Origin: Candidatus Lloydbacteria bacterium RIFCSPHIGHO2_02_FULL_50_18 | GTDB lineage: Bacteria; Patescibacteriota; Minisyncoccia; Phycocordibacterales; UBA6899 | Reading direction: 5' to 3' | Assembly (NCBI GenBank): GCA_001821395.1 | Contig: MHLM01000012.1 | Span: 64,001 to 128,000, forward strand | Length of the DNA stretch: 64,000 nucleotides | In this document: positions 1 to 64,000 of the stretch, piece by piece | Position numbering within the stretch: the first letter of the stretch is position 1 | How the letters are laid out: each line of letters begins with the position of its first letter | Program-made: the position numbers and the translations under genes | Notes under the pieces: model-generated | The model's database searches: none | Seen by the model: only the letters and a program-made list of their open reading frames with translations | Told to the model about the DNA's origin: nothing

Positions 1-1254
1 AGTTTCGTTCCCGCGATCAGTATCATCGATGTGACCAACGCATCGGGAATGCTGCAGATCATTGATGCTCCCCCCGATGTAAAATCATATGAGATCACCG
101 TGAGTAAGTCCGGATATTCTTCAGAGCAAACGTATGGACCACCCGTGATCAATCCTGTGAAACCTCACGCAACGGTCATTGCACAGACGGTAACACAGCT
201 TACTTTTGCGATCGATCGTATCGCGACGCTCAACATCTCAAGCGTATCTCCATCCTGTGTTCCTATTACTAATGCACAATTTGAGCTTACCGGATCAAAG
301 CAGGTATCCTCGCCACCCGGCAAGCCAAAGCACGATAAATTTTTTAGTACTGATGCCTCCGGGCTTAACGTGCTCAATGATATTGAGTGGGATTCGTATG
401 TTCTGACCGCTACTTCTGCTGCGTATGAGATGGCCGGAGTAACTCCACTTTTTCCATTTGCTGTCGTTGCAGGCTCAGTTCAAGACATACAACTCGTTAT
501 GGTTCCGAAGGATACTCCCTCTGTCGTGGTGACAGTGATAGATTCGGGGACGGGACTTCCTATCACGGGAGCCACTGTCACAATAGACGATGGCGTTCAT
601 CCCGCCATGGTGGAGACGACCGGACGAGGGTACATACGCCAGACTGATTGGTCCGGAGGAGGAGCACAAGAGGCAGATGTCGATCAGACGCAATATTGGG
701 CACATGATGGGAACGTCGACCCGCTCACTACCCCCGGGGAGGTACGGCTTAAGGATATCCTTGGTTCGTATCCTTTGAATGGTTATCTTGAGTCATCGAC
801 ATTTGATACGGGAGCGCCGGCGAATTTTTTCCAATTTACTTTTCAGCCGACCGTACAACCGACAGACCCGATAGTAGGGGATTCAAAGGCGGAGTTTCAG
901 ATCGCCACCGGGAATGCTACTTCATCCTGGACATATCTTGGACCGGATGGAACTCCAGATACTTTTTATACATCAACGACAACGGACATTGCGGCTGCAA
1001 ATGATGGAAAGCGGTATTTGCGCTACAAGATGTTTCTTGGTACTGCTTCGACAACACTCACTCCGAGTATTTCAGATATTCAGTTCACCTTCACTTCGTC
1101 TTGTGTCCCTCCAGGGCAGGTCATCTTTCATGGACTGGCGAATGGAGTTGCTGCGCTCTCTGTTGCTGCCTTGGGATATACCGCAGATTCAAGCACTGTG
1201 GTCGTTGATTCGGCTACTCCATGGCAAGAAGTAGTAGTAACTCTTTCCCCTTAA
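1..1254 (+). CDS. Ser/Thr-rich hypothetical surface protein, 5'-partial (frame open to window start); heads a minor-pilin cluster
   Basis: Frame 1 open from nt 1; 407-aa ORF ends 1254; T/S-rich, low complexity; followed by prepilin-type genes. Confidence 0.45.
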   Translation, partial: SFVPAISIIDVTNASGMLQIIDAPPDVKSYEITVSKSGYSSEQTYGPPVINPVKPHATVIAQTVTQLTFAIDRIATLNISSVSPSCVPITNAQFELTGSKQVSSPPGKPKHDKFFSTDASGLNVLNDIEWDSYVLTATSAAYEMAGVTPLFPFAVVAGSVQDIQLVMVPKDTPSVVVTVIDSGTGLPITGATVTIDDGVHPAMVETTGRGYIRQTDWSGGGAQEADVDQTQYWAHDGNVDPLTTPGEVRLKDILGSYPLNGYLESSTFDTGAPANFFQFTFQPTVQPTDPIVGDSKAEFQIATGNATSSWTYLGPDGTPDTFYTSTTTDIAAANDGKRYLRYKMFLGTASTTLTPSISDIQFTFTSSCVPPGQVIFHGLANGVAALSVAALGYTADSSTVVVDSATPWQEVVVTLSP

Positions 1255-1316
1255 GAACCTCGCTTTTGGGGTATAATGATGCCATATATGATGTCCGCTT
1301 TCCGGTCGCATATTCC

Positions 1317-1979
1317 ATGCTCATGAAATTTACAATACTCAGAACATCTATTACGTCTTATGGGTTTACGCTCATTGAGGCAATCGTTGCAATAGGGATC
1401 ATGACCTTGATCGGTGGAGGTATTGTCGCCTTTCAAAAAAGTGTCATAGTAAATTCAAAAGTGCTTCAAGGTACACTAGTCTCTCAGCAACAGGTCCGGA
1501 AAACCTTCTCAACCTTTTCTGCCGAGCTTCGTTCAGCGAGTCCCTCGGTAAATGGCTCTTACGCGATCGAATCAGTGAGCACTTCGTCGATCGTTTTCTA
1601 TTCAAATATTGATAATGATGCAACGGTCGAACGTGTGCGTTATTTTTACGCTACATCAACAATAGGGAGCACTGTGCTCAATGTGTTGAAAAAGGGTGTC
1701 ACAAGACCGATCGGCGCTGTCTACACCACTGCGCCTGAGACGATCACCACAATTGTTTATGACGTAAAAAATTCTTCCACTACTCCAATTTTTACCTATT
1801 TTGATTCTGCGTATAGCGGGGTCGCCTCCTCGACTGCTCCACTCGCACAACCTGTTCCGATCGCTGAGGTTCGTCTCGTTAAAATGTCACTCGCTATCGA
1901 CCCGAATGCGTCACGGTCGCCCATTTATCAGACCTATGAGACGCAGGTATCCATCCGCAACCTTAAGGACAATCTATGA
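1317..1979 (+). CDS. prepilin-type N-terminal cleavage/methylation domain protein (minor pilin/pseudopilin)
   Basis: Internal Met followed by short leader then G|FTLIEAIVAIGIM hydrophobic segment (class III signal motif) in ORF 1221..1979. Confidence 0.7.
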   Translation: MLMKFTILRTSITSYGFTLIEAIVAIGIMTLIGGGIVAFQKSVIVNSKVLQGTLVSQQQVRKTFSTFSAELRSASPSVNGSYAIESVSTSSIVFYSNIDNDATVERVRYFYATSTIGSTVLNVLKKGVTRPIGAVYTTAPETITTIVYDVKNSSTTPIFTYFDSAYSGVASSTAPLAQPVPIAEVRLVKMSLAIDPNASRSPIYQTYETQVSIRNLKDNL

Positions 1980-3448
1980 AAAAAAACTTTGCGCGCATCT
2001 CTTTTTCTCGCGGTGGCATATTGATCCAGGTCATTGCATTTATGTCCATCGGCATGGTCATCCTTTCGGGGTTCGTCGGTTGGGGAATCATGTCCTCTCG
2101 TGTTGCACGGCACACTGAGGCGCGTGAGCAGGTCTTTGAGATTGCCGAGTCGGGCATCGATTATTACCGTTGGCACTTGGCGCACGCTGATACTGATTAT
2201 CAAGATGGCACTGGGGTGGCAGGTCCTTATGTTCATGATTTTAATGATAAGAATGGAGTCAAGATCGGGACATTCACACTCGATATCACTGCACCCCCAA
2301 CAGGTTCAACGCTGGTCGTCGTGAAGTCAACCGGGGCATTGCTTTCTGATCCGACAATGACACGGACAATCCAAGCTAAATTTGCTAAACCATCCTTCGC
2401 GAAGTATGCACTCGTGACCGATTCCGATGTGTGGGAGGACGCTGTGGAGATATTTGGCCCCTACCATTCAAATGGCGGAGTGCACTTTAGTAACGTCGTC
2501 GCGCACAATGTCGTGACCAGTGCACAAAGAAATTACATTGATCCGGATTTTGGGGGAAATCGTTGGGGTGTTTACACGAGTAAATCTATTGTCGGATATC
2601 CCACCGGAGATCCAAATTATCCGAGCGCATACCCTGTTCGCAATGATGTCTTTGTTGCCGGCCGTACTATTAGCGTGCCGGCGGTTGATTTTGCCGGCAT
2701 GATGTCGGATCTGTCGACGATCAGAACGAATGCACAGACGAGTGGCCGTTATTATGCGCCATCGGGTGCTTTCGGGTATCATATCAAGCTCAAGAATACT
2801 GATAAGTTCGATATCTGGACAGTTACAGCAAAAACTCCTTCACCGAATGGCAGCTGTAAGAGTAACTATTTATCGCAAGACACGCATGGCGGCATGTGGA
2901 GTATTTCGGCTGAGACCGTCCTCGCGTCAAATGTGGATGTACCAACAAATGGACTCATCTTTACTGAAGACGATGTGTGGGTCGAAGGACTGATCGATAC
3001 TGCGCGTGTAACGGTCGCAGCAGCGCGATTTCCCGATAATGCGGCAAATCGAGCAAGCATTATTGTGAATAATGATCTGCTCTATACGAGTACGACAACG
3101 GGAACGGACGTTATTGGGCTTATCGCACAGGGCTATCTGCGTGTTGGCTATGCAAGCGCGGATGACCTTGAGATCGATGCGGCCCTTATCGCACAATCGG
3201 GCGCAATTTGGAGAGATTTTTACTATCAACCTAATTGTGGGGCCTCATCGAAGCGTACGAAGATCACGACGTTTGGTTCATTGATCAGCAATCAGCGATA
3301 CACTTTTTCTTGGTCCTGCGGTGCCAGTTGTACTTCCGGGTATGCGACACAGGTTTCCAATTACGATGTGAATTTGCTTTACGCTCCTCCTCCATCGTTT
3401 CCGCTCACTACCGACAAATATCAGGTGCTCTCCTGGGATGAGATTTAA
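1976..3448 (+). CDS. PilX-like type IV pilus minor pilin/assembly protein
   Basis: N-terminus RGGILIQVIAFMSIGMVILSG resembles PilX_N; 4-nt overlap with upstream pilin gene. Confidence 0.55.
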   Translation: MKKNFARISFSRGGILIQVIAFMSIGMVILSGFVGWGIMSSRVARHTEAREQVFEIAESGIDYYRWHLAHADTDYQDGTGVAGPYVHDFNDKNGVKIGTFTLDITAPPTGSTLVVVKSTGALLSDPTMTRTIQAKFAKPSFAKYALVTDSDVWEDAVEIFGPYHSNGGVHFSNVVAHNVVTSAQRNYIDPDFGGNRWGVYTSKSIVGYPTGDPNYPSAYPVRNDVFVAGRTISVPAVDFAGMMSDLSTIRTNAQTSGRYYAPSGAFGYHIKLKNTDKFDIWTVTAKTPSPNGSCKSNYLSQDTHGGMWSISAETVLASNVDVPTNGLIFTEDDVWVEGLIDTARVTVAAARFPDNAANRASIIVNNDLLYTSTTTGTDVIGLIAQGYLRVGYASADDLEIDAALIAQSGAIWRDFYYQPNCGASSKRTKITTFGSLISNQRYTFSWSCGASCTSGYATQVSNYDVNLLYAPPPSFPLTTDKYQVLSWDEI

Positions 3449-3533
3449 AAATAGATGATGCGCAATATTTGATGGAAGGAGTATCTCTTACTCTCTGGTT
3501 ATCCGGGCTCATTATCGGTTATAATGTTTAACA

Positions 3534-4292
3534 ATGAAATTCATCATTGGAAATTGGAAGATGTTTCCCGCTTCACCCTCCGAGGCAAAGACGATATTTA
3601 GTGGGATCAAGAAGAGCATGAGGGGTGTGACGCATGCGAAAGTGATCATCTGCCCGCCTTCACTGTATGTGGCGCAACTCGCCCTACTTGCCGCAAAAAC
3701 AAAGATCCAGATTGGCGGACAAAATTGCTTTAAGGAAGATGAGGGTGCCTATACTGGCGAGACGTCGCCAAGGGCATTGCGCGCGGTTGGTGCGACGCAT
3801 GTCATTCTTGGTCATTCGGAGCGGAGAGCAATGGGTGAGACGGACTCGGACATTTCGGAAAAGATGTCCGCAGTGATCCGAAATAAACTGACCGTTATCC
3901 TTTGCGTTGGAGAAAAGGCGCGTGATGAACACGGCGGATATTTCAACGAGGTGAGCACAGAGCTGCGCTCTTCTTTGCTCGCGTTTCCCAAGAATGAAGC
4001 GAAACGACTGATCGTAGCGTATGAGCCGATATGGGCGATCGGATCAAGGGCGAAGCGCGTTGCGACCCCCGCGGACTTTCGAGAGATGAGTATCTTGATT
4101 CGCAGAACCCTGACCGAATATTTTGGGAAAAAAGATGCCTTTGCCGTCCCGATACTCTACGGCGGTTCGGTCGATGATCATAATGCTGAGGGTTTTTTGA
4201 AAGAGGGCGGAGCAGACGGGCTGCTTATCGGACGAGTCAGTCTTGACCCCGAGAAGCTTGGCATGATCATCCGCAGTGCGAATACTATTTAA
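3534..4292 (+). CDS. tpiA: triosephosphate isomerase
   Basis: GNWKM N-terminal motif, ILGHSERR signature, 252 aa. Confidence 0.9.
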   Translation: MKFIIGNWKMFPASPSEAKTIFSGIKKSMRGVTHAKVIICPPSLYVAQLALLAAKTKIQIGGQNCFKEDEGAYTGETSPRALRAVGATHVILGHSERRAMGETDSDISEKMSAVIRNKLTVILCVGEKARDEHGGYFNEVSTELRSSLLAFPKNEAKRLIVAYEPIWAIGSRAKRVATPADFREMSILIRRTLTEYFGKKDAFAVPILYGGSVDDHNAEGFLKEGGADGLLIGRVSLDPEKLGMIIRSANTI

Positions 4293-4301
4293 TTTACCAC
4301 T

Positions 4302-5435
4302 ATGATCATTCTTCCTCATGTGACCGATGCATCCGACCTTTCAGGAAAACGCGTTCTCCTGCGTCTCGATCTCAATGTCCCGATCGAAGGCGGCGAGATC
4401 CGCGATCCGTATCGCATTGAAAAATCACTGCAGACGCTGAATTATTTGCGGGCACAGAACGCACGCATCGTGATCATCAGTCACATCGGAAAAGGCGACC
4501 CGGAAGACACGCTCGCTCCGGTCGCCAGATATCTGAATACAAAGTTCCCCACCACGTTTCTTTCCCGGCTTGAAAGTTCTGAAAATGAACGGCTGACCAA
4601 GGAAATGGAGGACGGTGACGTTGTCATCGTTGAGAATCTTCGGCACAGCAAGGGAGAAGAAAAAAATGACTCGCAGTTTGCGGCATATTTAGCGACCCTT
4701 GGAGACGTGTACGTGAATGATGCCTTTTCTGTGTCCCATCGTGCCCACGCTTCAGTGGTGGGGGTTCCCGCTTTGCTTCCGCATTATGCGGGGATACAAA
4801 TACGTGAAGAGGTCGAAAGAATCGCAGTCGCTTTTAAACCCGCGCGTCCATTCTTGTTCATTGTTGGTGGCGCAAAGATCTCGACAAAGATGCCTCTCCT
4901 CAAAAAATTCATTGGTATTGCTGACCATATTTTTGTCGGTGGTGCTAATGTGAACAACCTGCTCAAGTCAAAGGGGTATGAGATCGGTACATCAGTATAT
5001 GACAAAGATGTGGACGGCGACCTTACGGAGCTCCTCGAAAGTAACCGCTTGATCCTGCCGATCGATGTTGTGGTAAAGAATGATGCGGGGTCCGAGGTTC
5101 GCCCCGTCAATCAGGTGAATTCGGGAGACATGATCGTCGATATCGGTCCGGAGACGATCAAGTATCTGGAGGGAGTCGTTGGGTCTGCACAGCTTATCGT
5201 TTGGAATGGGCCTCTCGGATTTTACGAGCAAGGTTTTACTGAGGCAACCAGAGAGCTCATCTCCCTCGTTTCCGGAAGTCGCGCGACTTCTCTCGTTGGC
5301 GGAGGCGATACGGTCGCCCTTATTGATGAAATGGGCGCAATTGATAATTTTTCATTCGTCTCTACCGGAGGTGGTGCAATGCTCGACTTTCTCGCGAACG
5401 AAACATTACCGGGAATCGAGGCATTGCAAAAGTAA
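4302..5435 (+). CDS. pgk: phosphoglycerate kinase
   Basis: RVLLRLDLNVP N-terminal motif, 377 aa, directly downstream of tpiA. Confidence 0.9.
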   Translation: MIILPHVTDASDLSGKRVLLRLDLNVPIEGGEIRDPYRIEKSLQTLNYLRAQNARIVIISHIGKGDPEDTLAPVARYLNTKFPTTFLSRLESSENERLTKEMEDGDVVIVENLRHSKGEEKNDSQFAAYLATLGDVYVNDAFSVSHRAHASVVGVPALLPHYAGIQIREEVERIAVAFKPARPFLFIVGGAKISTKMPLLKKFIGIADHIFVGGANVNNLLKSKGYEIGTSVYDKDVDGDLTELLESNRLILPIDVVVKNDAGSEVRPVNQVNSGDMIVDIGPETIKYLEGVVGSAQLIVWNGPLGFYEQGFTEATRELISLVSGSRATSLVGGGDTVALIDEMGAIDNFSFVSTGGGAMLDFLANETLPGIEALQK

Positions 5436-5556
5436 TACTTGGCCGGACTTTTGTCTGCAGTAAGGGCACCCGAAGAAGCTTCGAGTGTCTTTACATTTGT
5501 GATAAAACGCTATAGTTTTAGCGAGGATGTAAGATTGATTTTTAAAGGAGCGAATA

Positions 5557-6768
5557 ATGCATGATCATGGTCTTGGAATAAATACTCCGATCTACCCTTC
5601 CGTGACTTTTGGGGTAAGCGACCCGGGTAAACCGGCGGAGTATTTCGCAAACGGTATTCCCGAAGGCAAATATTTGTATGGACGCTTTGGGCACCCCAAC
5701 TATGCTGATTTACGCGAGCGTTTGTCACTCATAGAGGGCGGCGAAGATGCACTCCTCTTTGGGAGTGGCATTGCGGCGACGTTTACGCTCTTTTTTGCGA
5801 TGCTTGCTGTTGGTGATCATATTGTTGTATCGAGCCGTATCTACGGCGGCACACGCGGACAGCTTGCTATGCTTGCAGACAAACTTCATCTTAAGGTGAG
5901 TGTGGTCGACATACTCGACATGAATGCAGTGCGTAAGGCATGTACCAAAAACACCAAGTTGTTGTTTGTTGAAGCGCAATCGAATCCTGAGGTCGTGTTT
6001 GCTGACATTCCCAAACTCGCATCTATTTGTCACACTGAAAAAAGAAAAATTCTTTTGGTGGTGGACAACACGTTCACCATACTTGTTGTGCGCCCACTTG
6101 CACTTGGTGCCGACGTGGTGATGCATAGCCTGACGAAATATGTGAATGGGCGCTCTGATGCGATGGGCGGTGCATTGATAGGCAAAAAGGAACTGCTGCA
6201 GAGTATTGCACACCCGGGAACCGGCGAAGCGTCGCTCATTGGCGCGTTGCTCCATCCGCCGGTAGCGCAGGAAATGGCCGAGCGGCTCTATCAGATCGAA
6301 GATCGGGTACGCGAAGCCGGTGTGAGGGCGAAGTATCTTGCAGAACGCTTCCGTGCACGCGGACTTTCGGTGCATTATCCGACTTCGTGCCCCATGAAGC
6401 ATCGACATTTCGGAGATGACCGGGAGTCATGTTACGGCGGTGTATTTTCGGTCCATTTTCCTTCCGTAGAGGAAGGTGTGCGCTTCGTTGATCTTGCCTG
6501 CGCCGAGATGCTTGATGACCCGATGCTCGGAAAATATCCGCTCTCAACCCCTATGGTTTCATTGGGGAGTGCGCATACGTACGTATGGTGCGCCACCGAA
6601 GCATATGTGCAAAGCACGGTGACAAAGTGGAAATCGCTTCCATTTTCACGGGTGCCGTTCGGCTCAGTGCGCATCGCCGTCGGCTATGCGGGTGACAGGA
6701 CCCTCATGCTTAATGGTTTCGATAAGGTGCTTTATGAATTGGGTTATTTTCGATCAAAAGCTCATTAA
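5557..6768 (+). CDS. PLP-dependent Cys/Met metabolism enzyme (cystathionine gamma-synthase/beta-lyase/methionine gamma-lyase family)
   Basis: HSLTKYVNGRSD PLP-lysine motif, VVDNTF, 403 aa. Confidence 0.75.
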   Translation: MHDHGLGINTPIYPSVTFGVSDPGKPAEYFANGIPEGKYLYGRFGHPNYADLRERLSLIEGGEDALLFGSGIAATFTLFFAMLAVGDHIVVSSRIYGGTRGQLAMLADKLHLKVSVVDILDMNAVRKACTKNTKLLFVEAQSNPEVVFADIPKLASICHTEKRKILLVVDNTFTILVVRPLALGADVVMHSLTKYVNGRSDAMGGALIGKKELLQSIAHPGTGEASLIGALLHPPVAQEMAERLYQIEDRVREAGVRAKYLAERFRARGLSVHYPTSCPMKHRHFGDDRESCYGGVFSVHFPSVEEGVRFVDLACAEMLDDPMLGKYPLSTPMVSLGSAHTYVWCATEAYVQSTVTKWKSLPFSRVPFGSVRIAVGYAGDRTLMLNGFDKVLYELGYFRSKAH

Positions 6769-6812
6769 AAGAACATCCCCACATAATGTGGGGATTTTTT
6801 ATCACCGCTCGG

Positions 6813-7226
6813 TCATTTGAATTCCTGCGTGATGATATCTTTGATGGTCTCAATTTCTCCGGTCTGATACGGATTTCCATGCCAGTGTGCGTGCCCGTCA
6901 TCATTGAATCGAGGAATGATGTGCGCGTGCAGATGAAAGACCAGTTGCCCCGCGGCAGTTTCATTGTTGATCCCGATATTGATCCCGTCAGCAGCGACCG
7001 CCTGTTTTATTTTTGGAGCAAGGATACGTACAGTGTCCATGACATGTTGGAATACCGACTGAGGTACCGTGTAGATATTTTGATGATGTTCCTTTGGTAC
7101 GACAAGCGTATGCCCGCGGTTGATCGGATGGATGTCAAGAAATGCAAAAGTAAACTCATCCTCATAGATCTTTAGCGATGGAACCTCGCCGTTCACGATC
7201 TTGCAAAAAAGGCAATCGGTTTCCAT
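6813..7226 (-). CDS. HIT family (histidine triad) hydrolase
   Basis: HLHAHIIPR histidine triad, CLFCKI N-terminus. Confidence 0.85.
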   Translation of the reverse strand: METDCLFCKIVNGEVPSLKIYEDEFTFAFLDIHPINRGHTLVVPKEHHQNIYTVPQSVFQHVMDTVRILAPKIKQAVAADGINIGINNETAAGQLVFHLHAHIIPRFNDDGHAHWHGNPYQTGEIETIKDIITQEFK

Positions 7227-7229
7227 ATG

Positions 7230-7568
7230 CTAAAATACTGATTTTACTCTGTTTATAGTAAGATATTTTCCGAGTACATCGTGGATATGCTTGAGTTTTG
7301 CGGAGCTGTATTTGAAGCGCTTGTTGTTTGCTGCGTCCTTTTCAATATCGGCAACTTCTGCGGGCGACACCTGGGCCCAACCGTACCGCATGTCATTCGG
7401 GGTATCGGGATCCATCGCATCGTCGAGGTCTTCCATGATCTCGTCGACCTCGAAAGAGGTTAATTTATCGGCTGAATGCCCGAAGGGAGCATTTGCTAGC
7501 TCTCCGCGAATAAAATGCAGCTCTTCTTTTGTGATCCCGTTCGGTCGTATCGGTCCAAATAGTGACAT
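7230..7568 (-). CDS. hypothetical protein
   Basis: 112-aa ORF 4 nt downstream of HIT gene on same strand; no recognisable motif. Confidence 0.4.
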   Translation of the reverse strand: MSLFGPIRPNGITKEELHFIRGELANAPFGHSADKLTSFEVDEIMEDLDDAMDPDTPNDMRYGWAQVSPAEVADIEKDAANNKRFKYSSAKLKHIHDVLGKYLTINRVKSVF

Positions 7569-7659
7569 AGTAAATGCGTAAGCGAATATACCTATAGTAT
7601 ATACGGTGTAACGTTCATCGGGTAGGTCAACTTGGGTTTTCTGCTTTCATGGTGTTACT

Positions 7660-9336
7660 ATGCCTCCTATGAATGACCTTTCCTGCTTGCACCCGCTCAC
7701 ACATCTGCTTTTAGAAAATCGACAGATCATTGACCCCTTGGAAAAACAACGATTTCTTTTTCCTGATTATGAACGGGACGGTAATGATCCCTTCCTCATG
7801 CTGAACATGGAGCGCGCAGTCGACCGCATTTTTCTTGCGATGACAAATAATGAAACGATCATGATCTATGGAGATTATGATTGCGACGGCATTCCCGGTT
7901 CGGTGCTTTTGCATGATCTTTTTAAAAAGATCGGGTACGCACCTGTTCAAAATTATATTCCGCACCGCCATCTTGAGGGATATGGGTTGAACAAGGAAGC
8001 GGTTACGCAGTTCGCAAAAGACGGCATCGCGCTCGTCATTACGGTTGATTGCGGCATCACCGACGTGGAAGAGGTTGCACTCGCGAATGAATTAGGTGTC
8101 GACGTGATCGTGACCGATCACCATCTTCCTCAGGTGATACTCCCACCCGCTTATACGATATTGAATTCGAAGCAAGTTGATGATACCTACCCTGACAATA
8201 TGTTGTGCGGCGCCGGGGTGGCATTCAAGCTAGCACAGGCAATACTCTTGCGCGGAAAGTTTGCGCATATCGGTCAAGGCTGGGAAAAGTGGCTGCTCGA
8301 TATGGCGGGGCTCTCGACGATCACTGACATGGTACCGCTCCGTAAGGAAAATCGCATGCTCGCATATTATGGGTTGAAAGTGTTGCGTCGATCACCTCGT
8401 CCCGGCCTTCAGGCTCTGCTCAAAGATGCGGGTACACTGCAGGCACAGCTCACTGAGGAAGATGTCGGATTTACCATCGGACCACGCATCAATGCGGCCT
8501 CTCGGATGGATGTACCGTTGCGCGCCTTTGAATTACTGGCGACCAACGATGCTATTCTTGCAAAAGAACGTGCAAAGTTTTTGGGTGATCTGAATGATGA
8601 ACGGAAGAGCGAGGTTGCGCGCATGGTCAAGGAGGCAAAACATCGCCTGAAGGAGCGGGTGCTTCGCGAGGTCATCGTGATAGGGAATCCGAACTGGCGC
8701 GTCGGTGTTGTCGGTATCGTTGCGAATCAGATCGCGACGGAATATGACCGTCCGACATTCGTGTGGGGAAAGAGCGGATCGCATGACCTCAAAGGATCAT
8801 GCCGCTCGGATGGTCGGGTGAATCTCGTTGAATTGATGTGCGCCGTTGATCCTGGCATCTTTATCGATCGCGGTGGGCATGAATTTTCCGGAGGATTTTC
8901 AGTGACGCCGGAGCATATTCACACGCTTGAAGATCATCTGGTCGCGGCACATGCAACGATAGCAAAAAAAGAAAAACCGGAGCACGCATATGTGATCGAT
9001 GCTGAATTAACGATCGCAGAAGTGAATGAGCGCACGTATACCGCCATCGCACTTCTTGCCCCGTTCGGCGTTGGGAACCCCAAGCCCCATTTTTTCTTTC
9101 GGCAAGTTGTCGTGCGTGACGTCGGGTTATTCGGCAAAGAAAAAAACCATTTAAAACTCACACTTGCTGATGACGCAGGAAAGACCGCGCAAGCGATAGG
9201 ATTTTTTATGACTGCAGAAAGTTTTGTGTCGGCTGATATTCATGATGGAAAGAAAGTCGACCTTGTTGCTACATTCGAGAAATCGTACTTTCGTGGTCGT
9301 CCGGAATTGCGGCTCAGGATCGTTGATATCTCGTGA
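7660..9336 (+). CDS. recJ: single-stranded-DNA-specific exonuclease RecJ
   Basis: DHH motifs IMIYGDYDCDGI and VIVTDHHLP; DHHA1-like C-terminus; 558 aa. Confidence 0.85.
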   Translation: MPPMNDLSCLHPLTHLLLENRQIIDPLEKQRFLFPDYERDGNDPFLMLNMERAVDRIFLAMTNNETIMIYGDYDCDGIPGSVLLHDLFKKIGYAPVQNYIPHRHLEGYGLNKEAVTQFAKDGIALVITVDCGITDVEEVALANELGVDVIVTDHHLPQVILPPAYTILNSKQVDDTYPDNMLCGAGVAFKLAQAILLRGKFAHIGQGWEKWLLDMAGLSTITDMVPLRKENRMLAYYGLKVLRRSPRPGLQALLKDAGTLQAQLTEEDVGFTIGPRINAASRMDVPLRAFELLATNDAILAKERAKFLGDLNDERKSEVARMVKEAKHRLKERVLREVIVIGNPNWRVGVVGIVANQIATEYDRPTFVWGKSGSHDLKGSCRSDGRVNLVELMCAVDPGIFIDRGGHEFSGGFSVTPEHIHTLEDHLVAAHATIAKKEKPEHAYVIDAELTIAEVNERTYTAIALLAPFGVGNPKPHFFFRQVVVRDVGLFGKEKNHLKLTLADDAGKTAQAIGFFMTAESFVSADIHDGKKVDLVATFEKSYFRGRPELRLRIVDIS

Positions 9337-9349
9337 TATAGTAGTAGAC

Positions 9350-10111
9350 ATGAAAGGACCGAAACCCGATCTCGACAATAGCGCACAGCGGACACATCTC
9401 CTCTTTACCGACGGAAGTTCACTTGGTAATCCCGGCTCGGGCGGGTGGGGCGCGGTGCTCGTCATTGACGGAAACCAGGTGGTCGAGTTGGGTGGACATG
9501 AAAAACATACAACGAACAACAGCATGGAACTCCTTGCGCTCATCAAAGGGCTCGAGAGACTTTCTGAGGAATCAGGAGAAGTAACGATCTTTACTGATTC
9601 AAAATACGTACATAAGGGAGCGACGGAGTGGTCGCATGGGTGGAAGGTGCGGGGGTGGAAAACGATGGCAAAGACTGAGGTGGGGAATCGCGATCTCTGG
9701 GAGGTTGCACTCTCCCTTCTCGATGATCGAAAGAAATTTGGAACTGAAAAGTGGGTTCATGTCCCCGGGCATTCGGGTATTGTTGGAAACGAACGTTGTG
9801 ATGTGATCGCAACAGGGTTTGCAAAAGAAGAAGAGGTACCGCTTTTCCAGGGAACGCTTGGAGATTATGCGGTCGACATCTTGAATATTGCGGTTGATGA
9901 AAAGAAGTCAGAAGCACGCTCGGTTGCACGCGCGCATTCGCGTGCAAAAGCATATTCGTACCTTTCACTTGTCGGAGGCGTAGCAAAGCGTCACCTCACT
10001 TGGGGGGAATGCGAAGGACGCGTGAAGGGGAAGTCGGGAGTAAGATACAAAAAAACGCTCTCATCTTCCGATGAAAGCGCGATACTTCGCTCCTGGGGGG
10101 CCTCGCTCTAG
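9350..10111 (+). CDS. rnhA: ribonuclease HI with ~100-aa C-terminal extension
   Basis: TDGSSLGNPGSGGWGAVL and HVPGHSGIVGNERCD motifs; Met at 9350 just after recJ stop (ORF track start 9224 is an upstream extension). Confidence 0.85.
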   Translation: MKGPKPDLDNSAQRTHLLFTDGSSLGNPGSGGWGAVLVIDGNQVVELGGHEKHTTNNSMELLALIKGLERLSEESGEVTIFTDSKYVHKGATEWSHGWKVRGWKTMAKTEVGNRDLWEVALSLLDDRKKFGTEKWVHVPGHSGIVGNERCDVIATGFAKEEEVPLFQGTLGDYAVDILNIAVDEKKSEARSVARAHSRAKAYSYLSLVGGVAKRHLTWGECEGRVKGKSGVRYKKTLSSSDESAILRSWGASL

Positions 10112-10437
10112 TTGTCAAATGGTTCCTCCGCAAATGGCTGCTCTCTCGATTCTCCCTTCAGGTAGCGAACCCAACCTTTGATCGCTGACGCGACAAGGAG
10201 GTGCTCGGTTGGGGACATGTGCATACCGTCTTCACTCTGGTCGGGAATGCCCTCATTATATGCATTCACGACGATATCGCTGATCTCGCCCGTTGGCAGA
10301 GTATCAAAACAGTCTTTGCACACCGCCATAATACCGCCTTCTGGGCAGGTCGGGACTGTTTTTGGGAGGCATTGCTTGCCGTTATTTACGCTATACCACT
10401 CGTATCCACAGTGGCCACATGTACCGAATTGGGTCAT
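10108..10437 (-). CDS. Cys-rich small protein (putative zinc ribbon)
   Basis: CGHC..C..C..CKDC pattern; convergent with rnhA with 4-nt overlap. Confidence 0.45.
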   Translation of the reverse strand: MTQFGTCGHCGYEWYSVNNGKQCLPKTVPTCPEGGIMAVCKDCFDTLPTGEISDIVVNAYNEGIPDQSEDGMHMSPTEHLLVASAIKGWVRYLKGESREQPFAEEPFDN

Positions 10438-10521
10438 GATGATTACTCCTTTTGTTGATGAACTGGATGAACTACATTATATCACAAAATTACAATTACG
10501 CAAGTAACGAAAATATTAAAC

Positions 10522-12093
10522 TTGGGTAATATTTTTTTTGTGCCGCCATTAAAAGCATTTTTTCAATATCCGCTCATTGCCCTCCTTGTCGGAGTGGGTA
10601 TCGCACCGCTGTTCTCAGCATCTCGACCCCTTATTATCTTTTTACTCCTTCTTTCCGTTTCACTATTGCTGCTCGCGCTTGTTTATCGGCGCAAGGAATT
10701 TCTCTATGTGGTCATTCTCCTCTTATTCGCATTACTCGGTATATTGCGCTATGTGTTTTGGAGAGAGGCGCCCCTCGATCCACTTGTTGAGACAGCGATC
10801 GGAAGTGTGGTTGAGATTAACGGTATGGTCGATGATGAACCTGACATTCGAGAGGGCAGTACGAATCTTCTCGTTTCCATGCGCACGCTTCACCTCACCG
10901 CTACTTCCTCCCTAGTATATGGCCGACTGCAGGTTTCCGTAGCTCGTTATCCCGAGTATCGCTATGGCGACCTGGTCCGCATTAAGGGGAAACTCATGCG
11001 ACCTGAAAAATTCGTTAAAGACGACGGTCGCGTTTTTGATTACCCGTCATATCTCGCGGTAAAAGGTGTTCATTATCAGGTCCCTTTTTCTGTCGTCACT
11101 CGGGAGGATCGTAATGAAGGAAATACAATACTCGGAATGCTTTTTACGATGAAGCATGAGTTTCTCGGGGTATTAAGCACGCTTTTTCCGGAGCCGCACA
11201 ATGCGTTACTTGGAGGGTTGCTCCTTGGGGGGAAGCAGTCGCTGGGTGATGCTTGGCAAGATGTTTTTCGCAGGGCCGGAATTGTGCACGTCGTAGTCCT
11301 CTCCGGGTACAACATGACCATTGTTTCGGAATGGCTGGTGAAGCTGTCTAGTTTTATGGGTTTTTATGGAAGCTTGTCTGTCGGCGGAGTTGGTATCATA
11401 TTGTTTGCGCTCATGGCCGGCGCCGGTGCAACGGTGCTCCGGGCGGCAACCATGGCACTCATTGCGCTCTTGGCGCGTGCAACGGGGCGAACGTATACAA
11501 TGGGTCGCGCACTCCTTATCGCGGGCGTGTGTATGGTCCTGCAAAATCCGAGCATCCTTGTTTCCGATCCCTCTTTTCAGCTTTCATTCCTCGCTTCCCT
11601 CGGCCTTATCTTTGTCACTCCGGTGCTTGAAGCGCGCACGAGACTTTTTGTGCGCTTCCCTGTTTGGCGAGAAATTTTTCTTTCAACCCTTGCGACACAG
11701 ATTATGGTATTGCCGTTGCTACTGTCGCAGACGGGGATGCTTTCCCTCGTCGCCCTTCCGGTCAACATGCTGGTACTTCCCATCATTCCGCTTACGATGT
11801 TATTCGGCTTCCTCGCCGGTGTCATCACGGTCATCGTTCCATCAATCGGGTTCATCGCCGCGATTCCCGCCCATGTATTATTGGCGTGGATCCTTTCCGT
11901 GGCCTCATCCGCGGTGCGCATTCCCTATGCTTCGGTCTCACTCACTCTTTCCTCCGGCGTCATGCTTGCTGTCTATCTGCTGCTTACGTTGTTTCTTTGG
12001 CGTGCACATGCTTCTTTTCTTCGGGTAGATCGAGCAGTAATTCCGCAGTCACCTCTTTTGAGTTTAGCAAACGATAAAAAAGAAAAAGAATGA
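10522..12093 (+). CDS. comEC: ComEC/Rec2-family competence membrane channel (no beta-lactamase domain)
   Basis: Many TM segments; FRRAGIVHVVVLSGYNMTIV matches the ComEC competence-domain core (FR.G..HLLAISGLH); 523 aa. Confidence 0.7.
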   Translation: MGNIFFVPPLKAFFQYPLIALLVGVGIAPLFSASRPLIIFLLLLSVSLLLLALVYRRKEFLYVVILLLFALLGILRYVFWREAPLDPLVETAIGSVVEINGMVDDEPDIREGSTNLLVSMRTLHLTATSSLVYGRLQVSVARYPEYRYGDLVRIKGKLMRPEKFVKDDGRVFDYPSYLAVKGVHYQVPFSVVTREDRNEGNTILGMLFTMKHEFLGVLSTLFPEPHNALLGGLLLGGKQSLGDAWQDVFRRAGIVHVVVLSGYNMTIVSEWLVKLSSFMGFYGSLSVGGVGIILFALMAGAGATVLRAATMALIALLARATGRTYTMGRALLIAGVCMVLQNPSILVSDPSFQLSFLASLGLIFVTPVLEARTRLFVRFPVWREIFLSTLATQIMVLPLLLSQTGMLSLVALPVNMLVLPIIPLTMLFGFLAGVITVIVPSIGFIAAIPAHVLLAWILSVASSAVRIPYASVSLTLSSGVMLAVYLLLTLFLWRAHASFLRVDRAVIPQSPLLSLANDKKEKE

Positions 12094-12610
12094 CAAAGGC
12101 AACGAGTGCGAGGATGACCCCGTACGACTTCCACACTTCCGTGCTTTTGCCGAAGAAATATCCGATGCTGATGAACATGAGCGACCAGATCCATGAAGAG
12201 AGGAGCATGAGGGATGCAAATACTCCGCGATGGACACGTCCGAGGGCCGCGGGAATAGGGACAAACACCTTAATAGCCGGGAGGAGTTTTCCTATAAAAA
12301 GGAACCAAAGACCTTTTTTCCTGAACACGATCTCTACTCTTTTAATATCCGCTTTTCGAAACATGCCGAATTTTTCCACATAGTGCAGTCCGCGTGCGCG
12401 GACGATCTCGTAGAGCAATATGTTTCCCACTGTGTTTCCCAGTGCACCGATGATCGATGCTGGAATGATCCCCAGATAGCCCGTACTCACAAAATAGCCC
12501 ACCAAGATATAGAGAATTTGGCTTGAGGGAAAGGAAAGTGCTCCGTTCGTCACCATGAGTCCGAAGATGCCCAAATAACTAAAACCGATGATTATTGCTT
12601 CGGTGTTCAT
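11984..12610 (-). CDS. DedA/SNARE-associated (VTT domain) membrane protein
   Basis: TM-rich 208 aa with DedA-like organisation; start taken at MNTEAIIIGF; about 110-nt convergent overlap with comEC 3' end. Confidence 0.65.
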   Translation of the reverse strand: MNTEAIIIGFSYLGIFGLMVTNGALSFPSSQILYILVGYFVSTGYLGIIPASIIGALGNTVGNILLYEIVRARGLHYVEKFGMFRKADIKRVEIVFRKKGLWFLFIGKLLPAIKVFVPIPAALGRVHRGVFASLMLLSSWIWSLMFISIGYFFGKSTEVWKSYGVILALVAFVILFLFYRLLNSKEVTAELLLDLPEEKKHVHAKETT

Positions 12611-12763
12611 TGGGACATTATAACCTAGTGTAGACACGATTGTTCTTTCAAGGACTTTACATATTATAATTAATATGTTCTGGTGTGAAACTACTTGTCA
12701 GTCACTCGCTGCTCCTTATGATGAAAGTAGTAATAGTTTTTTGTCAATTTCAAGGAGACCGAT

Positions 12764-13438
12764 ATGGCTACTCAGAAATCTGGTAATACGGAATACTTAC
12801 TCTTGCTTCGGACATTCATTGTGCATGCAGTAGGTATCATGCTCATGTTCTTTAGCTACAAGATGGGTTGGCTGCAGAAGGTTATCTCAACCGACACGCT
12901 GTATATCTCTCGCGTGATCATCTTGCTTGGTGTGTTCACACTCGTGATGGGCACTATCAAAGTATGGACTTTTACCAAAGAGCTCAATGTTGCTAGAGAT
13001 GCGACGAAGCGTTTTCGTAGCGGCGGGAAAAGGGCGGTACTCGACCTGCTTTCCGGAAGCAACTCGCGCACTGAAGAATTCGTTAAGCTCAGCATTGATG
13101 CAGGCGCAGAAAATCGTAGCGGTGTAGTGCGTGCATATGTGATGAAACTTGAGCGTAAGGCATCGTCGCTTGATCACTTTCTTGAGATATTGCCCATGCT
13201 CGGACTATTCGGCACGGTCGTTGGTATCATTTCCGCATTCGGCGCACTTGACCCATTGGCACTCGATAAAAGCGGACCCTTGGCGCTCCCGGGATTTATG
13301 ATCGCGCTTATCACGACGGCGGTCGGCATCTGCTTCACCGTGTGGTTCATCTTCATCAGAATGCTGATCGGTGACGGTGTGGGGCAGCTCACTGAAACAC
13401 TGCTCGCGCTTCCTCTCGAGGGAGAAAAAGATGAATGA
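12764..13438 (+). CDS. MotA/TolQ/ExbB-family proton-channel protein
   Basis: LPMLGLFGTVVGIISAF signature; 3 TM; 224 aa. Confidence 0.8.
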   Translation: MATQKSGNTEYLLLLRTFIVHAVGIMLMFFSYKMGWLQKVISTDTLYISRVIILLGVFTLVMGTIKVWTFTKELNVARDATKRFRSGGKRAVLDLLSGSNSRTEEFVKLSIDAGAENRSGVVRAYVMKLERKASSLDHFLEILPMLGLFGTVVGIISAFGALDPLALDKSGPLALPGFMIALITTAVGICFTVWFIFIRMLIGDGVGQLTETLLALPLEGEKDE

Positions 13439-14051
13439 TTTCAAGTTAAGGATCTCCCGTGCATCAAAGACGATCTTGGGCGATGTTGTCTTCAATATGC
13501 TCATGGTCTTTGCACTGCTGTTCATCGTCCTTCCGCATAGTCCCAAAAAGGAAGAATCGAAGAACGAGGCGGTGAAATCCGCAGGCGACATGATGGTCGA
13601 GATCCATTGGCCGGATAAGGTCGATATCGATATCGATCTCTGGACCAAGTCTCCTGACGATGATCGTCCTGTCGGGTACTCGAATCGTGCAGGGAAGACA
13701 TTCAATCTGTTGCGTGACGATCTGGGGGGGTCAAACGATTCCACTGATCGTAATTTTGAGATGGCATATACGCGCGGACTACCCGCCGGTGAATACATCA
13801 TCAATATCCACTATTTCGTTAACCGTGAACCAGGTTCACCCGGTGATGTACCCGTGGATGTCGTCATCAGTACGAAGGCGGGTGACTCCGGCGGAATGAA
13901 GCAGATCATTACGCGAAGGGCAACGTTGCGCGTTTTGGGTGAAGAGATCACCGTCGTACGATTTGTCATTCGAGAAAATGGTGAATTCGACGAGCAAAGT
14001 GTCAATGATTTTTTTCAGGAGCTACGAGCATGGGTACTACCACCACAATAA
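13431..14051 (+). CDS. ExbD/TolR-like single-TM partner protein (divergent C-terminal domain)
   Basis: N-terminal TM GDVVFNMLMVFALLFIVL as in ExbD/TolR; ATGAATGA overlap with upstream MotA/ExbB gene. Confidence 0.55.
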   Translation: MNDFKLRISRASKTILGDVVFNMLMVFALLFIVLPHSPKKEESKNEAVKSAGDMMVEIHWPDKVDIDIDLWTKSPDDDRPVGYSNRAGKTFNLLRDDLGGSNDSTDRNFEMAYTRGLPAGEYIINIHYFVNREPGSPGDVPVDVVISTKAGDSGGMKQIITRRATLRVLGEEITVVRFVIRENGEFDEQSVNDFFQELRAWVLPPQ

Positions 14052-14650
14052 CGCTTTACGCGGTGCTCGTCGCACTCCTTGGATTTGCGTTGGCTTCCGT
14101 CGCGATCTGGTCTCGGCGAGAACTCCGTATGCGTCTGTTCGCCGTCCTGCTTGCGATCGTGGCGGCTCCGGTCTTCTGGTTCGCCTTTTCGCAGTTGCCG
14201 GGGAAACCCGACAGCATAAGCGCCGAGGAATTTCGTGAGCACTATCGGTGCGCGAGAATCACTCCGGTGAAGATCATCGAACGTGTCGGCATCTTTATCC
14301 TTGCTGAAAAGATTCGCACAAAAGAACCCGAGTACCTTTTTGTTCTCTGGAACATGAGACTCGCGTCATCGCTTCAAAAAAGCATGCGTGTCGCAAAGTT
14401 GAATGGCGCCGGTTCGATCATCTACGGCTCTGCATCATGTCAGAATGATGACGAAGAAGGCGGTGGCAACGGTAAGGGAAAGAAAAAGAATGGCAAGAAA
14501 GGGAAACCCAGAATGCAACAGCCCGGAAGTTCCGGACAAGAGCAAGATGGTGGAGACGGTTTCACGTTCTATCCTGACCCCGTTCCTCCCATGCCGGAGA
14601 AGAATTACGGACCACTCTATGAAGGTCCGATCGCGATGCCGGAACGATAA
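14030..14650 (+). CDS. membrane protein with Gly/Lys-rich and Pro-rich C-terminus (third gene of MotA/ExbB cluster)
   Basis: Two N-terminal TM helices; overlaps upstream gene; followed by strong terminator. Confidence 0.45.
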   Translation: MGTTTTITLYAVLVALLGFALASVAIWSRRELRMRLFAVLLAIVAAPVFWFAFSQLPGKPDSISAEEFREHYRCARITPVKIIERVGIFILAEKIRTKEPEYLFVLWNMRLASSLQKSMRVAKLNGAGSIIYGSASCQNDDEEGGGNGKGKKKNGKKGKPRMQQPGSSGQEQDGGDGFTFYPDPVPPMPEKNYGPLYEGPIAMPER

Positions 14651-14666
14651 TAGTACGGCAGAACAA

Positions 14667-14700
14667 GACACCCCCGAATATTCGGGGGTGATTTTTTTTT
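14667..14700 (+). terminator. rho-independent terminator
   Basis: cacccccgaatattcgggggtg hairpin followed by T9. Confidence 0.8.
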
Positions 14701-14719
14701 ATATACTGATCATCGTTGA

Positions 14720-15610
14720 TCATTTTTTTCCGCAAGCAGGAACGCTTTGGGAATTTTGCTGCAAATACTCTGAGGGATTGGCGTAAGACATTTGCGTCGG
14801 AACGCCTCTCATCATGATGATCGCCACAACTTGCCCGACAACAGCACCGGTTGCGACCGACACGAGCGGTCCGCCGGAGTTTCCTGGAAGGATCGGCGCG
14901 GTGAACTGGATCTTCGGTGCCCCCTTTTTGCCCGTTTCTTTGTCTTGTGGAACAAAGTCGAGATTGCTGATGAAGCCCGGAGTCATGAAATTCATGTTGC
15001 CAAGCGGCGAGCCAATCGTGAGCACCTCTGCTCCCTCGCGGTAGCTTCCCGGTGCAGCGATCTTCAAATGGGGGAGCGATCCGCCGGGGTGCTCGACGCA
15101 CATGACCGCGATATCGTTTTCTTTGTCCAGCTTGACTAGCTTTGCTCTGAAGACTTTTGTGAACGATTGATTGACCAAGAGACAGAATGTGTCTTTTTTG
15201 CCTTCTTCCCGAAGCGCTGCTTCTTTTTGGCGTCCGACTTCTTTATCCACGGCTTCCTGACTTTTGGGTTCTTCGTTGCTGTTGCCTGTGCAGAAATTTG
15301 TGCCTTCGACGACGTGCACGTTCGTCAGTATGAGGCCGTCTGCGCGCACGGCAAATGCGGAGCCATTAGCGGTTTCAGCATGCATGGCATCAAGAAATGT
15401 GGCATCCCGAAGTTTCTCGACGTCGTCGGTATCCGGAAAGACACTGTAACTTGCGGCACGAGTCTGGACAATGACCTTGTGTCGCTGCATGTCAGCAAGC
15501 ATGATCGCATTTGTTTTTACCATTGATGTTCCGACGCCGTTGTCGTTACATCCGGAAAGACCGCTAAATGCGGCGGTGAGCAAGAGAAGTGCGGTACGAG
15601 CAATCATCAT
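14720..15610 (-). CDS. trypsin-like serine protease (S1 family), lipoprotein
   Basis: GNSGGPL catalytic Ser, TNVHVV His, DIAVM Asp; N-terminal LSGC lipobox; no PDZ domain. Confidence 0.8.
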   Translation of the reverse strand: MMIARTALLLLTAAFSGLSGCNDNGVGTSMVKTNAIMLADMQRHKVIVQTRAASYSVFPDTDDVEKLRDATFLDAMHAETANGSAFAVRADGLILTNVHVVEGTNFCTGNSNEEPKSQEAVDKEVGRQKEAALREEGKKDTFCLLVNQSFTKVFRAKLVKLDKENDIAVMCVEHPGGSLPHLKIAAPGSYREGAEVLTIGSPLGNMNFMTPGFISNLDFVPQDKETGKKGAPKIQFTAPILPGNSGGPLVSVATGAVVGQVVAIIMMRGVPTQMSYANPSEYLQQNSQSVPACGKK

Positions 15611-15857
15611 TGTTCTCCTCGTGTGAAATGAACTCTATTATCAGACTAGCGAGTGAGCGTATTCTGTCAATGATATTTTGTTATTTTGATGTTTAAGACC
15701 ATAGAAGTGCCTATTGCGGTCAATTGAATAAGTAACAATGAACTGTTACCTGAAACAGTATTGTCCAGCAGCGTTTTCGTTGAGTGTCAACAGTGCATCG
15801 CCATCAGACCCGCGGTAGTCTCAGTAGAGGATGATCTTTGATGGGGGGTGTACTGTA

Positions 15858-17036
15858 ATGAAATTGCCACTTAATCGACCAAAGGATTTGCAAAAAAGGG
15901 ACGAATGCCCAATGTCCGCAGAAGAATCGGAGGCACTCAATAAGCCACTTACGCAAGCCATTGTAGTTGAGGTTGTTGAGATGCTTGTCGCGAGGGCTGA
16001 CCGAAGAGAGCTTGCGCTCAGGCGCGAAAAACGTCGTTCCACAATTTGGAAGTGGGGCACATTTCTTTTTATGTGTACTCTTGCCCCGCTTATTTTTTGG
16101 GGTTGGTTTGGACAAGATTCATCAGAGCCGGTTCAAGTGATCTCAGATCCGATCCGTACGATTGCGCTTACTGGTAAGGGAGGGATTGCTCATGTCGCCT
16201 TTATCCCAATCAGCGGAAGTATCGACGGAGACAGGCACGGTGCTCCGGGTCTTGAAAACACCGAGTGGTATGTGGAAAATGCGCTCAAGCTTGCGGAGAA
16301 GCAAGAGAATATTTCTGCGATCATTTTGAATATCACCTCATATGGGGGTGATGCAGTCGCGAGCGCTCATGGGTATCGCATGATCAAGAAATTTCGTGAG
16401 CGGACAAAAATTCCGGTCATCGCTTTTATTTCGCACTATGCGTATTCCGGTGGGTACTATCTTGCGCTGGGTGCGAATGAGATTGTCGTTGATCCTGATG
16501 CAAATATCGGAAGTGTCGGCGTCATTATGTCGTGGTTCAACACTGCATCGATCGGTAAAGTATTTGATGTAGGAGAGGTCAAGATCGCGACAGGCCCGCT
16601 CAAGTCTTGTATCGGACAGTGGGTTGAATTGACTCCTGCATGCCGTGCGGGATTTGCCCGGAGTATTGACGTGGCATTTAAGGGATTTCTTGGTGCGATG
16701 TCTGATTCACGTGATATTCCTCTCTCTACATTGATCAAGGAGTCACGCTCGAATACCGGTCGCTCAAATGGTGGAACGTTTGCAGCAGAGGATGCAGTTG
16801 CACGGAAGATGGCTGATCGCGTCGAGGACGAAGACCAGCTTGAGGAAAGAATTGCTGCCGATATTGCAAAAAAACATCCGGAATTCAAGAGCGTTGAATT
16901 TATTCAGTACGACATGAAGCTTAGCGTGCTTGCCGAATTGTCAGGCGCCACGAAGAAATCGATTCAAGGCGTGTCGCGCTTCATGGATGCGCTCTCCTCC
17001 ATGGTTAATGCTCGTGCCATGATGCGTGCGGAATAA
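15858..17036 (+). CDS. sppA: signal peptide peptidase SppA (S49, 36K type)
   Basis: ITSYGGDAVAS and AYSGGYYLALGANEIV motifs; N-terminal TM. Confidence 0.8.
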   Translation: MKLPLNRPKDLQKRDECPMSAEESEALNKPLTQAIVVEVVEMLVARADRRELALRREKRRSTIWKWGTFLFMCTLAPLIFWGWFGQDSSEPVQVISDPIRTIALTGKGGIAHVAFIPISGSIDGDRHGAPGLENTEWYVENALKLAEKQENISAIILNITSYGGDAVASAHGYRMIKKFRERTKIPVIAFISHYAYSGGYYLALGANEIVVDPDANIGSVGVIMSWFNTASIGKVFDVGEVKIATGPLKSCIGQWVELTPACRAGFARSIDVAFKGFLGAMSDSRDIPLSTLIKESRSNTGRSNGGTFAAEDAVARKMADRVEDEDQLEERIAADIAKKHPEFKSVEFIQYDMKLSVLAELSGATKKSIQGVSRFMDALSSMVNARAMMRAE

Positions 17037-17038
17037 TA

Positions 17039-17068
17039 TAAAACCGGTACTCGTACCGGTTTTTTTTA
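17039..17068. terminator. bidirectional rho-independent terminator
   Basis: aaaccggtacTCgtaccggttttttttat between convergent sppA and phosphatase genes. Confidence 0.8.
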
Positions 17069-17108
17069 TAAAAAAACACGCACAGGTAGTGCGTGTGTGT
17101 TTGGTACA

Positions 17109-17774
17109 TTACGTAAGATGCGCGGTGTCGTTTAATCTAAGAATGACCCATCCTTCTCCTGTTTCGGAAAAATTGGTCCGCACCTTGTGTGTAAGGATGG
17201 AAAACCCGGTGTTATCGAAACGGAATTGATACGCGTTGAGATCGTGCGATGTGAGGCTCTCCCCGCGCTGTGTTGCCGCAACAAAGAACGTCGCGAATAC
17301 CCCATGTGTGACAAGCGCGATGTGTTCATCAGGAAGCGCGAGGAGATAGGTGATCCCTGCGAGTGCTCGCGCTTTCATCATTGAGAACGTTTCGCCGTCT
17401 CCGTAGATAAAGTCCGGATCATGAAAATGATCACGTCCCTCCATGTGAATAATGGACGCACCGGGGTCAGTTGTCAGTTTCCCCCGGATCACGCTTGGGT
17501 GTCGCCGTTCGACGAAGAGAGGCGAGTGGGTCGGCGCGAGACCGATCGCACCTCCGATCGCTCCGGCAGTTTGCACCGCACGGTCATCGGTGCTGGTGAT
17601 GAGTTTTGTGATCGGATAGCGCATGTGTTCACGTGCGAGTCTTGCCGCAAGTGCTTCCGCTTGTGCTTCACCGCGCTTCGTCAGTGGTTCCGTGTTGTGC
17701 TGGAATCGTCCGTCCACGTTTGAACCTGTTTCTCCATGACGGATGATATACAACGTCTTTTGTTTACTGCTCAT
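17109..17774 (-). CDS. histidine phosphatase family protein (phosphoglycerate mutase-like)
   Basis: IIRHGETGSN N-terminal RHG motif; 221 aa. Confidence 0.8.
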   Translation of the reverse strand: MSSKQKTLYIIRHGETGSNVDGRFQHNTEPLTKRGEAQAEALAARLAREHMRYPITKLITSTDDRAVQTAGAIGGAIGLAPTHSPLFVERRHPSVIRGKLTTDPGASIIHMEGRDHFHDPDFIYGDGETFSMMKARALAGITYLLALPDEHIALVTHGVFATFFVAATQRGESLTSHDLNAYQFRFDNTGFSILTHKVRTNFSETGEGWVILRLNDTAHLT

Positions 17775-18011
17775 GGTACGAGTACCTCCTGTTGGTGCAC
17801 CTCCGCGGGGCAGAGATGAGCGCTACTATGAATGAACCACTGCTAGGACAATAGCCGTTTTATCGAGCCGGTGCAAACAGCAGTGATATTGTGTCTCAAG
17901 ACCCTACGACGAATTCTTCGTGAGTTGGAGTCAGTTGTGGATAGCTGCCCATAGCTCCCTCAGTCCTGATCTTATACACAGATTATACACAGAGTTTTCC
18001 ACAAGATAAAA

Positions 18012-18040
18012 AAGTCCGCACATTGTGCGGACTGAAGTGT
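18012..18040 (-). terminator. rho-independent terminator downstream of prs
   Basis: Minus strand reads agtccgcacaatgtgcggacttttttatc. Confidence 0.7.
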
Positions 18041-18058
18041 CGGTTAAAAGACCGTCTT

Positions 18059-19105
18059 CTATTTTGTCTTTCTTGCTTTTGAGACCCCACTCACGCTGCC
18101 CCTCACGAGTGTCGATTGATGGATCGCATCCGCGAACAGCATGTCGATGGGTAGATGCGTCAGCCAAGTCTTGTTGCGCTCGTAGTACAGAGGATCTCTC
18201 GGAAGTGTTTCCGTAACGATCACTTTCATACCACTTTGCGCGAACTTATCCTCGGCGGCGGATATTCCTGTCACCTTATCGAGTTTTGCACTGAAGATCG
18301 GATGTGTCGCCATCAGTGTTACCGTTGCCGCACCTTTATCGAACAACATTTTTCCGGCCTTGAGTGCGGTACCACCCGTATCGATCATGTCTTCACTTAT
18401 CCAAACATGTTTTCCTTCGACACTCGGACCGGTTCCATATGCCATTCCCTCAACTTCGTTGGCTGAGACGCGATCTTTGTCGATGATGCCGAACGGTATC
18501 GGTTCAGGAAGTCCGATCGCCTCCGCAGCGTTCCGCGCAAAGGCACGGACGCGCTTACCTCCTCCGACATCAGCGGCGATCGCAACGATGTCTTTTGCTT
18601 CCGGGTGCTTTGCGAGGAAATACGGGAGAAATATCTTTTCGCCGAAGAGGTTGTCAAACGGTCCCGGAAAGAATCCCTGTATCTGGTCCGCATGCAGGTC
18701 AAGTGCGAATAATCTTCGCACTCCCTGAAAGGCAAGCAGGTTCGCGAGAAGCGCCGCGGTGATTGGTTCGCGCGGTTTCTTGCGGTCTTGGCGGGCATTG
18801 GCAAAGTATGGAAGCACGTTGCTGACCGAGTCGGCATCAGCACGCCGAAGCGCATCGTTCACCTGAAGCAGCTCCCAGATACCCTTATTGATATCCGGAT
18901 AAAATGAGTGAATGAAGTAGACGTGCGTGTTGCGTATCGACTCGGGGATGAATGCCTTGAATTCGCCGTCTGCGAACTCGTCATAGCGAACAGTGAGCAA
19001 TTTTCCGCAATCAACCCCTCGCGCCTTCAATGACTGATGTATTGGTTCGGCGACATAGGCCATTCTCGGCGAGGTGAGGATCGTGATCGCCTTTGTTTTG
19101 GGCAT
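18059..19105 (-). CDS. prs: ribose-phosphate pyrophosphokinase (PRPP synthetase)
   Basis: DLHADQIQGFF and DMIDTGGT motifs; 348 aa. Confidence 0.9.
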   Translation of the reverse strand: MPKTKAITILTSPRMAYVAEPIHQSLKARGVDCGKLLTVRYDEFADGEFKAFIPESIRNTHVYFIHSFYPDINKGIWELLQVNDALRRADADSVSNVLPYFANARQDRKKPREPITAALLANLLAFQGVRRLFALDLHADQIQGFFPGPFDNLFGEKIFLPYFLAKHPEAKDIVAIAADVGGGKRVRAFARNAAEAIGLPEPIPFGIIDKDRVSANEVEGMAYGTGPSVEGKHVWISEDMIDTGGTALKAGKMLFDKGAATVTLMATHPIFSAKLDKVTGISAAEDKFAQSGMKVIVTETLPRDPLYYERNKTWLTHLPIDMLFADAIHQSTLVRGSVSGVSKARKTK

Positions 19106-19224
19106 GAAAACTCCTTATAGAGAATAGTTGAAAGAACTGACGCTGGAACCATAACACGCATCAGCGATTTTGTGAAGTGAAGCCAATTCTTTACGACATC
19201 CTTCTCCTGACGTAGTCTCATCAA

Positions 19225-20100
19225 ATGGCACAAGGGTCATTTCTTTTTTGGGTGCGGCGTCACCCATTCCTGCTGATCATATTATTGCTCGTACTTCTTG
19301 ATATTGTCTTGATATGCGGTCTTTTTGTGCGCGAACACCCGGTCCTACGCGTTTCTTTTCTTGATGTCGGGCAGGGCGATGCCGTGCTCATAGAAGCTCC
19401 GAACGGAAATCAGTTGCTCTACGATGCCGGCCCTCCATCCGGTGCAGCACTTCGCGCTTTGTCACGCGAGATGTCATTTTTGGATCGTTCCATTGATGTC
19501 GTGGTGTTATCACATCCCGACGCGGATCATATCGGCGGTTTTCCTGAAATATTCAAACGTTATCGGGTCGGAGCAGTCATTGAACCTCATGTTTCTTCAG
19601 CAACGGGTGTCTACGATGCAACGGAGAAGGCGATTGAGAATGAGCGTAGCGCTCACTTCGTTGCGAAGAGGGGGATGCAGATTGAACTCGGCGATGGTGT
19701 CGTTCTCGATATTCTTTATCCCGATGCCGATCTCCCCGGCGCCGATACCAACAGCGCTTCTGTCGTGATGCTTCTGCATTATGGTGCAACGGCCTTTCTC
19801 CTTTCCGGCGATCTCCCGCAGAAAGAAGAAGAGCAGATCGCAAGAGCATTTGGCGAACGATTGCATGCGCAAGTGCTCAAGCTCGGGCATCATGGGTCAC
19901 GGACCTCAACAAGTCCGTATTGGCTCGCAGCCATTGACCCTGAAACAGTCATCATTTCCGCCGGTCTGAACAATCGCTATGGGCATCCGCATAAAGAGGT
20001 ACTGGAGCTGCTTGAAAAAATAAGTATCCCGTATCTTACTACCTTTAAAGAAGGAACCGTTTCATACGAAAGCGATGGCGAAACCGTGTCCAGAGACTAG
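19225..20100 (+). CDS. stand-alone ComEC C-terminal metallo-beta-lactamase domain protein with N-terminal TM anchor
   Basis: VSFLDVGQGDAVLIE...HPDADHIGG...KLGHHGS motifs typical of the ComEC MBL domain; preceded by TM helix. Confidence 0.75.
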   Translation: MAQGSFLFWVRRHPFLLIILLLVLLDIVLICGLFVREHPVLRVSFLDVGQGDAVLIEAPNGNQLLYDAGPPSGAALRALSREMSFLDRSIDVVVLSHPDADHIGGFPEIFKRYRVGAVIEPHVSSATGVYDATEKAIENERSAHFVAKRGMQIELGDGVVLDILYPDADLPGADTNSASVVMLLHYGATAFLLSGDLPQKEEEQIARAFGERLHAQVLKLGHHGSRTSTSPYWLAAIDPETVIISAGLNNRYGHPHKEVLELLEKISIPYLTTFKEGTVSYESDGETVSRD

Positions 20101-20212
20101 CTTAAAAAATACATAGGGCCACCCTATGTATAAAATATAGGTATATTTTTCAACGTTCTCTTGTGTGCTAGGGGCGTCGCCCGCGCAAATCGGTGAGATG
20201 GAGAGAATGGGG

Positions 20213-20245
20213 TTGTGCTATTTATTAAACTGTGATATAATATAT
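20213..20245 (+). promoter_or_regulatory. sigma70-like promoter (TTGTGC-17-TATAAT) with downstream GGAGGTG RBS
   Basis: ttgtgctatttattaaactgtgatataat upstream of ORF 20288. Confidence 0.5.
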
Positions 20246-20287
20246 CCGCGTTTGTTTGTTCTTTAATTTACTTATGGAGGTGCCATC

Positions 20288-21067
20288 ATGGCCCAAACTC
20301 TCGGTTCTCTCAATGCGAGTGTCCGCAAGGTCACTCTGCAGTTTTCAATGTCACATGGAAATCAGGTCCCCCGCTGGGTGACGTGGATCAAGCCCGAATG
20401 TTTCGCTGAGCGTAGCCTGCGCAAGGCAGCCGCTGTTCCTGGAGAACAATTCTTGATCCCGGAAAACGATGCATCGGGTCGTGGTGTCAACGATGTCAGT
20501 TTGATTTATGTCGTCGATGACCTTATTGCTGCCGGTTTCACGCTTGTTGAGGCGATCGCTCAGGAGCGTTCTTCCAACAAGGCCGGTGCCCCGGCTTATG
20601 CGATGGTGCGGTATTCATTCTATCGGAATGAACTTGCCAAACATTCATCGGACTTCCTACAAAATATGGCGAACATTGTTCGTGATCTTCAAGAATTCCT
20701 CGAACTCGCTCTGTGGCGCGTGCGGGGCTTCAGAAATCTGTATTTTCAGGAAGATGGCACAGTGATGGACGGTGCGTATGGCATCTCCGTCAATATGGAG
20801 GCGCGAAACCCGCTCTTTGTCGGAAATGACATGACAAAGCCGCAGGTTCGCTGGCAAAAAGATGCTAACGGCGATCGCGTGGGCGATGCCCCTCTTCCGG
20901 TCGTTCCGGGGTCCTATGTCAGCGTCATCGACAACGAGGTCAGTCTCTGCGTCGAGCAATCAGCCGAGGTTTCCGACGCTGAGATGCTCGATAGTCAGGG
21001 TCGCACATGGTCGCAGGTGCTGCGCGAAGAAGATCAAGTGCGTGAAGCATTGTTTGCACAATCGTAA
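20288..21067 (+). CDS. hypothetical protein
   Basis: 259-aa ORF with SD and promoter; terminator at 21078..21107. Confidence 0.5.
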   Translation: MAQTLGSLNASVRKVTLQFSMSHGNQVPRWVTWIKPECFAERSLRKAAAVPGEQFLIPENDASGRGVNDVSLIYVVDDLIAAGFTLVEAIAQERSSNKAGAPAYAMVRYSFYRNELAKHSSDFLQNMANIVRDLQEFLELALWRVRGFRNLYFQEDGTVMDGAYGISVNMEARNPLFVGNDMTKPQVRWQKDANGDRVGDAPLPVVPGSYVSVIDNEVSLCVEQSAEVSDAEMLDSQGRTWSQVLREEDQVREALFAQS

Positions 21068-21077
21068 TTTACGTTAC

Positions 21078-21107
21078 ACACACGCCTCCTTCGGGAGGCG
21101 TTTTTCT
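21078..21107 (+). terminator. rho-independent terminator
   Basis: cgcctccttcgggaggcg hairpin + T-run. Confidence 0.75.
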
Positions 21108-21180
21108 TTAACCGAACGATTCCTATTGTTTTAGGTTTTTGCAACAAAAAACATCCGTGAGGATGTTTTTCTACTTTTGT

Positions 21181-21411
21181 CTACTTGGCCTTTAATTCAA
21201 GATGTTTGCTTGCCTTCATGCAGCGCGTGCAGATCTTGATGCGTCCCCCTGAAAGTCCAGATGCGGTCTTCGCGAGCGCGACCCATTGCAGATTCGGATA
21301 TTTACGGCGGTCACCGCTTGGGTTGAACTTGGTCGCACGGATACGGTTCGAATAGCCCCCTGCCATTTTGGAGCCCTTGTCGCAAAGTTTACATACATTT
21401 GATGATGCCAT
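21181..21411 (-). CDS. rpmB: 50S ribosomal protein L28
   Basis: MASSNVCKLCDKG...PNLQ...KICTRCMK pattern; start at internal Met of ORF 21181..21474. Confidence 0.7.
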   Translation of the reverse strand: MASSNVCKLCDKGSKMAGGYSNRIRATKFNPSGDRRKYPNLQWVALAKTASGLSGGRIKICTRCMKASKHLELKAK

Positions 21412-21487
21412 ATGGTTTTTCCCTCCCCGCACATTACTTTCGTGCTTAGAGTTTGGTGACCGCCATGCTATCATGGGAGCTAATCAC

Positions 21488-22108
21488 ATGCAAGACGTCG
21501 ACCTCATCCAGACTATTTTTTCTATAGCGATCCTTATTTTTTCCGTCGTTGCGCACGAAGTGTCTCACGGCTATATGGCTCAATACCTCGGAGATCCAAC
21601 CGCACGGCTGGCGGGTCGACTAACCATGAACCCACTGCGGCATATCGACCCGATAGGGTCAATCTTGGTTCCGCTCATCACACTCTTGATTCCACCCCAT
21701 TTCGTTTTTGGATGGGCGAAGCCGGTACCCTATAATCCATACAATCTCCGTGATCAAAAATGGGGGGATTCCAAGGTCGCACTCGCCGGGCCGCTCACGA
21801 ACCTCGCTATCGCCTTTATTTTTGGACTGTTTATCCGCTTCGGAGGCGACCTCTTTTCCGGATCAATGATAACCATCATGCATCTTATTGTGTATATCAA
21901 TATCCTTCTCGCGGTGTTCAATCTCGTTCCGATCCCGCCGTTTGATGGTTCAAAAGTGGTCTTGAATGCACTACCACTGCGCCGGCGCTATATCGGCGAC
22001 TACTTACAGCGCTATTCGCTCCTACTGCTCGTCATTTTTGCATTTTTCCTTTGGGGGCCATTTTTGCAGCTTATTGATCTGATTTACTCACTATTCGTCG
22101 GTCTTTGA
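21488..22108 (+). CDS. M50 family (site-2 protease-like) membrane zinc metalloprotease
   Basis: HEVSHG HExxH motif and NLVPIPPFDGSKV motif; TM-rich. Confidence 0.7.
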   Translation: MQDVDLIQTIFSIAILIFSVVAHEVSHGYMAQYLGDPTARLAGRLTMNPLRHIDPIGSILVPLITLLIPPHFVFGWAKPVPYNPYNLRDQKWGDSKVALAGPLTNLAIAFIFGLFIRFGGDLFSGSMITIMHLIVYINILLAVFNLVPIPPFDGSKVVLNALPLRRRYIGDYLQRYSLLLLVIFAFFLWGPFLQLIDLIYSLFVGL

Positions 22109-22250
22109 TCGAATTCGGGCGCTTAAATGCTCGACCTCCTCACGAAAGGTTGCACTTTTCCACCTCTTATAGTAGATTACCGCTACCTAGCCGTACTCCA
22201 TAAGCGCGTGCGATCAGGATCACAAATTTCATTTATCGAATATTTAAGTT

Positions 22251-22667
22251 ATGCCAACGATCAACCAACTCGTAAAAAGCAGCAGAAAGCAGGTCGCCCA
22301 AAAATCGAAGGCGATTGCGATGGGTCGCGGTTTCAACTCGATCCAGAATCGACCGATCTTTTACAATTCCCCGTTTAAGCGTGGTGTTTGTACGAAGGTG
22401 ACGACCATGACTCCCCGCAAGCCGAACTCCGCTATCCGAAAGATCGCACGTGTACGCCTCACGAATGGCATGGAGGTCACTGCCTACATCCCGGGAATCG
22501 GACACAAGCTCCAGGAGCACTCAGTGGTCATCGTGCGCGGCGGCCGCGTGAAGGACCTTGGTCTTCGCTATCATATCGTTCGCGGACGACTCGATGCTAC
22601 CGGTGTGGACAAGCGCCAGCAGGGCCGCTCGTTGTACGGTGCAAAGCGTGCAGAGGTGAAGAAGTAG
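22251..22667 (+). CDS. rpsL: 30S ribosomal protein S12
   Basis: MPTINQLVK...KRGVCTKV...PNSAIRK...VRGGRVKDL; long Firmicutes-type form. Confidence 0.95.
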
Positions 22668-22751
22668 TAGTATTCAAGTCTTTACAGAAACTAATATCGC
22701 ACTGGAGTACCGACGACTTGCGGGAAAGACCAGTCGAACAAATAAAACAAT

Positions 22752-23222
22752 ATGCGCGGACCAGTAAAGAATCGTAATATCCGAAAGCCGGATGCAAAGT
22801 ATCATTCAGTAGAAGTTTCGACACTCATCAACTACGTGATGTGGGAAGGAAAAAAGACCATCGCAACGACGGTCGTTTATGATGCACTTGAGCTCATCAA
22901 AACTCAGCTAAAAGTAGAGGACCCTATCGAAGTCTACAAGGAAGCACTGCGCAACGCCGGACCGATCATGGAAATTCGTTCACGCCGCGTCGGTGGCGCC
23001 AATTATCAGGTTCCCCGTGAGGTCCGACCCGAGCGCCGCATCTTCCTCGCGCTGCGCTGGATCATCGATGCCGCTCGCTCAAAGAAGGGAGCCGGAATGG
23101 CCAAGAAGCTTGCCGATGAGATCATCTCCGCTTCAAAGAACGAGGGTGAAGCTATCAAGAAACGTGAGAATGTGCACAAGATGGCGGAAGCGAACAAAGC
23201 CTTCGCGCACTTCGCCTGGTAA
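22752..23222 (+). CDS. rpsG: 30S ribosomal protein S7
   Basis: S7 family throughout; 156 aa. Confidence 0.95.
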   Translation: MRGPVKNRNIRKPDAKYHSVEVSTLINYVMWEGKKTIATTVVYDALELIKTQLKVEDPIEVYKEALRNAGPIMEIRSRRVGGANYQVPREVRPERRIFLALRWIIDAARSKKGAGMAKKLADEIISASKNEGEAIKKRENVHKMAEANKAFAHFAW

Positions 23223-23487
23223 AAATTTTGTAATTCTGGCGCCCTTCGCGCTTGACTTTGAACGCGAGTCCGACGAACGTACTATGAGGAGTACGTCCGC
23301 ACGGACATCGCATTCTTGCCGCGCGCGAATTGCATCCAGAATAACAAAATTTTTCGTATCGGCTGCAAAATGCAGCAAATAAAATTCCCTCGAAAGGGGA
23401 ATTTTAATTTTACTAAATCGCGTTGCGGACGTAGTGTTTTATGTTATGGTGACGGAAGATCGTTCAAATTTAATGGAGGAGTGCGTT

Positions 23488-24075
23488 ATGTCCAAGAATT
23501 CTTGTGTCACCGTCATCTACCCGAAATCAATTCCAGTGAATAATGGAGCGGAGAATTGTTTTCTCCTTGGGCCCTGCACAAACGCGCCGCCATATCACGA
23601 GGATGTTATTGATATTTTTGCCCGACTCGCGAGAGAAGACAAAAAAATGATCTCCTTGCGCATCAATTGCCCGAAGCGAGAAGGGGAGATGGTCCGTGCG
23701 CTTGATGTTGTTGCTCCTCCCGCAGAGATCCATCATACCTATGCCCGTCAGCGGGAATGGGAGTTCGAGACTCAGGAGAGTGCCGCATTTTCTGCCGGTC
23801 TCTTGTTCTGTTTCGTTAAGCAGGGGAATAATGCTGTTCCCGAGAAGGTCTACGGAGCGATCACCCAAGTGGAGTTTGGCTATTGGCTTGCGCGGGCATC
23901 GGTCGATAGGCGCATACGCATCGCGTATTACTCTGATGGGATATACAACCACCAACTCCGCGTGCTCCTCCATGACATTGAGCGTCTTGCACCATGGCTT
24001 CTCCCGATGCATACTTCGTTTGAGTCATTGTGTGCGCAGTCGCTCGCATGGGCCAAGCAAGGCCCCTCAAAATAG
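23488..24075 (+). CDS. hypothetical protein (island between rpsG and fusA)
   Basis: GGAGG SD 8 nt upstream of MSKNSC start within ORF 23434..24075; no recognised domain. Confidence 0.5.
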   Translation: MSKNSCVTVIYPKSIPVNNGAENCFLLGPCTNAPPYHEDVIDIFARLAREDKKMISLRINCPKREGEMVRALDVVAPPAEIHHTYARQREWEFETQESAAFSAGLLFCFVKQGNNAVPEKVYGAITQVEFGYWLARASVDRRIRIAYYSDGIYNHQLRVLLHDIERLAPWLLPMHTSFESLCAQSLAWAKQGPSK

Positions 24076-24158
24076 TCCATCAAGCAAGCAATACGAACCG
24101 ATCCTCGGTTCGTTTTTCATTGCAATTTGTGATTCTTAGCCATATTTTCCCGCTTTTT

Positions 24159-24179
24159 TGTCAAGGTTAAACCTTGACA
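24159..24179. repeat. 21-bp perfect palindrome TGTCAAGGTTaAACCTTGACA within a ~40-bp repeat (second copy 45036..45056)
   Basis: Identical arms, T-run 5' flank conserved in both copies. Confidence 0.6.
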
Positions 24180-24194
24180 TTGATATATAAAGAA

Positions 24195-24225
24195 AAAACC
24201 TCCGATGAGTCGGAGGTATTTTTAC
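24195..24225. terminator. bidirectional rho-independent terminator
   Basis: aaaaacctccgatgagtcggaggtattttt. Confidence 0.7.
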
Positions 24226-24434
24226 GTTTGTTTGCTTGGAACTTTTTCTACTCGGTCGCGAGAGTAGTGCCCGTCAAGCCCGGGAATGTCCGTTGAAGTG
24301 CATACGTTGCTTCCATCACAGTGCCGGACAATGTAGATATTGCCGACCGTGAGCGGTAACGTACGCGATGTTTGCCCCGTTGGCTTCGAAAGCAATTTGA
24401 CTCGGTCATTCGAGCGCAGTGTTTGATCAGACAT
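24222..24434 (-). CDS. hypothetical small protein, translationally coupled to upstream gene
   Basis: GGAGGA SD and ATGTCTGA start/stop overlap with preceding gene. Confidence 0.4.
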   Translation of the reverse strand: MSDQTLRSNDRVKLLSKPTGQTSRTLPLTVGNIYIVRHCDGSNVCTSTDIPGLDGHYSRDRVEKVPSKQT

Positions 24435-24777
24435 GAGCATCCTCCATAAATAGATCCGTTTCCGGGGTGATCCCAATACTTTTGATGATCTGCCCGTTGT
24501 CACTCCGTTCGTTCAGGGTGAAACATACCGTTGCAGTACTGTATCCCACGTGACACTTGCTCAGTTTTCCGAGTAATTTGCCTTGCGCGTAGGCGCTGAC
24601 TGTTTTACCGGTGAGCGTGCAAAGTGCAGTGAGATATTGGTCGTTGCGTGCATGGCCCAAGGCTACCGCACTTAGCTCTTTTGCCAACGGATGTCCCATT
24701 TTATTGAGTACATTGACGGCATTTCGGTATTGTTCCTCACGGTACTTGTGGAGTACGTAGGGAATGGGGAATTGCAT
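24427..24777 (-). CDS. hypothetical protein
   Basis: 116-aa ORF, first of a two-gene minus-strand operon inside the rpsG-fusA island. Confidence 0.45.
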   Translation of the reverse strand: MQFPIPYVLHKYREEQYRNAVNVLNKMGHPLAKELSAVALGHARNDQYLTALCTLTGKTVSAYAQGKLLGKLSKCHVGYSTATVCFTLNERSDNGQIIKSIGITPETDLFMEDAHV

Positions 24778-24975
24778 TTGCCTCTCCTTGTTTTGATTTT
24801 GAACTCCTGTGTAAAACTATACATAAGATATTGTTCTTGTAAAGATTCTTTGCAGGTTGCTCAAAAGGGGAGTTTTCTATATAGTAACGCCATTAAGTGC
24901 CCTTTGTGGCGTTTTTGTTTACGCGGCAGTTCGCGTTACGGGGAAGATCATTTATTCGTTTTTTATTCACTTTTT

Positions 24976-27123
<2,148 letters not shown>

Positions 27124-27142
27124 ATATATTTCTCGTAGATAA

Positions 27143-27180
27143 ATAAAAGCGATCATTATTTAATGGTCGCTTTTATTTTT
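27143..27180 (+). terminator. rho-independent terminator after fusA
   Basis: aaagcga...tcgcttttattttt. Confidence 0.6.
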
Positions 27181-27194
27181 GCTATACTATATCC

Positions 27195-27746
27195 ATGTAC
27201 GATGATGAAGATGATGACGACGAAGACGAGGGTGAAATAGGGCTTGATGCAGAAACAGTGCGACGCGAAGAGGCCGAGGTCGTGCAGGGGAAAGCATCCC
27301 GTGCTTTTTATGATGACCTCGCAAAAAAAGAAGATGATCGTCACAATGCGATGCGTCTTGACATGCAACAGCGCGCACTTGCCGCGGGTGAACTCCGTCA
27401 AAAATTACGCAATAAAGAAACCGAGCTGCACGCGCTCCAACTCAAGATCACTATTGAGGAAGACCGTATCGATTATGAAAAAAAGAAAGCGTACCGTCTT
27501 GGAGGAGGTGAATCTATCGCTACGGGAGATGGAGCAACACGATCTGTCCCGATCCCCATACTCTCAAAAGATGTTGACGCTAAGGATGCTGATCAAGAAT
27601 TTTCGGTAGAACACGCTGAAATACACATCAAGCAATTGCAGAGTGAAAAATTGGAGCTTGAAAAGGTGTTGAGCGGAATGAAGGAGCATTTGAATGAAGA
27701 AGAGCGTGCGTTGTCACAACTTCAGCATCAACTCGTTCGCATGTAA
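27195..27746 (+). CDS. acidic coiled-coil protein
   Basis: Poly-Asp/Glu N-terminus (MYDDEDDDDEDEGE), heptad-like E/K/L/Q-rich remainder. Confidence 0.5.
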   Translation: MYDDEDDDDEDEGEIGLDAETVRREEAEVVQGKASRAFYDDLAKKEDDRHNAMRLDMQQRALAAGELRQKLRNKETELHALQLKITIEEDRIDYEKKKAYRLGGGESIATGDGATRSVPIPILSKDVDAKDADQEFSVEHAEIHIKQLQSEKLELEKVLSGMKEHLNEEERALSQLQHQLVRM

Positions 27747-27777
27747 TGGCGTTCTTCTTTTTGTTGCATGATATAAT

Positions 27778-29043
27778 TTGGTCATGCCCGAAGATGAAGC
27801 CAACCAATCCTCAGCCGCATCCGGGAGTCTAGGCGGTCTTCCCGATAGTGTAGCTCCTTCGGCCAGCGTGGAACCAAAAATAATTTCATCACCAGCACCA
27901 ATGGTCTCCTCTGTTGTGTTACCCGTGGCGAATCCTATCGATCCTGCGGCGACAGAGAGTTCCGCAAATAATGAGAAGCATCTGCTACTCATTGCGCATC
28001 TATTGAATCAGGTTCGCATCAAAAAGTCTGAGATAGGTGCTGCTCGCGATAAGATGGGTCAATTGGGGCGCGAGAGCGCGCAATTGCAAACCGAAATGCA
28101 CCATATTGAGCAAGACGTGCGCCGTGTTGAGGGAGAGTTGTACCAGGTCAAGCTTGATGCCAATAAGCAAGAGAGCACGTCAAAAGGAGAGCAGGTTGGC
28201 ATGAACGATAAAGATACGGAACTGAAAAGGCGGAGCGATGGCATCGCGAGGCTCGAGCGAGATATCGATAAATTGAAGCAAGCGATCGCCGAGCGAGAGC
28301 AACGAATAGCTGAGATAAAAACTGAAAATAGTTCACTTGCGAAATCAAAGGAGGACCTCAGGCGAAAGATCGAGCTCGAACTTGCAGGCATCAGGGTCAA
28401 GGCCGAAAAAGCACGCGAGAAGGAAACCGCGATACGGCGCATAAAACAAGATCATGAACGGAAAAAGATGGAGATCTTTCACAAGAAGAGTGCGCCTGTT
28501 GACCGCTTACACTCAGCTCTAGATAACCAGCGGGAGGTTTCCCGACTGGAGTCCGACCTGCGGCATATTGAGCAGGAACTGTCGCGCACAGAGGGCGAGC
28601 TCCGTCTTATCGAAACGAGTGAGCACCAAGAAGAGAATACATCAAGGGTGGATCAGGGTGAGATGCGCAATAGGGATATGGTGATCTATAAAACAGGAGA
28701 TGAGGTTGTTAAGCTCGGCAGAGAGATAGGGCGGCTGAACGTTGAGATTGCCGAGAAGGAAAGTGAGATAGCAAAGCTGGGCGGTGAAGGTCAGGAGTTG
28801 AGAAAGGGAAGAGAGGAGTTACGGCGACGGTATGAACTCGAGCATTTTAGTGCAAACTCAGGATTTACGCTTGCGCATGAGAAAGAGCTTCAGCTCTCTC
28901 GTTTTAAGCAGGGATTTCTTTTGAAGGAGGATAAGATCAAAAAGAACGAACATGCGCAAATACAACTACGCCATGACCTCATCTCCCTTGAGCAAGATCT
29001 GGCAACGGTTGAAGCAGAATTGCGTCATGCTAACAGTGCATAG
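27778..29043 (+). CDS. long coiled-coil protein with threefold repeated L..HIEQ.L.R.EGEL motif
   Basis: Repeats EMHHIEQDVRRVEGELY / DLRHIEQELSRTEGELR / LISLEQDLATVEAELR. Confidence 0.5.
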   Translation: MVMPEDEANQSSAASGSLGGLPDSVAPSASVEPKIISSPAPMVSSVVLPVANPIDPAATESSANNEKHLLLIAHLLNQVRIKKSEIGAARDKMGQLGRESAQLQTEMHHIEQDVRRVEGELYQVKLDANKQESTSKGEQVGMNDKDTELKRRSDGIARLERDIDKLKQAIAEREQRIAEIKTENSSLAKSKEDLRRKIELELAGIRVKAEKAREKETAIRRIKQDHERKKMEIFHKKSAPVDRLHSALDNQREVSRLESDLRHIEQELSRTEGELRLIETSEHQEENTSRVDQGEMRNRDMVIYKTGDEVVKLGREIGRLNVEIAEKESEIAKLGGEGQELRKGREELRRRYELEHFSANSGFTLAHEKELQLSRFKQGFLLKEDKIKKNEHAQIQLRHDLISLEQDLATVEAELRHANSA

Positions 29044-29157
29044 CTCTTGATGTGTAACACACTCTGCCGTCACGGGAGACGAACTCTTGCGGGGAAATCT
29101 AAGGACAACGTCAGGTGATGATATGGTTGTGCTTCGATAGTTTATTGTTCAGTAAAA

Positions 29158-29245
29158 GGTATTAAACCCCAGGGCAAGCCCTGGGCTCGCGATGGGCTCG
29201 CAAAGCCTCGCGCGAGTCTAGGGCTGTGCCGCAGGGTATTAAACC
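29158..29245. repeat. 66-bp GC-rich palindromic element flanked by 11-bp direct repeats GGTATTAAACC (TSD-like)
   Basis: Direct repeats at 29158..29168 and 29235..29245; internal ccagggcAAGccctgg hairpin and ctcgcgcgag palindrome. Confidence 0.5.
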
Positions 29246-29295
29246 TTTTTTAGCTCTCCTCGGCACCACGGAGAGTACTTCATTTTTTTATGTTC

Positions 29296-29343
29296 AGAAT
29301 ATTATCTTAACCTATGCTATAGCATAGGTTAAGATAATATTCT
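29296..29343. repeat. 48-bp perfect palindrome AGAATATTATCTTAACCTATGCTA|TAGCATAGGTTAAGATAATATTCT
   Basis: Exact reverse-complement symmetry over 48 nt in the convergent intergenic region. Confidence 0.8.
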
Positions 29344-29460
29344 TGATGTAGATATACATGTGTACACTTTTTTAATCGCACCACGAGAGTACTTCCATTC
29401 TTCTAAGGTGGAGTACCACCAAGAAGAATTGGTCGCTCGATGAAATCGCTCTACATCGGC

Positions 29461-29492
29461 AATAAAAAAACGAACCCGAGGGTTCGTTTTGT
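29461..29492 (-). terminator. rho-independent terminator for the dNK-like gene
   Basis: Minus strand reads aaacgaaccctcgggttcgtttttttattg. Confidence 0.75.
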
Positions 29493-29494
29493 CT

Positions 29495-30235
29495 TCATTC
29501 AGTGTGCTGGCGCATTTTTCGCGCTTCGGCAACAAGTCGCTCGAGCGTGTCCGTTGCGATATGGTTTACCATCTCCGATTCAGTCATTGTGGTCGTATCG
29601 ATGAGTTGGATCTGCGGATATTTCGGCGAAAGTTCTTCATGCATCGTCCGATAGCGGTCCACGAGTTTGCGGATCGACGCGGGGTTCGATGTCTCACCGA
29701 GCTTGTCCGAGAGTGCGATACGTTGTCCGCGGCGCATTGCTTCTTCAGGTTCACATACCACGACATAGGAGGCGATGATACGGTCTACCCAAAAACGCAG
29801 CAGGAAGAATTGCTGGATGAGTTCACGCTCTTCACCGGAGAGCAGTCCCTTGTCTTGCCAGTACATCATCCACGCGTACGGGTCAAAGATCGAACGATCA
29901 AAGATCACCACATCGTAAGCATGACCATGTGTGTAGTCGATGACCATCTCGAGCGCATAGAGTGCGGTGCGGATGTTGTATTCCGGAGTCGTACGCGGAA
30001 TATGTCCGATTACTTCGGCGCCTTCTTGCGGAATGTGCACGCGCAATCCTCTGCGTTTCAAGAATTTATAAAGTTCCTTGATGCAGGTCGTTTTTCCCGA
30101 ATCCGGAGAACCGGTGAATTCGATAAGGAATGGGCGTGGCAAGAATGTACCTCCGTAACGCACGTCCGTTCGCAGGTATCCGTGCAGCATGTCCGCCATG
30201 AGTTCGAGGCGGGCAATGTCGATGGTTTTTGACAT
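29495..30235 (-). CDS. deoxynucleoside kinase-like P-loop kinase
   Basis: Walker A GSPDSGKTT, downstream DRSIFD (ERS/DRY-like) motif and Arg-rich lid RRGQR. Confidence 0.6.
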   Translation of the reverse strand: MSKTIDIARLELMADMLHGYLRTDVRYGGTFLPRPFLIEFTGSPDSGKTTCIKELYKFLKRRGLRVHIPQEGAEVIGHIPRTTPEYNIRTALYALEMVIDYTHGHAYDVVIFDRSIFDPYAWMMYWQDKGLLSGEERELIQQFFLLRFWVDRIIASYVVVCEPEEAMRRGQRIALSDKLGETSNPASIRKLVDRYRTMHEELSPKYPQIQLIDTTTMTESEMVNHIATDTLERLVAEARKMRQHTE

Positions 30236-30288
30236 GAAATACTCTCTTTCTTTTGAAAAAGTACCAAGCTGTGTTTTACTATACCTGA

Positions 30289-30882
30289 ATGATGCTCAAA
30301 AATAATACTATACAAACAGGGCCCCGTATTGTGGGCTTTGACATGGATGGGGTGATCATCAACCATGCTCCGAATAAGATCATGCTTGCAAAGCGTTATG
30401 CCGTAACACTGCGTCCCGAGGAGACGCACTCGGAACTCCTGCCCGGCAAATTCCCCCGCGAGGAGTATCTTGCCTTCCAGAATATGCTTTATGGTAATTC
30501 GGATTTTGCGCTTTCGGCACCGCTCATGCTCGGTGCATTCGATGTTTTGCACGAGATGAAAGATCGTGGCATCCCCTTCGTGCTGATATCCCGCCGCAGG
30601 GAACCCGAAAATGCCATCAGACTTCTTAAGGAGCGCAAATTGTGGGGCGACTTTTTTACCGAAGCAAATGCTTTTTTTGTCGGCACACCGGAAGAAAAGA
30701 ATGTCGCAAGCGTACGAGAGGGCGTCACTCATTTCTTTGATGATGAGCGTAAGGTGTTGCGCGCCATACCGGACGTGAAAAGGAGATTTCTCTTTGATTC
30801 ACTTCGCCAATTCAATGATGAAGATGAGTTTGAGCGTGTATTTGATTGGAAAATGCTCCGTCAGATCGTTTTTGAGGAATAG
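30289..30882 (+). CDS. HAD-superfamily phosphatase, 5'(3')-deoxyribonucleotidase-like (paralog 1)
   Basis: GFDMDGVIINH motif I (DxDGV); 197 aa. Confidence 0.65.
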   Translation: MMLKNNTIQTGPRIVGFDMDGVIINHAPNKIMLAKRYAVTLRPEETHSELLPGKFPREEYLAFQNMLYGNSDFALSAPLMLGAFDVLHEMKDRGIPFVLISRRREPENAIRLLKERKLWGDFFTEANAFFVGTPEEKNVASVREGVTHFFDDERKVLRAIPDVKRRFLFDSLRQFNDEDEFERVFDWKMLRQIVFEE

Positions 30883-30956
30883 GACAAAACGCGGAAGGTG
30901 CATAAGTCGCTTTGAAGGCTGCGGGGGTCTGATACGATGAAGATGAGGAACCTCTT

Positions 30957-31544
30957 ATGACCATTATGCACGAAGAAGGAATAGTCCTTGGGTTTGATCT
31001 CGACGGGGTCATCATCGACCACACGCAAAATAAAATGCTGATCGCTTCGCGCTACGGTATTGAATTAAGTCCAAAAGATACTCACGCCGAGCACATGGGT
31101 ACGCATTTTACTCCTGAACTCTATCGCGTGATCAAATCCCAGCTTTATGATTCAACTGCGCTCGCGCTCGAGGCTCCTTTGATGGCGGGAGCTTTCGCGA
31201 CATTGGCAAAACTCCGCGAACAAGGGATCCCATATTTCCTCGTTTCGCTTCAGAAGAATCCCATGCATGCTGCGCATTTGCTCGAAGAGCGGGGTTTGTG
31301 GGGTACGTACTTCACTCCCGAGAATACGTTATTCGCACGGAATGCTGATGAAAAGCATGCACTCGCGGCGCAGATCGGTGTCACCCACTTCATTGATGAT
31401 GAACCAAATATCCTCGACGTGATGATCTCGATCCCGAACCGTATATTATTTGATGCGCGCGGACTGTTTCCCGAAAAAACTGACTATTGCCATGTAGAGA
31501 GCTGGAGTGAGCTTGCTGAAACACTGGGAATGGCGAATCGTTAG
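30957..31544 (+). CDS. HAD-superfamily phosphatase, 5'(3')-deoxyribonucleotidase-like (paralog 2)
   Basis: GFDLDGVIIDH motif; colinear similarity to 30289..30882 along the whole length. Confidence 0.65.
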   Translation: MTIMHEEGIVLGFDLDGVIIDHTQNKMLIASRYGIELSPKDTHAEHMGTHFTPELYRVIKSQLYDSTALALEAPLMAGAFATLAKLREQGIPYFLVSLQKNPMHAAHLLEERGLWGTYFTPENTLFARNADEKHALAAQIGVTHFIDDEPNILDVMISIPNRILFDARGLFPEKTDYCHVESWSELAETLGMANR

Positions 31545-31654
31545 CCTCGTACCAGTATCTCAGGTTCATTTTTGCGCTTTGTGGATTTTATGTTATGTTT
31601 TTTCATACGCTGTGAATACCGCGCGTAAGTTCTTTTGAATAAAGGAGTTCGAGT

Positions 31655-31966
31655 ATGACTGAGGCATTGCCTTCTTGTCGGGACATGCTGTGTGACGCGT
31701 TTGTCCGTGAATTTGATGAATTGCCGACAGATTCGATCTGGCTGGTAAGCAAGATAGGTTCCGAATTCGCGCTGTCCTCCGCGACGTCGATCGCTTTTAA
31801 GGAGTGGCTTCGACAACATCAGGGATTTTTCAGTAAATTTCCCCGCAGATATTGTGACTGGAAACGGAGCGATGTGCTGCGGTCGTCAAAGATCATCTCC
31901 GCTTACCGATCGACTTTTTACGTATACATCCTGCCCGATGAGCTAAAGACTTTTCCGGAGTCATGA
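31655..31966 (+). CDS. hypothetical protein
   Basis: AAGGAG SD upstream; 103 aa. Confidence 0.4.
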   Translation: MTEALPSCRDMLCDAFVREFDELPTDSIWLVSKIGSEFALSSATSIAFKEWLRQHQGFFSKFPRRYCDWKRSDVLRSSKIISAYRSTFYVYILPDELKTFPES

Positions 31967-32048
31967 GCATTCCCCGTACCTTTTTGTGTTTCAACACCGA
32001 GCATTGCTCGGTTTTTTATTTTCACACACGATGACGTACAATAGCACT

Positions 32049-32552
32049 ATGGATATCATTTCACATGGTCTCTATGGCGGTGTGCTTGTCGGCAGAAGGA
32101 GCCGTAAAAGTTTTTGGACTTCGTGTTTTTTTGGTATCGCTCCGGATTTGTTCTCTTTTGGCATTTTTACCGCGAGTATTTGGCTGCAGCTTGCTTCCGG
32201 TCCGGACTGGTCTTCGGATCACCCTGACGTTTCGCAGATACCCGATTATGTGAATTTGCTCTATGGTATTACCCATAGCCTTGTTATTTTTGCGCTCGTA
32301 TTCCTCATTGTTTGGTTTATAAAAAAGAAACCCGTCTGGGAAATGCTGGCGTGGGGTTTTCACGTTGTACTGGACATTTTCACCCACAATCTCCATTTTT
32401 TCCCGACACCATTCCTCTGGCCAATATCAGGGTACTATTTTAATGGACATAGCTGGGGTACGTTGGAGGTATTCATCCCGAATCTTACCGTACTTGCCAT
32501 TCTTTATGGCTGGTGGTGGTTTCAAAAAAGGAAGAAACGGGCTACCTCTTAG
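32049..32552 (+). CDS. membrane-bound metal-dependent hydrolase-like protein (YdjM/DUF457-like)
   Basis: MDIISHGLYG N-terminus, 4-5 TM; start taken at internal Met of ORF 31986. Confidence 0.45.
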   Translation: MDIISHGLYGGVLVGRRSRKSFWTSCFFGIAPDLFSFGIFTASIWLQLASGPDWSSDHPDVSQIPDYVNLLYGITHSLVIFALVFLIVWFIKKKPVWEMLAWGFHVVLDIFTHNLHFFPTPFLWPISGYYFNGHSWGTLEVFIPNLTVLAILYGWWWFQKRKKRATS

Positions 32553-32935
32553 CATATCGCGGGACGGCGCCTCACTTTTCATGCGCAGTTCTCTCTCGAT
32601 ATGAACTTCGGATAATTGGGTGCCCCATCATTTAATATCCGCTTAACGTACAAATGTGGAAAAAGCTGTGGATAAGCAGTGAATAAGGCGGATCGCTAAG
32701 AGAGATTGACTCTCAGCCCACATCTGGTATCCTGTGCAGACGTTGCTTCATGTGAGTTTTTAGGTTTGAGCCATTCAGTCGAAAGTATGGCTTAAAACAA
32801 GGAGGAAAACGAGCAGTGCACGTGGAATAAAGTTATACGACCATCTCGTATAACCTCTTGTTTTTACAGTATTGGTCATTTCGGTATTATCCGATGTTTC
32901 CAACGCTGAATTATTTAACTAATCAAAAAAGCTTT

Positions 32936-34126
32936 ATGGCAGATTTTGATCGTTCGAAACCGCATGTGAACGTCGGTACCATTGGTCACGTTGACCACGG
33001 AAAAACCACACTCACCGCTGCGATATTACACGTGCTGCACATGGGTGGATTCGAAGTGAAGATGAAGGGAGTCAACGAGATCGACTCTGCTCCTGAGGAG
33101 CGCGAGCGCGGTATCACCATCGCCCTTTCGCACAATGAGTACTCGACTGCAACTCGCCACTACGCACATATCGATGCGCCGGGCCATGCAGACTATATTA
33201 AGAACATGATCACCGGTGCCGCTCAGATGGACGGTGCGATCATCGTGGTTGCGGCAACCGACGGCGTTATGCCTCAGACCCGCGAGCATGTCCTTCTTGC
33301 AAAGCAGGTTGGTGTGCCAAAGATCATCGTCTTCTTGAATAAAGTAGACATGGTTGATGACCAGGACTTGGTTGAGCTCGTTGAGGAAGAGGTTCGTGAA
33401 TTGCTCACCAAGCAGGGATTTGACGGTGCAAACTGCCCCGTTATCCGTGGTTCAGCATTGAAGGCTCTTGAGTCAAAGACCATTGATGATCCTTGGGCTG
33501 TGAAGATCCTTGATCTTGCAAAGGCACTCGATGAGTACATCCCGGTTCCCGTTCGTGAACTCGACAAGCCATTCCTTATGCCCGTTGAAGACGTCTTTTC
33601 TATCGAAGGACGTGGCACGGTCGTTACCGGCCGTATCGAGCGCGGTGTTTGTAAGGTTGGGCAGGAGGTCGAGATCGTTGGTCTCGCAAAGACCGCAAAG
33701 TCGACCATCACCGGTATCGAAATGTTCAACAAGTCCCTCTCAGAAGGACAGGCTGGAGACAACGCCGGCATCCTTATTCGCGGCATCAAGAAAGAAGATG
33801 TTACCCGCGGACAGGTTTTGGCCGCAACCGGTACTGTTACCCCACACACTGACTTTGAGTCAGAAGTCTATATCCTTTCCAAGGAGGAGGGTGGACGACA
33901 CACACCGTTCTTCTCAGGCTATAAGCCACAATTCTATATCCGTACTACTGACGTGACCGGAGAGGTGACGCTCGCAGAGGGTGTCGAAATGGTCATGCCG
34001 GGAGACACGGTGACCTTCAAGGTGAAGCTCATCGCGCCTGTCGCGCTTGAGGCACAAATGCACTTTGCTATCCGCGAGGGTGGCAGGACCGTCGGTGCTG
34101 GTGTTATTACCAAGATCGTTGCATAA
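32936..34126 (+). CDS. tuf: elongation factor Tu
   Basis: [32 protein letters not shown] motifs; start [10 protein letters not shown] inside ORF 32858. Confidence 0.95.
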
Positions 34127-34164
34127 GGCACCATCACCCCATTGTTACTCAACCATAGAATGTC

Positions 34165-34527
34165 ATGACTACAGGAACGGAACACACAAAGAAAGCCGCA
34201 AGTGCAAAGACGAAAGAGGTAGTCTCGAAGCTGCGCATCCGCGTACGCGCATATGAGTACAAGATCCTCGACGCATCGGTGCGTCAGATCATGGATACGG
34301 CATTGCGCTATGATGCAAAGCTTGTCGGGCCGATCCCTCTTCCGACTCAGATCACGAAGTACACGGTCAATCGTTCAGCGTTCATCTATAAGGATGCTCG
34401 TGAGCAGTTCGAGATGCGCGTCCACAAGCGCTTGATCGACATCATGAACCCGACACCAAAGGTGATCGAGGCGCTGACTAACCTTACACTTCCTTCAGGC
34501 GTCAATATCGACGTGAAGATGATGTAA
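34165..34527 (+). CDS. rpsJ: 30S ribosomal protein S10
   Basis: LRIRVRAYEYKILD...GPIPLPT...RLIDI. Confidence 0.9.
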   Translation: MTTGTEHTKKAASAKTKEVVSKLRIRVRAYEYKILDASVRQIMDTALRYDAKLVGPIPLPTQITKYTVNRSAFIYKDAREQFEMRVHKRLIDIMNPTPKVIEALTNLTLPSGVNIDVKMM

Positions 34528-34557
34528 TTTGAGCGCGAGACTTTGTTATCTTCGCTA

Positions 34558-34640
34558 TAAACCCCGCTCACCGTATATGAATACGGCTCGGGTGGTTCGC
34601 AGCTCGATGCCTCGTCTCGCATCTCAAATTTCAACATCTT
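34558..34640 (+). repeat. ~85-nt conserved intergenic element (copy D), between rpsJ and rplC; homologous to 37468..37545
   Basis: About 75% identity to copy C with a compensatory change in the hairpin ccgtatATGAatacgg vs tcatatACGAatatgc. Confidence 0.6.
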
Positions 34641-34786
34641 CTTCAGGGTGCTGAACATTTTCTCTGCAAATTTGATCGAATGTCTTACCGTTTTCCGGAA
34701 GGAAAGCGGGGGCTTCGGTTATTACGGAGCAAAGTACTATTCTTTCTTTCGTTTATTCCCATGACATTCCTACTTAAATTACGGAC

Positions 34787-35410
34787 ATGAAATTCCTATT
34801 AGCAACAAAACAAGAGATGACGCAATACTTCTCGGAAGACGGGAAGTGTATCGCTGCGACGCTTCTTTCCGCGGGCCCAATCACGGTGACCGAGGTGCGT
34901 ACGAAAGAGCGCGACGGCTACGAAGCCGTTCAGTTCGGTTTTGGGACGCAGCTTCCAAAACGCGTCAACAAGCCACAGCTCGGCGCCCTCAAGGAGCTCG
35001 GTGTATTCCGCTTCATGCGTGAATTCCGCCCTAAAACGGGTGGCACTGAGTCATTGAAAGCAGGCGACAAGATCACCGTTGAAGCATTTACTCCCGGAGA
35101 CGACATCGAGGTTTCGGGTATCTCAAAGGGTAAAGGTTTCCAGGGTGTCGTGAAGCGCCACGGTTTCCATGGCGGACCTCGTTCACACGGTCAGAAGCAT
35201 TCTGAGCGTGAGCCGGGATCCATCGGTGCGACCGGACCTCAGCGCGTGGTACCGGGTACCCGCATGGCAGGCCGTATGGGCTCGGATCGTGTGACCATCA
35301 AGGGTCTCAAGGTTCTTGCCATTGATCCGACAAACAATCTTCTTCTCGTGTCGGGAGCGATCCCGGGTCGTCGCGGGACATTGATCGAAATTAAGGCAGC
35401 TCTTTCATAG
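34787..35410 (+). CDS. rplC: 50S ribosomal protein L3
   Basis: GKGFQGVVKRHGFHGGPRSHG. Confidence 0.95.
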   Translation: MKFLLATKQEMTQYFSEDGKCIAATLLSAGPITVTEVRTKERDGYEAVQFGFGTQLPKRVNKPQLGALKELGVFRFMREFRPKTGGTESLKAGDKITVEAFTPGDDIEVSGISKGKGFQGVVKRHGFHGGPRSHGQKHSEREPGSIGATGPQRVVPGTRMAGRMGSDRVTIKGLKVLAIDPTNNLLLVSGAIPGRRGTLIEIKAALS

Positions 35411-35414
35411 GCTT

Positions 35415-36128
35415 ATGACAACAGAAACAACGACAAAGAAAGTTATTGCAAAGAAGGCCATTGATCTCGATGCAACTGTCTACACAATGGACGGAAAGAA
35501 GTCGGGAAACATCAAGCTTCCTGAAACAGTATTCGCAGAAAAATGGAACGCAGACCTCGTACATCAGGTCGTTATCGGTATGCAGGCAAATGCCCGTCAG
35601 CCGATTGCGCACACGAAGGATCGTTCCGAAGTTCGCGGTGGAGGCAAGAAGCCATGGGCCCAGAAGGGTACCGGTCGTGCCCGTCACGGTTCGTCTCGCT
35701 CACCGATCTGGCGCCACGGTGGTGTCACTCATGGTCCGCGTAATGACCGCGATTTTTCACAGAAGATCAACAAGAAGATGCGCGTAAAGGCATTGTTCGT
35801 CGTACTCTCAAAGAAATTTGCAGACGGACAGCTCCTCTTCATGCATGATCTTTCAATGAAAGAGCCAAAGACGAAAGACGCTCGCGCAATGCTTACGACG
35901 TGGGGCACTATCGACGGTTTTACACCGCTTGCAACGCGCCGAAAGAACGCACTCTATGTGGTGCTCTCAAAGGCGGATGCATCGGTAAAGAAATCATTCC
36001 AGAACATGGGCAATGTATTAGTCGGAACAATGGGAACCGTGAATCCGGTCGACCTTCTCTCGTACCGCTATGTCCTCTTTGCAAATCCCGAAGAGTGCAT
36101 GAAGATAATGGAGGCTAAACTGAAATAA
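35415..36128 (+). CDS. rplD: 50S ribosomal protein L4
   Basis: GGGKKPWAQKGTGRARHGS. Confidence 0.9.
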   Translation: MTTETTTKKVIAKKAIDLDATVYTMDGKKSGNIKLPETVFAEKWNADLVHQVVIGMQANARQPIAHTKDRSEVRGGGKKPWAQKGTGRARHGSSRSPIWRHGGVTHGPRNDRDFSQKINKKMRVKALFVVLSKKFADGQLLFMHDLSMKEPKTKDARAMLTTWGTIDGFTPLATRRKNALYVVLSKADASVKKSFQNMGNVLVGTMGTVNPVDLLSYRYVLFANPEECMKIMEAKLK

Positions 36129-36129
36129 T

Positions 36130-36576
36130 ATGGCAACACTCTTCAATAAAAAGTCTCCCGTCAAAAAGACGGTAGCAACAACCGATGTTGCAAAGGCGAA
36201 AGCCGCAAAAGTGGAGAAGGCAGACAAGAAGGACGAGGTCGCAGCACTCAAGGTCAAGGAGGCCGGAAGTGTGCGCGCAAAGAAGGGGGGACTCGAGCTC
36301 AACATGATACTCGTTCGTCCGCATATCACCGAGAAAGCAACCGATCTATCCGAGCACAACGTCTACGCATTTGAGATCGCACGTATGGCGAACAAGGCGC
36401 AGGTCCGTCAGGCGATCGAGAAGTTCTACAAAGTGAAACCCGTCAAGATCGCGATCATCATGGGTATCGCAAAGTACATGAAGAATCCTCGTACCGGTCG
36501 AATGCAGACAAAAAAGATTGCAATTAAAAAGGCGCTCGTCTACTTGAAAAAAGGAGACAAGATTGAGTTTGTATAA
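36130..36576 (+). CDS. rplW: 50S ribosomal protein L23 with ~57-aa Lys/Ala-rich N-terminal extension (alternative start 36301)
   Basis: MILVRPHITEKATD core; start 1 nt after rplD stop. Confidence 0.8.
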   Translation: MATLFNKKSPVKKTVATTDVAKAKAAKVEKADKKDEVAALKVKEAGSVRAKKGGLELNMILVRPHITEKATDLSEHNVYAFEIARMANKAQVRQAIEKFYKVKPVKIAIIMGIAKYMKNPRTGRMQTKKIAIKKALVYLKKGDKIEFV

Positions 36577-36587
36577 ATCTTATCAAC

Positions 36588-37433
36588 ATGAAAACATTCA
36601 AACCATTAACGCCTAGTCTGCGTAACACCGTCCTCACTCCCTATAAGGAGCTCCTCTCCGGCGATTCGAAAGCAATCCCGAAGAGTCTTACGAAAGGAAA
36701 GCGAAAGACCGGTGGCCGCAATAACCAGGGTCGCATCACCATGCGGCACATTGGCGGAGGCAACAAGAACCTGAAGCGCGATGTCGACTTCAAATACAAG
36801 AAGCGTGACGTCTTGGGTCGCGTCGAAGCGGTCCAGTACGATCCCTTGCGCACCGCATTCATCGCCCTCGTTGTCTACAAGGACGGAGAGCGCGTGTATG
36901 TCGTCGCACCGAAGGGGATGAAGAAGGGAGACACGATGATCACGAGTGAGAAGGCCGCCCCTACGGTAGGGAACCGACTTCCGCTCAAGAAGATCGCCGT
37001 CGGTACCTTCGTGTACAACGTTGAGGTCCAGCCCGATGGAGGAGCAAAGCTTGCTCGCTCTGCCGGAAACTTCATCGAAGTCATCGCCAACGATATGGGC
37101 TACGCATTCTTGAAGATGCCGTCATCCGAGGTCCGCAAGGTCCCCGAGAATTGTTGGGCATCGATCGGAGGAGCTTCGAACGATCAGCACAAGCTCCGCA
37201 AGGAGGGAAAGGCCGGTCGTAACCGCTGGAAGGGTATCCGACCACACGTGCGCGGTTCAGCCATGAACGCCGTCGACCATCCTCATGGAGGTGGAGAAGG
37301 CCGCATGGGTCGCGGTATGCGACGCCAGAAGTCACGCACCGGTAAGTTCATCGGCAAGGGACAGAAGACCAGATCGCCGAAGAAGTATTCGAACGTGTTC
37401 ATTGTCTCTCGCCGAAAGGTGGGCAAGAAGTAA
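36588..37433 (+). CDS. rplB: 50S ribosomal protein L2
   Basis: HPHGGGEGR motif, 281 aa. Confidence 0.95.
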   Translation: MKTFKPLTPSLRNTVLTPYKELLSGDSKAIPKSLTKGKRKTGGRNNQGRITMRHIGGGNKNLKRDVDFKYKKRDVLGRVEAVQYDPLRTAFIALVVYKDGERVYVVAPKGMKKGDTMITSEKAAPTVGNRLPLKKIAVGTFVYNVEVQPDGGAKLARSAGNFIEVIANDMGYAFLKMPSSEVRKVPENCWASIGGASNDQHKLRKEGKAGRNRWKGIRPHVRGSAMNAVDHPHGGGEGRMGRGMRRQKSRTGKFIGKGQKTRSPKKYSNVFIVSRRKVGKK

Positions 37434-37467
37434 AAATTTTCGCGCATTGCTTTGTTGTCATCGTCGC

Positions 37468-37545
37468 GAACCCCGCTCGTCATATACGAATATGCCTCGG
37501 GAGGTATCGCAACTCGACGCCTCGCACTGCATCGAAAATATTTAC
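37468..37545 (+). repeat. conserved intergenic element (copy C), downstream of rplB; also shares gcattgcttt module with the 45.6/49.6-kb elements
   Basis: Alignment to 34558..34640; followed by terminator 37570..37591. Confidence 0.6.
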
Positions 37546-37569
37546 TTCTTTCTAAGATTGAAGGAAAAC

Positions 37570-37591
37570 AAAACCGCTTACTAAGCGGTTT
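37570..37591 (+). terminator. rho-independent terminator after rplB
   Basis: aaaccgcttactaagcggttttgttg. Confidence 0.7.
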
Positions 37592-37672
37592 TGTTGTATA
37601 CAAGCACTTATGTGTCAAAAGTTTTTATACATAAGAAAATTGACATTCTTATGTATGAGGATATAATACTTC

Positions 37673-38760
37673 AATGAGTAAAAAACCAGCTATTGTCGAA
37701 CCCCTCAAATTAGATGGCTTAGGGCTAGACTACAACAGGTTTGCAGAAGAACTTTCAACCGCCGAATATGCGCTCGGGTTAATTGAGGGTATGCAAAAAA
37801 ACTACTAAACCCAAATCTTTTGATTAGTCCCCTAACCGCCAAGGAAGCAGCTGCGAGTTCTAAGATAGAAGGAACACAAAGTGATGTGTCCGATGTATTT
37901 ATGTTTGAGGCGGGTGGGGAAACTAAACATGCAGATACACGTGAGGTTGTGAATTACCGTCGAGCAATGCGTTTGGCCATGACGGAGATTAAAAAAGGAA
38001 GAGAGGTAAGCAGTCATCTGGTAGAGACCCTTCACGGAGTATTATTGAAAGATGTCCGTCATATTGGCAATCTTGGAAAATATAGAGAAGGACAAGTTTG
38101 GATTGCCGAACGATCTGGTGATCCAATTGAGAAAGCGATATACGTCCCACCCGAGGCAATACACGTGCGCGGGTTGGCTCAGAATTTGATTGAATACATA
38201 AACGTGGGGAAGGAGAATGCATTGATTAAGGCAGGCGTTGCACACTATCAGTTTGAGGCAACTCATCCATTTGATGATGGGAATGGGAGAATTGGGAGAC
38301 TCCTTATTCCAATTGTGTTACACAGACATCAGAGATTGTCATCACCAATTCTTTATCTTAGCGGCTACTTTGATGATCATCGAGATGAATATATCGCGAG
38401 GCTCCATGCATTGGATGATGGTGCTGATATGGAAGATTGGTTAAAATTTTTTTACATTCGGTTAGCCAGCAGCTCGGTCAAACACAAAAAATAATTGAAG
38501 GAATTTATGAACTCTATGACCAGCTTAGACTTGAAAATAGGGGGATAAAATCACCATTCGTTATTCCCCTCATTGATATGATGTTTGAGATGCCAATTTT
38601 TACGTTGGCCATGGTGCAAGAATCAACTAAATGCTCGAGCTATATAACTGCATCGACACTAATTAAGAGAATGATTGATGCGGGTCATGTTGAAAATGTA
38701 GGAAAGGTTGGAAGGGAAAAGCTTTATGAATTCCGCTCGCTTGTAAAAGTATTAAAATAA
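37673..38760 (+). pseudogene. Fic/Doc family protein (HPFxDGNGR) disrupted by two -1 frameshifts at 7-nt homopolymers
   Basis: Three consecutive frames encode Fic_N (..GMQKK|LLNPNLLISPLTAKEAAASSKIEGTQ), core with HPFDDGNGRIGRLL, and C-terminal wHTH-like part; breaks at A7 (~37795) and T7 (~38455); restoring 8 nt at each gives one ~360-aa ORF. Confidence 0.7.
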
Positions 38761-38888
38761 TCAATGAATCTGTCCTGGTAAGGAAATTAATCACAATTGA
38801 TTTCACAAAATTTTTACTTCCTTTACTTCCCACTGAAACCCATGTAGTTTGACGGGGGATTGATACGTACTTTAACAGGAGAAATCCG

Positions 38889-39546
38889 ATGAGTATTGGT
38901 GAAAATGTTTTTGAGCGTACGGGTCCTTCGACCATGTCGGCGCGCGGTTTCTACGGCGCACTGGGATTGATCGTCGCGTTTGGGCTCTGGTTATCAAGTC
39001 TCGTGGCGGCAGAGTTCACTGCATGGCAGCCGTCACTCATGGTGATACTGCTTGTCGGGCTCGGCATCCCGATCATCGGCATTGTGATCGCTGCGAAGTC
39101 TGAGACTCCAGCGATCTCATTCCTCGGCTACCTCATGGTGGCGGTGCCATTCGGGATGCTCCTGGGGCCAACGCTCAATCAGTATTCGCCCGAGGTCGTG
39201 CAAAAGGCGATGTTCTACACCGCGGCGACCACGCTCGTCATGGGTGCGGCGGGCGTGCTCTATCCGAATTTCTTTGCGCGGATCGGCGGCGCACTCTTCA
39301 TGGCTCATGGCACTCATCGGGCTTGTCGTTGTGCGCGTCATCGGCATCTTTATTCCCGCATTGGGCAACATGTCGGCCATCGACTATATTTCTGCGGGTA
39401 TCTTCTCGCTTTACATCGGCTACGATATGTACCGTGCAAGTGCAATGCCGCACACGCTCGACAATGCCGTTGACGCCGCATTGTCCCTGTATCTCGACAT
39501 CATCAATTTGTTCCTCAGTTTGCTCCGGATATTCGGCAAGAATTGA
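38889..39546 (+). pseudogene. Bax-inhibitor-1/YccA family membrane protein disrupted by 7-bp tandem duplication
   Basis: tcatggc|tcatggc at ~39298..39311; removing one copy joins ORFs 38889..39473 and 39244..39546 into ...GGALFMALIGLVVVRVIGIFIP...LYLDIINLFLSLLRIFG. Confidence 0.65.
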
Positions 39547-39698
39547 TCGTTTCGTTTTAAACTCGGCATACGCCGGGTTTTTTGTTGCATGTATTTGTCA
39601 CGATGGTTGATCTCAGCCTCGCGAGCTGGTGGTGTTGCGTCTCACAGCCACTTGTGTTTGTATGGTCACAGCGTTCATTTGATCACAAAGGAGAATTC

Positions 39699-40199
39699 AT
39701 GTTGCTCGACAAATTGGTTCCCGTTCTCGGTACGCCCATTCGCATTGGTGTACTTATGGAAAGCAGTGGCGATGGAACAAAAATACCATTTTTCCTCATC
39801 GATTTTGGTAAAGAGTATCCATCGATCGAACCGTTGATCGCCAGAAATGGCACAATGACGCTCGACATCGTACCGGATGGTGACCACTGTACTTTCCACG
39901 TCACTGGAGATCGGATGGTCAGCGAGCTCACTCCCGAGCTTTTGAATCGCGCGCTCGCCGCACCGCCTGAGACGAGGAACCAAGTATTGTTCGGGCAGGG
40001 AAGGCCCGAATTCGCTTCAAGTGTTACGCTTTCAGGCGAATCATGCGAGCAATTCATCGAAGCATTCACTGCAGGCGGCGGGTTCTGGCTTCTCGTCACG
40101 CTCAGTCAGTCCGGAACTCGATCCGTGATCGCTCCAGACGGTGAGATCATTCGTACTGAGTCGTGTTCGCGCTTGGAACTTGAGTATCTCTTGGGTTAA
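39699..40199 (+). CDS. hypothetical protein
   Basis: Internal Met MLLDKLV of ORF 39582; followed by terminator 40210..40247. Confidence 0.4.
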   Translation: MLLDKLVPVLGTPIRIGVLMESSGDGTKIPFFLIDFGKEYPSIEPLIARNGTMTLDIVPDGDHCTFHVTGDRMVSELTPELLNRALAAPPETRNQVLFGQGRPEFASSVTLSGESCEQFIEAFTAGGGFWLLVTLSQSGTRSVIAPDGEIIRTESCSRLELEYLLG

Positions 40200-40209
40200 G
40201 GTTTGCCGT

Positions 40210-40247
40210 GCAACACCCCGACGTGTCGGGGTGTTTTTGTTTTTTCG
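40210..40247 (+). terminator. rho-independent terminator
   Basis: caacaccccgacgtgtcggggtgtttttgtttttt. Confidence 0.75.
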
Positions 40248-40274
40248 GTAAATAAAAACTCCGCAGATGCGGAG

Positions 40275-40634
40275 TCAGTCGGGCTTGAAAAGTTTTGCAA
40301 GAAGTTCTTGCGGGAGAATGTTCGGATCGAGCGGCAATGCATCCAATTCGTCAGCCGACCCTATCGTCTCTCGCGACTCAGCGATCTCGAGTGTGCGGAC
40401 GAGGAGCAATATCAATGCAGTGATATATTGCCGGAATTCATCAGCGGTCTGCGTAGCTACCTCTTCGTGTGCACTTTTTGCACGCTCCCCGATCAGTTCA
40501 ATGAGTCCTCCAAGAGAGGGATTAATTTCTTTTAATCGCAGTACGTGAGTCGTAATGTGTGCAATGAGGGCCGGCCGTAATTGTGGAAGTTCACGGCTTG
40601 CCGCCAAAACATCCAAGGGCATGACATGTTTCAT
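40275..40634 (-). CDS. hypothetical protein
   Basis: 119 aa; its own terminator hairpin (aactccgcagatgcggagt) on minus strand at 40255..40275. Confidence 0.4.
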   Translation of the reverse strand: MKHVMPLDVLAASRELPQLRPALIAHITTHVLRLKEINPSLGGLIELIGERAKSAHEEVATQTADEFRQYITALILLLVRTLEIAESRETIGSADELDALPLDPNILPQELLAKLFKPD

Positions 40635-40795
40635 GGATACTCCATGTGGTGAACAGTGCGCTTACTCTGTTGTACGCGCGAGCGTATGTTGTGTCAAGAA
40701 ATAGCGACTGCATCCCATTTTGTTGTTGAATGGAATGTTTCATCCCGCCCCGTCTGCTCGCTTTACATCTTTTATTGTTGCGTTAGAGTAAGCAT

Positions 40796-41116
40796 ATGTT
40801 TAACTTCAATAAAAAACCGATCCCTGAAGATCGAATAATGACGTGGGAGGAGGAGGCGACCTTCCCCATTGAGCTCCAAGAAGCAGCTCTCTCGAGTTTG
40901 ATAGAAGTCGCACAGCGGCAAGGAGCATCTTCGGTCGATCTTGAAAAACAATTGAATACGATTGAGATCAAGAGACGGGTCATTCTCTGGCTCGGAACTT
41001 TTCCTGATATAGCAGAGAAGAATGCTGCGATCGAACGGGCAAATGCGGAGGGTTTGCCGCCGGAGATATTCACTACTCCGGAGTTTGTTGCTCCGGAAGT
41101 TGAGACGCTCCAATAG
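40796..41116 (+). CDS. hypothetical protein
   Basis: 106 aa; terminator 41165..41197. Confidence 0.4.
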   Translation: MFNFNKKPIPEDRIMTWEEEATFPIELQEAALSSLIEVAQRQGASSVDLEKQLNTIEIKRRVILWLGTFPDIAEKNAAIERANAEGLPPEIFTTPEFVAPEVETLQ

Positions 41117-41206
41117 GCGGTGTGCCGTGGTCTTTTGACCTTGCCACCCCTGGTCTTTGAACGAAAAACCCGCTCATTAGTAGCGGGTTTTTGTAACAGA
41201 GCTCCC

Positions 41207-41272
41207 CTATTTCTTTCCTCCCTTCTTCGGCTTCTTTGCCTCCTTCTTGATGTTGTTGTCTCCGCGTCCCAT
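41207..41272 (-). CDS. putative 21-aa lysine-rich micro-protein (MGRGDNNIKKEAKKPKKGGKK)
   Basis: ATG..TAG small ORF immediately followed on minus strand by palindromic terminator hairpin 41165..41197; paralog of 41362..41427. Confidence 0.3.
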   Translation of the reverse strand: MGRGDNNIKKEAKKPKKGGKK

Positions 41273-41361
41273 GTTGTATGCGTCTATTGATAATATTGCA
41301 CAATTATATCATGACACAGCAAAACACCACCGCACATTTGTGCGGTGGTGTTTTGCTTGTT

Positions 41362-41427
41362 GTTATTTCACTACGACCTTCTTTGGCTTTTTCTTATTTT
41401 TCTGCTGTGCATTGTTTCCTTTTGCCA
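41362..41427 (-). CDS. putative 21-aa lysine-rich micro-protein (MAKGNNAQQKNKKKPKKVVVK)
   Basis: Same length and pattern as 41207..41272; followed by palindromic terminator 41318..41353. Confidence 0.3.
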
Positions 41428-42028
41428 TGACGTATTGCTTATACTGCTAATGAACGAACGTATCTTCAGTGTAGCAGATTTTCGTCATGACATGAAAATG
41501 CCCGGTTGTACCCATGTTGATAGTGGTCATACGGACCGACCCATGCTTATTTGCAAAAACAGGGGATAACTTTCACTACGGAAGGCGCTTTGAGGCTATA
41601 ATGGTGACAACATTTTCGCACATTACGCGCTGGGTGCTTTTGGAGTAAAAAGCGAGCAGGACGTAGTGTGAGAAGATCCACAAAATGGATCCTTATGCTA
41701 TGTTCCAGCGAATGGACATATCGTTGCGGAGAAACAAAAACTTCGTTAACGGTAGAGGTTAGTCGTATATCTTTCTTATCAACATCGTGGATACGCGTTC
41801 GTTGCCTACAGCAAGGAATGTGAAAAGTGATGAAGAGAAGTACTCTGGAGCCAATTTTTATGAATCCGTTGTCGAGTGCTAAAAAGCAAAAGTAACGATC
41901 GCCAATCGTCCTCCCGCATAAAAAAGTATCTGTAGTACTTTTTATGCCAGAGTGCATGCTCATCGAAAGATATCAACGAATTGTCATAGCGCCGCGTTCA
42001 GGCAAGAACGCGGCGTTATGTATTGAGG

Positions 42029-42146
42029 ATTGAGAACATAGCAAATTTCTTTGTTGAAACATGAACATGCAAGCAAGCCGTACTCCGAGTACGGCTTGCT
42101 TGCATGTTCATGTTTCGTCTCGAACTTTGCATATGTTCTCAATCCT
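42029..42146. repeat. ~118-bp near-palindrome with 25-bp perfect inner arms (ATGAACATGCAAGCAAGCCGTACTC|GGAGTACGGCTTGCTTGCATGTTCAT)
   Basis: Inner 52-bp perfect palindrome 42061..42112 flanked by imperfect inverted arms GGATTGAGAACAT...ATGTTCTCAATCC. Confidence 0.75.
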
Positions 42147-42231
42147 AAAGGATGAATGTCCAATCGCTACTGTTGCGATTTTTTTATTATCTGGCAGTCT
42201 GAGTACAGAATGGTCTTCGAGGGAGGCAGGA

Positions 42232-42918
42232 ATGGTTCAAGCATCAGTCAACAAAGAGCAACTAGATAAGCTTCGAAATACTTATTGCGATGCAGCGCAG
42301 TACTTGGGTGTCCCACGCACAAGTGCAGAACGATGTTTCACGAAACTCGCGCAATACTATGCTGAACCGCATCGGCGCTATCATACGCTGGCTCATCTGC
42401 ACCAGTGCATGGTTGAGTTTGCGGATGTAGTGTGGCACAGTCAGGATCCTGCGCTCATTGTCATGGCTATTTTTTACCATGATATTACGTACGACGTTCA
42501 TCGCAACGATAACGAAGCGAAGAGTGCGTTGTATTGGAAATTCATTGCCCGCCATGTACTCGAAGTGAAGAACGAAGGATTCATCGCCGAGGTCGCCCGA
42601 TTGATCGAACTTAGCGGCGAACATCGTACGGACCCTGTCACTGATCCTGATGCCGCGCTCTTCCTCGACGTCGACATGTCGATTCTAGGAGCTGACGCAC
42701 CGGAGTACGACGCATATGCGGCCGCAGTGCGACAGGAGTATGCGCACTGCAGTGACGATGAATGGGCGTTTGGTCGCGTTGCGAAGTTCCTTGATCCGAC
42801 CTTGTGTGAGGACAGAATATTTCTCACTGATATCTTTCGTCAAAAATATGAAGAAAATGCGCGCGCAAACCTGATGGAAGAGCGTTGCCGCTATCAAAAA
42901 AACCTACCGCTCGCATGA
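42232..42918 (+). CDS. HD-domain metal-dependent phosphohydrolase
   Basis: RYHTLAHLH and FYHDITYD (H..H / HD) motifs; start at MVQASVNK downstream of the palindrome; terminator overlaps stop (42903..42930). Confidence 0.55.
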   Translation: MVQASVNKEQLDKLRNTYCDAAQYLGVPRTSAERCFTKLAQYYAEPHRRYHTLAHLHQCMVEFADVVWHSQDPALIVMAIFYHDITYDVHRNDNEAKSALYWKFIARHVLEVKNEGFIAEVARLIELSGEHRTDPVTDPDAALFLDVDMSILGADAPEYDAYAAAVRQEYAHCSDDEWAFGRVAKFLDPTLCEDRIFLTDIFRQKYEENARANLMEERCRYQKNLPLA

Positions 42919-43017
42919 GCGGTTTTTTCTTGACAAAGAGTATTTGTTGTGGAGAATCAAGAACGGCAGTCCCAATAGGGAAAGCCGTTCTTTTACAACC
43001 AACCGAAAGGATAACTC

Positions 43018-43866
43018 ATGAGCGAGATAGCCGAAAAAGTAAACCCATCGACCGATGGGCAGATGAAAGACCTCACCAGCGTTCTGGTGACCGCCATGCC
43101 CGATCACGAAAAATTCCCACGGGAACAAATCGAGTATTGGATGAAAAACAAGCGCTTGCTCGCGGCAAAGGTGCGCGCAGTGCTTGAGGGGGCCCCACGT
43201 GGCCTTGGGCAAACAACGCAAGAAGTGCTGCAATCCTGGGAGCGATTTTATCGCGAGATACTCAAAATAAAAGTCGACTTCTCGGATATCGATACTCCGC
43301 CACGTTTTAGTGAATTTAAGGCCATTATTCCCGTGATCTCATCTATTTCCGCAGAAGAAATTGTCGGTTTACTCACGAAAAATTTCAATCATGAATTTAG
43401 TTTGAGAGACTTTCAGTGCAACTTAGATGAGCTCTCGCACTTGCGTCCGGAGGGGCACTATGCGGTTTTGCACCGAGGTACTCGAATGCCCGATCTCGAT
43501 ATGCAGATCACCAGGCAGCGAGCTACTGAGGGTGTGGTCGCGAGGTACACTTGCGTACATCCTCCCGTCGATGCTTCTTCATTTATGAATCCAAGGGAGT
43601 ACATCCTTTTTGCGGCGTTCAACGTCTGGATGACATCTGGTCGTCACTCGTCACCATGGTTCGACTACGACATTGCTGGCACTAATTTTATTGGCGAGAG
43701 AGCGCTCCCTGGAACCGCGTTCCCACAGATGGATGCTTTTGATCGACCACTGGCCGCGTGTTGCCACTCTAGCAATAACCATGAGTGCCACATTGAACAC
43801 CCTTGTGGCTTTGAAAATTCCTACGGGCGACTTGTGAAAGTACTTTCTTCCTTGCGCATCGCATAA
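43018..43866 (+). CDS. hypothetical protein; shares a local motif with ORF 50374..51195 (possible paralog)
   Basis: RPEGHYAVLHRGTRMPD vs RPRCTYVVVHRGGMEPD; terminator 43871..43906. Confidence 0.5.
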   Translation: MSEIAEKVNPSTDGQMKDLTSVLVTAMPDHEKFPREQIEYWMKNKRLLAAKVRAVLEGAPRGLGQTTQEVLQSWERFYREILKIKVDFSDIDTPPRFSEFKAIIPVISSISAEEIVGLLTKNFNHEFSLRDFQCNLDELSHLRPEGHYAVLHRGTRMPDLDMQITRQRATEGVVARYTCVHPPVDASSFMNPREYILFAAFNVWMTSGRHSSPWFDYDIAGTNFIGERALPGTAFPQMDAFDRPLAACCHSSNNHECHIEHPCGFENSYGRLVKVLSSLRIA

Positions 43867-43899
43867 CGTGTTTATCACCACCGAGAAATCGGTGGTTTT

Positions 43900-44970
43900 T
43901 TATATGATGAGCATTCCGTCGCCGAATGAGTAGAAGCGGAATTTTTCCCTTATGGCGATGTCGTAGAGCGCGAGGATGTCGCGCTTCGCTCTTTTGTGTT
44001 TGAGGAGTGCGTCGACCAAGAGCATGAGTGATGAGCGAGGGACGTGGAAGTTCGTAATAAGCCCATCTGCAATCTTGAATTCGTACGGCGGGTAGATAAA
44101 TATATTCGTAGGCTTAGAACATTGCTCAACACTCCAAGGTTCCACCTTGGAGTGTTGGATTGCAGCGGATTCGAGGGTACGCATGGCGGTAGTGCCGACG
44201 GGGATGATGGGAATACCCGCCGCTTTTGCACTATTTATTTTTTTTGCGCTTTCCTTTGTGATATCGAGATACTCCGCAAAAAGTTTTTTACTTTTGAAAT
44301 TTTGTTCATCAATCGGCGCAAAGGTACCCGCACCTACATGAAGCGTGACCTCCGTACGCGTGATGTGTTCACGTTTCATTTTTTCGAGTAAGCGATCGGT
44401 GAAATGGAGCGACGCCGTTGGTGCTGCAATTGACGCGGGATATTTCGCGAGAATACTTTGGTATTTTTCACGCAATGTGTGCTCGGACATCGTATTGCCC
44501 TTGATATATGGGGGTATTGGCGTCACACCCTCTTTCTCGAGCAAACTCCAAAGGCTGCCTTTGGATACACTGGGATTGAAAAAGAAAAATTGCTCTTCTT
44601 GTCTTTCGACCTCAAGGTGCGCCCCTGACTTAAAGAAGAGTTTGGCACCGGGAAGGATCTTGCGGTCGACCACTCCTTTAATAGAGATGTCGCCGGGACG
44701 GAATTCATTCATCATGAGAAGCACCTCGATCTTGCCGCCCGTTTCTTTGGAAAGCCACAATCGGGCAGGAACGACCTTTGTATCATTAAAGACAAGCAGG
44801 CTGGGTTTGGGGAGATATTGGTCAATATTCCGGAAAACATCAAAATGCACCTTATCAGTTTTCGTATCGTAGACGAACAATCGAGCGGAATCTCGCGGAG
44901 AAGCGGGCTCATTGGCGATAAGCCCCTCAGGGAGGTGGTAGTTATAATCATCGAGAGAGATCATGTGCAC
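43900..44970 (-). CDS. queA: S-adenosylmethionine:tRNA ribosyltransferase-isomerase
   Basis: LPEGLIANEPASPRDSARL, PIPPYI, AAPTASLHFT, HVGAGTF, TNFHVPRSSL, YSFGDGMLI motifs. Confidence 0.9.
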   Translation of the reverse strand: MHMISLDDYNYHLPEGLIANEPASPRDSARLFVYDTKTDKVHFDVFRNIDQYLPKPSLLVFNDTKVVPARLWLSKETGGKIEVLLMMNEFRPGDISIKGVVDRKILPGAKLFFKSGAHLEVERQEEQFFFFNPSVSKGSLWSLLEKEGVTPIPPYIKGNTMSEHTLREKYQSILAKYPASIAAPTASLHFTDRLLEKMKREHITRTEVTLHVGAGTFAPIDEQNFKSKKLFAEYLDITKESAKKINSAKAAGIPIIPVGTTAMRTLESAAIQHSKVEPWSVEQCSKPTNIFIYPPYEFKIADGLITNFHVPRSSLMLLVDALLKHKRAKRDILALYDIAIREKFRFYSFGDGMLII

Positions 44971-45035
44971 ATGCTATCAGGTGAAGCAATATGGGCAAGC
45001 TTTTCTATGTTTAGCAACGTATTTTCGACTTTTTT

Positions 45036-45056
45036 TGTCAAGGTTTAACCTTGACA
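45036..45056. repeat. 21-bp perfect palindrome TGTCAAGGTTtAACCTTGACA (second copy of 24159..24179)
   Basis: Same arms and same gtattttc...ttttttt 5' flank as copy 1. Confidence 0.6.
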
Positions 45057-45179
45057 ATTTTAAGTGGTGCGTTTGCGGCTACGATAATATTCCACAGATA
45101 ATCCACAGAGTTATCAACAGCAAAATGTAATAATTATGGCAAAAAATAACCCCAACCCTTCGGTCGGGGTTGGGGTAGG

Positions 45180-45419
45180 TCAGTCGACCTCTGTGATGGT
45201 AAACTTTTCGCTGCAGGAGTAGAGGAAGCCCTCCTCGAGTCCCCAACAGAAAAAGAACATCCCGTCGCCCTCCTTGGGGGGCACCCCATCCTTATTCGAA
45301 ACGGTCGTTACTCCACCTTCGCGAGTGACTTTGACGTCAACGTAGGACCTGGTGGAACTTAAATCTTCCATAAATTCTGCGTGCTCATCTTCGGTGAGTA
45401 TCGCTGTGGCTATTTTCAT
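45180..45419 (-). CDS. hypothetical small protein
   Basis: 79-aa ORF upstream of queA on same strand. Confidence 0.4.
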   Translation of the reverse strand: MKIATAILTEDEHAEFMEDLSSTRSYVDVKVTREGGVTTVSNKDGVPPKEGDGMFFFCWGLEEGFLYSCSEKFTITEVD

Positions 45420-45589
45420 TGTTGCTCCTTCGGTTTGGTTTTTGAGTCTGACATGACATTAGCACGAAAAATATTTATGTCAATAATTTGATATTCCTAT
45501 ATTTTATAACATATTTTGACTTAATTCGAACGCCACACCTAGGAAGTGAGGGAAATAGGTCTTTTGGGAGACTTCACGGGCTTGAAATA

Positions 45590-45720
45590 CGCACCTGGGA
45601 GCGAGGTATTGCTTTTTGAGGGGCTACGGACCGCGGCGGCGGGAGTTTGAGGAAAAAGTCAGCAGACTTTTATCCGTGCCCTCAAAAAGCAATGCCGAGC
45701 GTATACATTGACTTCTTTGG
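45590..45720. repeat. palindromic intergenic repeat element (copy A) upstream of rpsS; related to 49590..49760
   Basis: Internal inverted arms gcgaggtattgctttttgagggg / ccctcaaaaagcaatgccgagcg; aligns to reverse complement of copy B. Confidence 0.65.
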
Positions 45721-45856
45721 GCTGTTTAAGTAGTATCTAGCACAAGGTATTTCAAATAGTTTCACTCTACGCCGTGGGAGGATCAGGGGCGTTGGGAAAT
45801 CTATATCGAAAAATCGCCAAATCGCCCAAAAGGCTTAGAAAAACTTTTATAAACAT

Positions 45857-46201
45857 ATGACAAGATCACTAAAAAAGGGACCATACGTGTACGAGAAATT
45901 GCTCAAGAAGATCGAGGGCAAGAAGCCGGATGTTGCCGGTGTAATTAAGACCTGGGCGCGTGCGTCGCAGATCTCACCTGAGATGGTGGGGCATACCTTC
46001 GGTGTGCACAATGGCAAGGACTTCATTGAGGTAAAGGTCAGCGAGGAGATGGTTGGACATCGTCTCGGTGAATTCTCAGGAACCCGCAAATTCTATCGTC
46101 ACGGTGGAAAGATGCAAAAGGACCTTGAGGCTAAACAGAAGGAAGCCGAGATCTCTGCAGCAAAGGCCGCAAAGGGAGCTGATGCCGCTAAGAAAAAATA
46201 A
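45857..46201 (+). CDS. rpsS: 30S ribosomal protein S19 with Lys/Ala-rich C-terminal tail
   Basis: KKGPYV...[24 protein letters not shown]. Confidence 0.9.
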
Positions 46202-46210
46202 TTCATTACT

Positions 46211-46666
46211 ATGGAAATCACCGCTAAACTCTCTCAGTATCGTCAGGCTCCCCGCAAGGTCCGGCTTGTTGCTACCCTCTTAAAGGGTATGACTGTCGAA
46301 AACGCGCTTGTTGAACTTTCTCATCGCACAAAACGTGTTGCCCCGATCTTTCACAAGCTCGTCTTGTCTGCCGTTGCAAATGCAAAGATGCAAGGACTCG
46401 ACGAGAAGACACTCATCGTTAAAGGCATCCGTGTCGACAAAGGACCGGTGCTGAAACGTTCCCGCCCTCGCGCACAAGGTCGCGCATTCCCGATTCATAA
46501 GCATACGAGTCATATCGTAGTAACGCTTACCGATGGAGCAGTCGCCGACACAAAGACAACAACAACCGCAACCGCCGACACAAAGACCGTAAAGGTAGCT
46601 GTTGCAAAAAAGGTCGTTGCAAAGAAGTCCGTTACCAAGAAAAAAGTAGCCGCCACGGCGAAGTAA
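46211..46666 (+). CDS. rplV: 50S ribosomal protein L22 with Thr/Lys-rich C-terminal tail
   Basis: L22 core plus ~45-aa low-complexity extension. Confidence 0.9.
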   Translation: MEITAKLSQYRQAPRKVRLVATLLKGMTVENALVELSHRTKRVAPIFHKLVLSAVANAKMQGLDEKTLIVKGIRVDKGPVLKRSRPRAQGRAFPIHKHTSHIVVTLTDGAVADTKTTTTATADTKTVKVAVAKKVVAKKSVTKKKVAATAK

Positions 46667-46676
46667 TTTTTATCCT

Positions 46677-47381
46677 ATGTCACATCATGTACATCCATAT
46701 GCACATCGGTTAGGAATCCTCCGTGATTGGAAGTCGCGTTGGTTCGCCGATCGTGGTCAGTATCAAGAATATTTAAAAGGTGACGTTCTTTTGCGTGAGT
46801 TTCTTGAGAAGAAGCTTCGCGGCTCACACGTCTCCGAAATTGTCATGGAGCGCAATGACAAAACTTGGAAGATCCTCATCAAGACTGCACGACCGGGACT
46901 CATTATCGGTCGCAGCGGAGAGGGCGCAGTAAAATTGAAGAATGACGTACTTTCGAAACTCGCCCGCTTAAAGATGAAGCATCCGAAAGACATCAAGATC
47001 GAGATAGAGGAAGTGCGCAGTCCTGAGTCGAATGCGGCGATAGTCGGTCAGATGACTGCCGAGGGACTTGAGAAGCGTATGCCATTCAAGCGTGTGATCA
47101 AGCAGTTGCTTGAGAAGGTGATGGCGAATCGCGACGTTAAGGGAGCACGCATCGAACTTTCCGGACGTTTGGGTGGTGCAGATATGTCTCGCCGCGAGTT
47201 TGTGAAGGCAGGCAATATTCCACTGCAGACCATTCGTGCCGATGTTGATTTTGCACGAGAGAAGGCTTTCCTTCCTTACGGCATCATCGGTATTCAGGTG
47301 TGGATATACAAGGGTGAAGTGTTTGCCGAGAAGGCAAAGGCTGTGGTCGCACCAAAGGCACAGGGGGCTCATCACTCATAA
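46677..47381 (+). CDS. rpsC: 30S ribosomal protein S3
   Basis: HPYAHRLGI, KH and S3_C regions. Confidence 0.9.
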   Translation: MSHHVHPYAHRLGILRDWKSRWFADRGQYQEYLKGDVLLREFLEKKLRGSHVSEIVMERNDKTWKILIKTARPGLIIGRSGEGAVKLKNDVLSKLARLKMKHPKDIKIEIEEVRSPESNAAIVGQMTAEGLEKRMPFKRVIKQLLEKVMANRDVKGARIELSGRLGGADMSRREFVKAGNIPLQTIRADVDFAREKAFLPYGIIGIQVWIYKGEVFAEKAKAVVAPKAQGAHHS

Positions 47382-47394
47382 TCAGAACAGGCTT

Positions 47395-47820
47395 ATGTTA
47401 TTTCCAAAAAAAGTAAAACATCGTAAATGGCAGTCGGATCGCTGGAACCGCAAGAAGAATCGCATCGAGTCGCGCGGAACGACCCTCGCCTATGGTGCAT
47501 ATGGATTGAAGGCGGAGACCGAGTCACGCATCACTTCAAATCAGATCGAAGCTGCACGCCGCGTATTATCGCGCAACGTCGGAAAAACAGGACGCGTATG
47601 GATCCGCGTATTCCCGGATAGACCATATACACAGAAAGGAGCCGAAGTTCCGATGGGTAAGGGTAAGGGAGATCCTCAGGGGTTTGTCGCAGAAATACTT
47701 CCGGGTCGCATCATCTTTGAGATCGACGGAGTGACGTTTGTGCAGGCAAAGGAAGCAATTAGAAAAGCCGGGTCGAAACTTGCAGTCCTCTCACGTATGG
47801 TTACTCGCGATATTGTCTAA
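47395..47820 (+). CDS. rplP: 50S ribosomal protein L16
   Basis: MLFPKKVKHRK start inside ORF 47236; RVFPDRPYTQKGAEVPMGKGKG. Confidence 0.9.
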   Translation: MLFPKKVKHRKWQSDRWNRKKNRIESRGTTLAYGAYGLKAETESRITSNQIEAARRVLSRNVGKTGRVWIRVFPDRPYTQKGAEVPMGKGKGDPQGFVAEILPGRIIFEIDGVTFVQAKEAIRKAGSKLAVLSRMVTRDIV

Positions 47821-47830
47821 TCCCATCTAT

Positions 47831-48022
47831 ATGAAAATCACAGAAATACGAAAGATGTCGGACAAAGAAATCGAGAAGGCACTCGTTGAACAGCGCGCAG
47901 AGGTCAAGCAATTCCGTTTTGATATTACGGGAAGCAAGGCAAAAGATCTGAAAGCAGGTGCAAATGCAAAGAAGGCCGTTGCGCGTCTCTTGACCGAACT
48001 TTCATCTCGGAACGAGAATTAA
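47831..48022 (+). CDS. rpmC: 50S ribosomal protein L29
   Basis: MKITEIRKMSDKEIEKAL...; 63 aa. Confidence 0.85.
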   Translation: MKITEIRKMSDKEIEKALVEQRAEVKQFRFDITGSKAKDLKAGANAKKAVARLLTELSSRNEN

Positions 48023-48024
48023 TC

Positions 48025-48333
48025 ATGACGACTATGGAAACCAAAACAATACAAACGAAAAAGCAGTCGATGGTCGGGGTCGTTGTGTCCGACAAGATGG
48101 ACAAAACACGAGTCGTCCTGGTTACTCGCTACGAGCAGCATCCAAAGTATAAGAAGTACGTGAAGCATCACAAACGCTACAAGGTGCACGATGCAAAAAA
48201 TGAGTTCAAGGTCGGGGACAAAGTGCGTATCGAAACATGTGCGCCACTTTCAAAGCATAAGGCCTTCACCGTGGTCGAAAAGGTCGGAACTCAGGACGTT
48301 GAACAGTACATGAAGACGCGCGGAGCAGCATAA
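48025..48333 (+). CDS. rpsQ: 30S ribosomal protein S17
   Basis: GVVVSDKMDKTRVVLV...HDAKNEFKVGDKVRI. Confidence 0.9.
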   Translation: MTTMETKTIQTKKQSMVGVVVSDKMDKTRVVLVTRYEQHPKYKKYVKHHKRYKVHDAKNEFKVGDKVRIETCAPLSKHKAFTVVEKVGTQDVEQYMKTRGAA

Positions 48334-48345
48334 TCAGACAAATAT

Positions 48346-48714
48346 ATGATACAACCACGCACAATAGTAAAGATCGCTGATAATTCCGGAGGAAAGGTCG
48401 GACGTATCTTTAAGGTTCTCGGCGGTTCGAAGAAGCGCTATGCGGGTCTCGGTGATCTCGTCGTGCTTTCTGTACAGACCGCAGAACCACGTAAGGGAGT
48501 GAAGAAGGGCGAGGTCTGCCGCGCGGTCGTCGTGCGCGTAGCAAATGCTTTTCGCCGACATGACGGATCGTACATCCGTTTTGACGAGAATGCGGTCGTG
48601 CTGATCGATGCAAAGAATGAGCCTCGTGCCGGTCGCGTTTTTGGCCCGATCCCTCGTGAGATCTCAGAAAAGGGATTCAAAAAGATTATTTCTTTGGCCC
48701 CTGAGGTCGTTTAA
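48346..48714 (+). CDS. rplN: 50S ribosomal protein L14
   Basis: MIQPRTIVKIADNSGGK... Confidence 0.95.
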   Translation: MIQPRTIVKIADNSGGKVGRIFKVLGGSKKRYAGLGDLVVLSVQTAEPRKGVKKGEVCRAVVVRVANAFRRHDGSYIRFDENAVVLIDAKNEPRAGRVFGPIPREISEKGFKKIISLAPEVV

Positions 48715-48727
48715 TTTCAATCGGCTT

Positions 48728-48961
48728 ATGCATATAAAAAAAGGAGACGAAGTAGTGATCCTCTCGGGAGATGATAAGGGGAAAAAGGGTAAGGTCGCTC
48801 ATGTGATGCCGAAGCTCGGCACCGCGGTCGTCGAGGGCCTCAACATGCGAAAGAAGCATCAGCATGCTCGTCAGGATGGAAAGAAGGGGCAAGTCATCGA
48901 AATAGCCATGCCGCTCCGTGTGTCCAAGTTGGCATTGGCAGACAAGCCAAAGAAGAAATAA
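48728..48961 (+). CDS. rplX: 50S ribosomal protein L24
   Basis: MHIKKGDEVVILSGDDKGKKGKV KOW motif; start inside ORF 48608. Confidence 0.9.
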   Translation: MHIKKGDEVVILSGDDKGKKGKVAHVMPKLGTAVVEGLNMRKKHQHARQDGKKGQVIEIAMPLRVSKLALADKPKKK

Positions 48962-48971
48962 TTGAACAACC

Positions 48972-49583
48972 ATGAACGTCCCAACAATAAAAGAAAAGAT
49001 AAAGTCCGCATATCCAAAGCTGAAAGAGAAGCATGGATATAAGAACGTCATGCAGGCACCTAAGGTGGAGAAGGTCATCATTTCCGTGGGCACCGGTAAG
49101 ATGTCCCGCAATGACAAGAAGAAGAATGAGTTCGTCGCGAGCCGGCTTGGTATGATCACCGGACAGAAGGCGTCTGCACGAAAGGCAAAACAATCGATCG
49201 CTTCGTTCAAGCTTCGTGAGGGTGATGTCATCGGACAGATGGTCACGATGCGCGGGAGCAAAATGATGGGTTTCCTCGACAAGCTTGTGAACGTGGCTAT
49301 CCCGCGTACGCGCGACTTCCGAGGATTCCGTGCCGCCTCGATCGATGCAATGGGGAATTTCACCCTTGGTATCAAGGAGCACACGATCTTCCCTGAGACT
49401 GCAGATGAAGACCTGAAAGACGTCTTCAGCCTCGCACTCACTGTCGTTCTTTCAACGAGGAACAAGGAGGAGTCCATTGATTTCTTGGAGCACCTTGGTT
49501 TCCCGTTCCGCGAAACTGCGAACGAGGGAAAGAAAAAGAAAGAGAAGAAGGTTGACGCCCCAAGTAAGAAGTGGAAGAAGTAA
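48972..49583 (+). CDS. rplE: 50S ribosomal protein L5 with Lys-rich C-terminal tail
   Basis: L5 family core; C-terminal EGKKKKEKKVDAPSKKWKK. Confidence 0.9.
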   Translation: MNVPTIKEKIKSAYPKLKEKHGYKNVMQAPKVEKVIISVGTGKMSRNDKKKNEFVASRLGMITGQKASARKAKQSIASFKLREGDVIGQMVTMRGSKMMGFLDKLVNVAIPRTRDFRGFRAASIDAMGNFTLGIKEHTIFPETADEDLKDVFSLALTVVLSTRNKEESIDFLEHLGFPFRETANEGKKKKEKKVDAPSKKWKK

Positions 49584-49589
49584 TTACCG

Positions 49590-49760
49590 CTCAGCATTGC
49601 TTTTTGAGAGCACGGATAAAAGTCTGCTGACTTTTTCCACCGCAAGGGTACTTCCAATTTCATACTCCCTATGGTCGTTGAAATTTAGGTCGCTCACACC
49701 TCGCACTGCCCGGCTCCGTAGCCTCTCAAAAAGCAATACTTCGCTCCCAGGTTCGTTTTT
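49590..49760. repeat. palindromic intergenic repeat element (copy B) downstream of rplE, with ~75-bp internal insert sharing cctcgcactgc / aaatttcaac modules with the 34.6/37.5-kb elements
   Basis: Reverse complement aligns to 45596..45700; insert aligns in pieces to copies C/D. Confidence 0.65.
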
Positions 49761-49837
49761 CGAGCGGGGATCCGAAAAGACTTATTGTCTTCGCCCAAGA
49801 GGATCGGAGTTCGCGTTTGAAATACAAAACCCGCTCA

Positions 49838-49868
49838 TTTGAGCGGGTTTTGTTCTTTTGAGAATAAG
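49838..49868. terminator. palindromic rho-independent terminator (near-identical hairpin to 41165..41197)
   Basis: caaaacccgctcatttgagcgggttttgttc. Confidence 0.7.
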
Positions 49869-49939
49869 CTCAATGAGGCCCTTTACTTTTTTGAAAAAAA
49901 GCAGAATCTGAGAAGAGTTGTTTTTATTGAGAGGTAGAG

Positions 49940-50308
49940 ATGCAGATCCGCTTTCGGGTTCGCGAACTCGCTTTGGCAATTCGGGAATTTCTCGTCGGTG
50001 TCTTTGTCTTCTTCCGGCGGTCAGTGAAAAGAAGGGATGAAGTACGATATTGCTTCATGTGCCAAGAGTACGGCCATCCGCTTACTAAAGTATCGTTCAT
50101 GATCCGCACAGAAGCGCGGAGGGGGGCAAAGAAGGAGGCGCCATTCTCGGTCATGGAACTCCACGTGTGCAGTATGCATCATCCTGACAAGGACGTCGTC
50201 GGGGCAGACCTGTCCGAGGAAACACGATCATTTCTTCGAAACAATGATGCTGCCGCAGCGTGTGTCTACTATTACCATGATCCCGATCATGTTTTCCGCC
50301 TCGGATAA
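49940..50308 (+). CDS. hypothetical protein
   Basis: 122 aa; its 3' end plus terminator is duplicated at 51215..51288. Confidence 0.4.
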   Translation: MQIRFRVRELALAIREFLVGVFVFFRRSVKRRDEVRYCFMCQEYGHPLTKVSFMIRTEARRGAKKEAPFSVMELHVCSMHHPDKDVVGADLSEETRSFLRNNDAAAACVYYYHDPDHVFRLG

Positions 50309-50373
50309 GAGGTGGTTTTTTTATACTCCGTACGTTATCCAAAGGTAATTGGACAAAGTAGCAAAAATGCAAT

Positions 50374-51195
50374 ATGGTCAGTACGGAAAAGCTAGCCCCG
50401 GGCTCCATCGTGGGAATATTCTTTGAGAAGGAACAGTCCATGCAAACAGATAAGACAGACTCGGCTTCTGCAACGCCGGAACAACTCGCGATGCTTACTG
50501 GCGAGTTCGCTCTGGCTCTGGCTAAGGCAAAGCCATCCGCCGCTCTCATGCAGCATCTGCTCCGAAGCAGGGTGGCAACACGGAAGATGATCATCGCGGC
50601 CCTATCGACGCAGGGAAGAATCAGTCACACGATTGATCCTCGCCTCGTGCAGTGTCAAAAGCTATGGGAGAAACTCGGAGTGGTGCTCGACTGCATGGAC
50701 AATCTTGTCATGCCGGAAATCCCATCCGGTTGGCGCGGTATCGCCATCATCCCACCACTCACAAATGAAGCACTCCTCGCTCTTTGCAAAAAGCACTTTC
50801 CGATATGGTCGAAACGCGATGGCCTCGACAATATCTTGAGAGAACAAAATCGACCACGATGCACCTACGTCGTCGTCCATCGTGGTGGTATGGAGCCGGA
50901 TAAAGAGCATCGTAATAAGAGTCATGATGATGCGGTCAATGAAGGTTTGTATTTTTTGACGCTGAAGGAGCGTATCTGCATCGAGCTTCTTCATTTCATA
51001 AAAACAGGCAAGCATTTTGATGTTAAGGGGACCATGACAGTCACATCCTCGCTGACGATGGGTGGCGATGCGTTTAATGTGTATTGGAGTTCGCATATTC
51101 AGACGTTCATTGTGGATGGTTGCCGTACGGTGACTTCGTACTCGACGAATGGGCTTCGTCAGGCCGTTTTCTTTGGATTGAAGCCTTACCGTTGA
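50374..51195 (+). CDS. hypothetical protein (possible paralog of 43018..43866)
   Basis: 273 aa; shared ..VVHRGG.EPD.. motif. Confidence 0.5.
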   Translation: MVSTEKLAPGSIVGIFFEKEQSMQTDKTDSASATPEQLAMLTGEFALALAKAKPSAALMQHLLRSRVATRKMIIAALSTQGRISHTIDPRLVQCQKLWEKLGVVLDCMDNLVMPEIPSGWRGIAIIPPLTNEALLALCKKHFPIWSKRDGLDNILREQNRPRCTYVVVHRGGMEPDKEHRNKSHDDAVNEGLYFLTLKERICIELLHFIKTGKHFDVKGTMTVTSSLTMGGDAFNVYWSSHIQTFIVDGCRTVTSYSTNGLRQAVFFGLKPYR

Positions 51196-51214
51196 TTGCT
51201 GAGCCGACACTTGT

Positions 51215-51288
51215 GCCGCAGCGTGTGTCTACTATTATCATGATCCCGATCATGTTTTCCGCCTCGGTTAAGAGGCGGTTTTTTTATA
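51215..51288 (+). repeat. non-coding duplicate (~96% identical) of 50252..50330 (3' end of ORF 49940 + terminator)
   Basis: gccgcagcgtgtgtctactatta(c/t)catgatcccgatcatgttttccgcctcgg(a/t)taagagg(t/c)ggttttttta; no start codon in copy 2. Confidence 0.75.
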
Positions 51289-51317
51289 AGACAAATTTTT
51301 GACTTTCCTGAAAGTTA

Positions 51318-52367
51318 ATGTATGGTGAGCACTGGTTTTGTACTTTTATATCTAACCTGAGGAAAGACATGGACATTAATACGTCTGACCCCGGTGACAA
51401 TGGACGACGGGGTATCGATAGGGGTTTGAGCGACAGGCGCGAGTATGACCTTGCCAGGACCCTCATTGGAACGTTGCTGTTCGTTAAGTTATATCGAGCT
51501 GCAGGCGCTCTCAAGTTCCTGAAGGCGCTCAAGGTTCTTGGTCCTCTCATGATGGTGGTCTCCGGAATTTTCACGGGAGAGATCTATTCTCTCGTCATGA
51601 AAACCTCCCTTGTTGTGGGGCTGCTATTTTCTCTTGCGGTGCATGAGCTCGGTCACTATGTTGCGACGAAGCGATGCGGCCTCCGCGCGGCGTGGTGGCT
51701 CTTCATTCCATTCGTCGGAGCGTGGATGGAAGCGCCGGATTTTCGTTCCCGCAATGACGAGGCGTGCATCGCTTTTGGTGGTCCTTTCATCGGAGGGATA
51801 TTTTCTCTGATATTGTTCTGTGCATGGTTGGTACTACCGCTGTCCAATGAATGGGGAAATATTCTCTTCACCATAGCTTTCCTTTCGACGATGTTGAATC
51901 TCTTCAATATGATCCCGCTTTCGCCGCTTGATGGCGGAAGGATCACCGAAGGGGTGAGTATCTGGTTTCGCGTCGCAGGGTTCGTTGTATTGATCACGCT
52001 TTCTCTCTATACCGCTCAAGCATCGATGGCTCTTGTGTGGTTGCTGGTGATGAGTGAAGTTCGGATGTCCGCACGATTGAGGTTTGTCACGGCGGCGCTC
52101 ATGCTGATCCTTATGGCGGTACTCATTATACTGGGGTATCACGGGCCTTCCGCTCTTGAAGATTGGTGCTATTTTGCGGTCGGCGTATGGCTGCTCTCCG
52201 CTTTTTATAAGCGTTGGAAGAATCCGCCCCCTCGGCATGATCATCGCAATGTCAGATTGACTCCAGCGGAGCGAAAAAAATGGAAACGTTCGTACTGTGG
52301 GCTCCTTCTTTTCCTCATCGTATTGTTTGCCGCATTTTTCCCTCACATGAGCAAACTTGCTTTTTGA
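51318..52367 (+). CDS. M50-like membrane zinc metalloprotease
   Basis: AVHELGHYVA HExxH and NLFNMIPLSPLDGG motifs; multi-TM; terminator 52371..52400. Confidence 0.65.
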   Translation: MYGEHWFCTFISNLRKDMDINTSDPGDNGRRGIDRGLSDRREYDLARTLIGTLLFVKLYRAAGALKFLKALKVLGPLMMVVSGIFTGEIYSLVMKTSLVVGLLFSLAVHELGHYVATKRCGLRAAWWLFIPFVGAWMEAPDFRSRNDEACIAFGGPFIGGIFSLILFCAWLVLPLSNEWGNILFTIAFLSTMLNLFNMIPLSPLDGGRITEGVSIWFRVAGFVVLITLSLYTAQASMALVWLLVMSEVRMSARLRFVTAALMLILMAVLIILGYHGPSALEDWCYFAVGVWLLSAFYKRWKNPPPRHDHRNVRLTPAERKKWKRSYCGLLLFLIVLFAAFFPHMSKLAF

Positions 52368-52474
52368 GTTGAATAACTCGCCGATAATCTCGGCGAGTTT
52401 TTTGTGCATTGTTGAATTGCATACTGTTGAGAGCAGTACTATACTTTATGTACATTAATATATATCCTCTCGTC

Positions 52475-55219
52475 ATGTCCTCAACAAAAAGGTTTTTTTC
52501 ACTGTGCATGTTTGGCATATTCCTCCTTCCCTCACTCGCCGCTGCTGACACCACCATCTCCTCCAACATCACCACGAATCAAACCTGGACCACGGCAAGC
52601 AGTACATACATCGTCACCACCGGTATTGCGATCAACGCAGGTGTCACCCTCACCATCAACCCCGGAGTGATCGTGAAGTTCAGCGGGATCATGTCCGGCA
52701 TCACCGTGAATGGGACGTTAAACGCCCAAGGAACCGCACTTGCACCGATATACTTCACCTCATACAAAGATGACACCGTGAATGGTGATACGAATGGCGA
52801 TGCGACCTCAACAACCCCAGCCGGGGGCGACTGGTTTTGGTTCTCCATTCCCGCGGGCGGAGCAGCAACGATCGACAACGCGATCATCCGCTATGGCGGC
52901 AGTTTCAATACTGCGCTGTTCTATAATAACGGAGGTAACCTCACCCTTGCGAACTCCGAAGTCGCATCCAGTTCCAAGTATGGCATCTGGACATATTCCG
53001 GCATATCAACTATCGCTTCTTCCACCATCGATCACAACGCGAGCTACGGTATCTATCATACGGGAGGCACCACTACCGTTGCCACGAGTACGATCCGCGA
53101 TCACAGCACCTATGGCTTCTCCACCCAGAGCGGAACTGGAAATCTCATCCTCACCAACAATATCTTTTCCGGTAATCTTCAAGGTGGAGGACTGGTGAAC
53201 TTGGCCGACAGTGCAAACGTGACCCATACGAACAACAGTGCAACGGGGCAAGGAAAGGGTGGCATGGTCATCTATGGTTCTCCCAATAAGGCACAGACAT
53301 GGGGAGCAGACCCGCTCTTCCCGTATATTATCTCAACGACAACAGGGTCGGTCACCGTGAGTACGTATGCCATCACCCTCAATCCCGGTGCGATCATCAA
53401 ATTTGAAGGAACAACCGCAGGGTTTGCGGGCAATTCAGGCACCTTCACTGCCGCGGGAACTACACAATCTCCCGTATATTTCACCTCCATCAAGGACGAC
53501 ACCGTGGGTGGCGACACCAATGGGAATGGCACGGGTACCACTCCATCTGCGGGGGATTGGGATGGTCTCATGTCCCAGAACTATAGCAATCTCACGTTGA
53601 ACAATACCGTGATCCGCTACGGTGGCTCAAAGATGCTCTATGCCAACGGTGTGAACAGCGTCATCAACCTATTCAACTCAGAAGTTGCCAGCAGTTCAAG
53701 TGCGGGAATCTATAGTGATGCAGGAACAGTGAATGCCACCGGTACGAGCATTCACGACAATCGCTACGGCTATTATCACGGCAATGTCCAAGGCAATAGC
53801 ATTGCCCACATTGCCAATGCCGGCAACACCATCTATCGCAATAGCACCTATGGTATTTATAACAATGGAACCGCCCTCGTGAATGCCGAGCAGGTATACT
53901 GGCCGGCGACAACAACGGGAGCGACGATGAATGGGCCGTATAGTACAAGCACCAACCCAGGGGGGCATGGAGATGCTGTGCTCCCCACATACATCGACTT
54001 TGATCCTTGGCTCTCTACCGTGTCAGGAAATATCGCAACGAATACCACGTGGACTGCTTCGAGTACATATGTCATTGATGGAACGCTCACGGTGAATGCG
54101 GGGACGACACTCACGATTCCTGCAGCTACGGTGGTGAAGTTTGCCAATGCAACCTCAAAGATCAGCGTCTCGGGGAGCTTGGTTGCAGATTCTGCAGCGT
54201 CTTCCTCACGAATATATTTCACGTCAATCAAGGATGATGCGGTGGGAGGGGATACCAATGGAGATGGGGGTGCGACTTCACCTGCTGCGGGAGATTGGGA
54301 TGGGATCAAAGTGAATGCGGGAGGCGTTGCAACACTGAACTTCATTTCTGCTCGCTATGGAGGAAGTGGTGGGCCCATGCTTTGGAACTATGCAGGAACG
54401 TTGGATCTTAATAATTCAGAAATTGCGAGCAGTAGTAATACGGGAATCTTCCATTCCTCGGGTGCCACGCAATTAATAGTTCGAGCTTGTGATATTCACA
54501 ACAATAATTATGGCATATTTGTTGACGACAGCTCGCTTGTGACAATCGGCAGCAACAATATTCATGGCAATGTTGTGGGAGTAAATGATAATACTTTTTT
54601 TGGGATTGATATTAGATATAACTATTGGGGTGATGCAAGTGGCCCATATAATTCTGTCTATCACCCGACTGGGACCGGTGATACCATCGTTGAGAATGCG
54701 TTTACGCTTGTTTCTCCATGGTTAGACAGGGTACATTATTTGTATTTCTTAAACCACAATTTGGTTACTTCGATTACCAGTGGAGTATTGGATTGGAATT
54801 GGTTCAACGGCACATCTACTTATGCGACGGCTTGGTATGCAGGAGTTAACACATGGAACACATATGGAAATTCGGTTGGAGGAGTTACTTTTGCAACAAG
54901 TACCACGGCAACATCCTCAGCTGATTTACTCGTTTTGGACATGGCTAGCTCATCTAGTGATTTATTCTATGCCATCTACGACCCCTTTGTTACTCCTACG
55001 GAAATTAAATTTAACCCTTATTATATGAACACTGCAACTGCTAATATAAGGCAAATGACCACAACTCATGAACTTGGTCATGCCCTAGGGCTTTGGCACA
55101 GTTATATAAACAACATCATGATTGCATCCCCAGCTTCAACTACTGGTCAGGTTTCACTGGGCACTCAAGATATGTTGGATTACGATTATTGTTGGGTGAG
55201 TCATAATTGTGGGATATAA
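52475..55219 (+). CDS. large secreted protein: signal peptide, three ~270-aa parallel beta-helix-like super-repeats, C-terminal metzincin (HELGHALGLWH) protease domain
   Basis: Repeated YFTS(I/Y)KDD.V.GDTNG..G.T.PAGDW and I(R/I)YGGS...NSE(V/I)ASSS blocks; HEXXHXXGXXH at residues ~880; start at MSSTKRFFSLCMFGIFLLPSLAAA within ORF 52409. Confidence 0.7.
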   Translation: MSSTKRFFSLCMFGIFLLPSLAAADTTISSNITTNQTWTTASSTYIVTTGIAINAGVTLTINPGVIVKFSGIMSGITVNGTLNAQGTALAPIYFTSYKDDTVNGDTNGDATSTTPAGGDWFWFSIPAGGAATIDNAIIRYGGSFNTALFYNNGGNLTLANSEVASSSKYGIWTYSGISTIASSTIDHNASYGIYHTGGTTTVATSTIRDHSTYGFSTQSGTGNLILTNNIFSGNLQGGGLVNLADSANVTHTNNSATGQGKGGMVIYGSPNKAQTWGADPLFPYIISTTTGSVTVSTYAITLNPGAIIKFEGTTAGFAGNSGTFTAAGTTQSPVYFTSIKDDTVGGDTNGNGTGTTPSAGDWDGLMSQNYSNLTLNNTVIRYGGSKMLYANGVNSVINLFNSEVASSSSAGIYSDAGTVNATGTSIHDNRYGYYHGNVQGNSIAHIANAGNTIYRNSTYGIYNNGTALVNAEQVYWPATTTGATMNGPYSTSTNPGGHGDAVLPTYIDFDPWLSTVSGNIATNTTWTASSTYVIDGTLTVNAGTTLTIPAATVVKFANATSKISVSGSLVADSAASSSRIYFTSIKDDAVGGDTNGDGGATSPAAGDWDGIKVNAGGVATLNFISARYGGSGGPMLWNYAGTLDLNNSEIASSSNTGIFHSSGATQLIVRACDIHNNNYGIFVDDSSLVTIGSNNIHGNVVGVNDNTFFGIDIRYNYWGDASGPYNSVYHPTGTGDTIVENAFTLVSPWLDRVHYLYFLNHNLVTSITSGVLDWNWFNGTSTYATAWYAGVNTWNTYGNSVGGVTFATSTTATSSADLLVLDMASSSSDLFYAIYDPFVTPTEIKFNPYYMNTATANIRQMTTTHELGHALGLWHSYINNIMIASPASTTGQVSLGTQDMLDYDYCWVSHNCGI

Positions 55220-55230
55220 CATTGAAAACC

Positions 55231-55959
55231 ATGAACAAAGATATAAAAGATATAATAATCCTTCTTACTGCACTCCTGCTCTCTGCCATCGTCATTGCTG
55301 GAATATATTACAGAGCAAAAAGAATACCCGAAGAAACTCCAGGAACCTTGAAAAGATATCAGCTCCAAGGAACACCTGATCATCCGGCGATGTTTTATCC
55401 TACCGATCTGACTAAAGATATAAACCTATTGGGCTCATCTCATGATGTTTTCATAGGAAAAGTCATTTCTCAAACTGGTGACAAAGAAACTCAGATTGGA
55501 CCACGCACACAATATTCGGTGGAAGTTATTGATAATATTAAGGGTAAGTTAAAAGATATTGTAACCATTGACATGCTGGGTGGTTATGACAAAGATGGCA
55601 AGTTGGTAGTAATCGAAGAAAATGATTCAACTGATTTTCTCCTTAAACCAGGCTCAACTTACCTCTTTGCTACCCGTTATAACGAAGAAGAGGATTGGTA
55701 TACTCTAATTTCTCACCCGAATGCTCGAAAAATTATAAGTACAGATAACACAAAAAATGAAGCCGCTCTCATGGCTCTCATCGACCAAGACGAAAAGGTA
55801 AAATCCTTTGAATCCGCATACGCCCATGAAGTTCTCCTCGACGCCGACATCGCCCACGGAAATACTCGTAACTCCTTCCAGTCTCTCGCACCAGCGGAAA
55901 AAGCCGCCGCCCAATCCCGCGCTGATGCGGCAAGAGCCTTGCTTGAGGCAATGCAGTAA
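55231..55959 (+). CDS. N-terminally membrane-anchored protein, partner of the beta-helix/metzincin gene
   Basis: MNKDIKDIIILLTALLLSAIVIAGIYY TM anchor then soluble ~200-aa domain; start overlaps upstream gene stop; 5' region duplicated at 56196. Confidence 0.5.
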   Translation: MNKDIKDIIILLTALLLSAIVIAGIYYRAKRIPEETPGTLKRYQLQGTPDHPAMFYPTDLTKDINLLGSSHDVFIGKVISQTGDKETQIGPRTQYSVEVIDNIKGKLKDIVTIDMLGGYDKDGKLVVIEENDSTDFLLKPGSTYLFATRYNEEEDWYTLISHPNARKIISTDNTKNEAALMALIDQDEKVKSFESAYAHEVLLDADIAHGNTRNSFQSLAPAEKAAAQSRADAARALLEAMQ

Positions 55960-56002
55960 GATGCTTCTGCGGGGGTATACTTATTTGTGAACACAACGGC
56001 TC

Positions 56003-56185
56003 ATGAACAAAAAAATACTAAAATACACACTTGTCATCTTTGGGATATTCCTGCTCGGAGGCGTCGCGTTGTCGATCCATTTGTTCATCCAAAGTAAATT
56101 TGGTGTTTACGCTCCTCTAGATCGCGGATTTCCGGTAAGGACATTCCATCCAACGGGTATTAGTATTGATCAACCCAGCATTTGA
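56003..56185 (+). CDS. small single-TM protein (possibly degenerate copy of same family)
   Basis: MNKKILKYTLVIFGIFLLGGVALSI N-terminus echoes MNKDIKDIIILL... Confidence 0.3.
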   Translation: MNKKILKYTLVIFGIFLLGGVALSIHLFIQSKFGVYAPLDRGFPVRTFHPTGISIDQPSI

Positions 56186-56195
56186 ATGGATACCT

Positions 56196-56380
56196 ATCAT
56201 AATTGTGGGATATAACATTGAAAACTATGAACAAAGACATAAAAGATATAATGATTCTTCTTATTGCACTTCTACTCTCCATCGTCGTCATTGCTGGAAT
56301 ATATTACGGAATAAAAAGTACTCAAGGAACTGTAGTTTCAACATATTCTCATCAGGGAACGCCTGAAAATCCGGCAATGT
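56196..56380 (+). repeat. ~190-bp duplicate (~85% identical) of 55203..55400 (junction: ...HNCGI stop + 5' part of membrane-anchor gene), encoding a truncated 47-aa copy
   Basis: cataattgtgggatataacattgaaaac(c/t)atgaacaaaga(t/c)ataaaagatataat... shared. Confidence 0.7.
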
Positions 56381-56897
56381 AGAATTTCATAGAAAACAAT
56401 AATTATGGAAGCTCTAAAAAATGAATTAAAGAAAACAATGGTCGTATGGAGAGATGCGTTAATCTGAGAAAAAAGATTTGCTAATCTGAAAAAGCTATTC
56501 CTCGTTATTTTGGGTGTGGCTGTGTTTATCATTATCTTTCCGATGCCAACGAGGTGCAGGATAGAAAATCATGGAGCATATAGGCCGGCTAACGATTTAG
56601 TAATTGGTGCATACGTGGTTCGTGATTGTTACCCACCAAACCGTGCTGAATTTTGGCAGAACCCACAATTGAGTTTTGAATTTCGCTGGTTATTTGTTCC
56701 CACGTTAGACAGTATAACTGGTCATCGAGGTGTCAGTGTAATAAATATCCATCTATAAGGTAATCCCACATTCGCGTAAGCAATAAAAACTGCTACAAGG
56801 CGGGTCTTTGTTTTTTGTCTGGGCTATTCCTCGCGAGCACTAAGGTGTTCGCATATTGCTGGTCTGCGATAATCTAGTCTTATATAATAGACTCATA

Positions 56898-57320
56898 ATG
56901 AAACAAAATATACTCCTCGCGCTTACTGTTGCGGGCTTACTTTTCTCGGGTTATCTCGGCGGACTGAAGTTGTTTTCCGACACGTGTGCATTTAACGAGA
57001 CATGCGCGACATTTTTAGGGTACCCGACGTGTTATTACGGCTTTGCGATGTACCTCTTGATCTTTGTCCTTCTTCTCGCGTCGCGTTTCGGGAAGATGGG
57101 CGTTTCCCGCGCTCGGTACGGAGTAGCCGGTATCTCTTTTGCGGGCATTCTTTTTTCCGGATATTACAGTTTCCGCGAGTTATCAACTCTTCTTCGTGGG
57201 GATATTTCCGATTTTTTGCTCGGATTGCCGACCTGCGCATACGGATTCATCATGTATGTGGCTATTTTGGGCTTTGCGTTGTCATCGATACGAGAAATTC
57301 AAAAGAAGAAGTTGAACTAG
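56898..57320 (+). CDS. 4-TM membrane protein with internal duplication (G.PTC.YGF.MY twice)
   Basis: LGYPTCYYGFAMYLLIF and LGLPTCAYGFIMYVAIL halves; start at MKQNILLALT within ORF 56856. Confidence 0.45.
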   Translation: MKQNILLALTVAGLLFSGYLGGLKLFSDTCAFNETCATFLGYPTCYYGFAMYLLIFVLLLASRFGKMGVSRARYGVAGISFAGILFSGYYSFRELSTLLRGDISDFLLGLPTCAYGFIMYVAILGFALSSIREIQKKKLN

Positions 57321-57369
57321 CTGCTATTTTGCAGAAAAATTGAGATATTTTATTCTGTGTCGTCACAAA

Positions 57370-57398
57370 TTGACAGTCGTTGAGCCATTTGTTAGTAT
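57370..57398 (+). promoter_or_regulatory. sigma70-like promoter TTGACA-17-TAGTAT upstream of rpsZ
   Basis: ttgacagtcgttgagccatttgttagtat. Confidence 0.5.
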
Positions 57399-57529
57399 CC
57401 AAGCACGTTTCTTTTGATCCGCCTTTCTCCTTTTTGACCCCAAATCTTGGGAGCAAGAAGAAAACAGGCGTGATATTGAAAGGGCGTATTATGTCCGACC
57501 GCGTCGAGGTTGGTATTTATCTATTTATT

Positions 57530-57712
57530 ATGGCAAAAAAATCAACAATTGCACGACAACTCACCCCGAAATTTCCGGGTCGAGCAGTCAATCGCTGTTT
57601 TAAGTGCGGGCGAAAACGCGGCTATATGAGAGCTTTCGATCTCTGCCGTATCTGTTTTCGTGAATTAGCAAACGAGGGAAAGGTCCCCGGAATAAAGAAA
57701 TCATCATGGTAA
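57530..57712 (+). CDS. rpsZ: 30S ribosomal protein S14 type Z (zinc-binding)
   Basis: [10 protein letters not shown]...[34 protein letters not shown]; 60 aa. Confidence 0.85.
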
Positions 57713-58113
57713 TCACCGACCCAATCGCAGACATGTTCATGCGCATCAGGAATGGCGGTGCCGCCAAGAAGACGGTGGTGTATATCCCATTTTCTGATCT
57801 CAAGATGCGTATCGCAAATACGCTTATGAAGGAAGGATATTTAAGTTCAGTGTCAAAGAAGATACTCAAAGGCCGTATCACGGAGCGCATGATCGCCGTT
57901 GGTATCATTTATAGTGAGGACAAGCTTCCCCTCGTTCGAGGAATGGAGCGTGTCTCTCGTCCGTCGTGTCGTTCATATATTGGTGCAAAGGAACTGCGTC
58001 CGGTCAACCAGGGTCACGGCATCATGCTTCTTTCGACTCCAAAGGGTATTCTCACGGGAGAAGAAGCCCGCAAGGAGCACGTGGGAGGTGAAATTATTGG
58101 CAAAATCTGGTAA
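57706..58113 (+). CDS. rpsH: 30S ribosomal protein S8
   Basis: [14 protein letters not shown]-terminus. Confidence 0.9.
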
Positions 58114-58124
58114 TTCCCATCACT

Positions 58125-58658
58125 ATGTCCCGTTTAGCTAAAAAACCAATAATCATTCCCGAGAAGACGACCGTCACACTTCTTGACCACGTTGTCACTG
58201 TTAAGGGTCCGCTTGGAACACTTTCACGCGCATTTCCAAAGGTCATCGACGTAGCCATCACCGAAGGTCAGATCAATGTTTCACTCAATAATCCTAGCCG
58301 AGATTTCAAGGCACTTCTTGGTACCGCCTGCTCGCATATCAAGAATATGATCGCAGGGGTCAATAAGGTCTATGAAAAGAAGCTCATCATCGAAGGTATC
58401 GGCTATAAGGCAGACGCGAAGGGCCAGTTACTCACGATGGCGCTCGGCTTTTCACATCCCGTGAAGCTTGAGGCACCGGAGGGGGTCACCGTTGTCACTG
58501 AGAAGGGTTCCATGACGATCTCCGGTATCAGTAAGGAGGCGGTCGGACAATTCGCTGCGACTGTACGCTCTTGGAAGGTCCCTGAGCCGTATAAGGGAAA
58601 AGGCATTCGTTACTCCGATGAGGTTATTCGCCGTAAACAGGGTAAGAAAACCGCATAA
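58125..58658 (+). CDS. rplF: 50S ribosomal protein L6
   Basis: MSRLAKKPIIIPE...two L6 repeats. Confidence 0.9.
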   Translation: MSRLAKKPIIIPEKTTVTLLDHVVTVKGPLGTLSRAFPKVIDVAITEGQINVSLNNPSRDFKALLGTACSHIKNMIAGVNKVYEKKLIIEGIGYKADAKGQLLTMALGFSHPVKLEAPEGVTVVTEKGSMTISGISKEAVGQFAATVRSWKVPEPYKGKGIRYSDEVIRRKQGKKTA

Positions 58659-58659
58659 T

Positions 58660-59010
58660 ATGAAAAAGACAGAACTCAAAAACTATCATCGCATGCGACG
58701 ACACAATCGCATCCGTGCAAAAGTGTCGGGTACCGCAGCGATCCCTCGTTTGGCGATATTCCGATCTGCACGACACATCACCGCACAATTGATCGACGAC
58801 GAGAAGTCATTCACGATCGCCGCTTCAGGTGACGTGAAGAGCGTGAAGGGCACGAAGCTCGAGCACGCAACTGCCGTCGGTACGGACATCGCAGCAAAAG
58901 CAAAGGAGAAAAAGATCACCAAGGTCGTATTTGATCGCGGTGGATTCCTCTACGCAGGTCGCGTGAAGGCACTCGCCATCGCTGCACGGGCTGCTGGTCT
59001 CATATTTTAA
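58660..59010 (+). CDS. rplR: 50S ribosomal protein L18
   Basis: PRLAIFRSARHITAQLIDD...VFDRGGFLYAGRVKALA; start MKKTELKN inside ORF 58618. Confidence 0.9.
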   Translation: MKKTELKNYHRMRRHNRIRAKVSGTAAIPRLAIFRSARHITAQLIDDEKSFTIAASGDVKSVKGTKLEHATAVGTDIAAKAKEKKITKVVFDRGGFLYAGRVKALAIAARAAGLIF

Positions 59011-59012
59011 TC

Positions 59013-59696
59013 TTGACTATTACTATGGAAGAAAAAACACAACAAACAGCTCCAGTAGCTCCGGCCAAGGTCGCAACACAAGGCGGCGTACCGGTGCGTG
59101 CGTATACCCCTCGCCCTGCAGGCGGTGCTCCCCGATCTTCGGGCGGAGCACGCGTAGGAACGGGACGTGGCGGTGCAAAACCGCCTGAGCGCCGAGGTGG
59201 CGGTCGCGGTGGACGCACTGATCGTCCGAAACCAGAATATGACCAGAAGTCAATCGATGTGCGACGCGTTGCACGTGTCGTTGCAGGAGGTCGCCGCTTC
59301 TCTTTTTCGGTCGCAATGATCATCGGCGATAGGAAGGGCAAGGTCGGAGTCGGTACCGGGAAGGCCGGTGATATCTCGATGGCCATGGACAAGGCGGCAA
59401 AGGATGCCAAGAAGCACATGATCACCGTGAAGCTCACGAAGACGAACTCGATCCCGCATGAAGTGTTCGCGAAGGCGTCGAGTGCGGTCGTAGAGATCCT
59501 TCCCGCACCATCGCGCGGACTGGTCGCAGGATCAGCGATGCGTAACTTGCTTGAACTCGCAGGTATCACGGATGTTTCGGCAAAGATTCGCAGCGGTTCA
59601 AAGAACAAGCTTAATATGGCACGCGCTGGGATCAAGGCGCTTTCCACTCTTCGTCCTCGTGTACGAAAGGAGGCCGCAGTTACTCAAGAGAAATAA
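59013..59696 (+). CDS. rpsE: 30S ribosomal protein S5 with Gly/Arg/Pro-rich N-terminal extension
   Basis: VVAGGRRFSFSVAMIIGDRKGKVGVGTGKA core. Confidence 0.9.
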   Translation: MTITMEEKTQQTAPVAPAKVATQGGVPVRAYTPRPAGGAPRSSGGARVGTGRGGAKPPERRGGGRGGRTDRPKPEYDQKSIDVRRVARVVAGGRRFSFSVAMIIGDRKGKVGVGTGKAGDISMAMDKAAKDAKKHMITVKLTKTNSIPHEVFAKASSAVVEILPAPSRGLVAGSAMRNLLELAGITDVSAKIRSGSKNKLNMARAGIKALSTLRPRVRKEAAVTQEK

Positions 59697-59707
59697 GCCA
59701 CAGACAT

Positions 59708-60139
59708 ATGCAACTCAATCAACTAAAACGCGTTCACAGGAACAAGGATGACAAGCGTGTCGCACGCGGTGGAAAACGCGGAAAGACTGCGGGCCGCGGA
59801 ACGAAGGGTCAGAAGGCTCGCGCCGGACATCGTATGCGTCCTGAAATGCGTGACATCATCAAGAAGTTCCCGAAGAATCGCGGATACAAGAATCAGTCTT
59901 TCGAGGTGAAACCACAGCCGGTCAATCTTCTCGTCATCGAGACCTCGTTTGCCGCAGGCGAAGCAGTCAATCCGGAGACACTGCTCGCAAAGAAGCTTAT
60001 CAACAGGGTGGGCGGAAGGATGCCAAAGGTCAAGATCCTCGCAATGGGCAAGCTCACAAAGAAAGTGATCGTTACCGGTTGTGCGTTCTCGAAGACCGCA
60101 CAGGAGCACATTGAGGCAGCGGGAGGGACAATTCAATAA
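59708..60139 (+). CDS. rplO: 50S ribosomal protein L15 (no L30 gene between rpsE and rplO)
   Basis: RGGKRGKTAGRGTKGQKARAGH. Confidence 0.9.
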   Translation: MQLNQLKRVHRNKDDKRVARGGKRGKTAGRGTKGQKARAGHRMRPEMRDIIKKFPKNRGYKNQSFEVKPQPVNLLVIETSFAAGEAVNPETLLAKKLINRVGGRMPKVKILAMGKLTKKVIVTGCAFSKTAQEHIEAAGGTIQ

Positions 60140-60142
60140 TCG

Positions 60143-61438
60143 TTGGGCAAGAGCCCCACATTAACCATGAACAATTTTTTCTACAAACTACGCTTGATGA
60201 TCTCTGATCCGTCACTACGAGGGCGACTCCTCTTTGTTGTCGGAGCACTGGCCGTCTTCCGTATCGCCGCTTCGATCCCAATTCCGGGAGTCGATCACGC
60301 TGCACTGCTCCAGTTTTTCCAGAACAATCAGTTCCTGGGACTCTTGAATGTGTTTTCGGGATCGGGACTCTCAACACTCTCCATTGTCATGCTTGGTGTC
60401 GGACCGTATATCACGGGTTCCATCATCATGCAGCTCCTTACGATGATGTCGCCAAAACTGAAGGCGATGTATCACGAGGAAGGGGAGATCGGTCGCAAGA
60501 AATTCACTCAGTATTCACGCTTACTTACGGTGCCACTCGCAATGCTTCAGGGGTATGGATTGCTTGTATTGCTGGCGCGCCAGGGGGTGCTCGGAGATCT
60601 GAATCCATTCCAGTTGTTCGTAAACGTACTCATTGTTACGGCAGGTTCCCTTTTCCTGATGTGGATCGGTGAGCTAATCTCTGAGTTCGGTATCGGCAAT
60701 GGCGTCTCGATCCTCATCTTCGCAGGTATCGTCTCGCGTATTCCTACGGTTGCCTCTCAGACCTTGGTCTCCTACAACCCTCAGGATATACCGCTCTATC
60801 TTGCCTTCACCATCGCGGCAGTGGTTATCATCGCCGGGGTCATCGTCATGACCGAAGCGGAGCGACCGGTGCCGATCACGTATGCGAAGCGCGTGCGTGG
60901 CGGAAAGATGTACGGAGGAGTCTCTACTTACTTGCCGCTTCGTGTGAACCAGGCAGGTGTGATCCCGATCATTTTTGCTCTTTCGATCTTGCTTTTTCCT
61001 CAGCTTATCGGAGGATTTCTCTCTGGGCTCGCTAATCCGACGGCGCAGATGATCGGTGAATTCATGAAGACGAACTTTTCGCAGGGATGGATCTATTCGA
61101 TCTGCTACTTTGCGCTTGTCTTCCTCTTCACGTTCTTCTATACCGCAGTGACGTTCGATCCGGAAGCGGTTGCAACCAACCTTCAAAAGTCGGGTGCGTT
61201 CATTCCGGGAGTTCGACCGGGTGCAGCGACGGCAGAGCATATTGCGAAGATCCTCACTCGTACGACATTTGCAGGAGCATTATTCCTCGCAGGGGTCGCA
61301 GTATTGCCGCTTATCATGCAGTCGTTCACGGGAAACCAATCGCTTGCGATCGGTGGTACCGCACTCTTGATCGTTGTGTCGGTTGTGCTTGATCTTATCA
61401 AGAAAATGGACGCACAACTCTCGATGCGCGAGTATTAA
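60143..61438 (+). CDS. secY: preprotein translocase SecY (alternative start at 60167)
   Basis: LRGRLLFVVGALAVFRIAASIPIPGVD N-terminus, 10 TM. Confidence 0.9.
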   Translation: MGKSPTLTMNNFFYKLRLMISDPSLRGRLLFVVGALAVFRIAASIPIPGVDHAALLQFFQNNQFLGLLNVFSGSGLSTLSIVMLGVGPYITGSIIMQLLTMMSPKLKAMYHEEGEIGRKKFTQYSRLLTVPLAMLQGYGLLVLLARQGVLGDLNPFQLFVNVLIVTAGSLFLMWIGELISEFGIGNGVSILIFAGIVSRIPTVASQTLVSYNPQDIPLYLAFTIAAVVIIAGVIVMTEAERPVPITYAKRVRGGKMYGGVSTYLPLRVNQAGVIPIIFALSILLFPQLIGGFLSGLANPTAQMIGEFMKTNFSQGWIYSICYFALVFLFTFFYTAVTFDPEAVATNLQKSGAFIPGVRPGAATAEHIAKILTRTTFAGALFLAGVAVLPLIMQSFTGNQSLAIGGTALLIVVSVVLDLIKKMDAQLSMREY

Positions 61439-61638
61439 AAAACGAGCAATTTGGGCGCACTACAGGTTTGTCATCGGGTATGACCCCACGTCAACGTACG
61501 AGAGTACGTCTCGTGAGGATCATCCCTCGACGCACCCGTATTGCATCCCAAATTGTTCGTTTTTGTTTTGTCTTAAAATCATGAACATTTGGTTGTCGCG
61601 AATATCGTTGTAGCCGGCAAGTAGATCAAAACACAAAA

Positions 61639-61665
61639 GACCCGAAAGGGTTTTTTGTTTTATCG
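61639..61665 (+). terminator. rho-independent terminator between secY and adk
   Basis: aaaagacccgaaagggttttttgtttt. Confidence 0.65.
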
Positions 61666-61685
61666 TTTTTTGATACACTCTCTTT

Positions 61686-62291
61686 ATGAATAAAGAAACA
61701 TTTATCTTCATTGGGGCATCGGGATCAGGAAAAGGAACGCAGGTTGCCTTGCTCAAAGAAGAACTGCTCAAAAAAGATCCGACTACTCCGATCTTCTATC
61801 TTCAGACCGGACAGTACTTTCGTGAATTCATCAAAGATGATACTCTCGCGTCGCGTATCGCAAAAGATGCGATCAACAATGGCGAGCGTGCACCGGACTT
61901 TTTGGCGATGTATATCTGGTCAAAGGTGTTCGTCGAAAATCTCAAAGGAGAGGAGCATCTCATTATTGATGGTTCCCCGCGGTCGTTGAATGAAGCGCGA
62001 AATCTCGATATCGCGCTCAAGTTCTTTAAACGCGAACATCCCGCCGTCATTTATATCAATGTATCACGGAAGTGGTCGTTCGATCATTTGATGGCACGCG
62101 CAACGAAGGAGGGTCGCATTGACGATAACGCGGAGAGTATCAATAAGCGCATTGCATGGTTCGATGCAGATGTTCTTCCCGCCATCGAAAAATTCCGTCG
62201 CGATAGAGATTATGATTTTGTGGAGGTGAACGGTGAGCAATCGATCGAGGCTGTCCATCGCGACATCATGGCGAATGTGTTTGGGGTGTAA
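61686..62291 (+). CDS. adk: adenylate kinase (short-lid type)
   Basis: GASGSGKGTQV P-loop; 201 aa. Confidence 0.9.
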   Translation: MNKETFIFIGASGSGKGTQVALLKEELLKKDPTTPIFYLQTGQYFREFIKDDTLASRIAKDAINNGERAPDFLAMYIWSKVFVENLKGEEHLIIDGSPRSLNEARNLDIALKFFKREHPAVIYINVSRKWSFDHLMARATKEGRIDDNAESINKRIAWFDADVLPAIEKFRRDRDYDFVEVNGEQSIEAVHRDIMANVFGV

Positions 62292-62389
62292 CGTTCACTT
62301 TTGAGCACAAAATAGTGTTGATCAAACAGACTCGTGCTCACACCCGATCGCCGCTTTTTTATTCCGGAGAACGATGCTAGTATGCCGAT

Positions 62390-63154
62390 ATGGCCAAATT
62401 TAAGACAAAAGAGGAGATCGTCCTTCTGCGAGAGTCCGGAAAACGCTTGGCGCGGGTACTCCATGCCGTAGCAAAGGAGATCAAGCCGGGGGTGACCACG
62501 CAATATCTCGATGAAGTCGCCGAGCGGCTCATTCGTGAAACGGGCGATACTCCGCCATTTTTGAACTACACTCCGGTCGGTGCACGAAGACCGTACCCCG
62601 CGGCGCTTTGTGTGTCGGTGAATGACGAGATCGTGCACGGCATCCCGAGTGATCGCGTACTGAAGGAGGGCGATATCGTCTCTATCGATCTTGGACTCAC
62701 ACACAAAGGAATGATCACTGATGCGGCGCTTACTGTCCCGGTGGGCAAGGTCTCAAATAAGATATTGGAATTGATCTCAGAAACAGAACGCTCACTCAAG
62801 GAGGGCATTCGCGCTATGCATCCCGGAGGACACATCGGGGATATCGGTGCAGCCGTTGAGCGTGTTGCGCATCAGCATGGGTACGGTATCGTGCGTGAGC
62901 TTGGCGGTCATGGGGTAGGGCATGCGGTGCACGAAGACCCCTATGTTCCCAATTACGGAAAAAAACATTCCGGTCCGATACTCAAGCCCGGTATGGTCTT
63001 GGCGCTTGAGCCGATGTTCATGTTGGGAAGTGAAGATATTCGGCTTATGCCGGACGGGTATACGATCATTACGGAAGACGGCTCTCTCTCTGCGCACTTT
63101 GAACATACGGTTGTCGTCACTGAAACAGGAGTAGAGATACTGACGAAGGAATAG
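62390..63154 (+). CDS. map: methionine aminopeptidase type I
   Basis: Metal-ligand D/D/H/E/E pattern; 254 aa. Confidence 0.9.
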   Translation: MAKFKTKEEIVLLRESGKRLARVLHAVAKEIKPGVTTQYLDEVAERLIRETGDTPPFLNYTPVGARRPYPAALCVSVNDEIVHGIPSDRVLKEGDIVSIDLGLTHKGMITDAALTVPVGKVSNKILELISETERSLKEGIRAMHPGGHIGDIGAAVERVAHQHGYGIVRELGGHGVGHAVHEDPYVPNYGKKHSGPILKPGMVLALEPMFMLGSEDIRLMPDGYTIITEDGSLSAHFEHTVVVTETGVEILTKE

Positions 63155-63162
63155 CGATCACC

Positions 63163-63366
63163 ATGTCGATACAGTCAACAGTTCGATATGAATGTGAGCA
63201 AGAACAGGTGAGTGTTCGCTCTGCTTTTGATGTGTTCGTCGCGGAACTGGATGCTATCGATCAGGAGCATGAACTCTTGCTTCAGGATGCGGTGCAGATA
63301 TTAGAAGAGCGGGCTGTGAACAAACTCCGTGCACAGATAAGTAATCCCTTTCAACATGGAACCTAA
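63163..63366 (+). CDS. hypothetical small protein (occupies the position where infA is usually found)
   Basis: 67-aa ORF, not IF-1-like. Confidence 0.35.
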   Translation: MSIQSTVRYECEQEQVSVRSAFDVFVAELDAIDQEHELLLQDAVQILEERAVNKLRAQISNPFQHGT

Positions 63367-64000
63367 CGAATTTCCATCGGATGAATTGCAGCCCTCCGCC
63401 TACCATCCCGAAGAAACAGCGGAGTCGGCAGACCTTTCTCTACTTGAGGATGCTCTCTACCCTGAGGAAAACACTGAAAATGCTGCAGCAGCAGCGGTTG
63501 TAGGAGAGCATGAGGCTATGGCGCTCCGGCAATCGGAGCGAGATCTATCGCAGGAGATAGTCACGCTCCAAGAAAAATTTGAAACGTTGCTCAAGGAGAG
63601 CGAGGTGGAACTATCGCTTGGTGCGAGCAGTCTTGATGCGTCTGCGCATGCGTTTGGTTTGGATGCTGCTGAAAAAAATGAAGCGCTTGAAACGATAGGG
63701 TGGAGCGCTCGCGAGCAAGATCTCCGAGAGCGTCTGCATCAAAGCACCGAGCGATTAGCTAAAGCACTAAGAGAAGGCGCGGGGGTTGTGTCGACTGCTT
63801 TTGTGCTCGGTATTTCAACTCCTGCGTATGCTGAAACGCCCACCGCGCCACTCGAGTCGCTCACCCGAGCGAGTGTTGCTACAGAGACGGGGGAACGGAG
63901 CCCGCTTCCGTCGTACGAGGAGGTGAAAGAACAATTCCGCGCATCAGCACTCATCGCCCTGACAGAAGAGCGAGCGGTCTTTGTGCGGACAAAGGACGGC
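63356..64000 (+). CDS. acidic hypothetical protein, 3'-partial (runs off window)
   Basis: ATG at ~63356, no stop through 64000 (>=215 codons); Glu/Ala-rich. Confidence 0.4.
   Translation, partial: MEPNEFPSDELQPSAYHPEETAESADLSLLEDALYPEENTENAAAAAVVGEHEAMALRQSERDLSQEIVTLQEKFETLLKESEVELSLGASSLDASAHAFGLDAAEKNEALETIGWSAREQDLRERLHQSTERLAKALREGAGVVSTAFVLGISTPAYAETPTAPLESLTRASVATETGERSPLPSYEEVKEQFRASALIALTEERAVFVRTKDG

Follow-up and report, generated by a model that had tools for sequence, protein, structure and literature searches.

Hairpin repeats at cistron junctions of a Lloydbacteria genome: a putative cross-phylum family related to MITEs of the Correia and ERIC kind

Introduction

Small palindromic repeats near bacterial genes have been described in several groups. 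The Correia (NEMIS) elements of Neisseria are MITEs of 100–155 bp, present in many copies near genes; they have fixed 24–26-bp terminal repeats, TA duplications and an IHF site, and are found in one genus (PMC2229807). Their transcripts form hairpins that are substrates of RNase III (PMC2229807). The 127-bp ERIC/IRU repeats of Yersinia (De Gregorio et al. 2005, via PMC2229807) are also small palindromes that form a long stem-loop. ERIC repeats are co-transcribed with the flanking genes and alter mRNA stability, depending on the orientation and on ribosomes, which expose a cleavage site (PMC2229807).

The hairpin repeat described here resembles both kinds. On the other hand, its interior is conserved and its termini differ from copy to copy, in contrast to the fixed ends of Correia. 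It also differs from ERIC, which occurs in enterobacteria only and has TA termini (PMC2229807). The core described here spans several phyla and has no sequence similarity to ERIC. The stop codon of the upstream gene lies in the stem, and in the copies from genomes of the candidate phyla radiation (CPR, Patescibacteria) the outer stem is made of the neighbouring coding sequence. Co-transcription with the flanking genes, which was described for ERIC, is what we infer for the present repeat.

Like the repeat studied here, REP and REPIN sequences are extragenic palindromes found at the 3' ends of genes; a role in stabilising mRNA has been proposed for them, and they evolve in a way that preserves the hairpin. 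Target-site duplications, which were present in relatives of this repeat, would not be expected of RAYT-mediated movement. REP sequences are 20–40 bp long with a GTAG or CGTC tag at one end (PMC3733652), whereas the core of the present repeat is about 100 nt with TTTGRG/CYCAAA ends. An assignment to the RAYT-associated REP/REPIN elements was rejected on the core length of 98–106 nt and the absence of either tag.

Two RNA systems are also relevant. The S10 leader, which mediates attenuation by L4, and other r-protein leaders are structured RNAs in r-protein operons, the setting in which the present repeat was noticed. Known leaders precede the regulated cistron and are single-copy and operon-specific, whereas the repeat follows cistrons, is multi-copy and also lies beside unrelated genes. 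The RNase III hairpins between the early genes of phage T7 are imperfect and intercistronic, and once cut they leave the upstream message with a protective 3' stem. The present repeat is likewise imperfect and intercistronic with conserved internal loops, a functional analogy without sequence relation.

Results

Five hairpin copies in the window

The window, that is, the whole 64-kb stretch of DNA analysed, contained five copies of an imperfect hairpin repeat with a unit of about 125–145 nt. The stop codon of rpsG, rpsJ, rplB or secY was the start point for four of them. The copies and the two genes discussed most are as follows.

23216–23362, forward strand: divergent copy immediately 3' of rpsG (S7), recognised by the covariance model (47.7 bits, E = 1e-9) and by its fold
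34165–34527, forward strand: rpsJ (S10, 120 aa), Pfam Ribosomal_S10 on the same gene in L001
34515–34641, forward strand: hairpin copy in the rpsJ–rplC spacer, core 34528–34628
36588–37433, forward strand: rplB (L2), Pfam Ribosomal_L2 on L001/L002
37420–37554, forward strand: hairpin copy immediately 3' of rplB, core 37437–37538
42026–42146, forward strand: 121-nt near-perfect palindrome (covariance model 46.5 bits, E = 2e-9)
61438–61564, forward strand: hairpin copy immediately 3' of secY (stop codon 61436–61438), core 61450–61552

SecY, S7 and Fic were identified by Pfam. The rpsJ copy folded at -55.5 kcal/mol with 34515/34641 as the outermost pair, and scored 146.8 bits with the covariance model. 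Its 5' arm includes the last four rpsJ codons and the stop codon (34525–34527). The rplB stop codon (37431–37433) also lies within the stem of its copy, and the 3' ends of both genes form the outer 5' arms of the respective hairpins. The same arrangement was seen in all four gene-adjacent copies, in which the 5' arm holds the final codons and the TAA stop of the upstream gene. The secY copy was found with a profile from the rpsJ and rplB copies (nhmmer E = 5.6e-10), and folded at -51 to -65 kcal/mol.

The remaining two copies were found with a covariance model built on these three. The rpsG copy has the base motif TTCTGG-C-GCC...TTGC-AT-CCAGAA, with the rpsG stop codon (23220–23222) in the stem. 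The palindrome at 42026–42146, which lies in the variable insert splitting the S10 operon, has the family apex CCGTAC-loop-GTACGG and a related base, and folded at -86 kcal/mol whichever strand was used. It is a less certain member of the family than the other four. A further pattern match at 63641–63743 was discarded as coding-looking sequence without a hairpin fold.

The sequence-only reading of this DNA had reported an element of about 85 nt that recurs in the same orientation after rpsJ and rplB. The two similar stretches were real, with identities of 72–82%. They could be aligned from the stop codons on, with 72% identity over 71 ungapped nt, 82% over a 56-nt BLAST core (E = 4e-8) and a mean column identity of 78% in the pairwise alignment. 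The apical hairpins had also been read correctly, as CCGTAT-ATGA-ATACGG after rpsJ and (T)CATAT-ACGA-ATATG(C) after rplB, which differ by a double change from G:C to A:U; in the latter hairpin the outermost pair is broken. The unit, on the other hand, had been drawn too short, since a single long hairpin spans 34515–34641 and 37420–37554. To the two junctions three more copies in the window must be added (secY, rpsG and 42026–42146). The paired change was one of many: among the three strongest copies, 17 of the 38 predicted pairs were changed on both sides with the pair retained.

Structure of the core

The layout was common to all copies. The base of the core is a helix, TTTGRG/CYCAAA, followed by a 1x2 internal loop in which a C on the 5' arm faces AU on the 3' arm. 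The middle is a second helix, GCAnnnC/GnnnUGC, often with a pyrimidine-pyrimidine mismatch, and then a loop, GUU/CCUYG. A variable stem and the apex CUC..GUAC-loop-GUAC..CUC complete the structure. The length was constant at 98–106 nt among the pattern matches listed. Beyond the core, a further inverted repeat was present that is specific to each copy.

The TTTGRG...CYCAAA ends were present in all 125 pattern matches listed, as expected from a search pattern that fixes them. Copies found only by profile vary at the ends, with TTTTCG...CGAAAA at 37437–37538 and TTCTGG...CCAGAA at 23237–23343.

Pairing was scored in an alignment of 70 matches. With this alignment fitted to the covariance model seeded on three window copies, which biases the pair counts towards the model structure, 88% of the cells were paired compared with 63% in shuffles, double changes occurred at 36 of the 38 pairs, and the covariation score was 0.49 compared with 0.14 for shuffles and about 0.05 for slid partners. 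A sequence-only alignment of 45 cores by MAFFT did not recover the interior helices, so the structural alignment had to use the covariance model.

The minimum free energy was better on the antisense strand in 115 of the 125 copies listed. This would be odd for an RNA element of the sense strand. The advantage came largely from the pyrimidine-rich loops of the sense strand, which turn purine-rich on the other strand. When A.C and G.U oppositions in the hairpins were counted with both treated alike, the numbers (117 versus 98) did not differ significantly (p = 0.22), and the one conserved U.G pair in the 70-match alignment is on the sense strand. The antisense strand was dropped as the functional strand on these two results.

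Distribution across phyla

At least 119 loci in species-representative genomes matched the pattern of the two conserved base motifs, compared with a rough chance estimate of about a handful, and 32 metagenome loci also carried the core. By record title, the CPR matches belonged to Lloyd-, Kaiser-, Yonath- and Paceibacteria and Saccharibacteria. The proteobacterial matches belonged to Methylotenera and other Methylophilaceae, to Gallionella and Sideroxydans (Gallionellaceae), and to Undibacterium, among them U. pigrum DSM 19792, which is in culture. Three MAGs labelled "Myxococcales" contained dozens of near-identical copies.

A covariance model built on the window copies alone recovered the cross-phylum pattern matches. 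This indicated that they share the fold, not merely the motif. The sequence-only reading had proposed such a search as well as an Rfam scan for r-protein leaders. The former produced more homologues, both within the window and across phyla, and the latter nothing relevant: at the gathering score no family was found anywhere in the 64-kb window, and nothing relevant in 15 related loci, and at E values up to 10 there was nothing relevant around the window copies or on four small loci. Rfam was blank although the str, S10 and spc clusters, in which several r-protein leaders are known in other phyla, all lie in the window.

The core pattern had no match in the viral contigs of IMG/VR, and neither the Undibacterium unit nor the secY copy had a BLAST match in the plasmids of PLSDB. 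Searches of the literature by sequence words and by topic found no description of the hairpin repeat family. From these comparisons the family appears to be widespread, absent from Rfam and related to MITEs of the Correia and ERIC kind.

One locus had an unusual setting. On a 5.5-kb contig labelled Gemmatimonadetes (L103), three tandem cores about 127 nt apart lie at 3053–3428 among 17 arrayed tRNA genes, all on the same strand.

Gene context and site occupancy in related genomes

The window is part of a metagenome contig from Rifle groundwater and belongs to a CPR bacterium, whose L3 protein is 79% identical to that of a Giovannonibacteria MAG. In four related genomes (L011–L014) the L3 identity was 78–86%, and all four have a long rpsJ–rplC spacer. 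The spacer opens with the same kind of hairpin in L011–L013; in L014 no such hairpin was recognised. These relatives have additional copies after rpsG, fusA, rplB and ssb. The window and L012 carry a copy at the rplB site, which is empty in L011, L013 and L014, and the fusA site was filled only in L012 and empty in the window and L011, all sequences being too diverged for the exact junctions to be placed. The rpsG site was also occupied in L011, L012, L062, L116, L137, L146, L150 and L158.

Copies in the CPR genomes, where gene identities in relatives are mostly readings of translations by eye, followed genes of translation and transcription (rpsG many times, and rpsJ, rplB, rplF, rplJ, nusG, rpoC, fusA and secY) and also atpD, atpE, groES, gap, ssb, mreB, ftsE and a few others. 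The distance from the stop codon to the copy was mostly 0–12 nt (range 0–29). With near-duplicates removed, 17 copies of the CPR type were in the sense orientation relative to the adjacent upstream gene and two were antisense (p = 7e-4). The placement at junctions of the transcription/translation superoperon, on which the sequence-only reading had remarked, holds in the CPR genomes, but the element is not specific to r-protein genes.

In the betaproteobacteria the neighbours, read from translations, are housekeeping genes: hisD, ftsK, murB, nadK, glmM, eno, ddl, lpxB, purH and fmt. Among the unflagged copies listed, one was in a divergent intergenic region (four in all), 18 were between (+,+) genes, 16 between (-,-) genes and 16 between convergent genes. 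Divergent regions, where promoters would be, were nearly free of copies among all the matches listed.

Evidence of mobility

The unit in the "Myxococcales" MAGs is about 150 nt and is flanked by 4-bp direct duplications of variable sequence. The duplications were exact in 20 of 40 copies and present at a 1-nt offset in nine more, whereas about 0.16 would be expected by chance. We interpreted these as target-site duplications, which identify the "Myxococcales" copies as true MITEs.

In Undibacterium the core is enclosed in a repeat of about 300 bp that has terminal inverted repeats of 20–36 bp and flanking TA. This repeat (L120 3001–3302, with terminal inverted repeats TAGAACTCATTTCATAAATAGG...; also L029, L039, L097 and L100) holds other hairpins besides the core, and at least two copies per genome were found in two species. 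In the Methylophilaceae the core is the centre of a palindrome of about 145 nt, which lies in either orientation and takes up exactly the space between two co-directional genes. At these copies, 4-bp duplications rich in A and T were read by eye. The target-site duplications show that the core travels within transposing units in some lineages.

A sequence motif was also noted by eye in one of the "Myxococcales" MAGs, ZH-15may19-284. GTCAAS lies 12–13 nt to the left of most copies, in the left flank of the unit (L032, L040, L043, L044, L121 and others). Its other strand reads as a -35-like box, TTGAC, with -10-like hexamers 17 nt further on. This placement suggests insertion just upstream of promoters, or an association with promoters.

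More generally, the repeat is short, non-coding and multi-copy, with five copies per 64 kb in the window and dozens of loci from single MAGs. It forms a stem-loop from end to end, the outermost arms being copy-specific in the CPR genomes, and filled and empty sites were found among relatives at rplB and fusA. The possibility that the copies are DNA-level MITEs, named in the sequence-only reading as one that would overturn it, was borne out for relatives by the 4-bp duplications of the "Myxococcales" MAGs and the TA-flanked MITE of Undibacterium. At the window copies no direct target-site duplication was seen, the right flank being the reverse complement of the left. The membership of the window copies in a transposing family therefore rests on the homology of the core.

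Maintenance of arm complementarity

The left flank of CPR copies is coding sequence, and its reverse complement recurs as the right flank. In 10 of 22 CPR copies the pairing extends for at least eight pairs with no more than one mismatch, compared with a mean of 1.7 for random flank pairs.

The strain represented by L009 provided a close comparison. Its S10 protein is identical to that of the window, and rpsJ differs at 12 of 363 nt. The lower stem is altered on both arms, in a complementary manner. A 54-nt insertion leaves the old 3' arm as a remnant downstream, and the new 3' arm fits the TAG stop codon of this strain, with a mid-stem that resembles the rplB copy. The stem was rewritten in a block, by copy exchange and/or copying of one arm from the other by template switching, and not by serial independent compensations. 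Template switching is known to create and maintain hairpins (PMC8794818).

Such a block rewrite means that covariation demonstrates a maintained hairpin, not action as RNA. At least part of the apparent compensation is owed to exchange between copies or to template switching. The sequence-only reading had taken the paired change as a sign of a functional RNA structure and not of a DNA repeat. That the pairing is maintained was confirmed, but the covariation cannot discriminate between the two.

Transcription signals and neighbourhood of the copies

The stretch from the rpsJ copy to rplC had no site resembling a promoter or a terminator. The absence of a promoter-like site makes read-through transcription plausible. 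No terminator-like U tract was called at the rpsJ or rplB copy, and the bases of the stems are A/U-rich. An intrinsic terminator or attenuator was rejected on these features, there being no U tract directly after the stem, and a boxA-like antitermination site was likewise ruled out on sequence features.

Two signals were found downstream of the rplB copy.

37572–37598, forward strand: short hairpin followed by a T-rich run (aaaaccgcttactaagcggttttgttg), read from the sequence
37640–37667, forward strand: perfect sigma-70-type promoter (TTGACA, 16-nt spacer, TATAAT) before the Fic/DOC gene

The former, which was missed by a simple terminator scanner, is probably a real terminator, judging from its sequence. 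A similar short hairpin and T-rich run, also read from the sequence, follow the secY copy at 61636–61660.

About 8.3 kb (37434–45856) separate rplB from the rest of the S10 operon, which resumes with rpsS at 45857. The insert has a lower G+C content at its start (0.37–0.44) and contains the Fic/DOC gene at 37820–38494. In all of L011–L014 the operon is also interrupted after rplB, by different cargo in each, and the junction therefore looks like a conserved hot spot for variable genes.

The rest of the rpsJ–rplC spacer (34642–34786) is about 97% identical to L009 and contains a second hairpin at about 34688–34730. A hairpin just upstream of rplC is likewise present in L011–L013. The real rplC leader, if any, would be located in 34642–34786.

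Other repeats were noted in the window. A 37-nt repeat, 86% identical and with the palindrome TTGTCAAGGTT(A/T)AACCTTGACA, occurs at 24143–24179, between the post-rpsG gene and fusA, and at 45020–45056, upstream of rpsS. It may be a promoter or operator shared by two operon restarts. A 75-nt repeat, 96% identical, at 50251–50325 and 51214–51288, ends in a terminator-like hairpin behind neighbouring genes. At 52409–55219 there is a 936-aa ORF with internal repeats of about 726–738 nt.

Discussion

We favour, with a probability of roughly 0.55, a palindromic repeat family of the MITE/ERIC kind that is co-transcribed as an intercistronic mRNA hairpin, is tolerated as such and may be put to use in mRNA processing or stability. 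Copies transcribed with the operon mRNA would form a duplex of about 50 pairs with the stop codon in its base. This duplex may act as an intercistronic barrier or processing site, by protecting against 3' exonucleases, by being cut by RNase III or RNase E, or both. The terminating ribosome would open the base of the duplex. Correia and ERIC repeats are reported to act in this manner (PMC2229807). The stabilities of the upstream and downstream cistrons would thereby be uncoupled. The hairpin would not be a sensor of a ribosomal protein, and the complementarity of its arms would be kept by selection for the hairpin together with copy exchange and template-switch copying between the arms. An RNA processing site, which the sequence-only reading had listed as an alternative, may be its function.

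A purely selfish or neutral DNA element without any RNA role is nearly as likely as the mRNA hairpin, though we regard it as possible rather than probable. The position and sense bias would then result from insertion preference and purifying selection. The preference might be for AT-rich sites around TAA or for a particular replication strand, with a compact genome purging other insertions, and the transposition machinery and template switching at the palindrome would keep the arms complementary. The target-site duplications in relatives, including the AT-rich ones read by eye in the Methylophilaceae, are what such an element would leave. Over all phyla there was no clear preference of orientation (18 (+,+) versus 16 (-,-) among the copies listed), the betaproteobacterial neighbours are ordinary housekeeping genes, presence in relatives is patchy, and both arms were rewritten as a block in L009. 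Harder to reconcile with it are the filling of the rpsG site in eight or more loci, whose labels include Kaiserbacteria and Yonathbacteria, that of the secY site in both the window genome and a Saccharibacteria MAG, and the strong sense bias in CPR genomes. The same is true of the unpaired nucleotides conserved across phyla and of stems extended precisely so as to include the stop codon. A point against the favoured reading is the interior conserved across phyla in different mobile shells, which is not predicted for a transposase-bound MITE and suggests a partner that recognises the core. Another reading is a gene for a stable small RNA, or an RNA module that binds protein, excised from polycistronic transcripts. 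The copy-specific outer stem would then be a processing stem in the style of rRNA precursors, which it resembles, and the conserved loops would bind a conserved partner. A small RNA of this kind would best explain the conserved interior and the three tandem copies among the 17 tRNA genes of L103, and is in line with the constant core length, the internal-loop nucleotides conserved across phyla and the location of CPR copies in highly expressed operons. We nevertheless consider it improbable: one MAG has dozens of nearly identical copies flanked by target-site duplications, which look like transposition rather than gene dosage, proteobacteria have copies between genes in both orientations, and no associated protein gene was seen in an unsystematic look. 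Slightly less improbable, and speculative, is a core that is an autonomous structure-specific entity with a conserved partner, either a processed small RNA or a new hairpin mobile element. In the latter case it would insert beside stop codons or into palindromes, and would obtain its own closing stem by snap-back priming that copies the left flank in reverse. It would be transferred horizontally between CPR episymbionts and freshwater or groundwater proteobacteria, and in either form would be independent of the MITE shells.

Two further readings were considered. The sequence-only reading had named an r-protein autoregulatory leader or attenuator of the L4 type, specific to operons such as S10 and spc, as a candidate. 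Four of the five window copies do lie in the str, S10 and spc clusters, and related CPR genomes retain a hairpin at the rpsJ–rplC junction. The core, however, follows many non-ribosomal genes, in other phyla too, and stands after cistrons and not ahead of them, with no match to an Rfam leader and no terminator-like tail or U tract. We hold this reading to be very unlikely, and the betaproteobacterial copies between ordinary housekeeping genes rule out such a leader as the explanation. A site like the attC of integrons, that is, a structure-specific hairpin located after an ORF and active through its bottom strand, would fit a length of about 100–130 nt, a location right after ORFs, a conserved structure with variable sequence and the better folding of the strand complementary to the mRNA. 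But the ends are TTTGRG...CYCAAA and no copy reads RYYYAAC...GTTRRRY, the copies are within essential operons and not cassette arrays, and the two strands do not differ significantly in a count that uses no energy model. This leaves the attC-like reading scarcely credible.

The covariation between two copies in r-protein operons mimicked a dedicated regulatory RNA, whereas the element appears to be a repeat family found across phyla. The repeat is therefore a caution for RNA discovery based on covariation. As a family it is notable for its absence from Rfam and for a conserved interior carried in different mobile shells. In the CPR genomes, which are tiny, it is also notable for its sense orientation at cistron junctions of the most highly expressed operons, for the stop codon inside the stem and for the unusual reverse-complement duplication of the upstream flank. 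If the repeat is only mobile DNA, it would be useful for tracing the flow of genes between CPR bacteria and the organisms around them. If mRNA processing is shaped by it, it would be among the first cis-acting RNA elements described for gene expression in the CPR.

Follow-up and report, generated by a model that had tools for sequence, protein, structure and literature searches.

A SoFic-family Fic gene and its BI-1 neighbour in a groundwater Candidatus Lloydbacteria bacterium are very probably recent pseudogenes

Introduction

The best described relative of the Fic gene considered here is SoFic, the class II Fic AMP-transferase of Shewanella oneidensis (structures 3EQX, 3ZCN and 9TC4), which has an N-terminal helix with the Fic_N domain, a Fic core and also a C-terminal winged helix. 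SoFic AMPylates EF-Tu, its dimerisation helix extends from L28 to L50, and it binds the first 100 bp 5' of its own start codon (bioRxiv 10.64898/2026.07.09.737422). The E. coli homologue, EcSofic, is toxic on expression and is proposed to be an effector of abortive infection, with a 47-aa antitoxin, AS1, encoded downstream (PMC12249575). The homologues for which AMPylation or phage protection is known are those of S. oneidensis and E. coli, together with groundwater variants. As far as its description goes, CccR of Yersinia pseudotuberculosis is another Fic protein with a winged helix-turn-helix domain that autoregulates its own promoter (bioRxiv 10.64898/2026.07.09.737422). SoFIC is the second commonest defence family in groundwater and aquifer MAGs, and CPR bacteria have been proposed to gain and lose defence systems quickly (PMC12259885).

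The window, by which we mean the whole 64 kb stretch of DNA analysed, comes from a groundwater Candidatus Lloydbacteria (Parcubacteria/CPR). Its Fic gene encodes the same three parts as SoFic and shares with it both the active-site motif HxFx(D/E)GNGRxxR and the inhibitory motif SxxxEG, and a palindrome over its promoter fits the binding reported for SoFic. It differs in being only about 30% identical, in having a CPR host, and in carrying two frameshifts; the protein cannot be made, because these interrupt the gene. EcSofic belongs to the same Fic family but has AS1 beside it, whereas the window and four relatives carry no conserved small ORF on either side of the gene. The 11-nt inverted repeat found here is the kind of site that a CccR-like dimer would use, the likeness to CccR being one of description only.

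The adjoining gene belongs to the BI-1/TMBIM/YccA family of seven-TM proteins (PF01027), for which BsYetJ is the structural reference. Its repaired 216-aa product spans the Pfam model and retains the aspartates of the C-terminal GYD...LDI, but in the window the final 77 residues lie outside the frame.

A further comparison is with the endosymbionts Buchnera and Blochmannia, in which frameshifts at poly(A) tracts are rescued by transcriptional slippage. The resemblance lies in single-base shortfalls in A/T runs, in otherwise intact genes and a small genome. However, the rescued tracts are typically of 9-10 or more and conserved across strains, whereas those in the window are of 7 and lineage-specific, and two would be required in one gene.

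We conclude that the neighbouring Fic and BI-1 genes are very likely recently inactivated pseudogenes, fixed in the sampled aquifer population. The evidence below supports ordinary decay by frameshift mutations as the cause in both genes, and neither a sequencing error nor a genetic switch.

Organisation of the locus

The features of the locus are as follows.

37425..37550, plus strand: conserved imperfect hairpin of 126 nt, overlapping the rplB stop codon; left edge of the slot described below
37570..37597, plus strand: terminator-like hairpin, AAAACCGCTT-ACTA-AAGCGGTTTT followed by GTTG; start of the window-specific insert
37627..37667, plus strand: Fic promoter and candidate operator, with -35 TTGACA (37640-37645) and -10 TATAAT (37662-37667)
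37674-38760, plus strand: Fic gene, read in three frames
37674..37808, plus strand: Fic segment 1, 42 native codons and then out-of-frame N-Y-stop
37795..37801, plus strand: A7 run (lesion 1), one base short; zero frame CAA AAA AAC
37802..38494, plus strand: Fic segment 2, with SSKIEG and the Fic core HPFDDGNGRIGR, ending in out-of-frame YIRLASSSVKHKK-stop
38447..38453, plus strand: T7 run (lesion 2), one base short; zero-frame codons TTT TTT TAC
38454..38760, plus strand: Fic segment 3, last Fic helix and C-terminal winged-helix (SoFic-like) domain
38889..39546, plus strand: BI-1/YccA-family (Bax1-I) gene, 139 native codons and then a 55-residue out-of-frame tail to 39473
39298..39311, plus strand: TCATGGC|TCATGGC tandem duplication of 7 bp (lesion 3)

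The Fic gene

The initial annotation described the Fic gene as read in three successive frames, and this is what is found. When the repaired protein is aligned to the window by tblastn, residues 1-42 match in frame 3, 39-260 in frame 2 and 257-362 in frame 1. The single-base shortfalls that it placed near 37795 and 38455 lie in the A7 run at 37795-37801 and the T7 run at 38447-38453. As a result of these two independent deletions, translation is halted once after 44 codons and a second time at codon 260, the stop codons being at 37806-37808 and 38492-38494. The locus thus has no uninterrupted reading frame for a SoFic-family protein, being spread over three frames with two stops, and is therefore a pseudogene of the family rather than a functional member. 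With one A and one T added, the frame is open for 362 codons and has no further stops. A search of relatives for intact versions, also suggested at the outset, was productive: the repaired 362-aa protein aligns end to end with homologues that are single ORFs of 361-362 aa. The junction peptides of the repaired proteins would be GMQKKLLNPNLL and DWLKFFLHSVSQQ for Fic and FMALIGLVVV for BI-1, with GGALFMALIGLVVV in addition. The repaired Fic junctions bring back Q41, K42, K43 and L44 at the first and W256 and F259 at the second, all of them in columns that do not vary among 33 homologues. Segment 1 aligns with the region of the SoFic N-terminal dimerisation helix, and segment 2 is found as an identical 224-aa ORF (P0037) in the public protein collection. 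The lesions cut the DNA-binding domain off from the catalytic core, and this in turn from the dimerisation helix.

The family to which the gene belongs is well defined. In the repaired protein, Pfam recognises Fic_N at residues 25-103 (E 8e-24) and Fic at 113-215 (E 3e-17), the PADLOC SoFic model (PDLC03963), that of a single-gene family for anti-phage defence, matches with E 4.8e-95 over profile positions 13-358 of 361, and the solved SoFic structures 3EQX, 3ZCN and 9TC4 match residues 32-358 with E 4e-30. The active-site motif is present as HPFDDGNGRIGR at residues 198-209, its columns being invariant in 34 sequences. The class II motif (S/T)xxxE(G/N) is present as SSKIEG at residues 62-67, with S62, S63, I65, E66 and G67 invariant, and aligns with the inhibitory region of SoFic. 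Judged by these motifs and by the full-length profile match, the repaired protein is predicted to be a class II (self-inhibited) member of the SoFic-type AMP-transferase family. A Fic protein of class II does not require an antitoxin of the class I type, and the upstream antitoxin partner for which a search had been suggested was not found: neither the window nor the four other genomes have a conserved small antitoxin-like ORF beside the cassette, and no plausible small gene lies in the 128 nt that separate the cassette from BI-1. It is worth adding that a profile scan of genome contigs with the Fic alignment returned, among the matches listed, mostly 30-40% homologues from many phyla, and among these were neither the window's own genome nor a close Fic clade.

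The relatives also bear on how the lesions arose. In the four examined at the DNA level, site 1 reads CAAAAGAAACT, CAGAAAAAACT or CAGAAGAAGTT and site 2 reads AAATTCTTCCTT, AAATTTTATCTC or AAGTTCTTTCTT, so that neither homopolymer is present in their Fic genes. Removal of the G from CAGAAAAAACT gives exactly the CAAAAAAACT of the window, and for this reason the lesions need not have come from slippage in A8 and T8 tracts. The gene had been described as broken at homopolymers; this holds for the sequence as it now stands, but not as proof of the mutational mechanism.

The decay of the Fic gene is recent. The gene has no extra stops, retains its catalytic and inhibitory motifs intact, and lies behind a promoter-operator palindrome that is perfect. 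Unique changes at otherwise invariant columns of the repaired protein number 2-3 (clade median 1, maximum 3). No dN/dS is given for Fic, because synonymous sites are saturated between homologues at 70-74% identity.

The promoter matches the sigma-70 consensus at 12/12 positions, and its -35 box lies between the arms of a perfect inverted repeat of 11 nt, ATACATAAGAA (37627-37637) and TTCTTATGTAT (37646-37656). Palindrome and promoter are kept 5' of Fic in all five cassettes, namely the window and four genomes with unrelated flanks, and the palindrome of the window shows a symmetric compensatory change. Its conservation and this change make the palindrome a candidate operator for a Fic dimer. 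The ATG lies 6 nt past the -10 box, and the Fic mRNA is probably leaderless.

The cassette would seem to be a self-contained, horizontally circulating unit of the SoFic type, with a consensus promoter, a putative operator over the -35 box and a class II Fic gene of 362 codons. The function of its intact ancestor can be inferred from SoFic. The ancestral protein would dimerise via its N-terminal helix, would be held in check by the SxxxEG inhibitory helix, and would use the C-terminal winged helix to repress its own promoter. Once activated, it would AMPylate its target (EF-Tu in the case of SoFic) and halt translation, giving phage defence by abortive infection.

The BI-1 gene

The neighbouring gene had been reported as split by a tcatggc duplication at about 39298..39311, and the two copies do indeed lie at 39298-39304 and 39305-39311. 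Of the 216 residues, the reading frame keeps the first 139, and it does not run intact through the C-terminal helices. The remaining 77 native codons can still be read in the +1 frame, to 39546, and it is this lost part that holds the conserved GYD and LDI aspartates. A tblastn alignment of the repaired protein to the window places residues 1-139 in frame 3 and 154-216 in frame 1. Removal of one heptamer gives a BI-1 protein of 216 aa that matches the Bax1-I profile (PF01027) over positions 13-207 of 207 with E 1.2e-31.

Intact syntenic orthologues (P0130-P0135) are likewise 216 aa long and are 84-88% identical, and at the site of the duplication they have TTCATGGCACTCATC, with a single copy of TCATGGC. 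The dN/dS of the window gene is 0.04-0.09 overall and 0.03-0.08 in the part 3' of the duplication, compared with 0.07 between intact orthologues. The decay of BI-1 is thus recent, dN/dS being low even downstream of the duplication.

Genomic context

The Fic cassette occupies a slot (37558-38866) inside an S10 ribosomal-protein operon that is split in this lineage, between the conserved hairpin 3' of rplB and the native BI-1 gene. This slot is hypervariable, with different genes found there in two related contigs, L089 and L091. BI-1, queA and rpsS are syntenic in L089, and L091 has BI-1 and ends before queA and rpsS. Homology with L089 stops at 37552-37557. The 126-nt hairpin folds with -40.5 kcal/mol (z -4.2), and its core is near-identical in both contigs, though rplB is just 79-87% identical; against Rfam it gave no match, only sub-threshold Trp_leader noise. 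The terminator-like hairpin was found by reading the sequence and was not flagged by a terminator scan.

The Fic gene has a GC content of 41%, against 49-51% in the flanks, and the low offset is also seen in the four other genomes, with a different neighbourhood in each. These features mark Fic, on compositional and comparative grounds, as low-GC accessory cargo that was horizontally acquired. BI-1 is a native, conserved and syntenic gene of the lineage and is not accessory. The proposal of an accessory island accordingly stands for the Fic cassette and falls for BI-1. In the slot cargo of L089 and L091, PADLOC and Pfam found nothing beyond one XRE-type HTH protein, and we do not call the slot a defence island because this is the sole match.

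The damage is confined to the Fic and BI-1 genes. Of ten other ORFs that were spot-checked, eight have near-full-length matches to Pfam domains, and some 30 further A/T runs of at least 7 in the window leave reading frames undisturbed. An ORF-extension script listed T7 at 14009, A7 at 42896 and A6 at 12076 as frameshift candidates; all three were rejected, being ordinary gene ends or overlapping neighbour genes. Random decay alone does not account for the clustering of three lesions in two adjoining genes, with the rest of the checked ORFs in the 64 kb unbroken.

Alternative explanations

The lesions recur in contigs that were assembled separately. A7 and T7 are both present in all nine (ERZ28563803, ERZ27254754, SRR2090157, SRR2090155, SRR3989344, ERZ28563591, ERZ4903125, JGI 3300002502 and JGI 3300002529), which are 99.8-100% identical to the window and represent nine sample or run accessions and several assembly sources (ANAN16 scaffolds, two k141 assemblies, three Logan contigs and two JGI contigs). 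All six that extend to 39298 have the TCATGGC duplication. The fragment ORFs are also found at NCBI under OGZ06300.1 and OGZ09371.1, annotated as Candidatus Lloydbacteria MAG proteins. Among 5.8 billion proteins there was no intact Fic of more than 74% identity and no intact BI-1 of more than 88%, and no intact allele of either gene was found from this species. The contigs presumably stem from one aquifer site and from Illumina chemistry. The sampled population is nearly clonal, and the nine contigs are independent measurements, not independent evolutionary events. Of the explanations first offered, real decay is thus the one favoured, with the same three lesions in separately assembled contigs and no 'on' allele recorded.

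Phase variation is known to act on defence genes, and one explanation offered was that the Fic gene is a contingency switch, in which replication slippage in the A/T tracts would toggle a costly and toxic defence gene. The two Fic lesions do coincide with the gene's longest two mononucleotide runs, and the promoter and operator are intact. However, with a length of 7 the A/T tracts are short for slippage to be efficient, and two of them would need to be 'on' together. At the level of the assemblies, no length polymorphism is seen in any of the nine, and the database holds no 'on' protein. A pattern scan of JGI metagenome contigs, allowing tract lengths of 6-10 at site 1, found the A7 form only; it matched one contig, the same as L098, and adds little beyond the lack of an A8 form. 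The tracts are missing from all four relatives examined, and the neighbouring BI-1 gene is broken by an unrelated mechanism. A switch is therefore very improbable.

Programmed recoding would have two -1 ribosomal frameshifts, or transcriptional slippage adding A and U, provide a trickle of full-length Fic. Site 1 is a textbook in-phase slippery heptamer (A_AAA_AAC), the same -1 correction is required at both sites, and the ORF is undamaged save for the two shifts. Against this, site 2 (TTT TTT TAC) has no in-phase X_XXY_YYZ heptamer and is out of phase for tandem slippage, and no stimulatory structure is seen downstream, the 70 nt after the two sites giving z scores of +1.03 and +1.06 against shuffles. 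The Fic homologues at 70-74% identity are uninterrupted and without the tracts, all 33 close homologues being single ORFs. The yield would be negligible because two successive low-efficiency events are needed, and the BI-1 dN/dS shows that a pseudogene of very recent origin is equally expected to have an undamaged ORF. Recoding is on this evidence a shade less probable even than a switch. A low level of rescue by slippage is conceivable because the same -1 correction serves both sites and the regulatory region is pristine, and in that form the shortfalls would be tolerated or exploited, with rare -1 slippage, of a ribosomal or transcriptional kind, at both sites giving traces of a toxic, EF-Tu-AMPylating effector of abortive infection. 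We give this version no better a chance than recoding in general. If it were true, the yield of Fic might climb when phage infection perturbs translation fidelity, and this CPR bacterium would have a defence gene that is gated by recoding.

The undercalling of homopolymers is a well-known artefact, and A8 runs are oddly rarer than A7 runs in the window (1 against 20); both could suggest that the true sequence has A8, T8 and a single TCATGGC and that both genes are intact. The lesions are nevertheless real, because A7, T7 and the duplication recur in the separately assembled contigs, which agree base for base at all sites that they reach. Undisturbed frames at some 30 other runs argue the same way, and the Rifle aquifer data are, we assume, Illumina data without systematic shortening of 8-mers. 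The duplication was rightly taken at the outset to favour real decay, a 7-bp duplication being no homopolymer error. An error of sequencing, assembly or consensus, which had also been offered as an explanation, is thus exceedingly unlikely.

The idea that the pieces were kept since one is useful alone (repression could be the role of the 107-aa winged-helix piece, and the 44-aa peptide with the dimerisation helix could have a dominant-negative or anti-Fic effect) draws on breaks that fall roughly between the three functional modules of SoFic and on the perfect promoter retained by segment 1, and has hardly any probability, given that segments 2 and 3 start only with TTG and have no recognisable ribosome-binding site, that comparative evidence for such split forms is lacking, and that the window offers the fragments nothing to regulate or antagonise. 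A reading of the ORF fragments as functional modules was rejected as not meaningful, because break 2 is set some 20 residues into the Fic domain, by the limits drawn for SoFic, and the fragments have no credible start signals.

Recent decay of both genes is thus the preferred reading. The fragments have, we infer, lost their function, and the dropping of a costly, toxic defence gene would be neutral or favoured.

Significance

Knowledge of Fic enzymes, BI-1 proteins and frameshifting is unchanged by this locus, the significance of which is mainly one of annotation. In databases the Fic pieces stand as hypothetical or Fido-domain proteins, and the BI-1 stump is listed as a protein in its own right by JGI and other gene callers. 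What should be annotated is a single SoFic-family defence gene and a single BI-1 gene, both of them dead. For the biology of the organism, the locus shows that a ribosomal-protein operon can carry a hypervariable cargo slot, and it captures, at a point that can be dated, the turnover of defence genes in a streamlined CPR genome from groundwater.

The Fic and BI-1 genes and their lesions

The Fic gene has its ATG at 37674, and reading it takes three frames in succession, as the initial annotation stated. The adjacent BI-1 gene starts at 38889 and loses its frame past residue 139, sense resuming only in the +1 frame, to 39546. The features, with the lesions as read from the sequence, are:

36588-37433, rplB, left neighbour of the broken genes
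37674-37808, then to 38494, then to 38760, Fic segments, frame by frame
37795-37801, lesion 1, an A7 run in Fic
38447-38453, lesion 2, a T7 run in Fic
39298-39311, lesion 3, TCATGGC twice in tandem in BI-1
45857-46201, rpsS, to the right of the broken genes

With a single A and a single T added, Fic becomes an open frame of 362 codons. It contains the Pfam domains Fic_N and Fic, HPFDDGNGRIGR as catalytic motif and SSKIEG as class II inhibitory motif, which bears out both the single-base shortfalls and the family proposed earlier. In an alignment to 33 homologues (361-372 aa, all but two 360-365 aa), both repaired junctions are gap-free and the invariant columns Q41 K42 K43 L44, W256 and F259 are brought back. 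The repaired protein matches the whole profile of the PADLOC SoFic defence model (E 4.8e-95), and its nearest solved structures are those of Shewanella oneidensis SoFic (3EQX, 3ZCN and 9TC4; E 4e-30, residues 32-358). Removal of one heptamer from BI-1 gives a 216-aa protein that matches the Bax1-I profile nearly throughout, so the duplication does split this gene; orthologous genes have a single heptamer, TTCATGGCACTCATC. The families to which the two ancestral genes belonged are clear.

The lesions are real and fixed in the sampled population. A public protein collection contains exact copies of the middle Fic fragment (224 aa) and of the BI-1 stump (194 aa), in 7-10 contigs each, and the fragment ORFs have NCBI accessions (OGZ06300.1 and OGZ09371.1), annotated as Candidatus Lloydbacteria MAG proteins. 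Nine matching contigs (ENA ERZ28563803, ERZ27254754, ERZ28563591 and ERZ4903125; Logan SRR2090155, SRR2090157 and SRR3989344; JGI 3300002502 and 3300002529) are 99.8-100% identical to the window. All nine have A7 and T7, and all six that extend to 39298 have the duplication. No intact allele of either gene was found in public proteins; the search for intact versions in relatives gave full-length Fic up to 74% and full-length BI-1 up to 88% identical. About 30 other A/T runs of at least 7 in the window leave their reading frames undisturbed. Homopolymer sequencing error had been offered as an explanation; given the agreement of separate contigs, the lack of an intact allele and the other runs in frame, assembly or homopolymer error is very unlikely. 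Of ten other window ORFs that were spot-checked, eight have near-full-length Pfam matches and two have none.

It is worth adding that homopolymer counts in the window fall steeply at 8 (A6 39, A7 20, A8 1; T6 40, T7 12, T8 3, T9 1). One strain-variant contig (k141_2337240 of ERZ4903125, corresponding to 37665-38560) retains both frameshifts and carries A37870C and G37872C, giving E66D and G67A at two invariant residues of the inhibitory motif. Neutral drift of a gene already dead could account for these changes, as could one multi-nucleotide event or, the contig being short and of low coverage, a mistake in its sequence.

Switching, recoding and the age of the decay

A phase-variable switch at the Fic homopolymers had also been suggested. 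However, at the DNA level four relatives have CAAAAGAAACT, CAGAAAAAACT or CAGAAGAAGTT at the A7 site and AAATTCTTCCTT, AAATTTTATCTC or AAGTTCTTTCTT at the T7 site, with no long run at either, so that the tracts are lineage-specific, and neither the nine contigs nor a scan tolerant of length differences yielded a tract-length variant. A switch is therefore very improbable. A tract may stem from loss of a base that interrupted it (deleting the G from CAGAAAAAA leaves CAAAAAAA). Programmed recoding is very improbable as well: the A7 site does have an in-phase A_AAA_AAC heptamer, but TTT TTT TAC at the T7 site is out of phase, neither site has a stable RNA structure 3' of it (z +1.0), full-length Fic would need two rare events in succession and, as for a switch, the 7-bp duplication in adjacent BI-1 is unreadable by any slippage mechanism.

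Real decay, which the initial annotation favoured, is the better reading: both genes read as recent pseudogenes, with lesions shared by separate contigs. For the window BI-1 set against its orthologues, dN/dS is 0.04-0.09. The 77 codons 3' of the duplication give 0.03-0.08, equal to the level between the two intact orthologues (0.07), so the out-of-frame part has not yet drifted. The repaired Fic has no further stops, and at columns that are otherwise invariant it carries 2-3 substitutions of its own (clade median 1, maximum 3). Judged from these comparisons, inactivation of both genes is recent relative to species divergence.

The window-specific Fic changes at such columns, L37I, S40M (three base changes) and Q45L, all lie at residues 37-45, within 9 codons around lesion 1 (37782-37810). 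This cluster hints at a local mutational event more complex than a single slippage.

Genomic slot

The S10 ribosomal-protein operon is interrupted by about 8.4 kb (37434-45856) between rplB and rpsS, containing BI-1, several unannotated ORFs and, on the opposite strand, queA. The related Lloydbacteria genome GCA_043719805.1 has the same operon split and retains the order BI-1, queA, rpsS; a second, GCA_043720495.1, has rplB, different cargo and then BI-1, its contig stopping short of rpsS. Between rplB and BI-1 the genes of both are wholly different from those of the window. Homology ends at 37552-37557, where a conserved hairpin closes, and restarts at 38867, 22 nt 5' of BI-1; the Fic cassette is thus the only cargo of a hypervariable slot at 37558-38866. 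Pseudogenisation of an accessory island, as had been proposed, therefore stands for Fic as slot cargo but not for BI-1, which by its synteny in relatives is native, conserved and outside any such island. Scans of the slot cargo in the other genomes recognised only an XRE-type HTH protein, so the slot does not earn the label of defence island.

The hairpin at the left edge of the slot is imperfect, 126 nt long (37425-37550; -40.5 kcal/mol, z -4.2), and overlaps the rplB stop. A paralogous hairpin follows the rpsJ stop (34516-34640; 72% identical, same fold, z -4.1). In two other Lloydbacteria genomes the core is almost 100% identical, against only 79-87% for rplB, and no Rfam family matched. 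The hairpin may serve in RNA processing or attenuation, or as a site of recombination. Further right, a 61-nt perfect palindrome (42056-42116), within a 127-nt inverted repeat (42023-42149), overlaps the start of ORF 42061-42918; the stretch 41548-42150 that includes it is 82% identical to GCA_043719805.1. A second break in the ribosomal-protein cluster seems to follow rplE (48972-49583): some 7 kb of other ORFs (49940-56800), one of them 936 aa long, intervene before the cluster restarts at rplF (L6; 58125-58658).

Promoter and candidate operator

The Fic promoter matches the consensus at 12 of 12 positions (TTGACA 37640-37645, TATAAT 37662-37667). With 6 nt between the -10 box and the ATG, a leaderless mRNA is probable. 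Arms ATACATAAGAA and TTCTTATGTAT of an 11-nt perfect inverted repeat lie on either side of the -35 box. The same layout is found 5' of homologous Fic genes in four other Patescibacteria contigs, all with different neighbour genes; the consensus arms are TATATAAGAA and TTCTTATATA, from which the window differs by paired, symmetric changes that leave the palindrome intact. SoFic binds the DNA upstream of its own gene, in the first 100 bp before the start codon, and dimerises via its N-terminal helix (bioRxiv 10.64898/2026.07.09.737422). The palindrome fits a putative autoregulatory operator travelling with the Fic gene. Fic GC is 2-14 points below the flanks in all five genomes compared (41% against 49-51% in the window), consistent with horizontal circulation.

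The regulatory module spans 37627-37676 here and about 5920-6003 in contigs L084-L087, which carry the homologous cassette (ATG 6-8 nt past the -10); a second, weaker repeat lies further upstream in the window (37596-37621). Both the conserved hairpin at the edge of the cargo slot, within a split ribosomal operon, and the conserved palindromic putative operator on a probably leaderless SoFic cassette may be worth separate attention.

Function and loss

In E. coli the homologue is toxic, and it has been described as an effector of abortive infection (PMC12249575); SoFIC is reported as second in prevalence among defence families in groundwater bacterial MAGs (PMC12259885). The ancestral Fic would have been an autoregulated, self-inhibited AMP-transferase, serving in toxic, abortive-infection type defence. 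A separate antitoxin of class I type is not expected, since the inhibitory helix lies within the Fic protein; the antitoxin partner that the initial annotation proposed looking for did not appear, with no conserved small ORF flanking Fic in five genomes. The tuf gene (32858-34126) lies 3.5 kb upstream of the cassette (37674-38760) and EF-Tu is SoFic's published AMPylation target; this proximity is probably coincidental.

At present, translation of Fic would stop after 44 codons, giving the dimerisation-helix peptide alone, with the catalytic core and DNA-binding domain unmade. For BI-1, the final helices would be missing from the product, together with the conserved aspartates of GYD and LDI, and the protein is predicted to be non-functional. 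That three lesions cluster in two adjacent genes may be chance. The explanation is an ordinary one: two recent pseudogenes, of which one is a defunct defence cassette of the SoFic family; the shedding of a costly toxin gene by a streamlined genome is plausible.

Follow-up and report, generated by a model that had tools for sequence, protein, structure and literature searches.

What are the palindromic repeats that flank the rpsS-rplE block of ribosomal protein genes in Candidatus Lloydbacteria bacterium RIFCSPHIGHO2_02_FULL_50_18, and did they break up the operon in which they lie? An earlier note on the stretch of 64,000 nucleotides analysed here (the window) described them as mosaic, MITE-like elements at every internal break point of the ribosomal protein superoperon, and proposed either that they were mobile sequences that created the insertion sites or that they were processing or termination signals adopted by the operon. 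We lean towards regarding the two elements, termed A and B, as copies of a non-autonomous dispersed family of structured palindromic repeats (family 1) common to CPR/Patescibacteria genomes. By analogy, the best reading is that they resemble REPIN or ERIC elements and sit in gaps that existed before them.

Anatomy of elements A and B

Elements A and B are reverse complements with terminal inverted arms, as the earlier note had recognized, and are 89% identical over 118 aligned columns. A repeat search recovers the inverted match in two parts, 45580-45645/49700-49765 (66 nt, 83%) and 45651-45701/49588-49638 (51 nt, 96%). A is 118 bp and B 174 bp long, both are closed by arms of ~20 bp, and B starts 5 nt past the rplE stop codon (49581-49583). 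The four occurrences of the arm module GYATTGCTTTTTGAG at up to one mismatch all lie inside A and B, and at up to two mismatches there are six matches versus 0.21 expected, a count that none of 100 shuffles reaches. The parts of the two elements are as follows.

45584..45701, + strand (the better-folding, 'rev', strand): element A, family-1 short form, from the inverted match to B, covariance model and fold
45605..45624, + strand: 5' arm of closing stem P1 of A (GGTATTGCTTTTTGAGGGGC), pairing with 45678-45696, from direct reading and fold
45625..45647, + strand: P3 module of A, UAC / GGA / CCGC-GGCG-GCGG / GA / GUU, from the family alignment, in which P3b and P3a pairs covary
45651..45675, + strand: hairpin 1 of A, GG-AAAAAGUC-AGCA-GACUUUU-A(bulge)-U-CC, from covariation in the family
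45678..45696, + strand: 3' arm of P1 of A, from direct reading and fold
45545..45583, + strand: weaker A/B homology past P1, on one side only, from alignments
49588..49761, - strand (the better-folding strand): element B, family-1 long form, from the inverted match to A, covariance model and fold
49614..49638, - strand: hairpin 1 of B, within the 51-nt arm (96% complementarity to A)
49639..49693, - strand: 55-nt insert of B between hairpin 1 and P3, from alignment of A against B
49694..49720, - strand: diverged P3 module of B with 'cctcgcactgc' (49699-49709), from alignments

The weaker homology at 45545..45583 includes a second AGCGAGG-like box, and no promoter-like enrichment was found in this segment. 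The insert in B was known from the earlier note but is shorter than the ~75 nt given there. It is a self-contained hairpin (CAATTTCA...TGAAATTG) and recurs in copies from other genomes, at locus L017 and in the A-site copy of the relative L160. Two modules had been thought to link the insert to other repeats of the operon. One of these, 'cctcgcactgc', is not part of the insert but of the diverged P3 of the family-1 core, where B and its L160 homologue differ by a 1-nt insertion and a few changes; the other, 'aaatttcaac', has nine matches at up to one mismatch versus 8.0 expected and is attributable to chance.

Both strands of A and B fold far more stably than shuffled sequences (z -3.6 to -6.9). 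The preferred folded strand is + for A (predicted -55.4 kcal/mol, versus -45.1 on the - strand) and - for B (-67.3 versus -50.4 kcal/mol on the + strand). When a covariance model of the family-1 core was run over the 64 kb, only A (45616-45687, 75.4 bits, E 2.6e-17) and B (40.9 bits) were matched.

A second palindromic family in the same window

The repeats at the rpsJ/rplC junction and beyond rplB had been described as sharing modules with A and B. On alignment and homology search they instead fall, together with a third copy, into a second palindromic family (family 2) that is separate from A/B:

34533..34645, + strand: element C, at the rpsJ/rplC junction, from alignment with D and nhmmer (E 4e-32)
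37441..37551, + strand: element D, between the rplB stop codon and a terminator (37570-37597), from alignment with C and an nhmmer search
61456..61556, + strand: element E, directly after secY, from nhmmer (E 1.2e-6), alignment and fold

C and D are ~75% identical to each other, and the family-1 covariance model has no match at either of them in the 64 kb. D is missing in four relatives, in which the terminator directly follows rplB. The position of E is an ordinary secY/adk junction. With this family-2 copy at secY/adk, and with the rpsN-proximal end bare of any repeat element, the repeats do not mark all break points.

A conserved core with a preferred folding strand

Copies of family 1 are ~110-175 bp in length, occur in long and short forms, and consist of a long closing stem of lineage-specific sequence around a core conserved across the superphylum. 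The core is a three-helix structure that forms a three-way junction, and the arms vary between lineages. One part of the core is a hairpin capped by an AGCA loop and containing a bulged A; the other is a hairpin with the loop GACG, which stands on a 3-bp helix (P3a) across a GSA/GA internal loop.

The structure of the core is maintained through compensatory base-pair changes, as in a structured RNA motif. Each of the 15 core pairs shows changes in both partners, with a covariation score of 0.494 versus 0.118, and standard pairs are found in 97.4% of core cells, versus 75.5% in shuffles and 30-57% with slid partners, although such pair counts are inflated by a covariance-model alignment that is itself fitted to the structure and by the relatedness, and hence non-independence, of copies. 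In hairpin 1 all ten pairs change on both sides across the family and 99% of cells are paired, with one variable pair complementary in 120 of 127 sequences. The three pairs of P3a are formed in 97, 90 and 79% of cases, and all four Watson-Crick types occur at the middle one.

The preferred strand has the better fold in 101 of the 127 elements. At the pair 103-131, G-U occurs 23 times versus seven non-pairs, and in 53 arm clusters both purine-purine over pyrimidine-pyrimidine mismatches (110 versus 20) and G.U over A.C (40 versus 20) predominate. Where a tRNA gene lies within 250 nt, 20 of 23 copies are co-oriented with it; 15 sit just downstream of the tRNA gene, and the copy in L106 occupies the whole tRNA-Val/tRNA-Arg spacer.

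It is conceivable, if unlikely, that every copy is an expressed structured small RNA gene or module on the better-folding strand, kept by selection. A would then be a small RNA upstream of rpsS and B a convergent RNA, antisense to the 3' end of rplE; the tRNA-linked copies would be freed from tRNA precursors by RNase P and 3' processing, and the many copies would reflect gene duplication and not selfish spread. The covariation and the invariant loop and junction bases across the superphylum are consistent with such genes, as are the tRNA arrangement, the strand asymmetry, which includes purine-purine pairing in the arms (in subfamily 1a possibly as tandem G.A), and the homology of A and B that runs on for ~40-70 nt on the 5' side of the preferred strand only. 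However, orientation relative to protein-coding neighbours is close to random (50 versus 41 on one side, 47 versus 55 on the other), and promoter-like sites are no more frequent upstream of the preferred strand (41) than of the other (46). In addition, at least 14 near-identical, sharp-ended copies in one tiny genome look like proliferation, and orthologous sites can do without copies.

On the reading that we favour, the core of this dispersed repeat would serve as a recognition module for a factor conserved across CPR bacteria, which would read one strand only, most likely as RNA and possibly as single-stranded DNA. Copies would be spread or exchanged by that factor or by recombination between them.

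Distribution across CPR genomes

Family 1 is widespread. A two-arm pattern search of metagenomes yielded 22 true members at different loci, and the exact 21-nt core occurs in at least 118 genome-contig stretches, which among the matches listed come nearly all from CPR taxa, including Saccharibacteria, Paceibacterota, WWE3 and Doudnabacteria. The covariance model has 126 matches in 686 kb, and about a quarter of the 8-kb loci contain two or more copies. CPR genomes carry from several to at least 14 copies; the source genome has two within the window, and the Saccharibacteria MAG CAZFHL01 at least 14 in the part sampled, all ~128 nt long with sharp ends and unrelated flanks. Inverted pairs spaced 45-130 nt apart are present in L050, L052, L069, L082, L097 and L105, and many family-1a copies begin 3-10 nt past a stop codon. 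Likeness between copies is independent of locus orthology, and the neighbours elsewhere include unrelated housekeeping genes. These unrelated loci and many genomes, together with the sharp bounds and the long and short forms, bear out the description of a modular, dispersed palindromic repeat. Copies solely at the four sites in the operon, conserved across distant relatives, had been named as the sign of a regulatory RNA, and this is not what is found.

Neither A and B nor family-1 copies from other genomes are matched in Rfam 15, A and B being without a match at gathering scores or at E values up to 10, and no viral copies were found. Among 191 flanking proteins there is no transposase or other recurrent neighbour; their largest cluster has three members, all housekeeping. 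No target-site duplication was seen at family-1a copies or in the Saccharibacteria subfamily. The flanking CGCTC...CGCTC is identical at every family-1a copy and on direct reading can extend the stem through tandem G.A, and is thus not a target-site duplication.

These results bear on the proposal of a classic MITE, that is, a deletion derivative of a DNA transposon moved by a transposase in trans and flanked by target-site duplications. The elements are short and non-coding with terminal inverted arms, have long and short forms, are present or absent between relatives and occur in many copies in both orientations, in the Saccharibacteria MAG at unrelated loci. Yet duplications that vary from copy to copy are lacking at the copies inspected, no transposase-encoding element with the same terminal repeats is found among the 191 neighbours, and the structure is strand-specific and covaries. 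Moreover, lineage-variable arms around a conserved interior are the reverse of a MITE, and we consider an origin of this kind improbable.

Operon context

Two signals of the rpsS-rplE unit lie close to the repeats and outside them:

45708..45736, + strand: promoter-like site of rpsS, TTGACT-17-TAGTAT, 6 nt downstream of A
49824..49853, + strand: rpsS-rplE intrinsic terminator (13-bp stem, then a T run), downstream of B

The promoter-like site is kept in L025, L157 and L160-L163, including relatives without A. Rfam leader and terminator models match only at 49824..49853, and neither A nor B is followed by the T run of an intrinsic terminator.

All eight relatives share the rplB/rpsS and rplE/rpsN breaks, each with its own set of cargo genes. 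An element is present at the A site in the window, L025, L160 and L162, whereas L157, L161 and L163 have none there. The comparison of filled and empty sites that the earlier note had suggested is confounded by different upstream gene blocks, with queA near all four filled sites and no exact empty site recovered. In every relative another element occupies the B site, and L160 and L162, which have an A-type copy, carry there a sequence that is not complementary. Close relatives differ by gain, loss or replacement of copies. With the breaks kept in all eight relatives and the elements lacking at those sites in several of them, the idea that the repeats created the insertion sites finds no support; the cluster would already have been split in the ancestor of the clade, with A and B occupying its intergenic gaps.

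A regulatory RNA specific to this operon, whether leader, attenuator, processing or termination signal, and including long-range pairing of A with B, is hard to credit. A and B do stand at the edges of the rpsS-rplE unit, with complementarity over ~118 nt, and B is within the 3' UTR. However, none of A, B and D combines a position conserved among relatives with a place inside the transcript, as would be expected of ribosomal protein leaders and autoregulatory RNAs. The conserved promoter-like site lies downstream of A, three relatives lack A, a separate terminator follows B, the partner of the A-type copy is non-complementary in L160 and L162, and family-1 elements are also found beside unrelated housekeeping genes. 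The adoption of the repeats as signals of the operon, and with it any operon-specific RNA, is already contradicted by the relatives. For A, which lies outside the rpsS transcript, there is probably no role in that transcript. B would be transcribed within the rplE 3' UTR. The transcript would carry the less favoured strand of B, folding between stop codon and terminator into a hairpin of ~-50 kcal/mol that may form a barrier or processing site at the 3' end.

The inverted orientation of A and B around a 3.9-kb block also raises the possibility of recombination sites, either for inversion of the rpsS-rplE block or as cassette ends recognized, like integron attC sites, on a folded strand. The latter would account for the cargo between the operon fragments, which differs in every relative, and is in keeping with a defined folded strand with a bulged base and the many family-1a copies 3-10 nt after a stop codon. 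However, every relative has the rpsS-rplE block in the orientation of the adjoining genes, neither an integrase nor a recombinase recurs among the 191 neighbour proteins, copies in the family at large have a near-random orientation to genes, and two copies in 64 kb do not make an array. We judge such sites very improbable here.

Comparison with known repeat families

attC sites are imperfect palindromes of variable length directly after a stop codon, in which structure and not sequence is conserved; a single defined strand, marked by bulged bases, folds, and the interior is variable. Family 1 shares the placement after stop codons, the structure, the defined folded strand and the bulge, but its interior sequence is conserved, and it has no R''/R' core sites, arrays or integrase. 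On direct reading the ends are CGCTCRGCATTGC ... GCAATRCCTCGCTC, and not the R'' RYYYAAC and R' GTTRRRY motifs; no array is seen, and the 191 neighbours include no integrase.

A and B also have counterparts among dispersed repeats. ERIC elements (IRUs) of Enterobacteriaceae and Vibrionaceae are ~127-bp imperfect palindromes, intergenic and often transcribed, present in either orientation and in tens to hundreds of copies across a wide group of genera. They have long forms with a ~70-bp internal insert at fixed positions and are not known to encode a transposase of their own. Family 1 is likewise an intergenic palindrome found in both orientations, with a long form made by an insert and no transposase, but it has no sequence relation to ERIC. 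Its arms vary between lineages around a three-way-junction interior that is invariant across the superphylum, and it is set apart by its clear strand asymmetry and its association with tRNA genes.

REPs, with a length of 20-40 nt and a GTAG-type head, come in families that each have their own RAYT gene, and the mechanism proposed for REPs and REPINs is strand-specific hairpin recognition. Family 1 is similarly extragenic, hairpin-forming, multi-copy and non-autonomous, with inverted pairs. In contrast to REPs its unit is 110-175 nt with two internal hairpins and a three-way junction, and no RAYT or IS200-like gene is found among the 191 neighbours.

Correia elements (CREE/NEMIS) of Neisseria are bounded by conserved terminal repeats of 26 bp and make a TA duplication; in Rickettsia, the RPE palindromic elements lie within genes as in-frame insertions. 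Like family 1 these are palindromes of ~100-160 bp that have proliferated in small or host-associated genomes, with two size classes that differ by an internal segment and co-transcription with neighbouring genes; unlike family 1, they are not known to have a cross-phylum core kept by compensatory changes. Conservation of the family-1 core throughout the superphylum exceeds what is usual for selfish repeats, and could mean that every copy is a functional RNA.

Two copies of a dispersed palindromic repeat at rpsS and rplE

The elements upstream of rpsS (A) and after rplE (B) belong to a palindromic repeat family, family 1, which is best explained as a structured repeat that is dispersed and non-autonomous. 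The features concerned are as follows; the preferred strand is the better-folding strand of a copy.

45584-45701, preferred strand +, element A, short form of family 1
49588-49761, preferred strand -, element B, long form of family 1
49824-49853, intrinsic terminator downstream of B and separate from it

A and B are inverted copies of each other, as the earlier note had read them: the reverse complement of B is 89% identical to A over 118 aligned columns, and an inverted-repeat search of the window returned two arm pairs, 45580-45645/49700-49765 (66 nt, 83%) and 45651-45701/49588-49638 (51 nt, 96%). The terminal arms ascribed to them were likewise recovered. The arm module occurs four times in the window at up to one mismatch, always within A or B, and six times at up to two mismatches, against 0.21 expected, a count reached in no shuffle. 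The closing arms are about 20 bp long in both elements.

A is placed between a divergent 79-aa ORF and rpsS. A promoter-like site (TTGACT-17-TAGTAT, 45708-45736) begins 6 nt past its end, and A would lie outside the rpsS transcript. B begins 5 nt beyond the rplE stop codon (49581-49583). The extra segment that had been described in B is present, but it comprises 55 nt (49639-49693) rather than about 75, and it folds as a hairpin of its own. In the rplE 3' UTR, B would form a large hairpin from its less favoured strand, and this might have a protective or processing role.

The window derives from the Rifle aquifer, and its RplE matches that of Candidatus Lloydbacteria bacterium RIFCSPHIGHO2_01_FULL_49_22 at 100% identity. 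All six contigs from other samples that were searched for strain variants with empty sites are 100% identical to the source contig, and thus yielded no variant of the A or B site. Two Logan contigs from independent short-read assemblies (L005 and L006) both stop exactly at 49638, where the 51-nt arm common to A and B has its inner end. Such repeats break short-read assemblies and can be mistaken for operon-specific signals.

Distribution of family 1

Scanning metagenomes with the two-arm pattern returned 31 stretches, 22 of which are true members with different flanks, and all 22 carry the 21-nt core ATAAAANTCTGCTGANTTTTT. A search with this core added one more copy, whose two arms carry changes that compensate each other. 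The suspicion that the repeat is dispersed was upheld by a wider search with one genome per species, where the core was found in at least 118 stretches, nearly all from CPR bacteria. Among the matches listed, the taxa include Saccharibacteria, Paceibacterota, WWE3, and Minisyncoccia, as well as Nomura-, Wildermuth-, Doudna-, Campbell-, Yanofsky-, Taylor-, Vogel-, and Lloydbacteria, and the few matches in other phyla consist of the A/T-rich hairpin alone. A phage origin was rejected, since the 12 viral matches (22-25 bits) are all confined to this same hairpin. Between lineages the arms are wholly different and always complementary; the interior is conserved.

A covariance model run over 100 of these loci (686 kb) gave 126 matches, with at least two copies in about a quarter of the 8-kb loci. 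Copy numbers range from several to dozens per genome. In one Saccharibacteria MAG the stretches sampled hold at least 14 copies; eight of these can be aligned over about 128 nt, with sharply defined ends and no relation between their flanks. Copies frequently form inverted pairs with a spacing of 45-130 nt (L050, L052, L069, L082, L097, and L105), reminiscent of REP doublets.

A conserved three-way junction with a preferred strand

Read 5' to 3' on the better-folding strand, the element consists of the 5' arm of the closing stem (P1), a junction YNC-GSA, the hairpin P3b, GA-GNR, a short linker, hairpin 1, and the 3' arm of P1. P3b has four base pairs and a loop of GACG or a variant thereof, and GNR pairs with YNC to form P3a. 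Hairpin 1 is made up of two variable pairs, AAAAAnUC, the loop AGCA, GAnUUUU, a bulged A, a U, and the two partner bases.

Compensatory changes maintain this three-way-junction core in lineages as far apart as Saccharibacteria, Parcubacteria, and WWE3. In an alignment that was derived from the model, and whose copies are related to each other, standard pairs occupy 97.4% of cells (75.5% in shuffles, 30-57% with slid partners), both-sided changes occur at 15 of 15 pairs, and the covariation score is 0.494 versus 0.118. Scored separately, the three P3a pairs are formed in 97, 90, and 79% of cases, the middle one as GC (43), UA (21), AU (17), or CG (15). Rfam returned no match to family 1 at gathering scores or at E-values up to 10. 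Direct reading led us to reject a hammerhead-like junction, as a CUGANGA-like string is not conserved, and a kink-turn, as the GSA/GA loop has no 3-nt bulge.

The preferred strand gives the better fold in 101 of 127 elements, by 6 kcal/mol on average. For A the values are -55.4 (+) and -45.1 (-) kcal/mol, and for B -67.3 (-) and -50.4 (+) kcal/mol. The pair 103-131 is G-U 23 times. Counted once for each of 53 clusters, oppositions in the variable arms are purine-purine 110 times versus pyrimidine-pyrimidine 20 times, and G.U 40 times versus A.C 20 times. The conserved interior is probably a recognition module in single-strand form, most likely as RNA and less likely as ssDNA.

No target-site duplications, for which the earlier note had proposed a search, were seen. 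In one subfamily (family 1a), the constant flanks that appear as direct repeats on the other strand (CGCTC...CGCTC) are GCGA...GAGC on the preferred strand; read directly, they would extend the stem through tandem G.A pairs rather than represent a duplicated target.

Neighbours of family-1 copies

The orientation of copies relative to protein-coding neighbours is approximately random. Neither side of the copies shows an enrichment of promoter-like sites, and the idea that the preferred strand has a promoter of its own was rejected on this ground. No protein family recurs among 191 neighbouring proteins and no transposase is among them, so an associated transposase or other gene was rejected as well. 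Very often a family-1a copy starts 3-10 nt past a stop codon, and the gene concerned is convergent to the preferred strand.

A tRNA gene lies within 250 nt of 23 of the 126 copies. In 20 of these 23 the preferred strand is co-oriented with the tRNA, and 15 are located just downstream of it. One short-armed copy occupies the spacer between tRNA-Val and tRNA-Arg (L106, 3700-3800). Short-armed cores directly 3' of or between tRNA genes, on the tRNA strand, were seen at this locus and at L066, L067, L095, L100, L115, and L128. Such cores would be part of tRNA precursor transcripts. ARAGORN and Rfam report only tRNAs there, and tmRNA or another known RNA was rejected as their identity.

A second palindromic family

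The elements near rpsJ and rplB had been grouped with A and B by way of shared modules. This kinship did not hold, as the covariance model of the family-1 core matches nothing in the window but A (75 bits) and B (41 bits). The module aaatttcaac is no more common there than chance would predict. The other module, cctcgcactgc, had been assigned to the B insert but is found in the diverged P3 part of B, beyond that insert. Three elements instead constitute a second family, family 2:

34533-34645, element C, between rpsJ and rplC
37441-37551, element D, distal to rplB
61456-61556, element E, directly after secY

C and D are about 75% identical, and their closing stem covaries (GCGAGAC/GTCTCGC versus GCATTGC/GCACTGC). 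The third copy, after secY, indicates that family 2 is not tied to break points of the ribosomal protein cluster. It speaks, together with the lack of an element at the rpsN-proximal end of the second break, against the proposal that the repeats mark all internal break points. All three copies start at, or a few bases from, a stop codon, and in all three the antisense strand folds better. L087 and L157 have weaker copies of this family.

The ribosomal protein cluster in relatives

We fetched eight relatives (L156-L163) with RplB 72-87% or RplE 76-92% identical. All eight have the S10-spc cluster interrupted behind both rplB and rplE, a split common to the whole Lloydbacteria-like clade, with different cargo genes in each, which implies that the breaks pre-date the elements. 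The gap-filling genes differ in every relative, and the gaps are thus hot spots of gene turnover; in the window they span 37434-45856 and 49584-57379. We therefore regard the breaks as old turnover hot spots and not as products of repeats. The suggestion that the repeats created the insertion sites fails, since the same breaks occur in all eight relatives and the A site is empty in three of them (L157, L161, and L163).

In the comparison of empty and filled sites that the earlier note had proposed, the window, L025, L160, and L162 have an element at the A site. Upstream of all these filled sites lies a common block that contains queA, and for this reason the exact empty site is not definable. 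The L160 copy is a long form with the 55-nt insert. The window, L025, L157, and L160-L163 all show conservation of the promoter-like site and of a hairpin in the leader. The B site carries the family-1 long form in the window, related palindromes that keep the P3 module with another hairpin 1 in L160 and L161, a non-palindromic stretch in L162, and a different palindrome in L163. D is absent in four relatives, where a terminator directly follows rplB, and the rpsJ-rplC spacer is present, at 146-405 nt, in all four relatives covering that junction (L156-L159) but is not conserved. How similar two copies are does not depend on whether their loci are orthologous in any regular way; the best match to A, at 94%, comes from a different locus of a different genome. 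Turnover of family-1 copies in intergenic gaps best fits these observations.

A role as processing or termination signals of the operon, the other proposal of the earlier note, does not agree with the position of A upstream of a promoter-like site, its dispensability in relatives, and the separate terminator after B. Long-range pairing of A with B as a processing stem was rejected, because the promoter-like site intervenes between A and rpsS and the relatives include non-complementary pairs.

Nature of family 1

Three alternatives, namely a classic MITE, an attC-like site, and an operon-specific signal, each conflict with one or more of the features tested. Among known kinds of element, ERIC, REP/REPIN, Correia, and RPE are presumably the closest. 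Family 1 differs from these in combining variable arms with a covarying three-way-junction interior that the whole superphylum conserves, and in its strand asymmetry and tRNA linkage. In the literature searched (full text, with most subscription journals outside coverage) no such repeat is described in CPR bacteria, and we provisionally consider the family undescribed.

The genomes of CPR bacteria (Patescibacteria) are streamlined, at about 1 Mb, and are generally regarded as poor in repeats; to our knowledge, almost nothing is known of their non-coding RNA. The copy number, the covarying core, and the absence from Rfam together imply one of two things: an abundant selfish element that the entire radiation has retained, or an RNA that has so far escaped recognition and whose protein partner is conserved. 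Both outcomes can be tested in Saccharibacteria, which are cultivable and genetically tractable. We tentatively suggest, as a possible though rather doubtful joint reading, that the core (an AGCA-loop hairpin with a bulged A and a GACG-loop hairpin on a GSA/GA loop) is an undescribed CPR-specific structured RNA. Its original form would be a small RNA co-transcribed with tRNA and bound by a CPR-conserved protein, and the dozens of arm-bearing copies per genome would be a proliferated derivative, either a bacterial analogue of dispersed repeats derived from small RNAs or the site at which a new mobilisation system recognises a single strand. That every copy is a functional small RNA, given the covarying core and the tRNA linkage on one side and the near-random orientation and lack of promoter enrichment on the other, strikes us as improbable.

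Other features of the window

The hairpin in the rpsS 5' leader, ACGCCGTGGGAGGATCAGGGGCGT (45769-45792), is identical or nearly so in 7 of 7 related genomes examined, including those without A, and has no match in Rfam. It is a candidate ribosomal protein leader or autoregulatory site. An operator-like palindrome, TTGTCAAGGTTWAACCTTGACAA, is found at 24158-24179 and 45036-45057, one site being just upstream of queA, and L161 has two sites with the similar ATGTCAAGACTTAGTCTTGACAT upstream of rpsS (~6335-6360 and 6545-6570). Two perfect palindromes with 0-1 nt between their arms are located at 42056-42116 (30-nt arms), overlapping the start of an ORF at 42061-42918, and at 29296-29343 (24-nt arms). 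A 75-nt direct repeat (50251-50325/51214-51288, 96%) is a duplicated gene 3' end plus terminator behind two adjacent hypothetical genes, and a second direct repeat of 122 nt (89%) links 55201-55322 with 56197-56318.

Follow-up and report, generated by a model that had tools for sequence, protein, structure and literature searches.

A matrixin-like metzincin and a membrane-anchored partner with a predicted TIMP fold, encoded within a ribosomal protein operon of Candidatus Lloydbacteria

The closest described counterpart of the locus reported here is the Mtz-Tim pair of Listeria monocytogenes (LMRG_00713/LMRG_00714), which Boichis et al. (2021, PMC8235301) describe as a secreted HEXXHXXGXXH metzincin followed directly by a membrane-anchored protein of TIMP-like fold; similar pairs are reported to occur across Gram-positive bacteria. 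The potempins, cognate to the KLIKK-peptidases of Tannerella forsythia, are specific, membrane-anchored OB-fold inhibitors that protect surface proteins of the producer; they are outer-membrane lipoproteins of 98-132 residues encoded upstream of the protease, and one of them, potempin A, is co-transcribed with the MMP-like metzincin karilysin (PMC9890683). Serralysins (MEROPS M10B) are bacterial metzincins with an adjacent gene for a cognate inhibitor, Inh/AprI (I38), whose N-terminal amine coordinates the zinc in a manner paralleling the TIMP mechanism (as cited in PMC8235301). In the Mycobacterium abscessus prophage prophiGD12-2, gp80 and gp79 are annotated as 'metallopeptidase' and 'metalloproteinase inhibitor'. 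A metzincin paired with a TIMP-fold protein recurs in many bacteria, such a pair having already been published for Listeria in 2021, and has been little studied. Here, a secreted protease resembling the animal matrix metalloproteinases (MMPs) and a membrane-anchored protein of predicted TIMP fold were found wedged in the ribosomal protein operon of a Candidatus Lloydbacteria genome, a tiny groundwater bacterium of the CPR. In the 64,000-nt stretch of DNA analysed (the window), an island of ~7.9 kb separates rplE from rpsZ inside the spc operon (Table 1), as the original prediction had placed it.

Table 1. Features of the rplE-rpsZ island and its flanks, in window coordinates.
Feature	Coordinates	Strand	Evidence
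rplE (ribosomal protein L5), left flank	48972..49583	+	ORF list; Pfam Ribosomal_L5 match of this gene in L001
Terminator-like hairpin after rplE, 13-bp stem then T run; splits the spc operon	49824..49853	+	
Orphan ORF, 122 aa; outside the conserved pair	49940..50308	+	Found only in the same genome
Orphan ORF, 273 aa; outside the conserved pair	50374..51195	+	Found only in the same genome
M50 (site-2-protease family) intramembrane metalloprotease, 349 aa; second, divergent paralogue in the genome	51318..52367	+	Pfam PF02163; 3b4r
Terminator-like hairpin between M50 gene and big gene, 10-bp stem then TTTTT; strong	52375..52399	+	
Promoter-like site upstream of big gene; consensus match only	52427..52456	+	
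Big gene: 914-aa secreted protein (predicted) with signal-like N-terminus, three beta-helix super-repeats and C-terminal mini-matrixin	52475..55219	+	
Beta-helix super-repeat 1, aa 25-268	52547..53278	+	Pfam Beta_helix
Beta-helix super-repeat 2, aa 269-513	53279..54013	+	
Beta-helix super-repeat 3, aa 514-752, closed by YW...GPY...PWL cap motif	54014..54730	+	
Matrixin-like metzincin catalytic domain (predicted), aa 753-914; candidate Met-turn NNIM; C-terminal Cys pair C906/C912	54731..55216	+	
Partner, 242 aa: N-terminal TM anchor (aa ~8-27), ~35-45-aa linker, predicted TIMP/NTR-fold OB barrel with C-terminal helices (aa ~60-242)	55231..55959	+	
60-aa ORF with hydrophobic N-terminus	56003..56185	+	Unrelated to partner
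Decayed duplicate: last 19 nt of big-gene copy and first ~52 codons of partner copy, TAG end	56197..56382	+	
VKOR-like small membrane protein, 140 aa	56898..57320	+	Pfam below cut-off; gene call in L001
Promoter-like site in front of rpsZ, TTGACA-17-TAGTAT with TG; best of the region	57370..57398	+	
rpsZ (zinc-type S14), right flank	57530..57712	+	

The first gene of the pair encodes a protein in which, as originally predicted, a signal-like N-terminal segment and a beta-helix scaffold (Pfam Beta_helix, E=9e-21) are fused to a C-terminal metzincin domain. Three super-repeats are present, with motif anchors at aa 93/335/581, 139/381/627 and 160/401/647 and pairwise identities of 36-43%; their number agrees with the original prediction, and their period is 242-246 aa, not the ~270 aa proposed. 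The extended zinc motif HEXXHXXGXXH is exact and lies in HELGHALGLWHS (aa 865-876, nt 55067-55102), of which the HELGHALGLWH part singled out in that prediction occupies aa 865-875 (nt 55067-55099). Serine after the third histidine is a hallmark of the matrixins, and is found here both in the protein itself and in the alignment of its relatives (A2); HELGHxxGLxH is kept in 45 of the 120 homologues. The candidate Met-turn residue, Met882 of NNIM, lies 7 residues past the third histidine, and in A2 the asparagine before it is nearly invariant and methionine is the majority residue. Profile A2 matches MMP-1 (E=7e-7), serralysin PrtC (1e-6) and myroilysin. An AF2 model of the domain (pLDDT 87) has a five-strand sheet and three helices in the expected order, and a Foldseek search of the PDB with this model returned MMP catalytic domains or karilysin for all of the top 50 matches (probability 1.0, TM 0.55-0.63), MMP-1, -3, -7, -12 and -13 being among the folds matched. 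The zincin fold, whose absence had been named as an outcome that would overturn the original proposal, is thus found in the model. The tail of the domain, L..QD..DY..W, also resembles the L..DD..GIQ.LYG of MMPs. At ~135-160 aa it is nevertheless shorter than MMP catalytic domains, and it scores below the Pfam gathering cut-offs for both Peptidase_M10 (20.0 bits against 24) and M43 (20.5 against 23). The domain is placed in a divergent, minimal matrixin-like subfamily outside the curated M10 membership. No PRCGxPD cysteine-switch prodomain of the MMP type was found in the 914-aa protein, the only cysteines of which are C11, C672, C906 and C912. Stand-alone relatives measure ~160 aa with the signal peptide included, and in them the signal runs straight into the catalytic domain. 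The product of the big gene would be exported via a Sec-type signal and end in a zinc protease of ~160 aa free of prodomain and cysteine switch, with the three beta-helix modules probably serving as a binding or spacer stalk for it. A role in host interaction is possible.

The partner gene starts at an ATG that is the start in public gene calls and agrees with the homologues. The original prediction of a TM-anchored protein holds, with a length of 242 aa; the proposed overlap with the stop of the big gene does not, as this ATG begins 11 nt after that stop and the only start that overlaps the big gene is an alternative TTG at 55207. No terminator-like site was found between the two genes. None of 69 members of the partner family has a Pfam match, a search of the PDB with the partner profile found nothing, and hhalign of this profile against an approximate TIMP-1 sequence gave a probability of 0.1. 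The predicted structure, by contrast with this lack of detectable sequence similarity to TIMP/NTR families, is an OB barrel with flanking helices, the N-TIMP/NTR fold, and its best structural matches include inhibitory N-TIMPs solved in complex with MMPs. A conserved amphipathic helix closes the chain (aa 221-241, pLDDT >94). In contrast to TIMPs, the partner has no cysteine, no CxC motif, no conserved disulfides, no free alpha-amine of Cys1 and no second TIMP domain, and its N-terminus is the TM anchor; canonical TIMP zinc chelation, which calls for a free N-terminal Cys, therefore cannot apply as it stands. One N-terminal hydrophobic segment is present in 60 of the 69 family members, most of which have the more positive flank on its N side, and partner variants with three TM segments have a positive loop ahead of the last. 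This family-wide charge pattern would place the TIMP/NTR domain on the cell exterior; the window protein taken alone, with a net charge of 0 on its N flank and +2 on its C flank, leaves the topology ambiguous.

That the downstream TM protein is a cognate partner, as originally proposed, is borne out by synteny: in 46 of 52 informative loci a metzincin ORF, with or without a beta-helix, lies within 1.5 kb upstream of the partner homologue on the same strand. In many of these pairs the metzincin is a stand-alone enzyme of ~160 aa without a beta-helix, and it is partnered all the same, whereas the one M23-ended beta-helix relative examined has no partner. The partner thus tracks the metzincin and not the beta-helix, and the conserved unit consists of the metzincin and the TIMP-fold partner; neither the beta-helix nor the M50 protease belongs to it. 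The two proteins are also co-inherited, with a Mantel r of 0.42 between their distance matrices, a value reached in 0 of 2000 permutations. The partner family is unannotated and comprises at least 1,674 clusters at 50% identity; the members examined came from 64 CPR-dominated loci, one Listeria locus and one mycobacterial prophage. In Listeria, partner profile A1 and metzincin profile A2 match a 206-aa 'cell surface protein' (57 bits) and a 164-aa M10-like protein (93 bits), respectively. In prophiGD12-2, A2 matches gp80 at 47 bits and A1 matches gp79 at a modest 23.5 bits.

As in Mtz-Tim, the metzincin gene precedes the TIMP-like gene on the same strand, here with an 11-nt spacer, and a tether, of about 50 residues in PMC8235301, joins anchor and domain. 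The window locus differs in the 750-aa triple beta-helix extension at the N-terminus of the protease, in a TM helix as anchor where the Listeria partner is a lipoprotein with a lipobox, and in its setting, a CPR bacterium and the spc operon, with no phage or XRE genes nearby. Sequence homology is shown to another Listeria pair (L073/L075) and to the mycobacterial prophage pair, and the published LMRG_00713/714 pair is likened by description. In the prophage pair the two genes stand in the same order and overlap by 4 nt, and gp79 is anchored in lipoprotein fashion; the prophage pair differs from the window pair in being prophage-borne and in a protease whose long N-terminal region is Q/P-rich rather than beta-helical. 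With MMP-TIMP (M10A, I35) the window pair shares HExxHxxGxxHS and the predicted N-TIMP/NTR fold, and its methionine 7 residues past the third histidine is a candidate for the Met-turn. Compared with the potempins, to which no sequence relation was found, the partner is encoded downstream of the protease, extends ~180 residues beyond its anchor and has NTR-type flanking helices, and the window cell is expected to have no outer membrane. The serralysins, which profile A2 matches, differ from the window protease in their HExxHxxGxxHP motif, RTX repeats and type I secretion, and Inh/AprI, a periplasmic beta-barrel of eight strands, bears no relation to the NTR fold.

The functional core of the locus is best read as an Mtz-Tim-type module of two genes, whose partner is most likely, with moderate confidence, a membrane-tethered cognate inhibitor, immunity factor or regulator of the secreted protease. 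The original prediction had listed inhibitor, chaperone and anchor as possible roles, of which the TIMP/NTR fold points to the first. The partner would be held in the membrane by its N-terminal helix, with the TIMP/NTR domain outside the cell on a tether of ~35-45 residues; there, on the cell surface, we infer that the domain engages the catalytic part of the cognate protease. It would thereby shield the envelope of the producing cell, in a role like that of TIMPs towards MMPs, potempin A towards karilysin and AprI towards AprA. The protease may in addition cut the tether, as has been seen for Listeria Tim, and this would generate the free N-terminus on which inhibition of the TIMP type depends. 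Several NTR-fold proteins, among them agrin NtA and complement C345C, are not protease inhibitors, and this counts against an inhibitor, as do the passages of PMC8235301 consulted, in which Tim is cut by Mtz and inhibition of Mtz by Tim is not mentioned.

Cleavage can also be read as the main event, with the partner a membrane-held precursor and not primarily an inhibitor, from which the metzincin would free the TIMP-like domain to act elsewhere, for instance on the wall or envelope of the producing cell, of its neighbours or of a host cell. We consider this unlikely, while recognizing that it is the course described for Listeria, where Mtz cleaves Tim near aa 49-55, the TIMP-like part is released and the phenotypes need active Mtz (PMC8235301). 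The CPR partners have a tether of 30-60 aa, and their conserved stretch just before strand A, with consensus Y.ADFSDD..L.GASHNVFVGKV, can be aligned to its equivalent in Listeria; release and inhibition can nonetheless both hold. We know of no target for a released TIMP-like domain, which also speaks against this reading. Less probable still is a partner that stays off the active site and docks the protease on the surface, via the metzincin or the beta-helix, or aids its folding. Membrane anchoring, co-transcription with the protease, the conserved amphipathic C-terminal helix, and the precedent of NTR-fold domains such as agrin NtA that are binding modules and not inhibitors all fit such an anchor, but the pairing of the partner with metzincins rather than beta-helices and the inhibitory N-TIMPs among its best structural matches argue against it.

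The M50 protease upstream of the big gene was correctly predicted: it scores 62.9 bits with PF02163 (cut-off 27.2), has the HELGH/HExxH and LDG motifs in membrane segments by motif scan and matches the S2P MJ0392 (3b4r) at E=6e-11. Its proposed membership in a triad with the beta-helix metzincin and the partner is not supported, and the M50 protease is a bystander, outside the unit of metzincin and partner. The island-type 349-aa enzyme was found at no other locus of the pair family; the sole other M50 gene adjoining a pair, in L011, is the housekeeping paralogue preceding rpsL-rpsG, the window's own copy of which lies at 21368-22108; and the M50 gene is set apart from the big gene by a terminator-like hairpin. 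Two-step cleavage of TM-anchored proteins is established for M50 enzymes such as RseP and SpoIVFB, and the three genes are adjacent in the window genome, yet a single system of all three, in which for example the metzincin would make a site-1 cut in the tether and the M50 a site-2 cut in the TM stub, is very improbable, being weakened already by synteny and further by a cytoplasmic tail of only ~7 residues that leaves the partner nothing to signal with.

A bolder reading, unlikely when taken as a whole, is that the animal MMP-TIMP regulatory pair has a homologous, not convergent, prokaryotic counterpart in the very large TIMP/NTR-fold family, the examined members of which are genetically locked to minimal matrixins. 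In this reading the protease itself would cut the tether to unmask an inhibitory N-terminus, and CPR bacteria would use beta-helix-mounted forms as weapons on their surface or as tools for feeding, the partner providing self-immunity.

Three ORFs within the span of the original prediction, both orphans and the VKOR-like one, had been passed over in it. Neither orphan has a family match, and the 273-aa one also has no PDB match; the VKOR-like ORF scores 24.2 bits with Pfam VKOR (cut-off 27.5). Like the M50 gene, these neighbours are taken to lie outside the two-gene module. The 60-aa ORF had been proposed as a third TM protein with a partner-like N-terminus; it scores 0.6 bits with the partner family profile and has no BLAST match, the resemblance being that of a generic hydrophobic segment. 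The duplication of the big-gene end and the 5' part of the partner gene, and its decay, were rightly predicted: copy A (55201 to ~55398) and copy B (56197 to ~56380) are 89% identical over their first 122 nt, after which indels follow and copy B stops at a TAG. The fragment is what is left of a second copy of the pair that has been deleted; tandem arrays of the pair exist in the relatives L006 and L019.

All ORFs named in the original prediction are present in the window, and the exact HEXXHXXGXXH motif reported there lies at residues 865-875 (HELGHALGLWH) of the 914-aa product of the large gene. A 39-sequence alignment of its C-terminal metzincin domain (A2), used as a profile, matched the MMP-1 catalytic domain (E=7e-7), serralysin PrtC (1e-6) and myroilysin, with the match spanning helix A, the sheet and the zinc site and thus extending beyond the motif alone. 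The zincin fold anticipated around the motif was recovered in an AlphaFold model of the domain (pLDDT 87), in which five strands and three helices follow metzincin order and which matches MMP catalytic domains: the best 50 Foldseek matches in the PDB were all MMP catalytic domains or karilysin (probability 1.0, TM 0.55-0.63). The third His is followed by Ser, as in matrixins, with a Met 7 residues downstream, and the domain's tail, LGTQDMLDYDYCW, is similar to the L..DD..GIQ.LYG tail of MMPs. No prodomain or cysteine switch was found in the 914-aa protein. Because its Pfam M10 score is below the cut-off (20 vs. 24), we term the domain a minimal matrixin-like metzincin and not a curated M10 member.

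The region preceding the metzincin domain is a beta-helix (Pfam Beta_helix, E=9e-21 in the 914-aa ORF). It does contain the three super-repeats described earlier, with a period of 242-246 aa in place of the ~270 aa first given; they share 36-43% pairwise identity and are anchored by YFTSxKDD (residues 93/335/581), RYGGS (139/381/627) and NSEVASSS (160/401/647). The beta-helix region had no match among PDB sequences, so no catalytic activity is inferred for these modules, which are most likely a binding or spacer stalk. Relatives of the stalk (P0028, P0036, P0037, P0083, P0099 and others, and the loci L076 and L077) end in other C-terminal domains, including M23 peptidase, LCAT-type lipase, RHS, SH3 and FN3 domains, which suggests that in Paceibacteria and Chloroflexi the super-repeats serve as a modular surface scaffold whose enzyme domains can be exchanged.

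The partner gene immediately downstream encodes a 242-aa protein of a family for which Pfam has no model. A 69-sequence alignment of its family (A1) was used to build a structure model of high confidence (pLDDT 92), consisting of a TM helix (residues 3-30), a lower-confidence linker, and an OB barrel with a short N-terminal helix and C-terminal helices. The fold was ranked on this model by two comparison methods; in Foldseek, the independent one, TIMP-2, N-TIMP-1, NtA and the PCOLCE NTR domain ranked top (E 4e-4 to 3e-3), with TM scores of ~0.5-0.56 as normalised to N-domain targets. The modelled fold of the partner is of the TIMP/NTR type, the likeness being at the level of fold only. Profile searches of the PDB and Pfam searches on all 69 members were negative for TIMP/NTR at the sequence level, as was an hhalign comparison with an approximate TIMP-1 sequence, and the partner has no cysteines; it is a TIMP-fold protein outside the TIMP family. 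A single N-terminal hydrophobic segment is found in 60 of the 69 members, its N-side flank being the more positive in most, and in variants with three TM segments the last of these is preceded by a KKRKK-type loop. These charge patterns place the domain of the partner family, by prediction, outside the cell; the flank charges of the window's own partner are ambiguous. Clustered at 50% identity, the family has 1,674 representatives with E<=1e-3; with E<=1e-10 it has 989. A conserved, confidently modelled amphipathic helix (NSFQSL..EKAAAQSRADAA...) at partner residues 221-241 is common to the close CPR homologues and absent in Listeria and mycobacterial relatives.

The conserved unit is the metzincin and partner pair. 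Loci were retrieved with the partner profile (16 genome and 49 metagenome loci), and all of their ORFs were scanned, by profile or single-sequence query, for the partner, the metzincin, the beta-helix, the M50 protease, both orphan ORFs and the VKOR-like ORF. Of the 52 distinct partner genes for which enough upstream DNA was available, 46 have a metzincin-domain ORF in the same orientation no more than 1.5 kb upstream, usually at a spacing of 4-40 nt. In about ten loci this ORF is a stand-alone protein of ~160 aa, consisting only of a signal peptide and catalytic domain; elsewhere it also has between one and five beta-helix modules, or N-terminal regions of unrelated kinds. The large partner family follows the metzincin regardless of the surrounding architecture. 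Protease and partner genes are tightly syntenic and co-inherited, and the correlation of metzincin and partner domain distances (Mantel r=0.42 over 36 pairs, reached by 0 of 2000 permutations) indicates inheritance as a unit. No partner-like gene lies 3' of the one M23-ended beta-helix relative examined, so the partner is associated with the metzincin, not the stalk; a lipase-ended relative has a 126-aa gene 5 nt downstream that is unrelated to the partner.

The M50 protease proposed as a third member of the system is a genuine M50 enzyme (Pfam 62.9 vs. 27.2 bits; match to the archaeal S2P structure MJ0392, E=6e-11), but the triad itself did not hold up. Outside copies of the same genome (L001-L003), no scanned locus contained the 349-aa island-type M50, and the same is true of both orphans and the VKOR-like gene. 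A scan of the loci for the HExxH...LDG motif found one other M50 beside a pair, a 250-aa protein encoded just 5' of rpsL-rpsG in L011, an unrelated Patescibacteria genome whose beta-helix-metzincin and partner pair lies immediately upstream of this M50. Because the window has the same M50-rpsL-rpsG order away from the island, the L011 protein is a housekeeping paralogue, and its adjacency reflects where the pair landed. Within the island, a hairpin followed by TTTTT and a promoter-like site separate the M50 from the metzincin gene, and no terminator-like site was found between the metzincin and partner genes. By synteny, paralogue analysis and the intervening terminator-like hairpin, the island M50 is a bystander, and a false lead is removed from the metzincin/partner system.

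A pairing of this kind has been described once, in Listeria, with low-confidence fold recognition, compared with the high-confidence model presented here. In L. monocytogenes, LMRG_00713 (Mtz), a secreted HEXXHXXGXXH metzincin, is directly followed by LMRG_00714 (Tim; Boichis et al. 2021, PMC8235301). The authors describe Tim as a lipoprotein, TIMP-like by Phyre2 at 60% confidence (>90% after trimming), that is cut by Mtz near residues 49-55, freeing the TIMP-like part; they also describe similar pairs on mobile elements in other Firmicutes, and state that they found no previous account of TIMP-like proteins in bacteria (PMC8235301). The locus in the window differs in the triple beta-helix fusion on the protease, a TM anchor on the partner where Tim has a lipobox, a CPR host, insertion in the spc operon, and a decayed second copy. 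The locus is a variant of a kind already published and barely explored; what is added to the published picture is the high-confidence model behind the partner fold, and a large family that follows the metzincin in every architecture. A tblastn search of 50,697 phage records with the window partner gave two best matches, both weak: a Listeria-labelled contig, and gene 79 of the Mycobacterium prophage prophiGD12-2, annotated as a "metalloproteinase inhibitor" and adjoining gene 80, a "metallopeptidase". The CPR profiles scored 57.3 and 92.6 bits against the Listeria contig pair and 23.5 and 47.4 bits against the prophage pair. The Listeria contig pair, made up of a weak M10 protein of 164 aa and a "cell surface protein" of 206 aa, is chromosomal and found across Listeria sensu stricto; its rpsB-tsf context without XRE genes, versus the XRE-linked published locus, excludes it as mtz-tim.

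The protease is predicted from its sequence to be exported without a prodomain, and the partner to be co-transcribed and membrane-tethered, with its TIMP-fold domain extracytoplasmic. At the membrane surface, the partner would bind the protease's catalytic domain and so keep the enzyme off the cell's own envelope, and on balance we regard it as probably a cognate inhibitor or immunity factor. Functional analogues are the serralysin-AprI/Inh pairs and the potempins of Tannerella, where PotA, a membrane-anchored OB-fold inhibitor co-transcribed with the MMP-like karilysin, shields the producer's own surface proteins (PMC9890683). In the window partner, a 35-45-residue tether precedes the TIMP-fold domain, with a conserved segment just before strand A (FYPTDLTKDINLLGSSHDVFIGKV; family consensus Y.ADFSDD..L.GASHNVFVGKV). 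Tether and segment align with residues 49-55 of a Listeria homologue other than Tim itself, the cleavage region in the published protein as that report's account of Tim gives it (PMC8235301). A cut there would give a free N-terminus ~10-15 residues before strand A. The spacing of Cys1 to strand A in TIMPs is similar (TIMP-1). Given this spacing and the alignment with the cleavage region, an unmasking of an inhibitory N-terminus by tether cleavage is an attractive possible step. Cleavage also figures in the Listeria model, in which the released TIMP-fold domain is itself the effector; in the published account of the pair, co-expression of Mtz and Tim makes cells more sensitive to lysins and cell-wall agents (PMC8235301). 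We consider this reading unlikely for the window's pair, and a partner that only docks the protease more doubtful still.

A prokaryotic MMP/TIMP-fold pairing would be of interest to protease specialists. Both TIMPs and the NTR module tend to be regarded as animal inventions, and to our knowledge little has been established of how bacteria restrain MMP-like proteases that have no prodomain. The pairing is common in CPR bacteria, often occurs in tandem arrays and is also fused to beta-helix scaffolds; it may be a candidate surface-protease and self-protection module of episymbiotic bacteria, and may help address the origin of MMP-TIMP regulation. A 160-aa protease and 180-aa ectodomain form a small, directly testable system for cell-surface protease control.

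The predicted duplication of the end of the metzincin gene and the 5' part of the partner gene is present: it covers the final 19 nt of the former and ~52 codons of the latter, the first 122 nt being 89% identical and followed by indels, and the copy stops at TAG. The partner does not overlap the metzincin stop as had been thought, beginning 11 nt past it at ATG 55231, the public gene-call start, which agrees with the MNK... starts of homologues. The 60-aa ORF credited with a partner-like N-terminus scores 0.6 bits with the family profile; it shows no detectable relationship to the partner and is rejected as a third copy. No further decayed metzincin or partner remnants were found in 56400-56850. 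Tandem arrays of the pair in relatives indicate that the module duplicates and decays frequently, and account for the window's decayed second copy. These arrays (protease-partner-protease-...-partner-protease) include short metzincin fragments resembling pseudogenes or frameshifts.

Features of the window and of related loci (coordinates refer to the window unless a locus is named)
Feature	Location	Remark
Housekeeping-type M50, 246-250 aa	21368-22108	directly upstream of rpsL
rpsL	22251-22667	
rpsG	22752-23222	
rplE	48972-49583	spc operon, left part (rpsC ... rplN-rplX-rplE)
Terminator-like hairpin, strong, 13-bp stem	49824-49853	3' of rplE
Orphan ORF, 122 aa	49940-50308	
75-nt direct repeat	50251-50325; 51214-51288	
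Orphan ORF, 273 aa	50374-51195	
Island M50	51318-52367	
Hairpin, 10-bp stem then TTTTT	52375-52399	between island M50 and metzincin gene
Promoter-like site	52427-52456	between island M50 and metzincin gene
Metzincin gene	52475-55219	
Partner gene	55231-55959	
Duplicated segment	55201-~55398	matches 56197-~56380
Partner C-terminal helix	55891-55953	
60-aa ORF	56003-56185	
VKOR-like small membrane protein	56898-57320	below Pfam cut-off; ends island
Promoter-like site, near-consensus with TG extension	57370-57398	5' of rpsZ; best of region
rpsZ	57530-57712	spc operon, right part, then rpsH, rplF and so on
Pair near translation genes, window	49940-57320	inside rplE/rpsZ
Pair near translation genes, L011	7621-12649	before M50-rpsL-rpsG
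M50-rpsL-rpsG, L011	10932-12649	
Pair near translation genes, L004	1381-14161	~8 kb before infA-rpsM-rpsK-rpsD
Pair near translation genes, Listeria L075	1413-6621	2.4 kb after rpsB-tsf
Tandem array, L006	10001-18359	
Tandem array, L019	7331-12056	
Tandem array, L033	2-5200	
DsbD_TM and thioredoxin-like genes, L006	8018-9925	precede pair

The standard bacterial spc operon has rplE next to rpsN/Z, and the 7.9 kb separating rplE and rpsZ in the window is therefore an insertion. Given the hairpin after rplE and the promoter-like site before rpsZ, the island appears to split the ribosomal operon transcriptionally. GC content is 0.36-0.44 at 54.5-56.5 kb vs. ~0.47-0.53 in the flanks. The window has no tRNA genes, family scans assigned none of the island ORFs to a mobile-element family, and the island proteins gave nothing significant against PHROGs and PADLOC. 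Neither orphan ORF matched Pfam, NCBIfam, PHROGs or PADLOC, and the 273-aa protein had no match in the PDB. A 198-kb groundwater-metagenome scaffold (ENA ERZ28563803, ANAN16-1 scaffold_125) is identical to the window, and the NCBI entry for the partner is a hypothetical protein of Candidatus Lloydbacteria bacterium RIFCSPHIGHO2_01_FULL (CPR/Parcubacteria lineage).

Each orphan ORF is followed by a terminator-like hairpin, and the CxxC...HxCxxHH pattern of the 122-aa protein might bind zinc. The 75-nt direct repeat (96% identical, second copy 963 nt further on) contains the final codons of the 122-aa ORF and the terminator-like hairpin, recurs right after the 273-aa ORF, and looks like a duplicated gene end or terminator bracketing the latter. 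A link of the pair to extracytoplasmic disulfide formation is possible: a VKOR-like gene ends the island, DsbD_TM and thioredoxin-like genes precede the pair in L006, and a Cys pair at the metzincin C terminus (C906, C912) is conserved in a subset of homologues. The pair adjoins translation genes in four unrelated genomes (the window, L011, L004 and Listeria), which might be coincidental or might reflect a preference for neighbourhoods of high expression.
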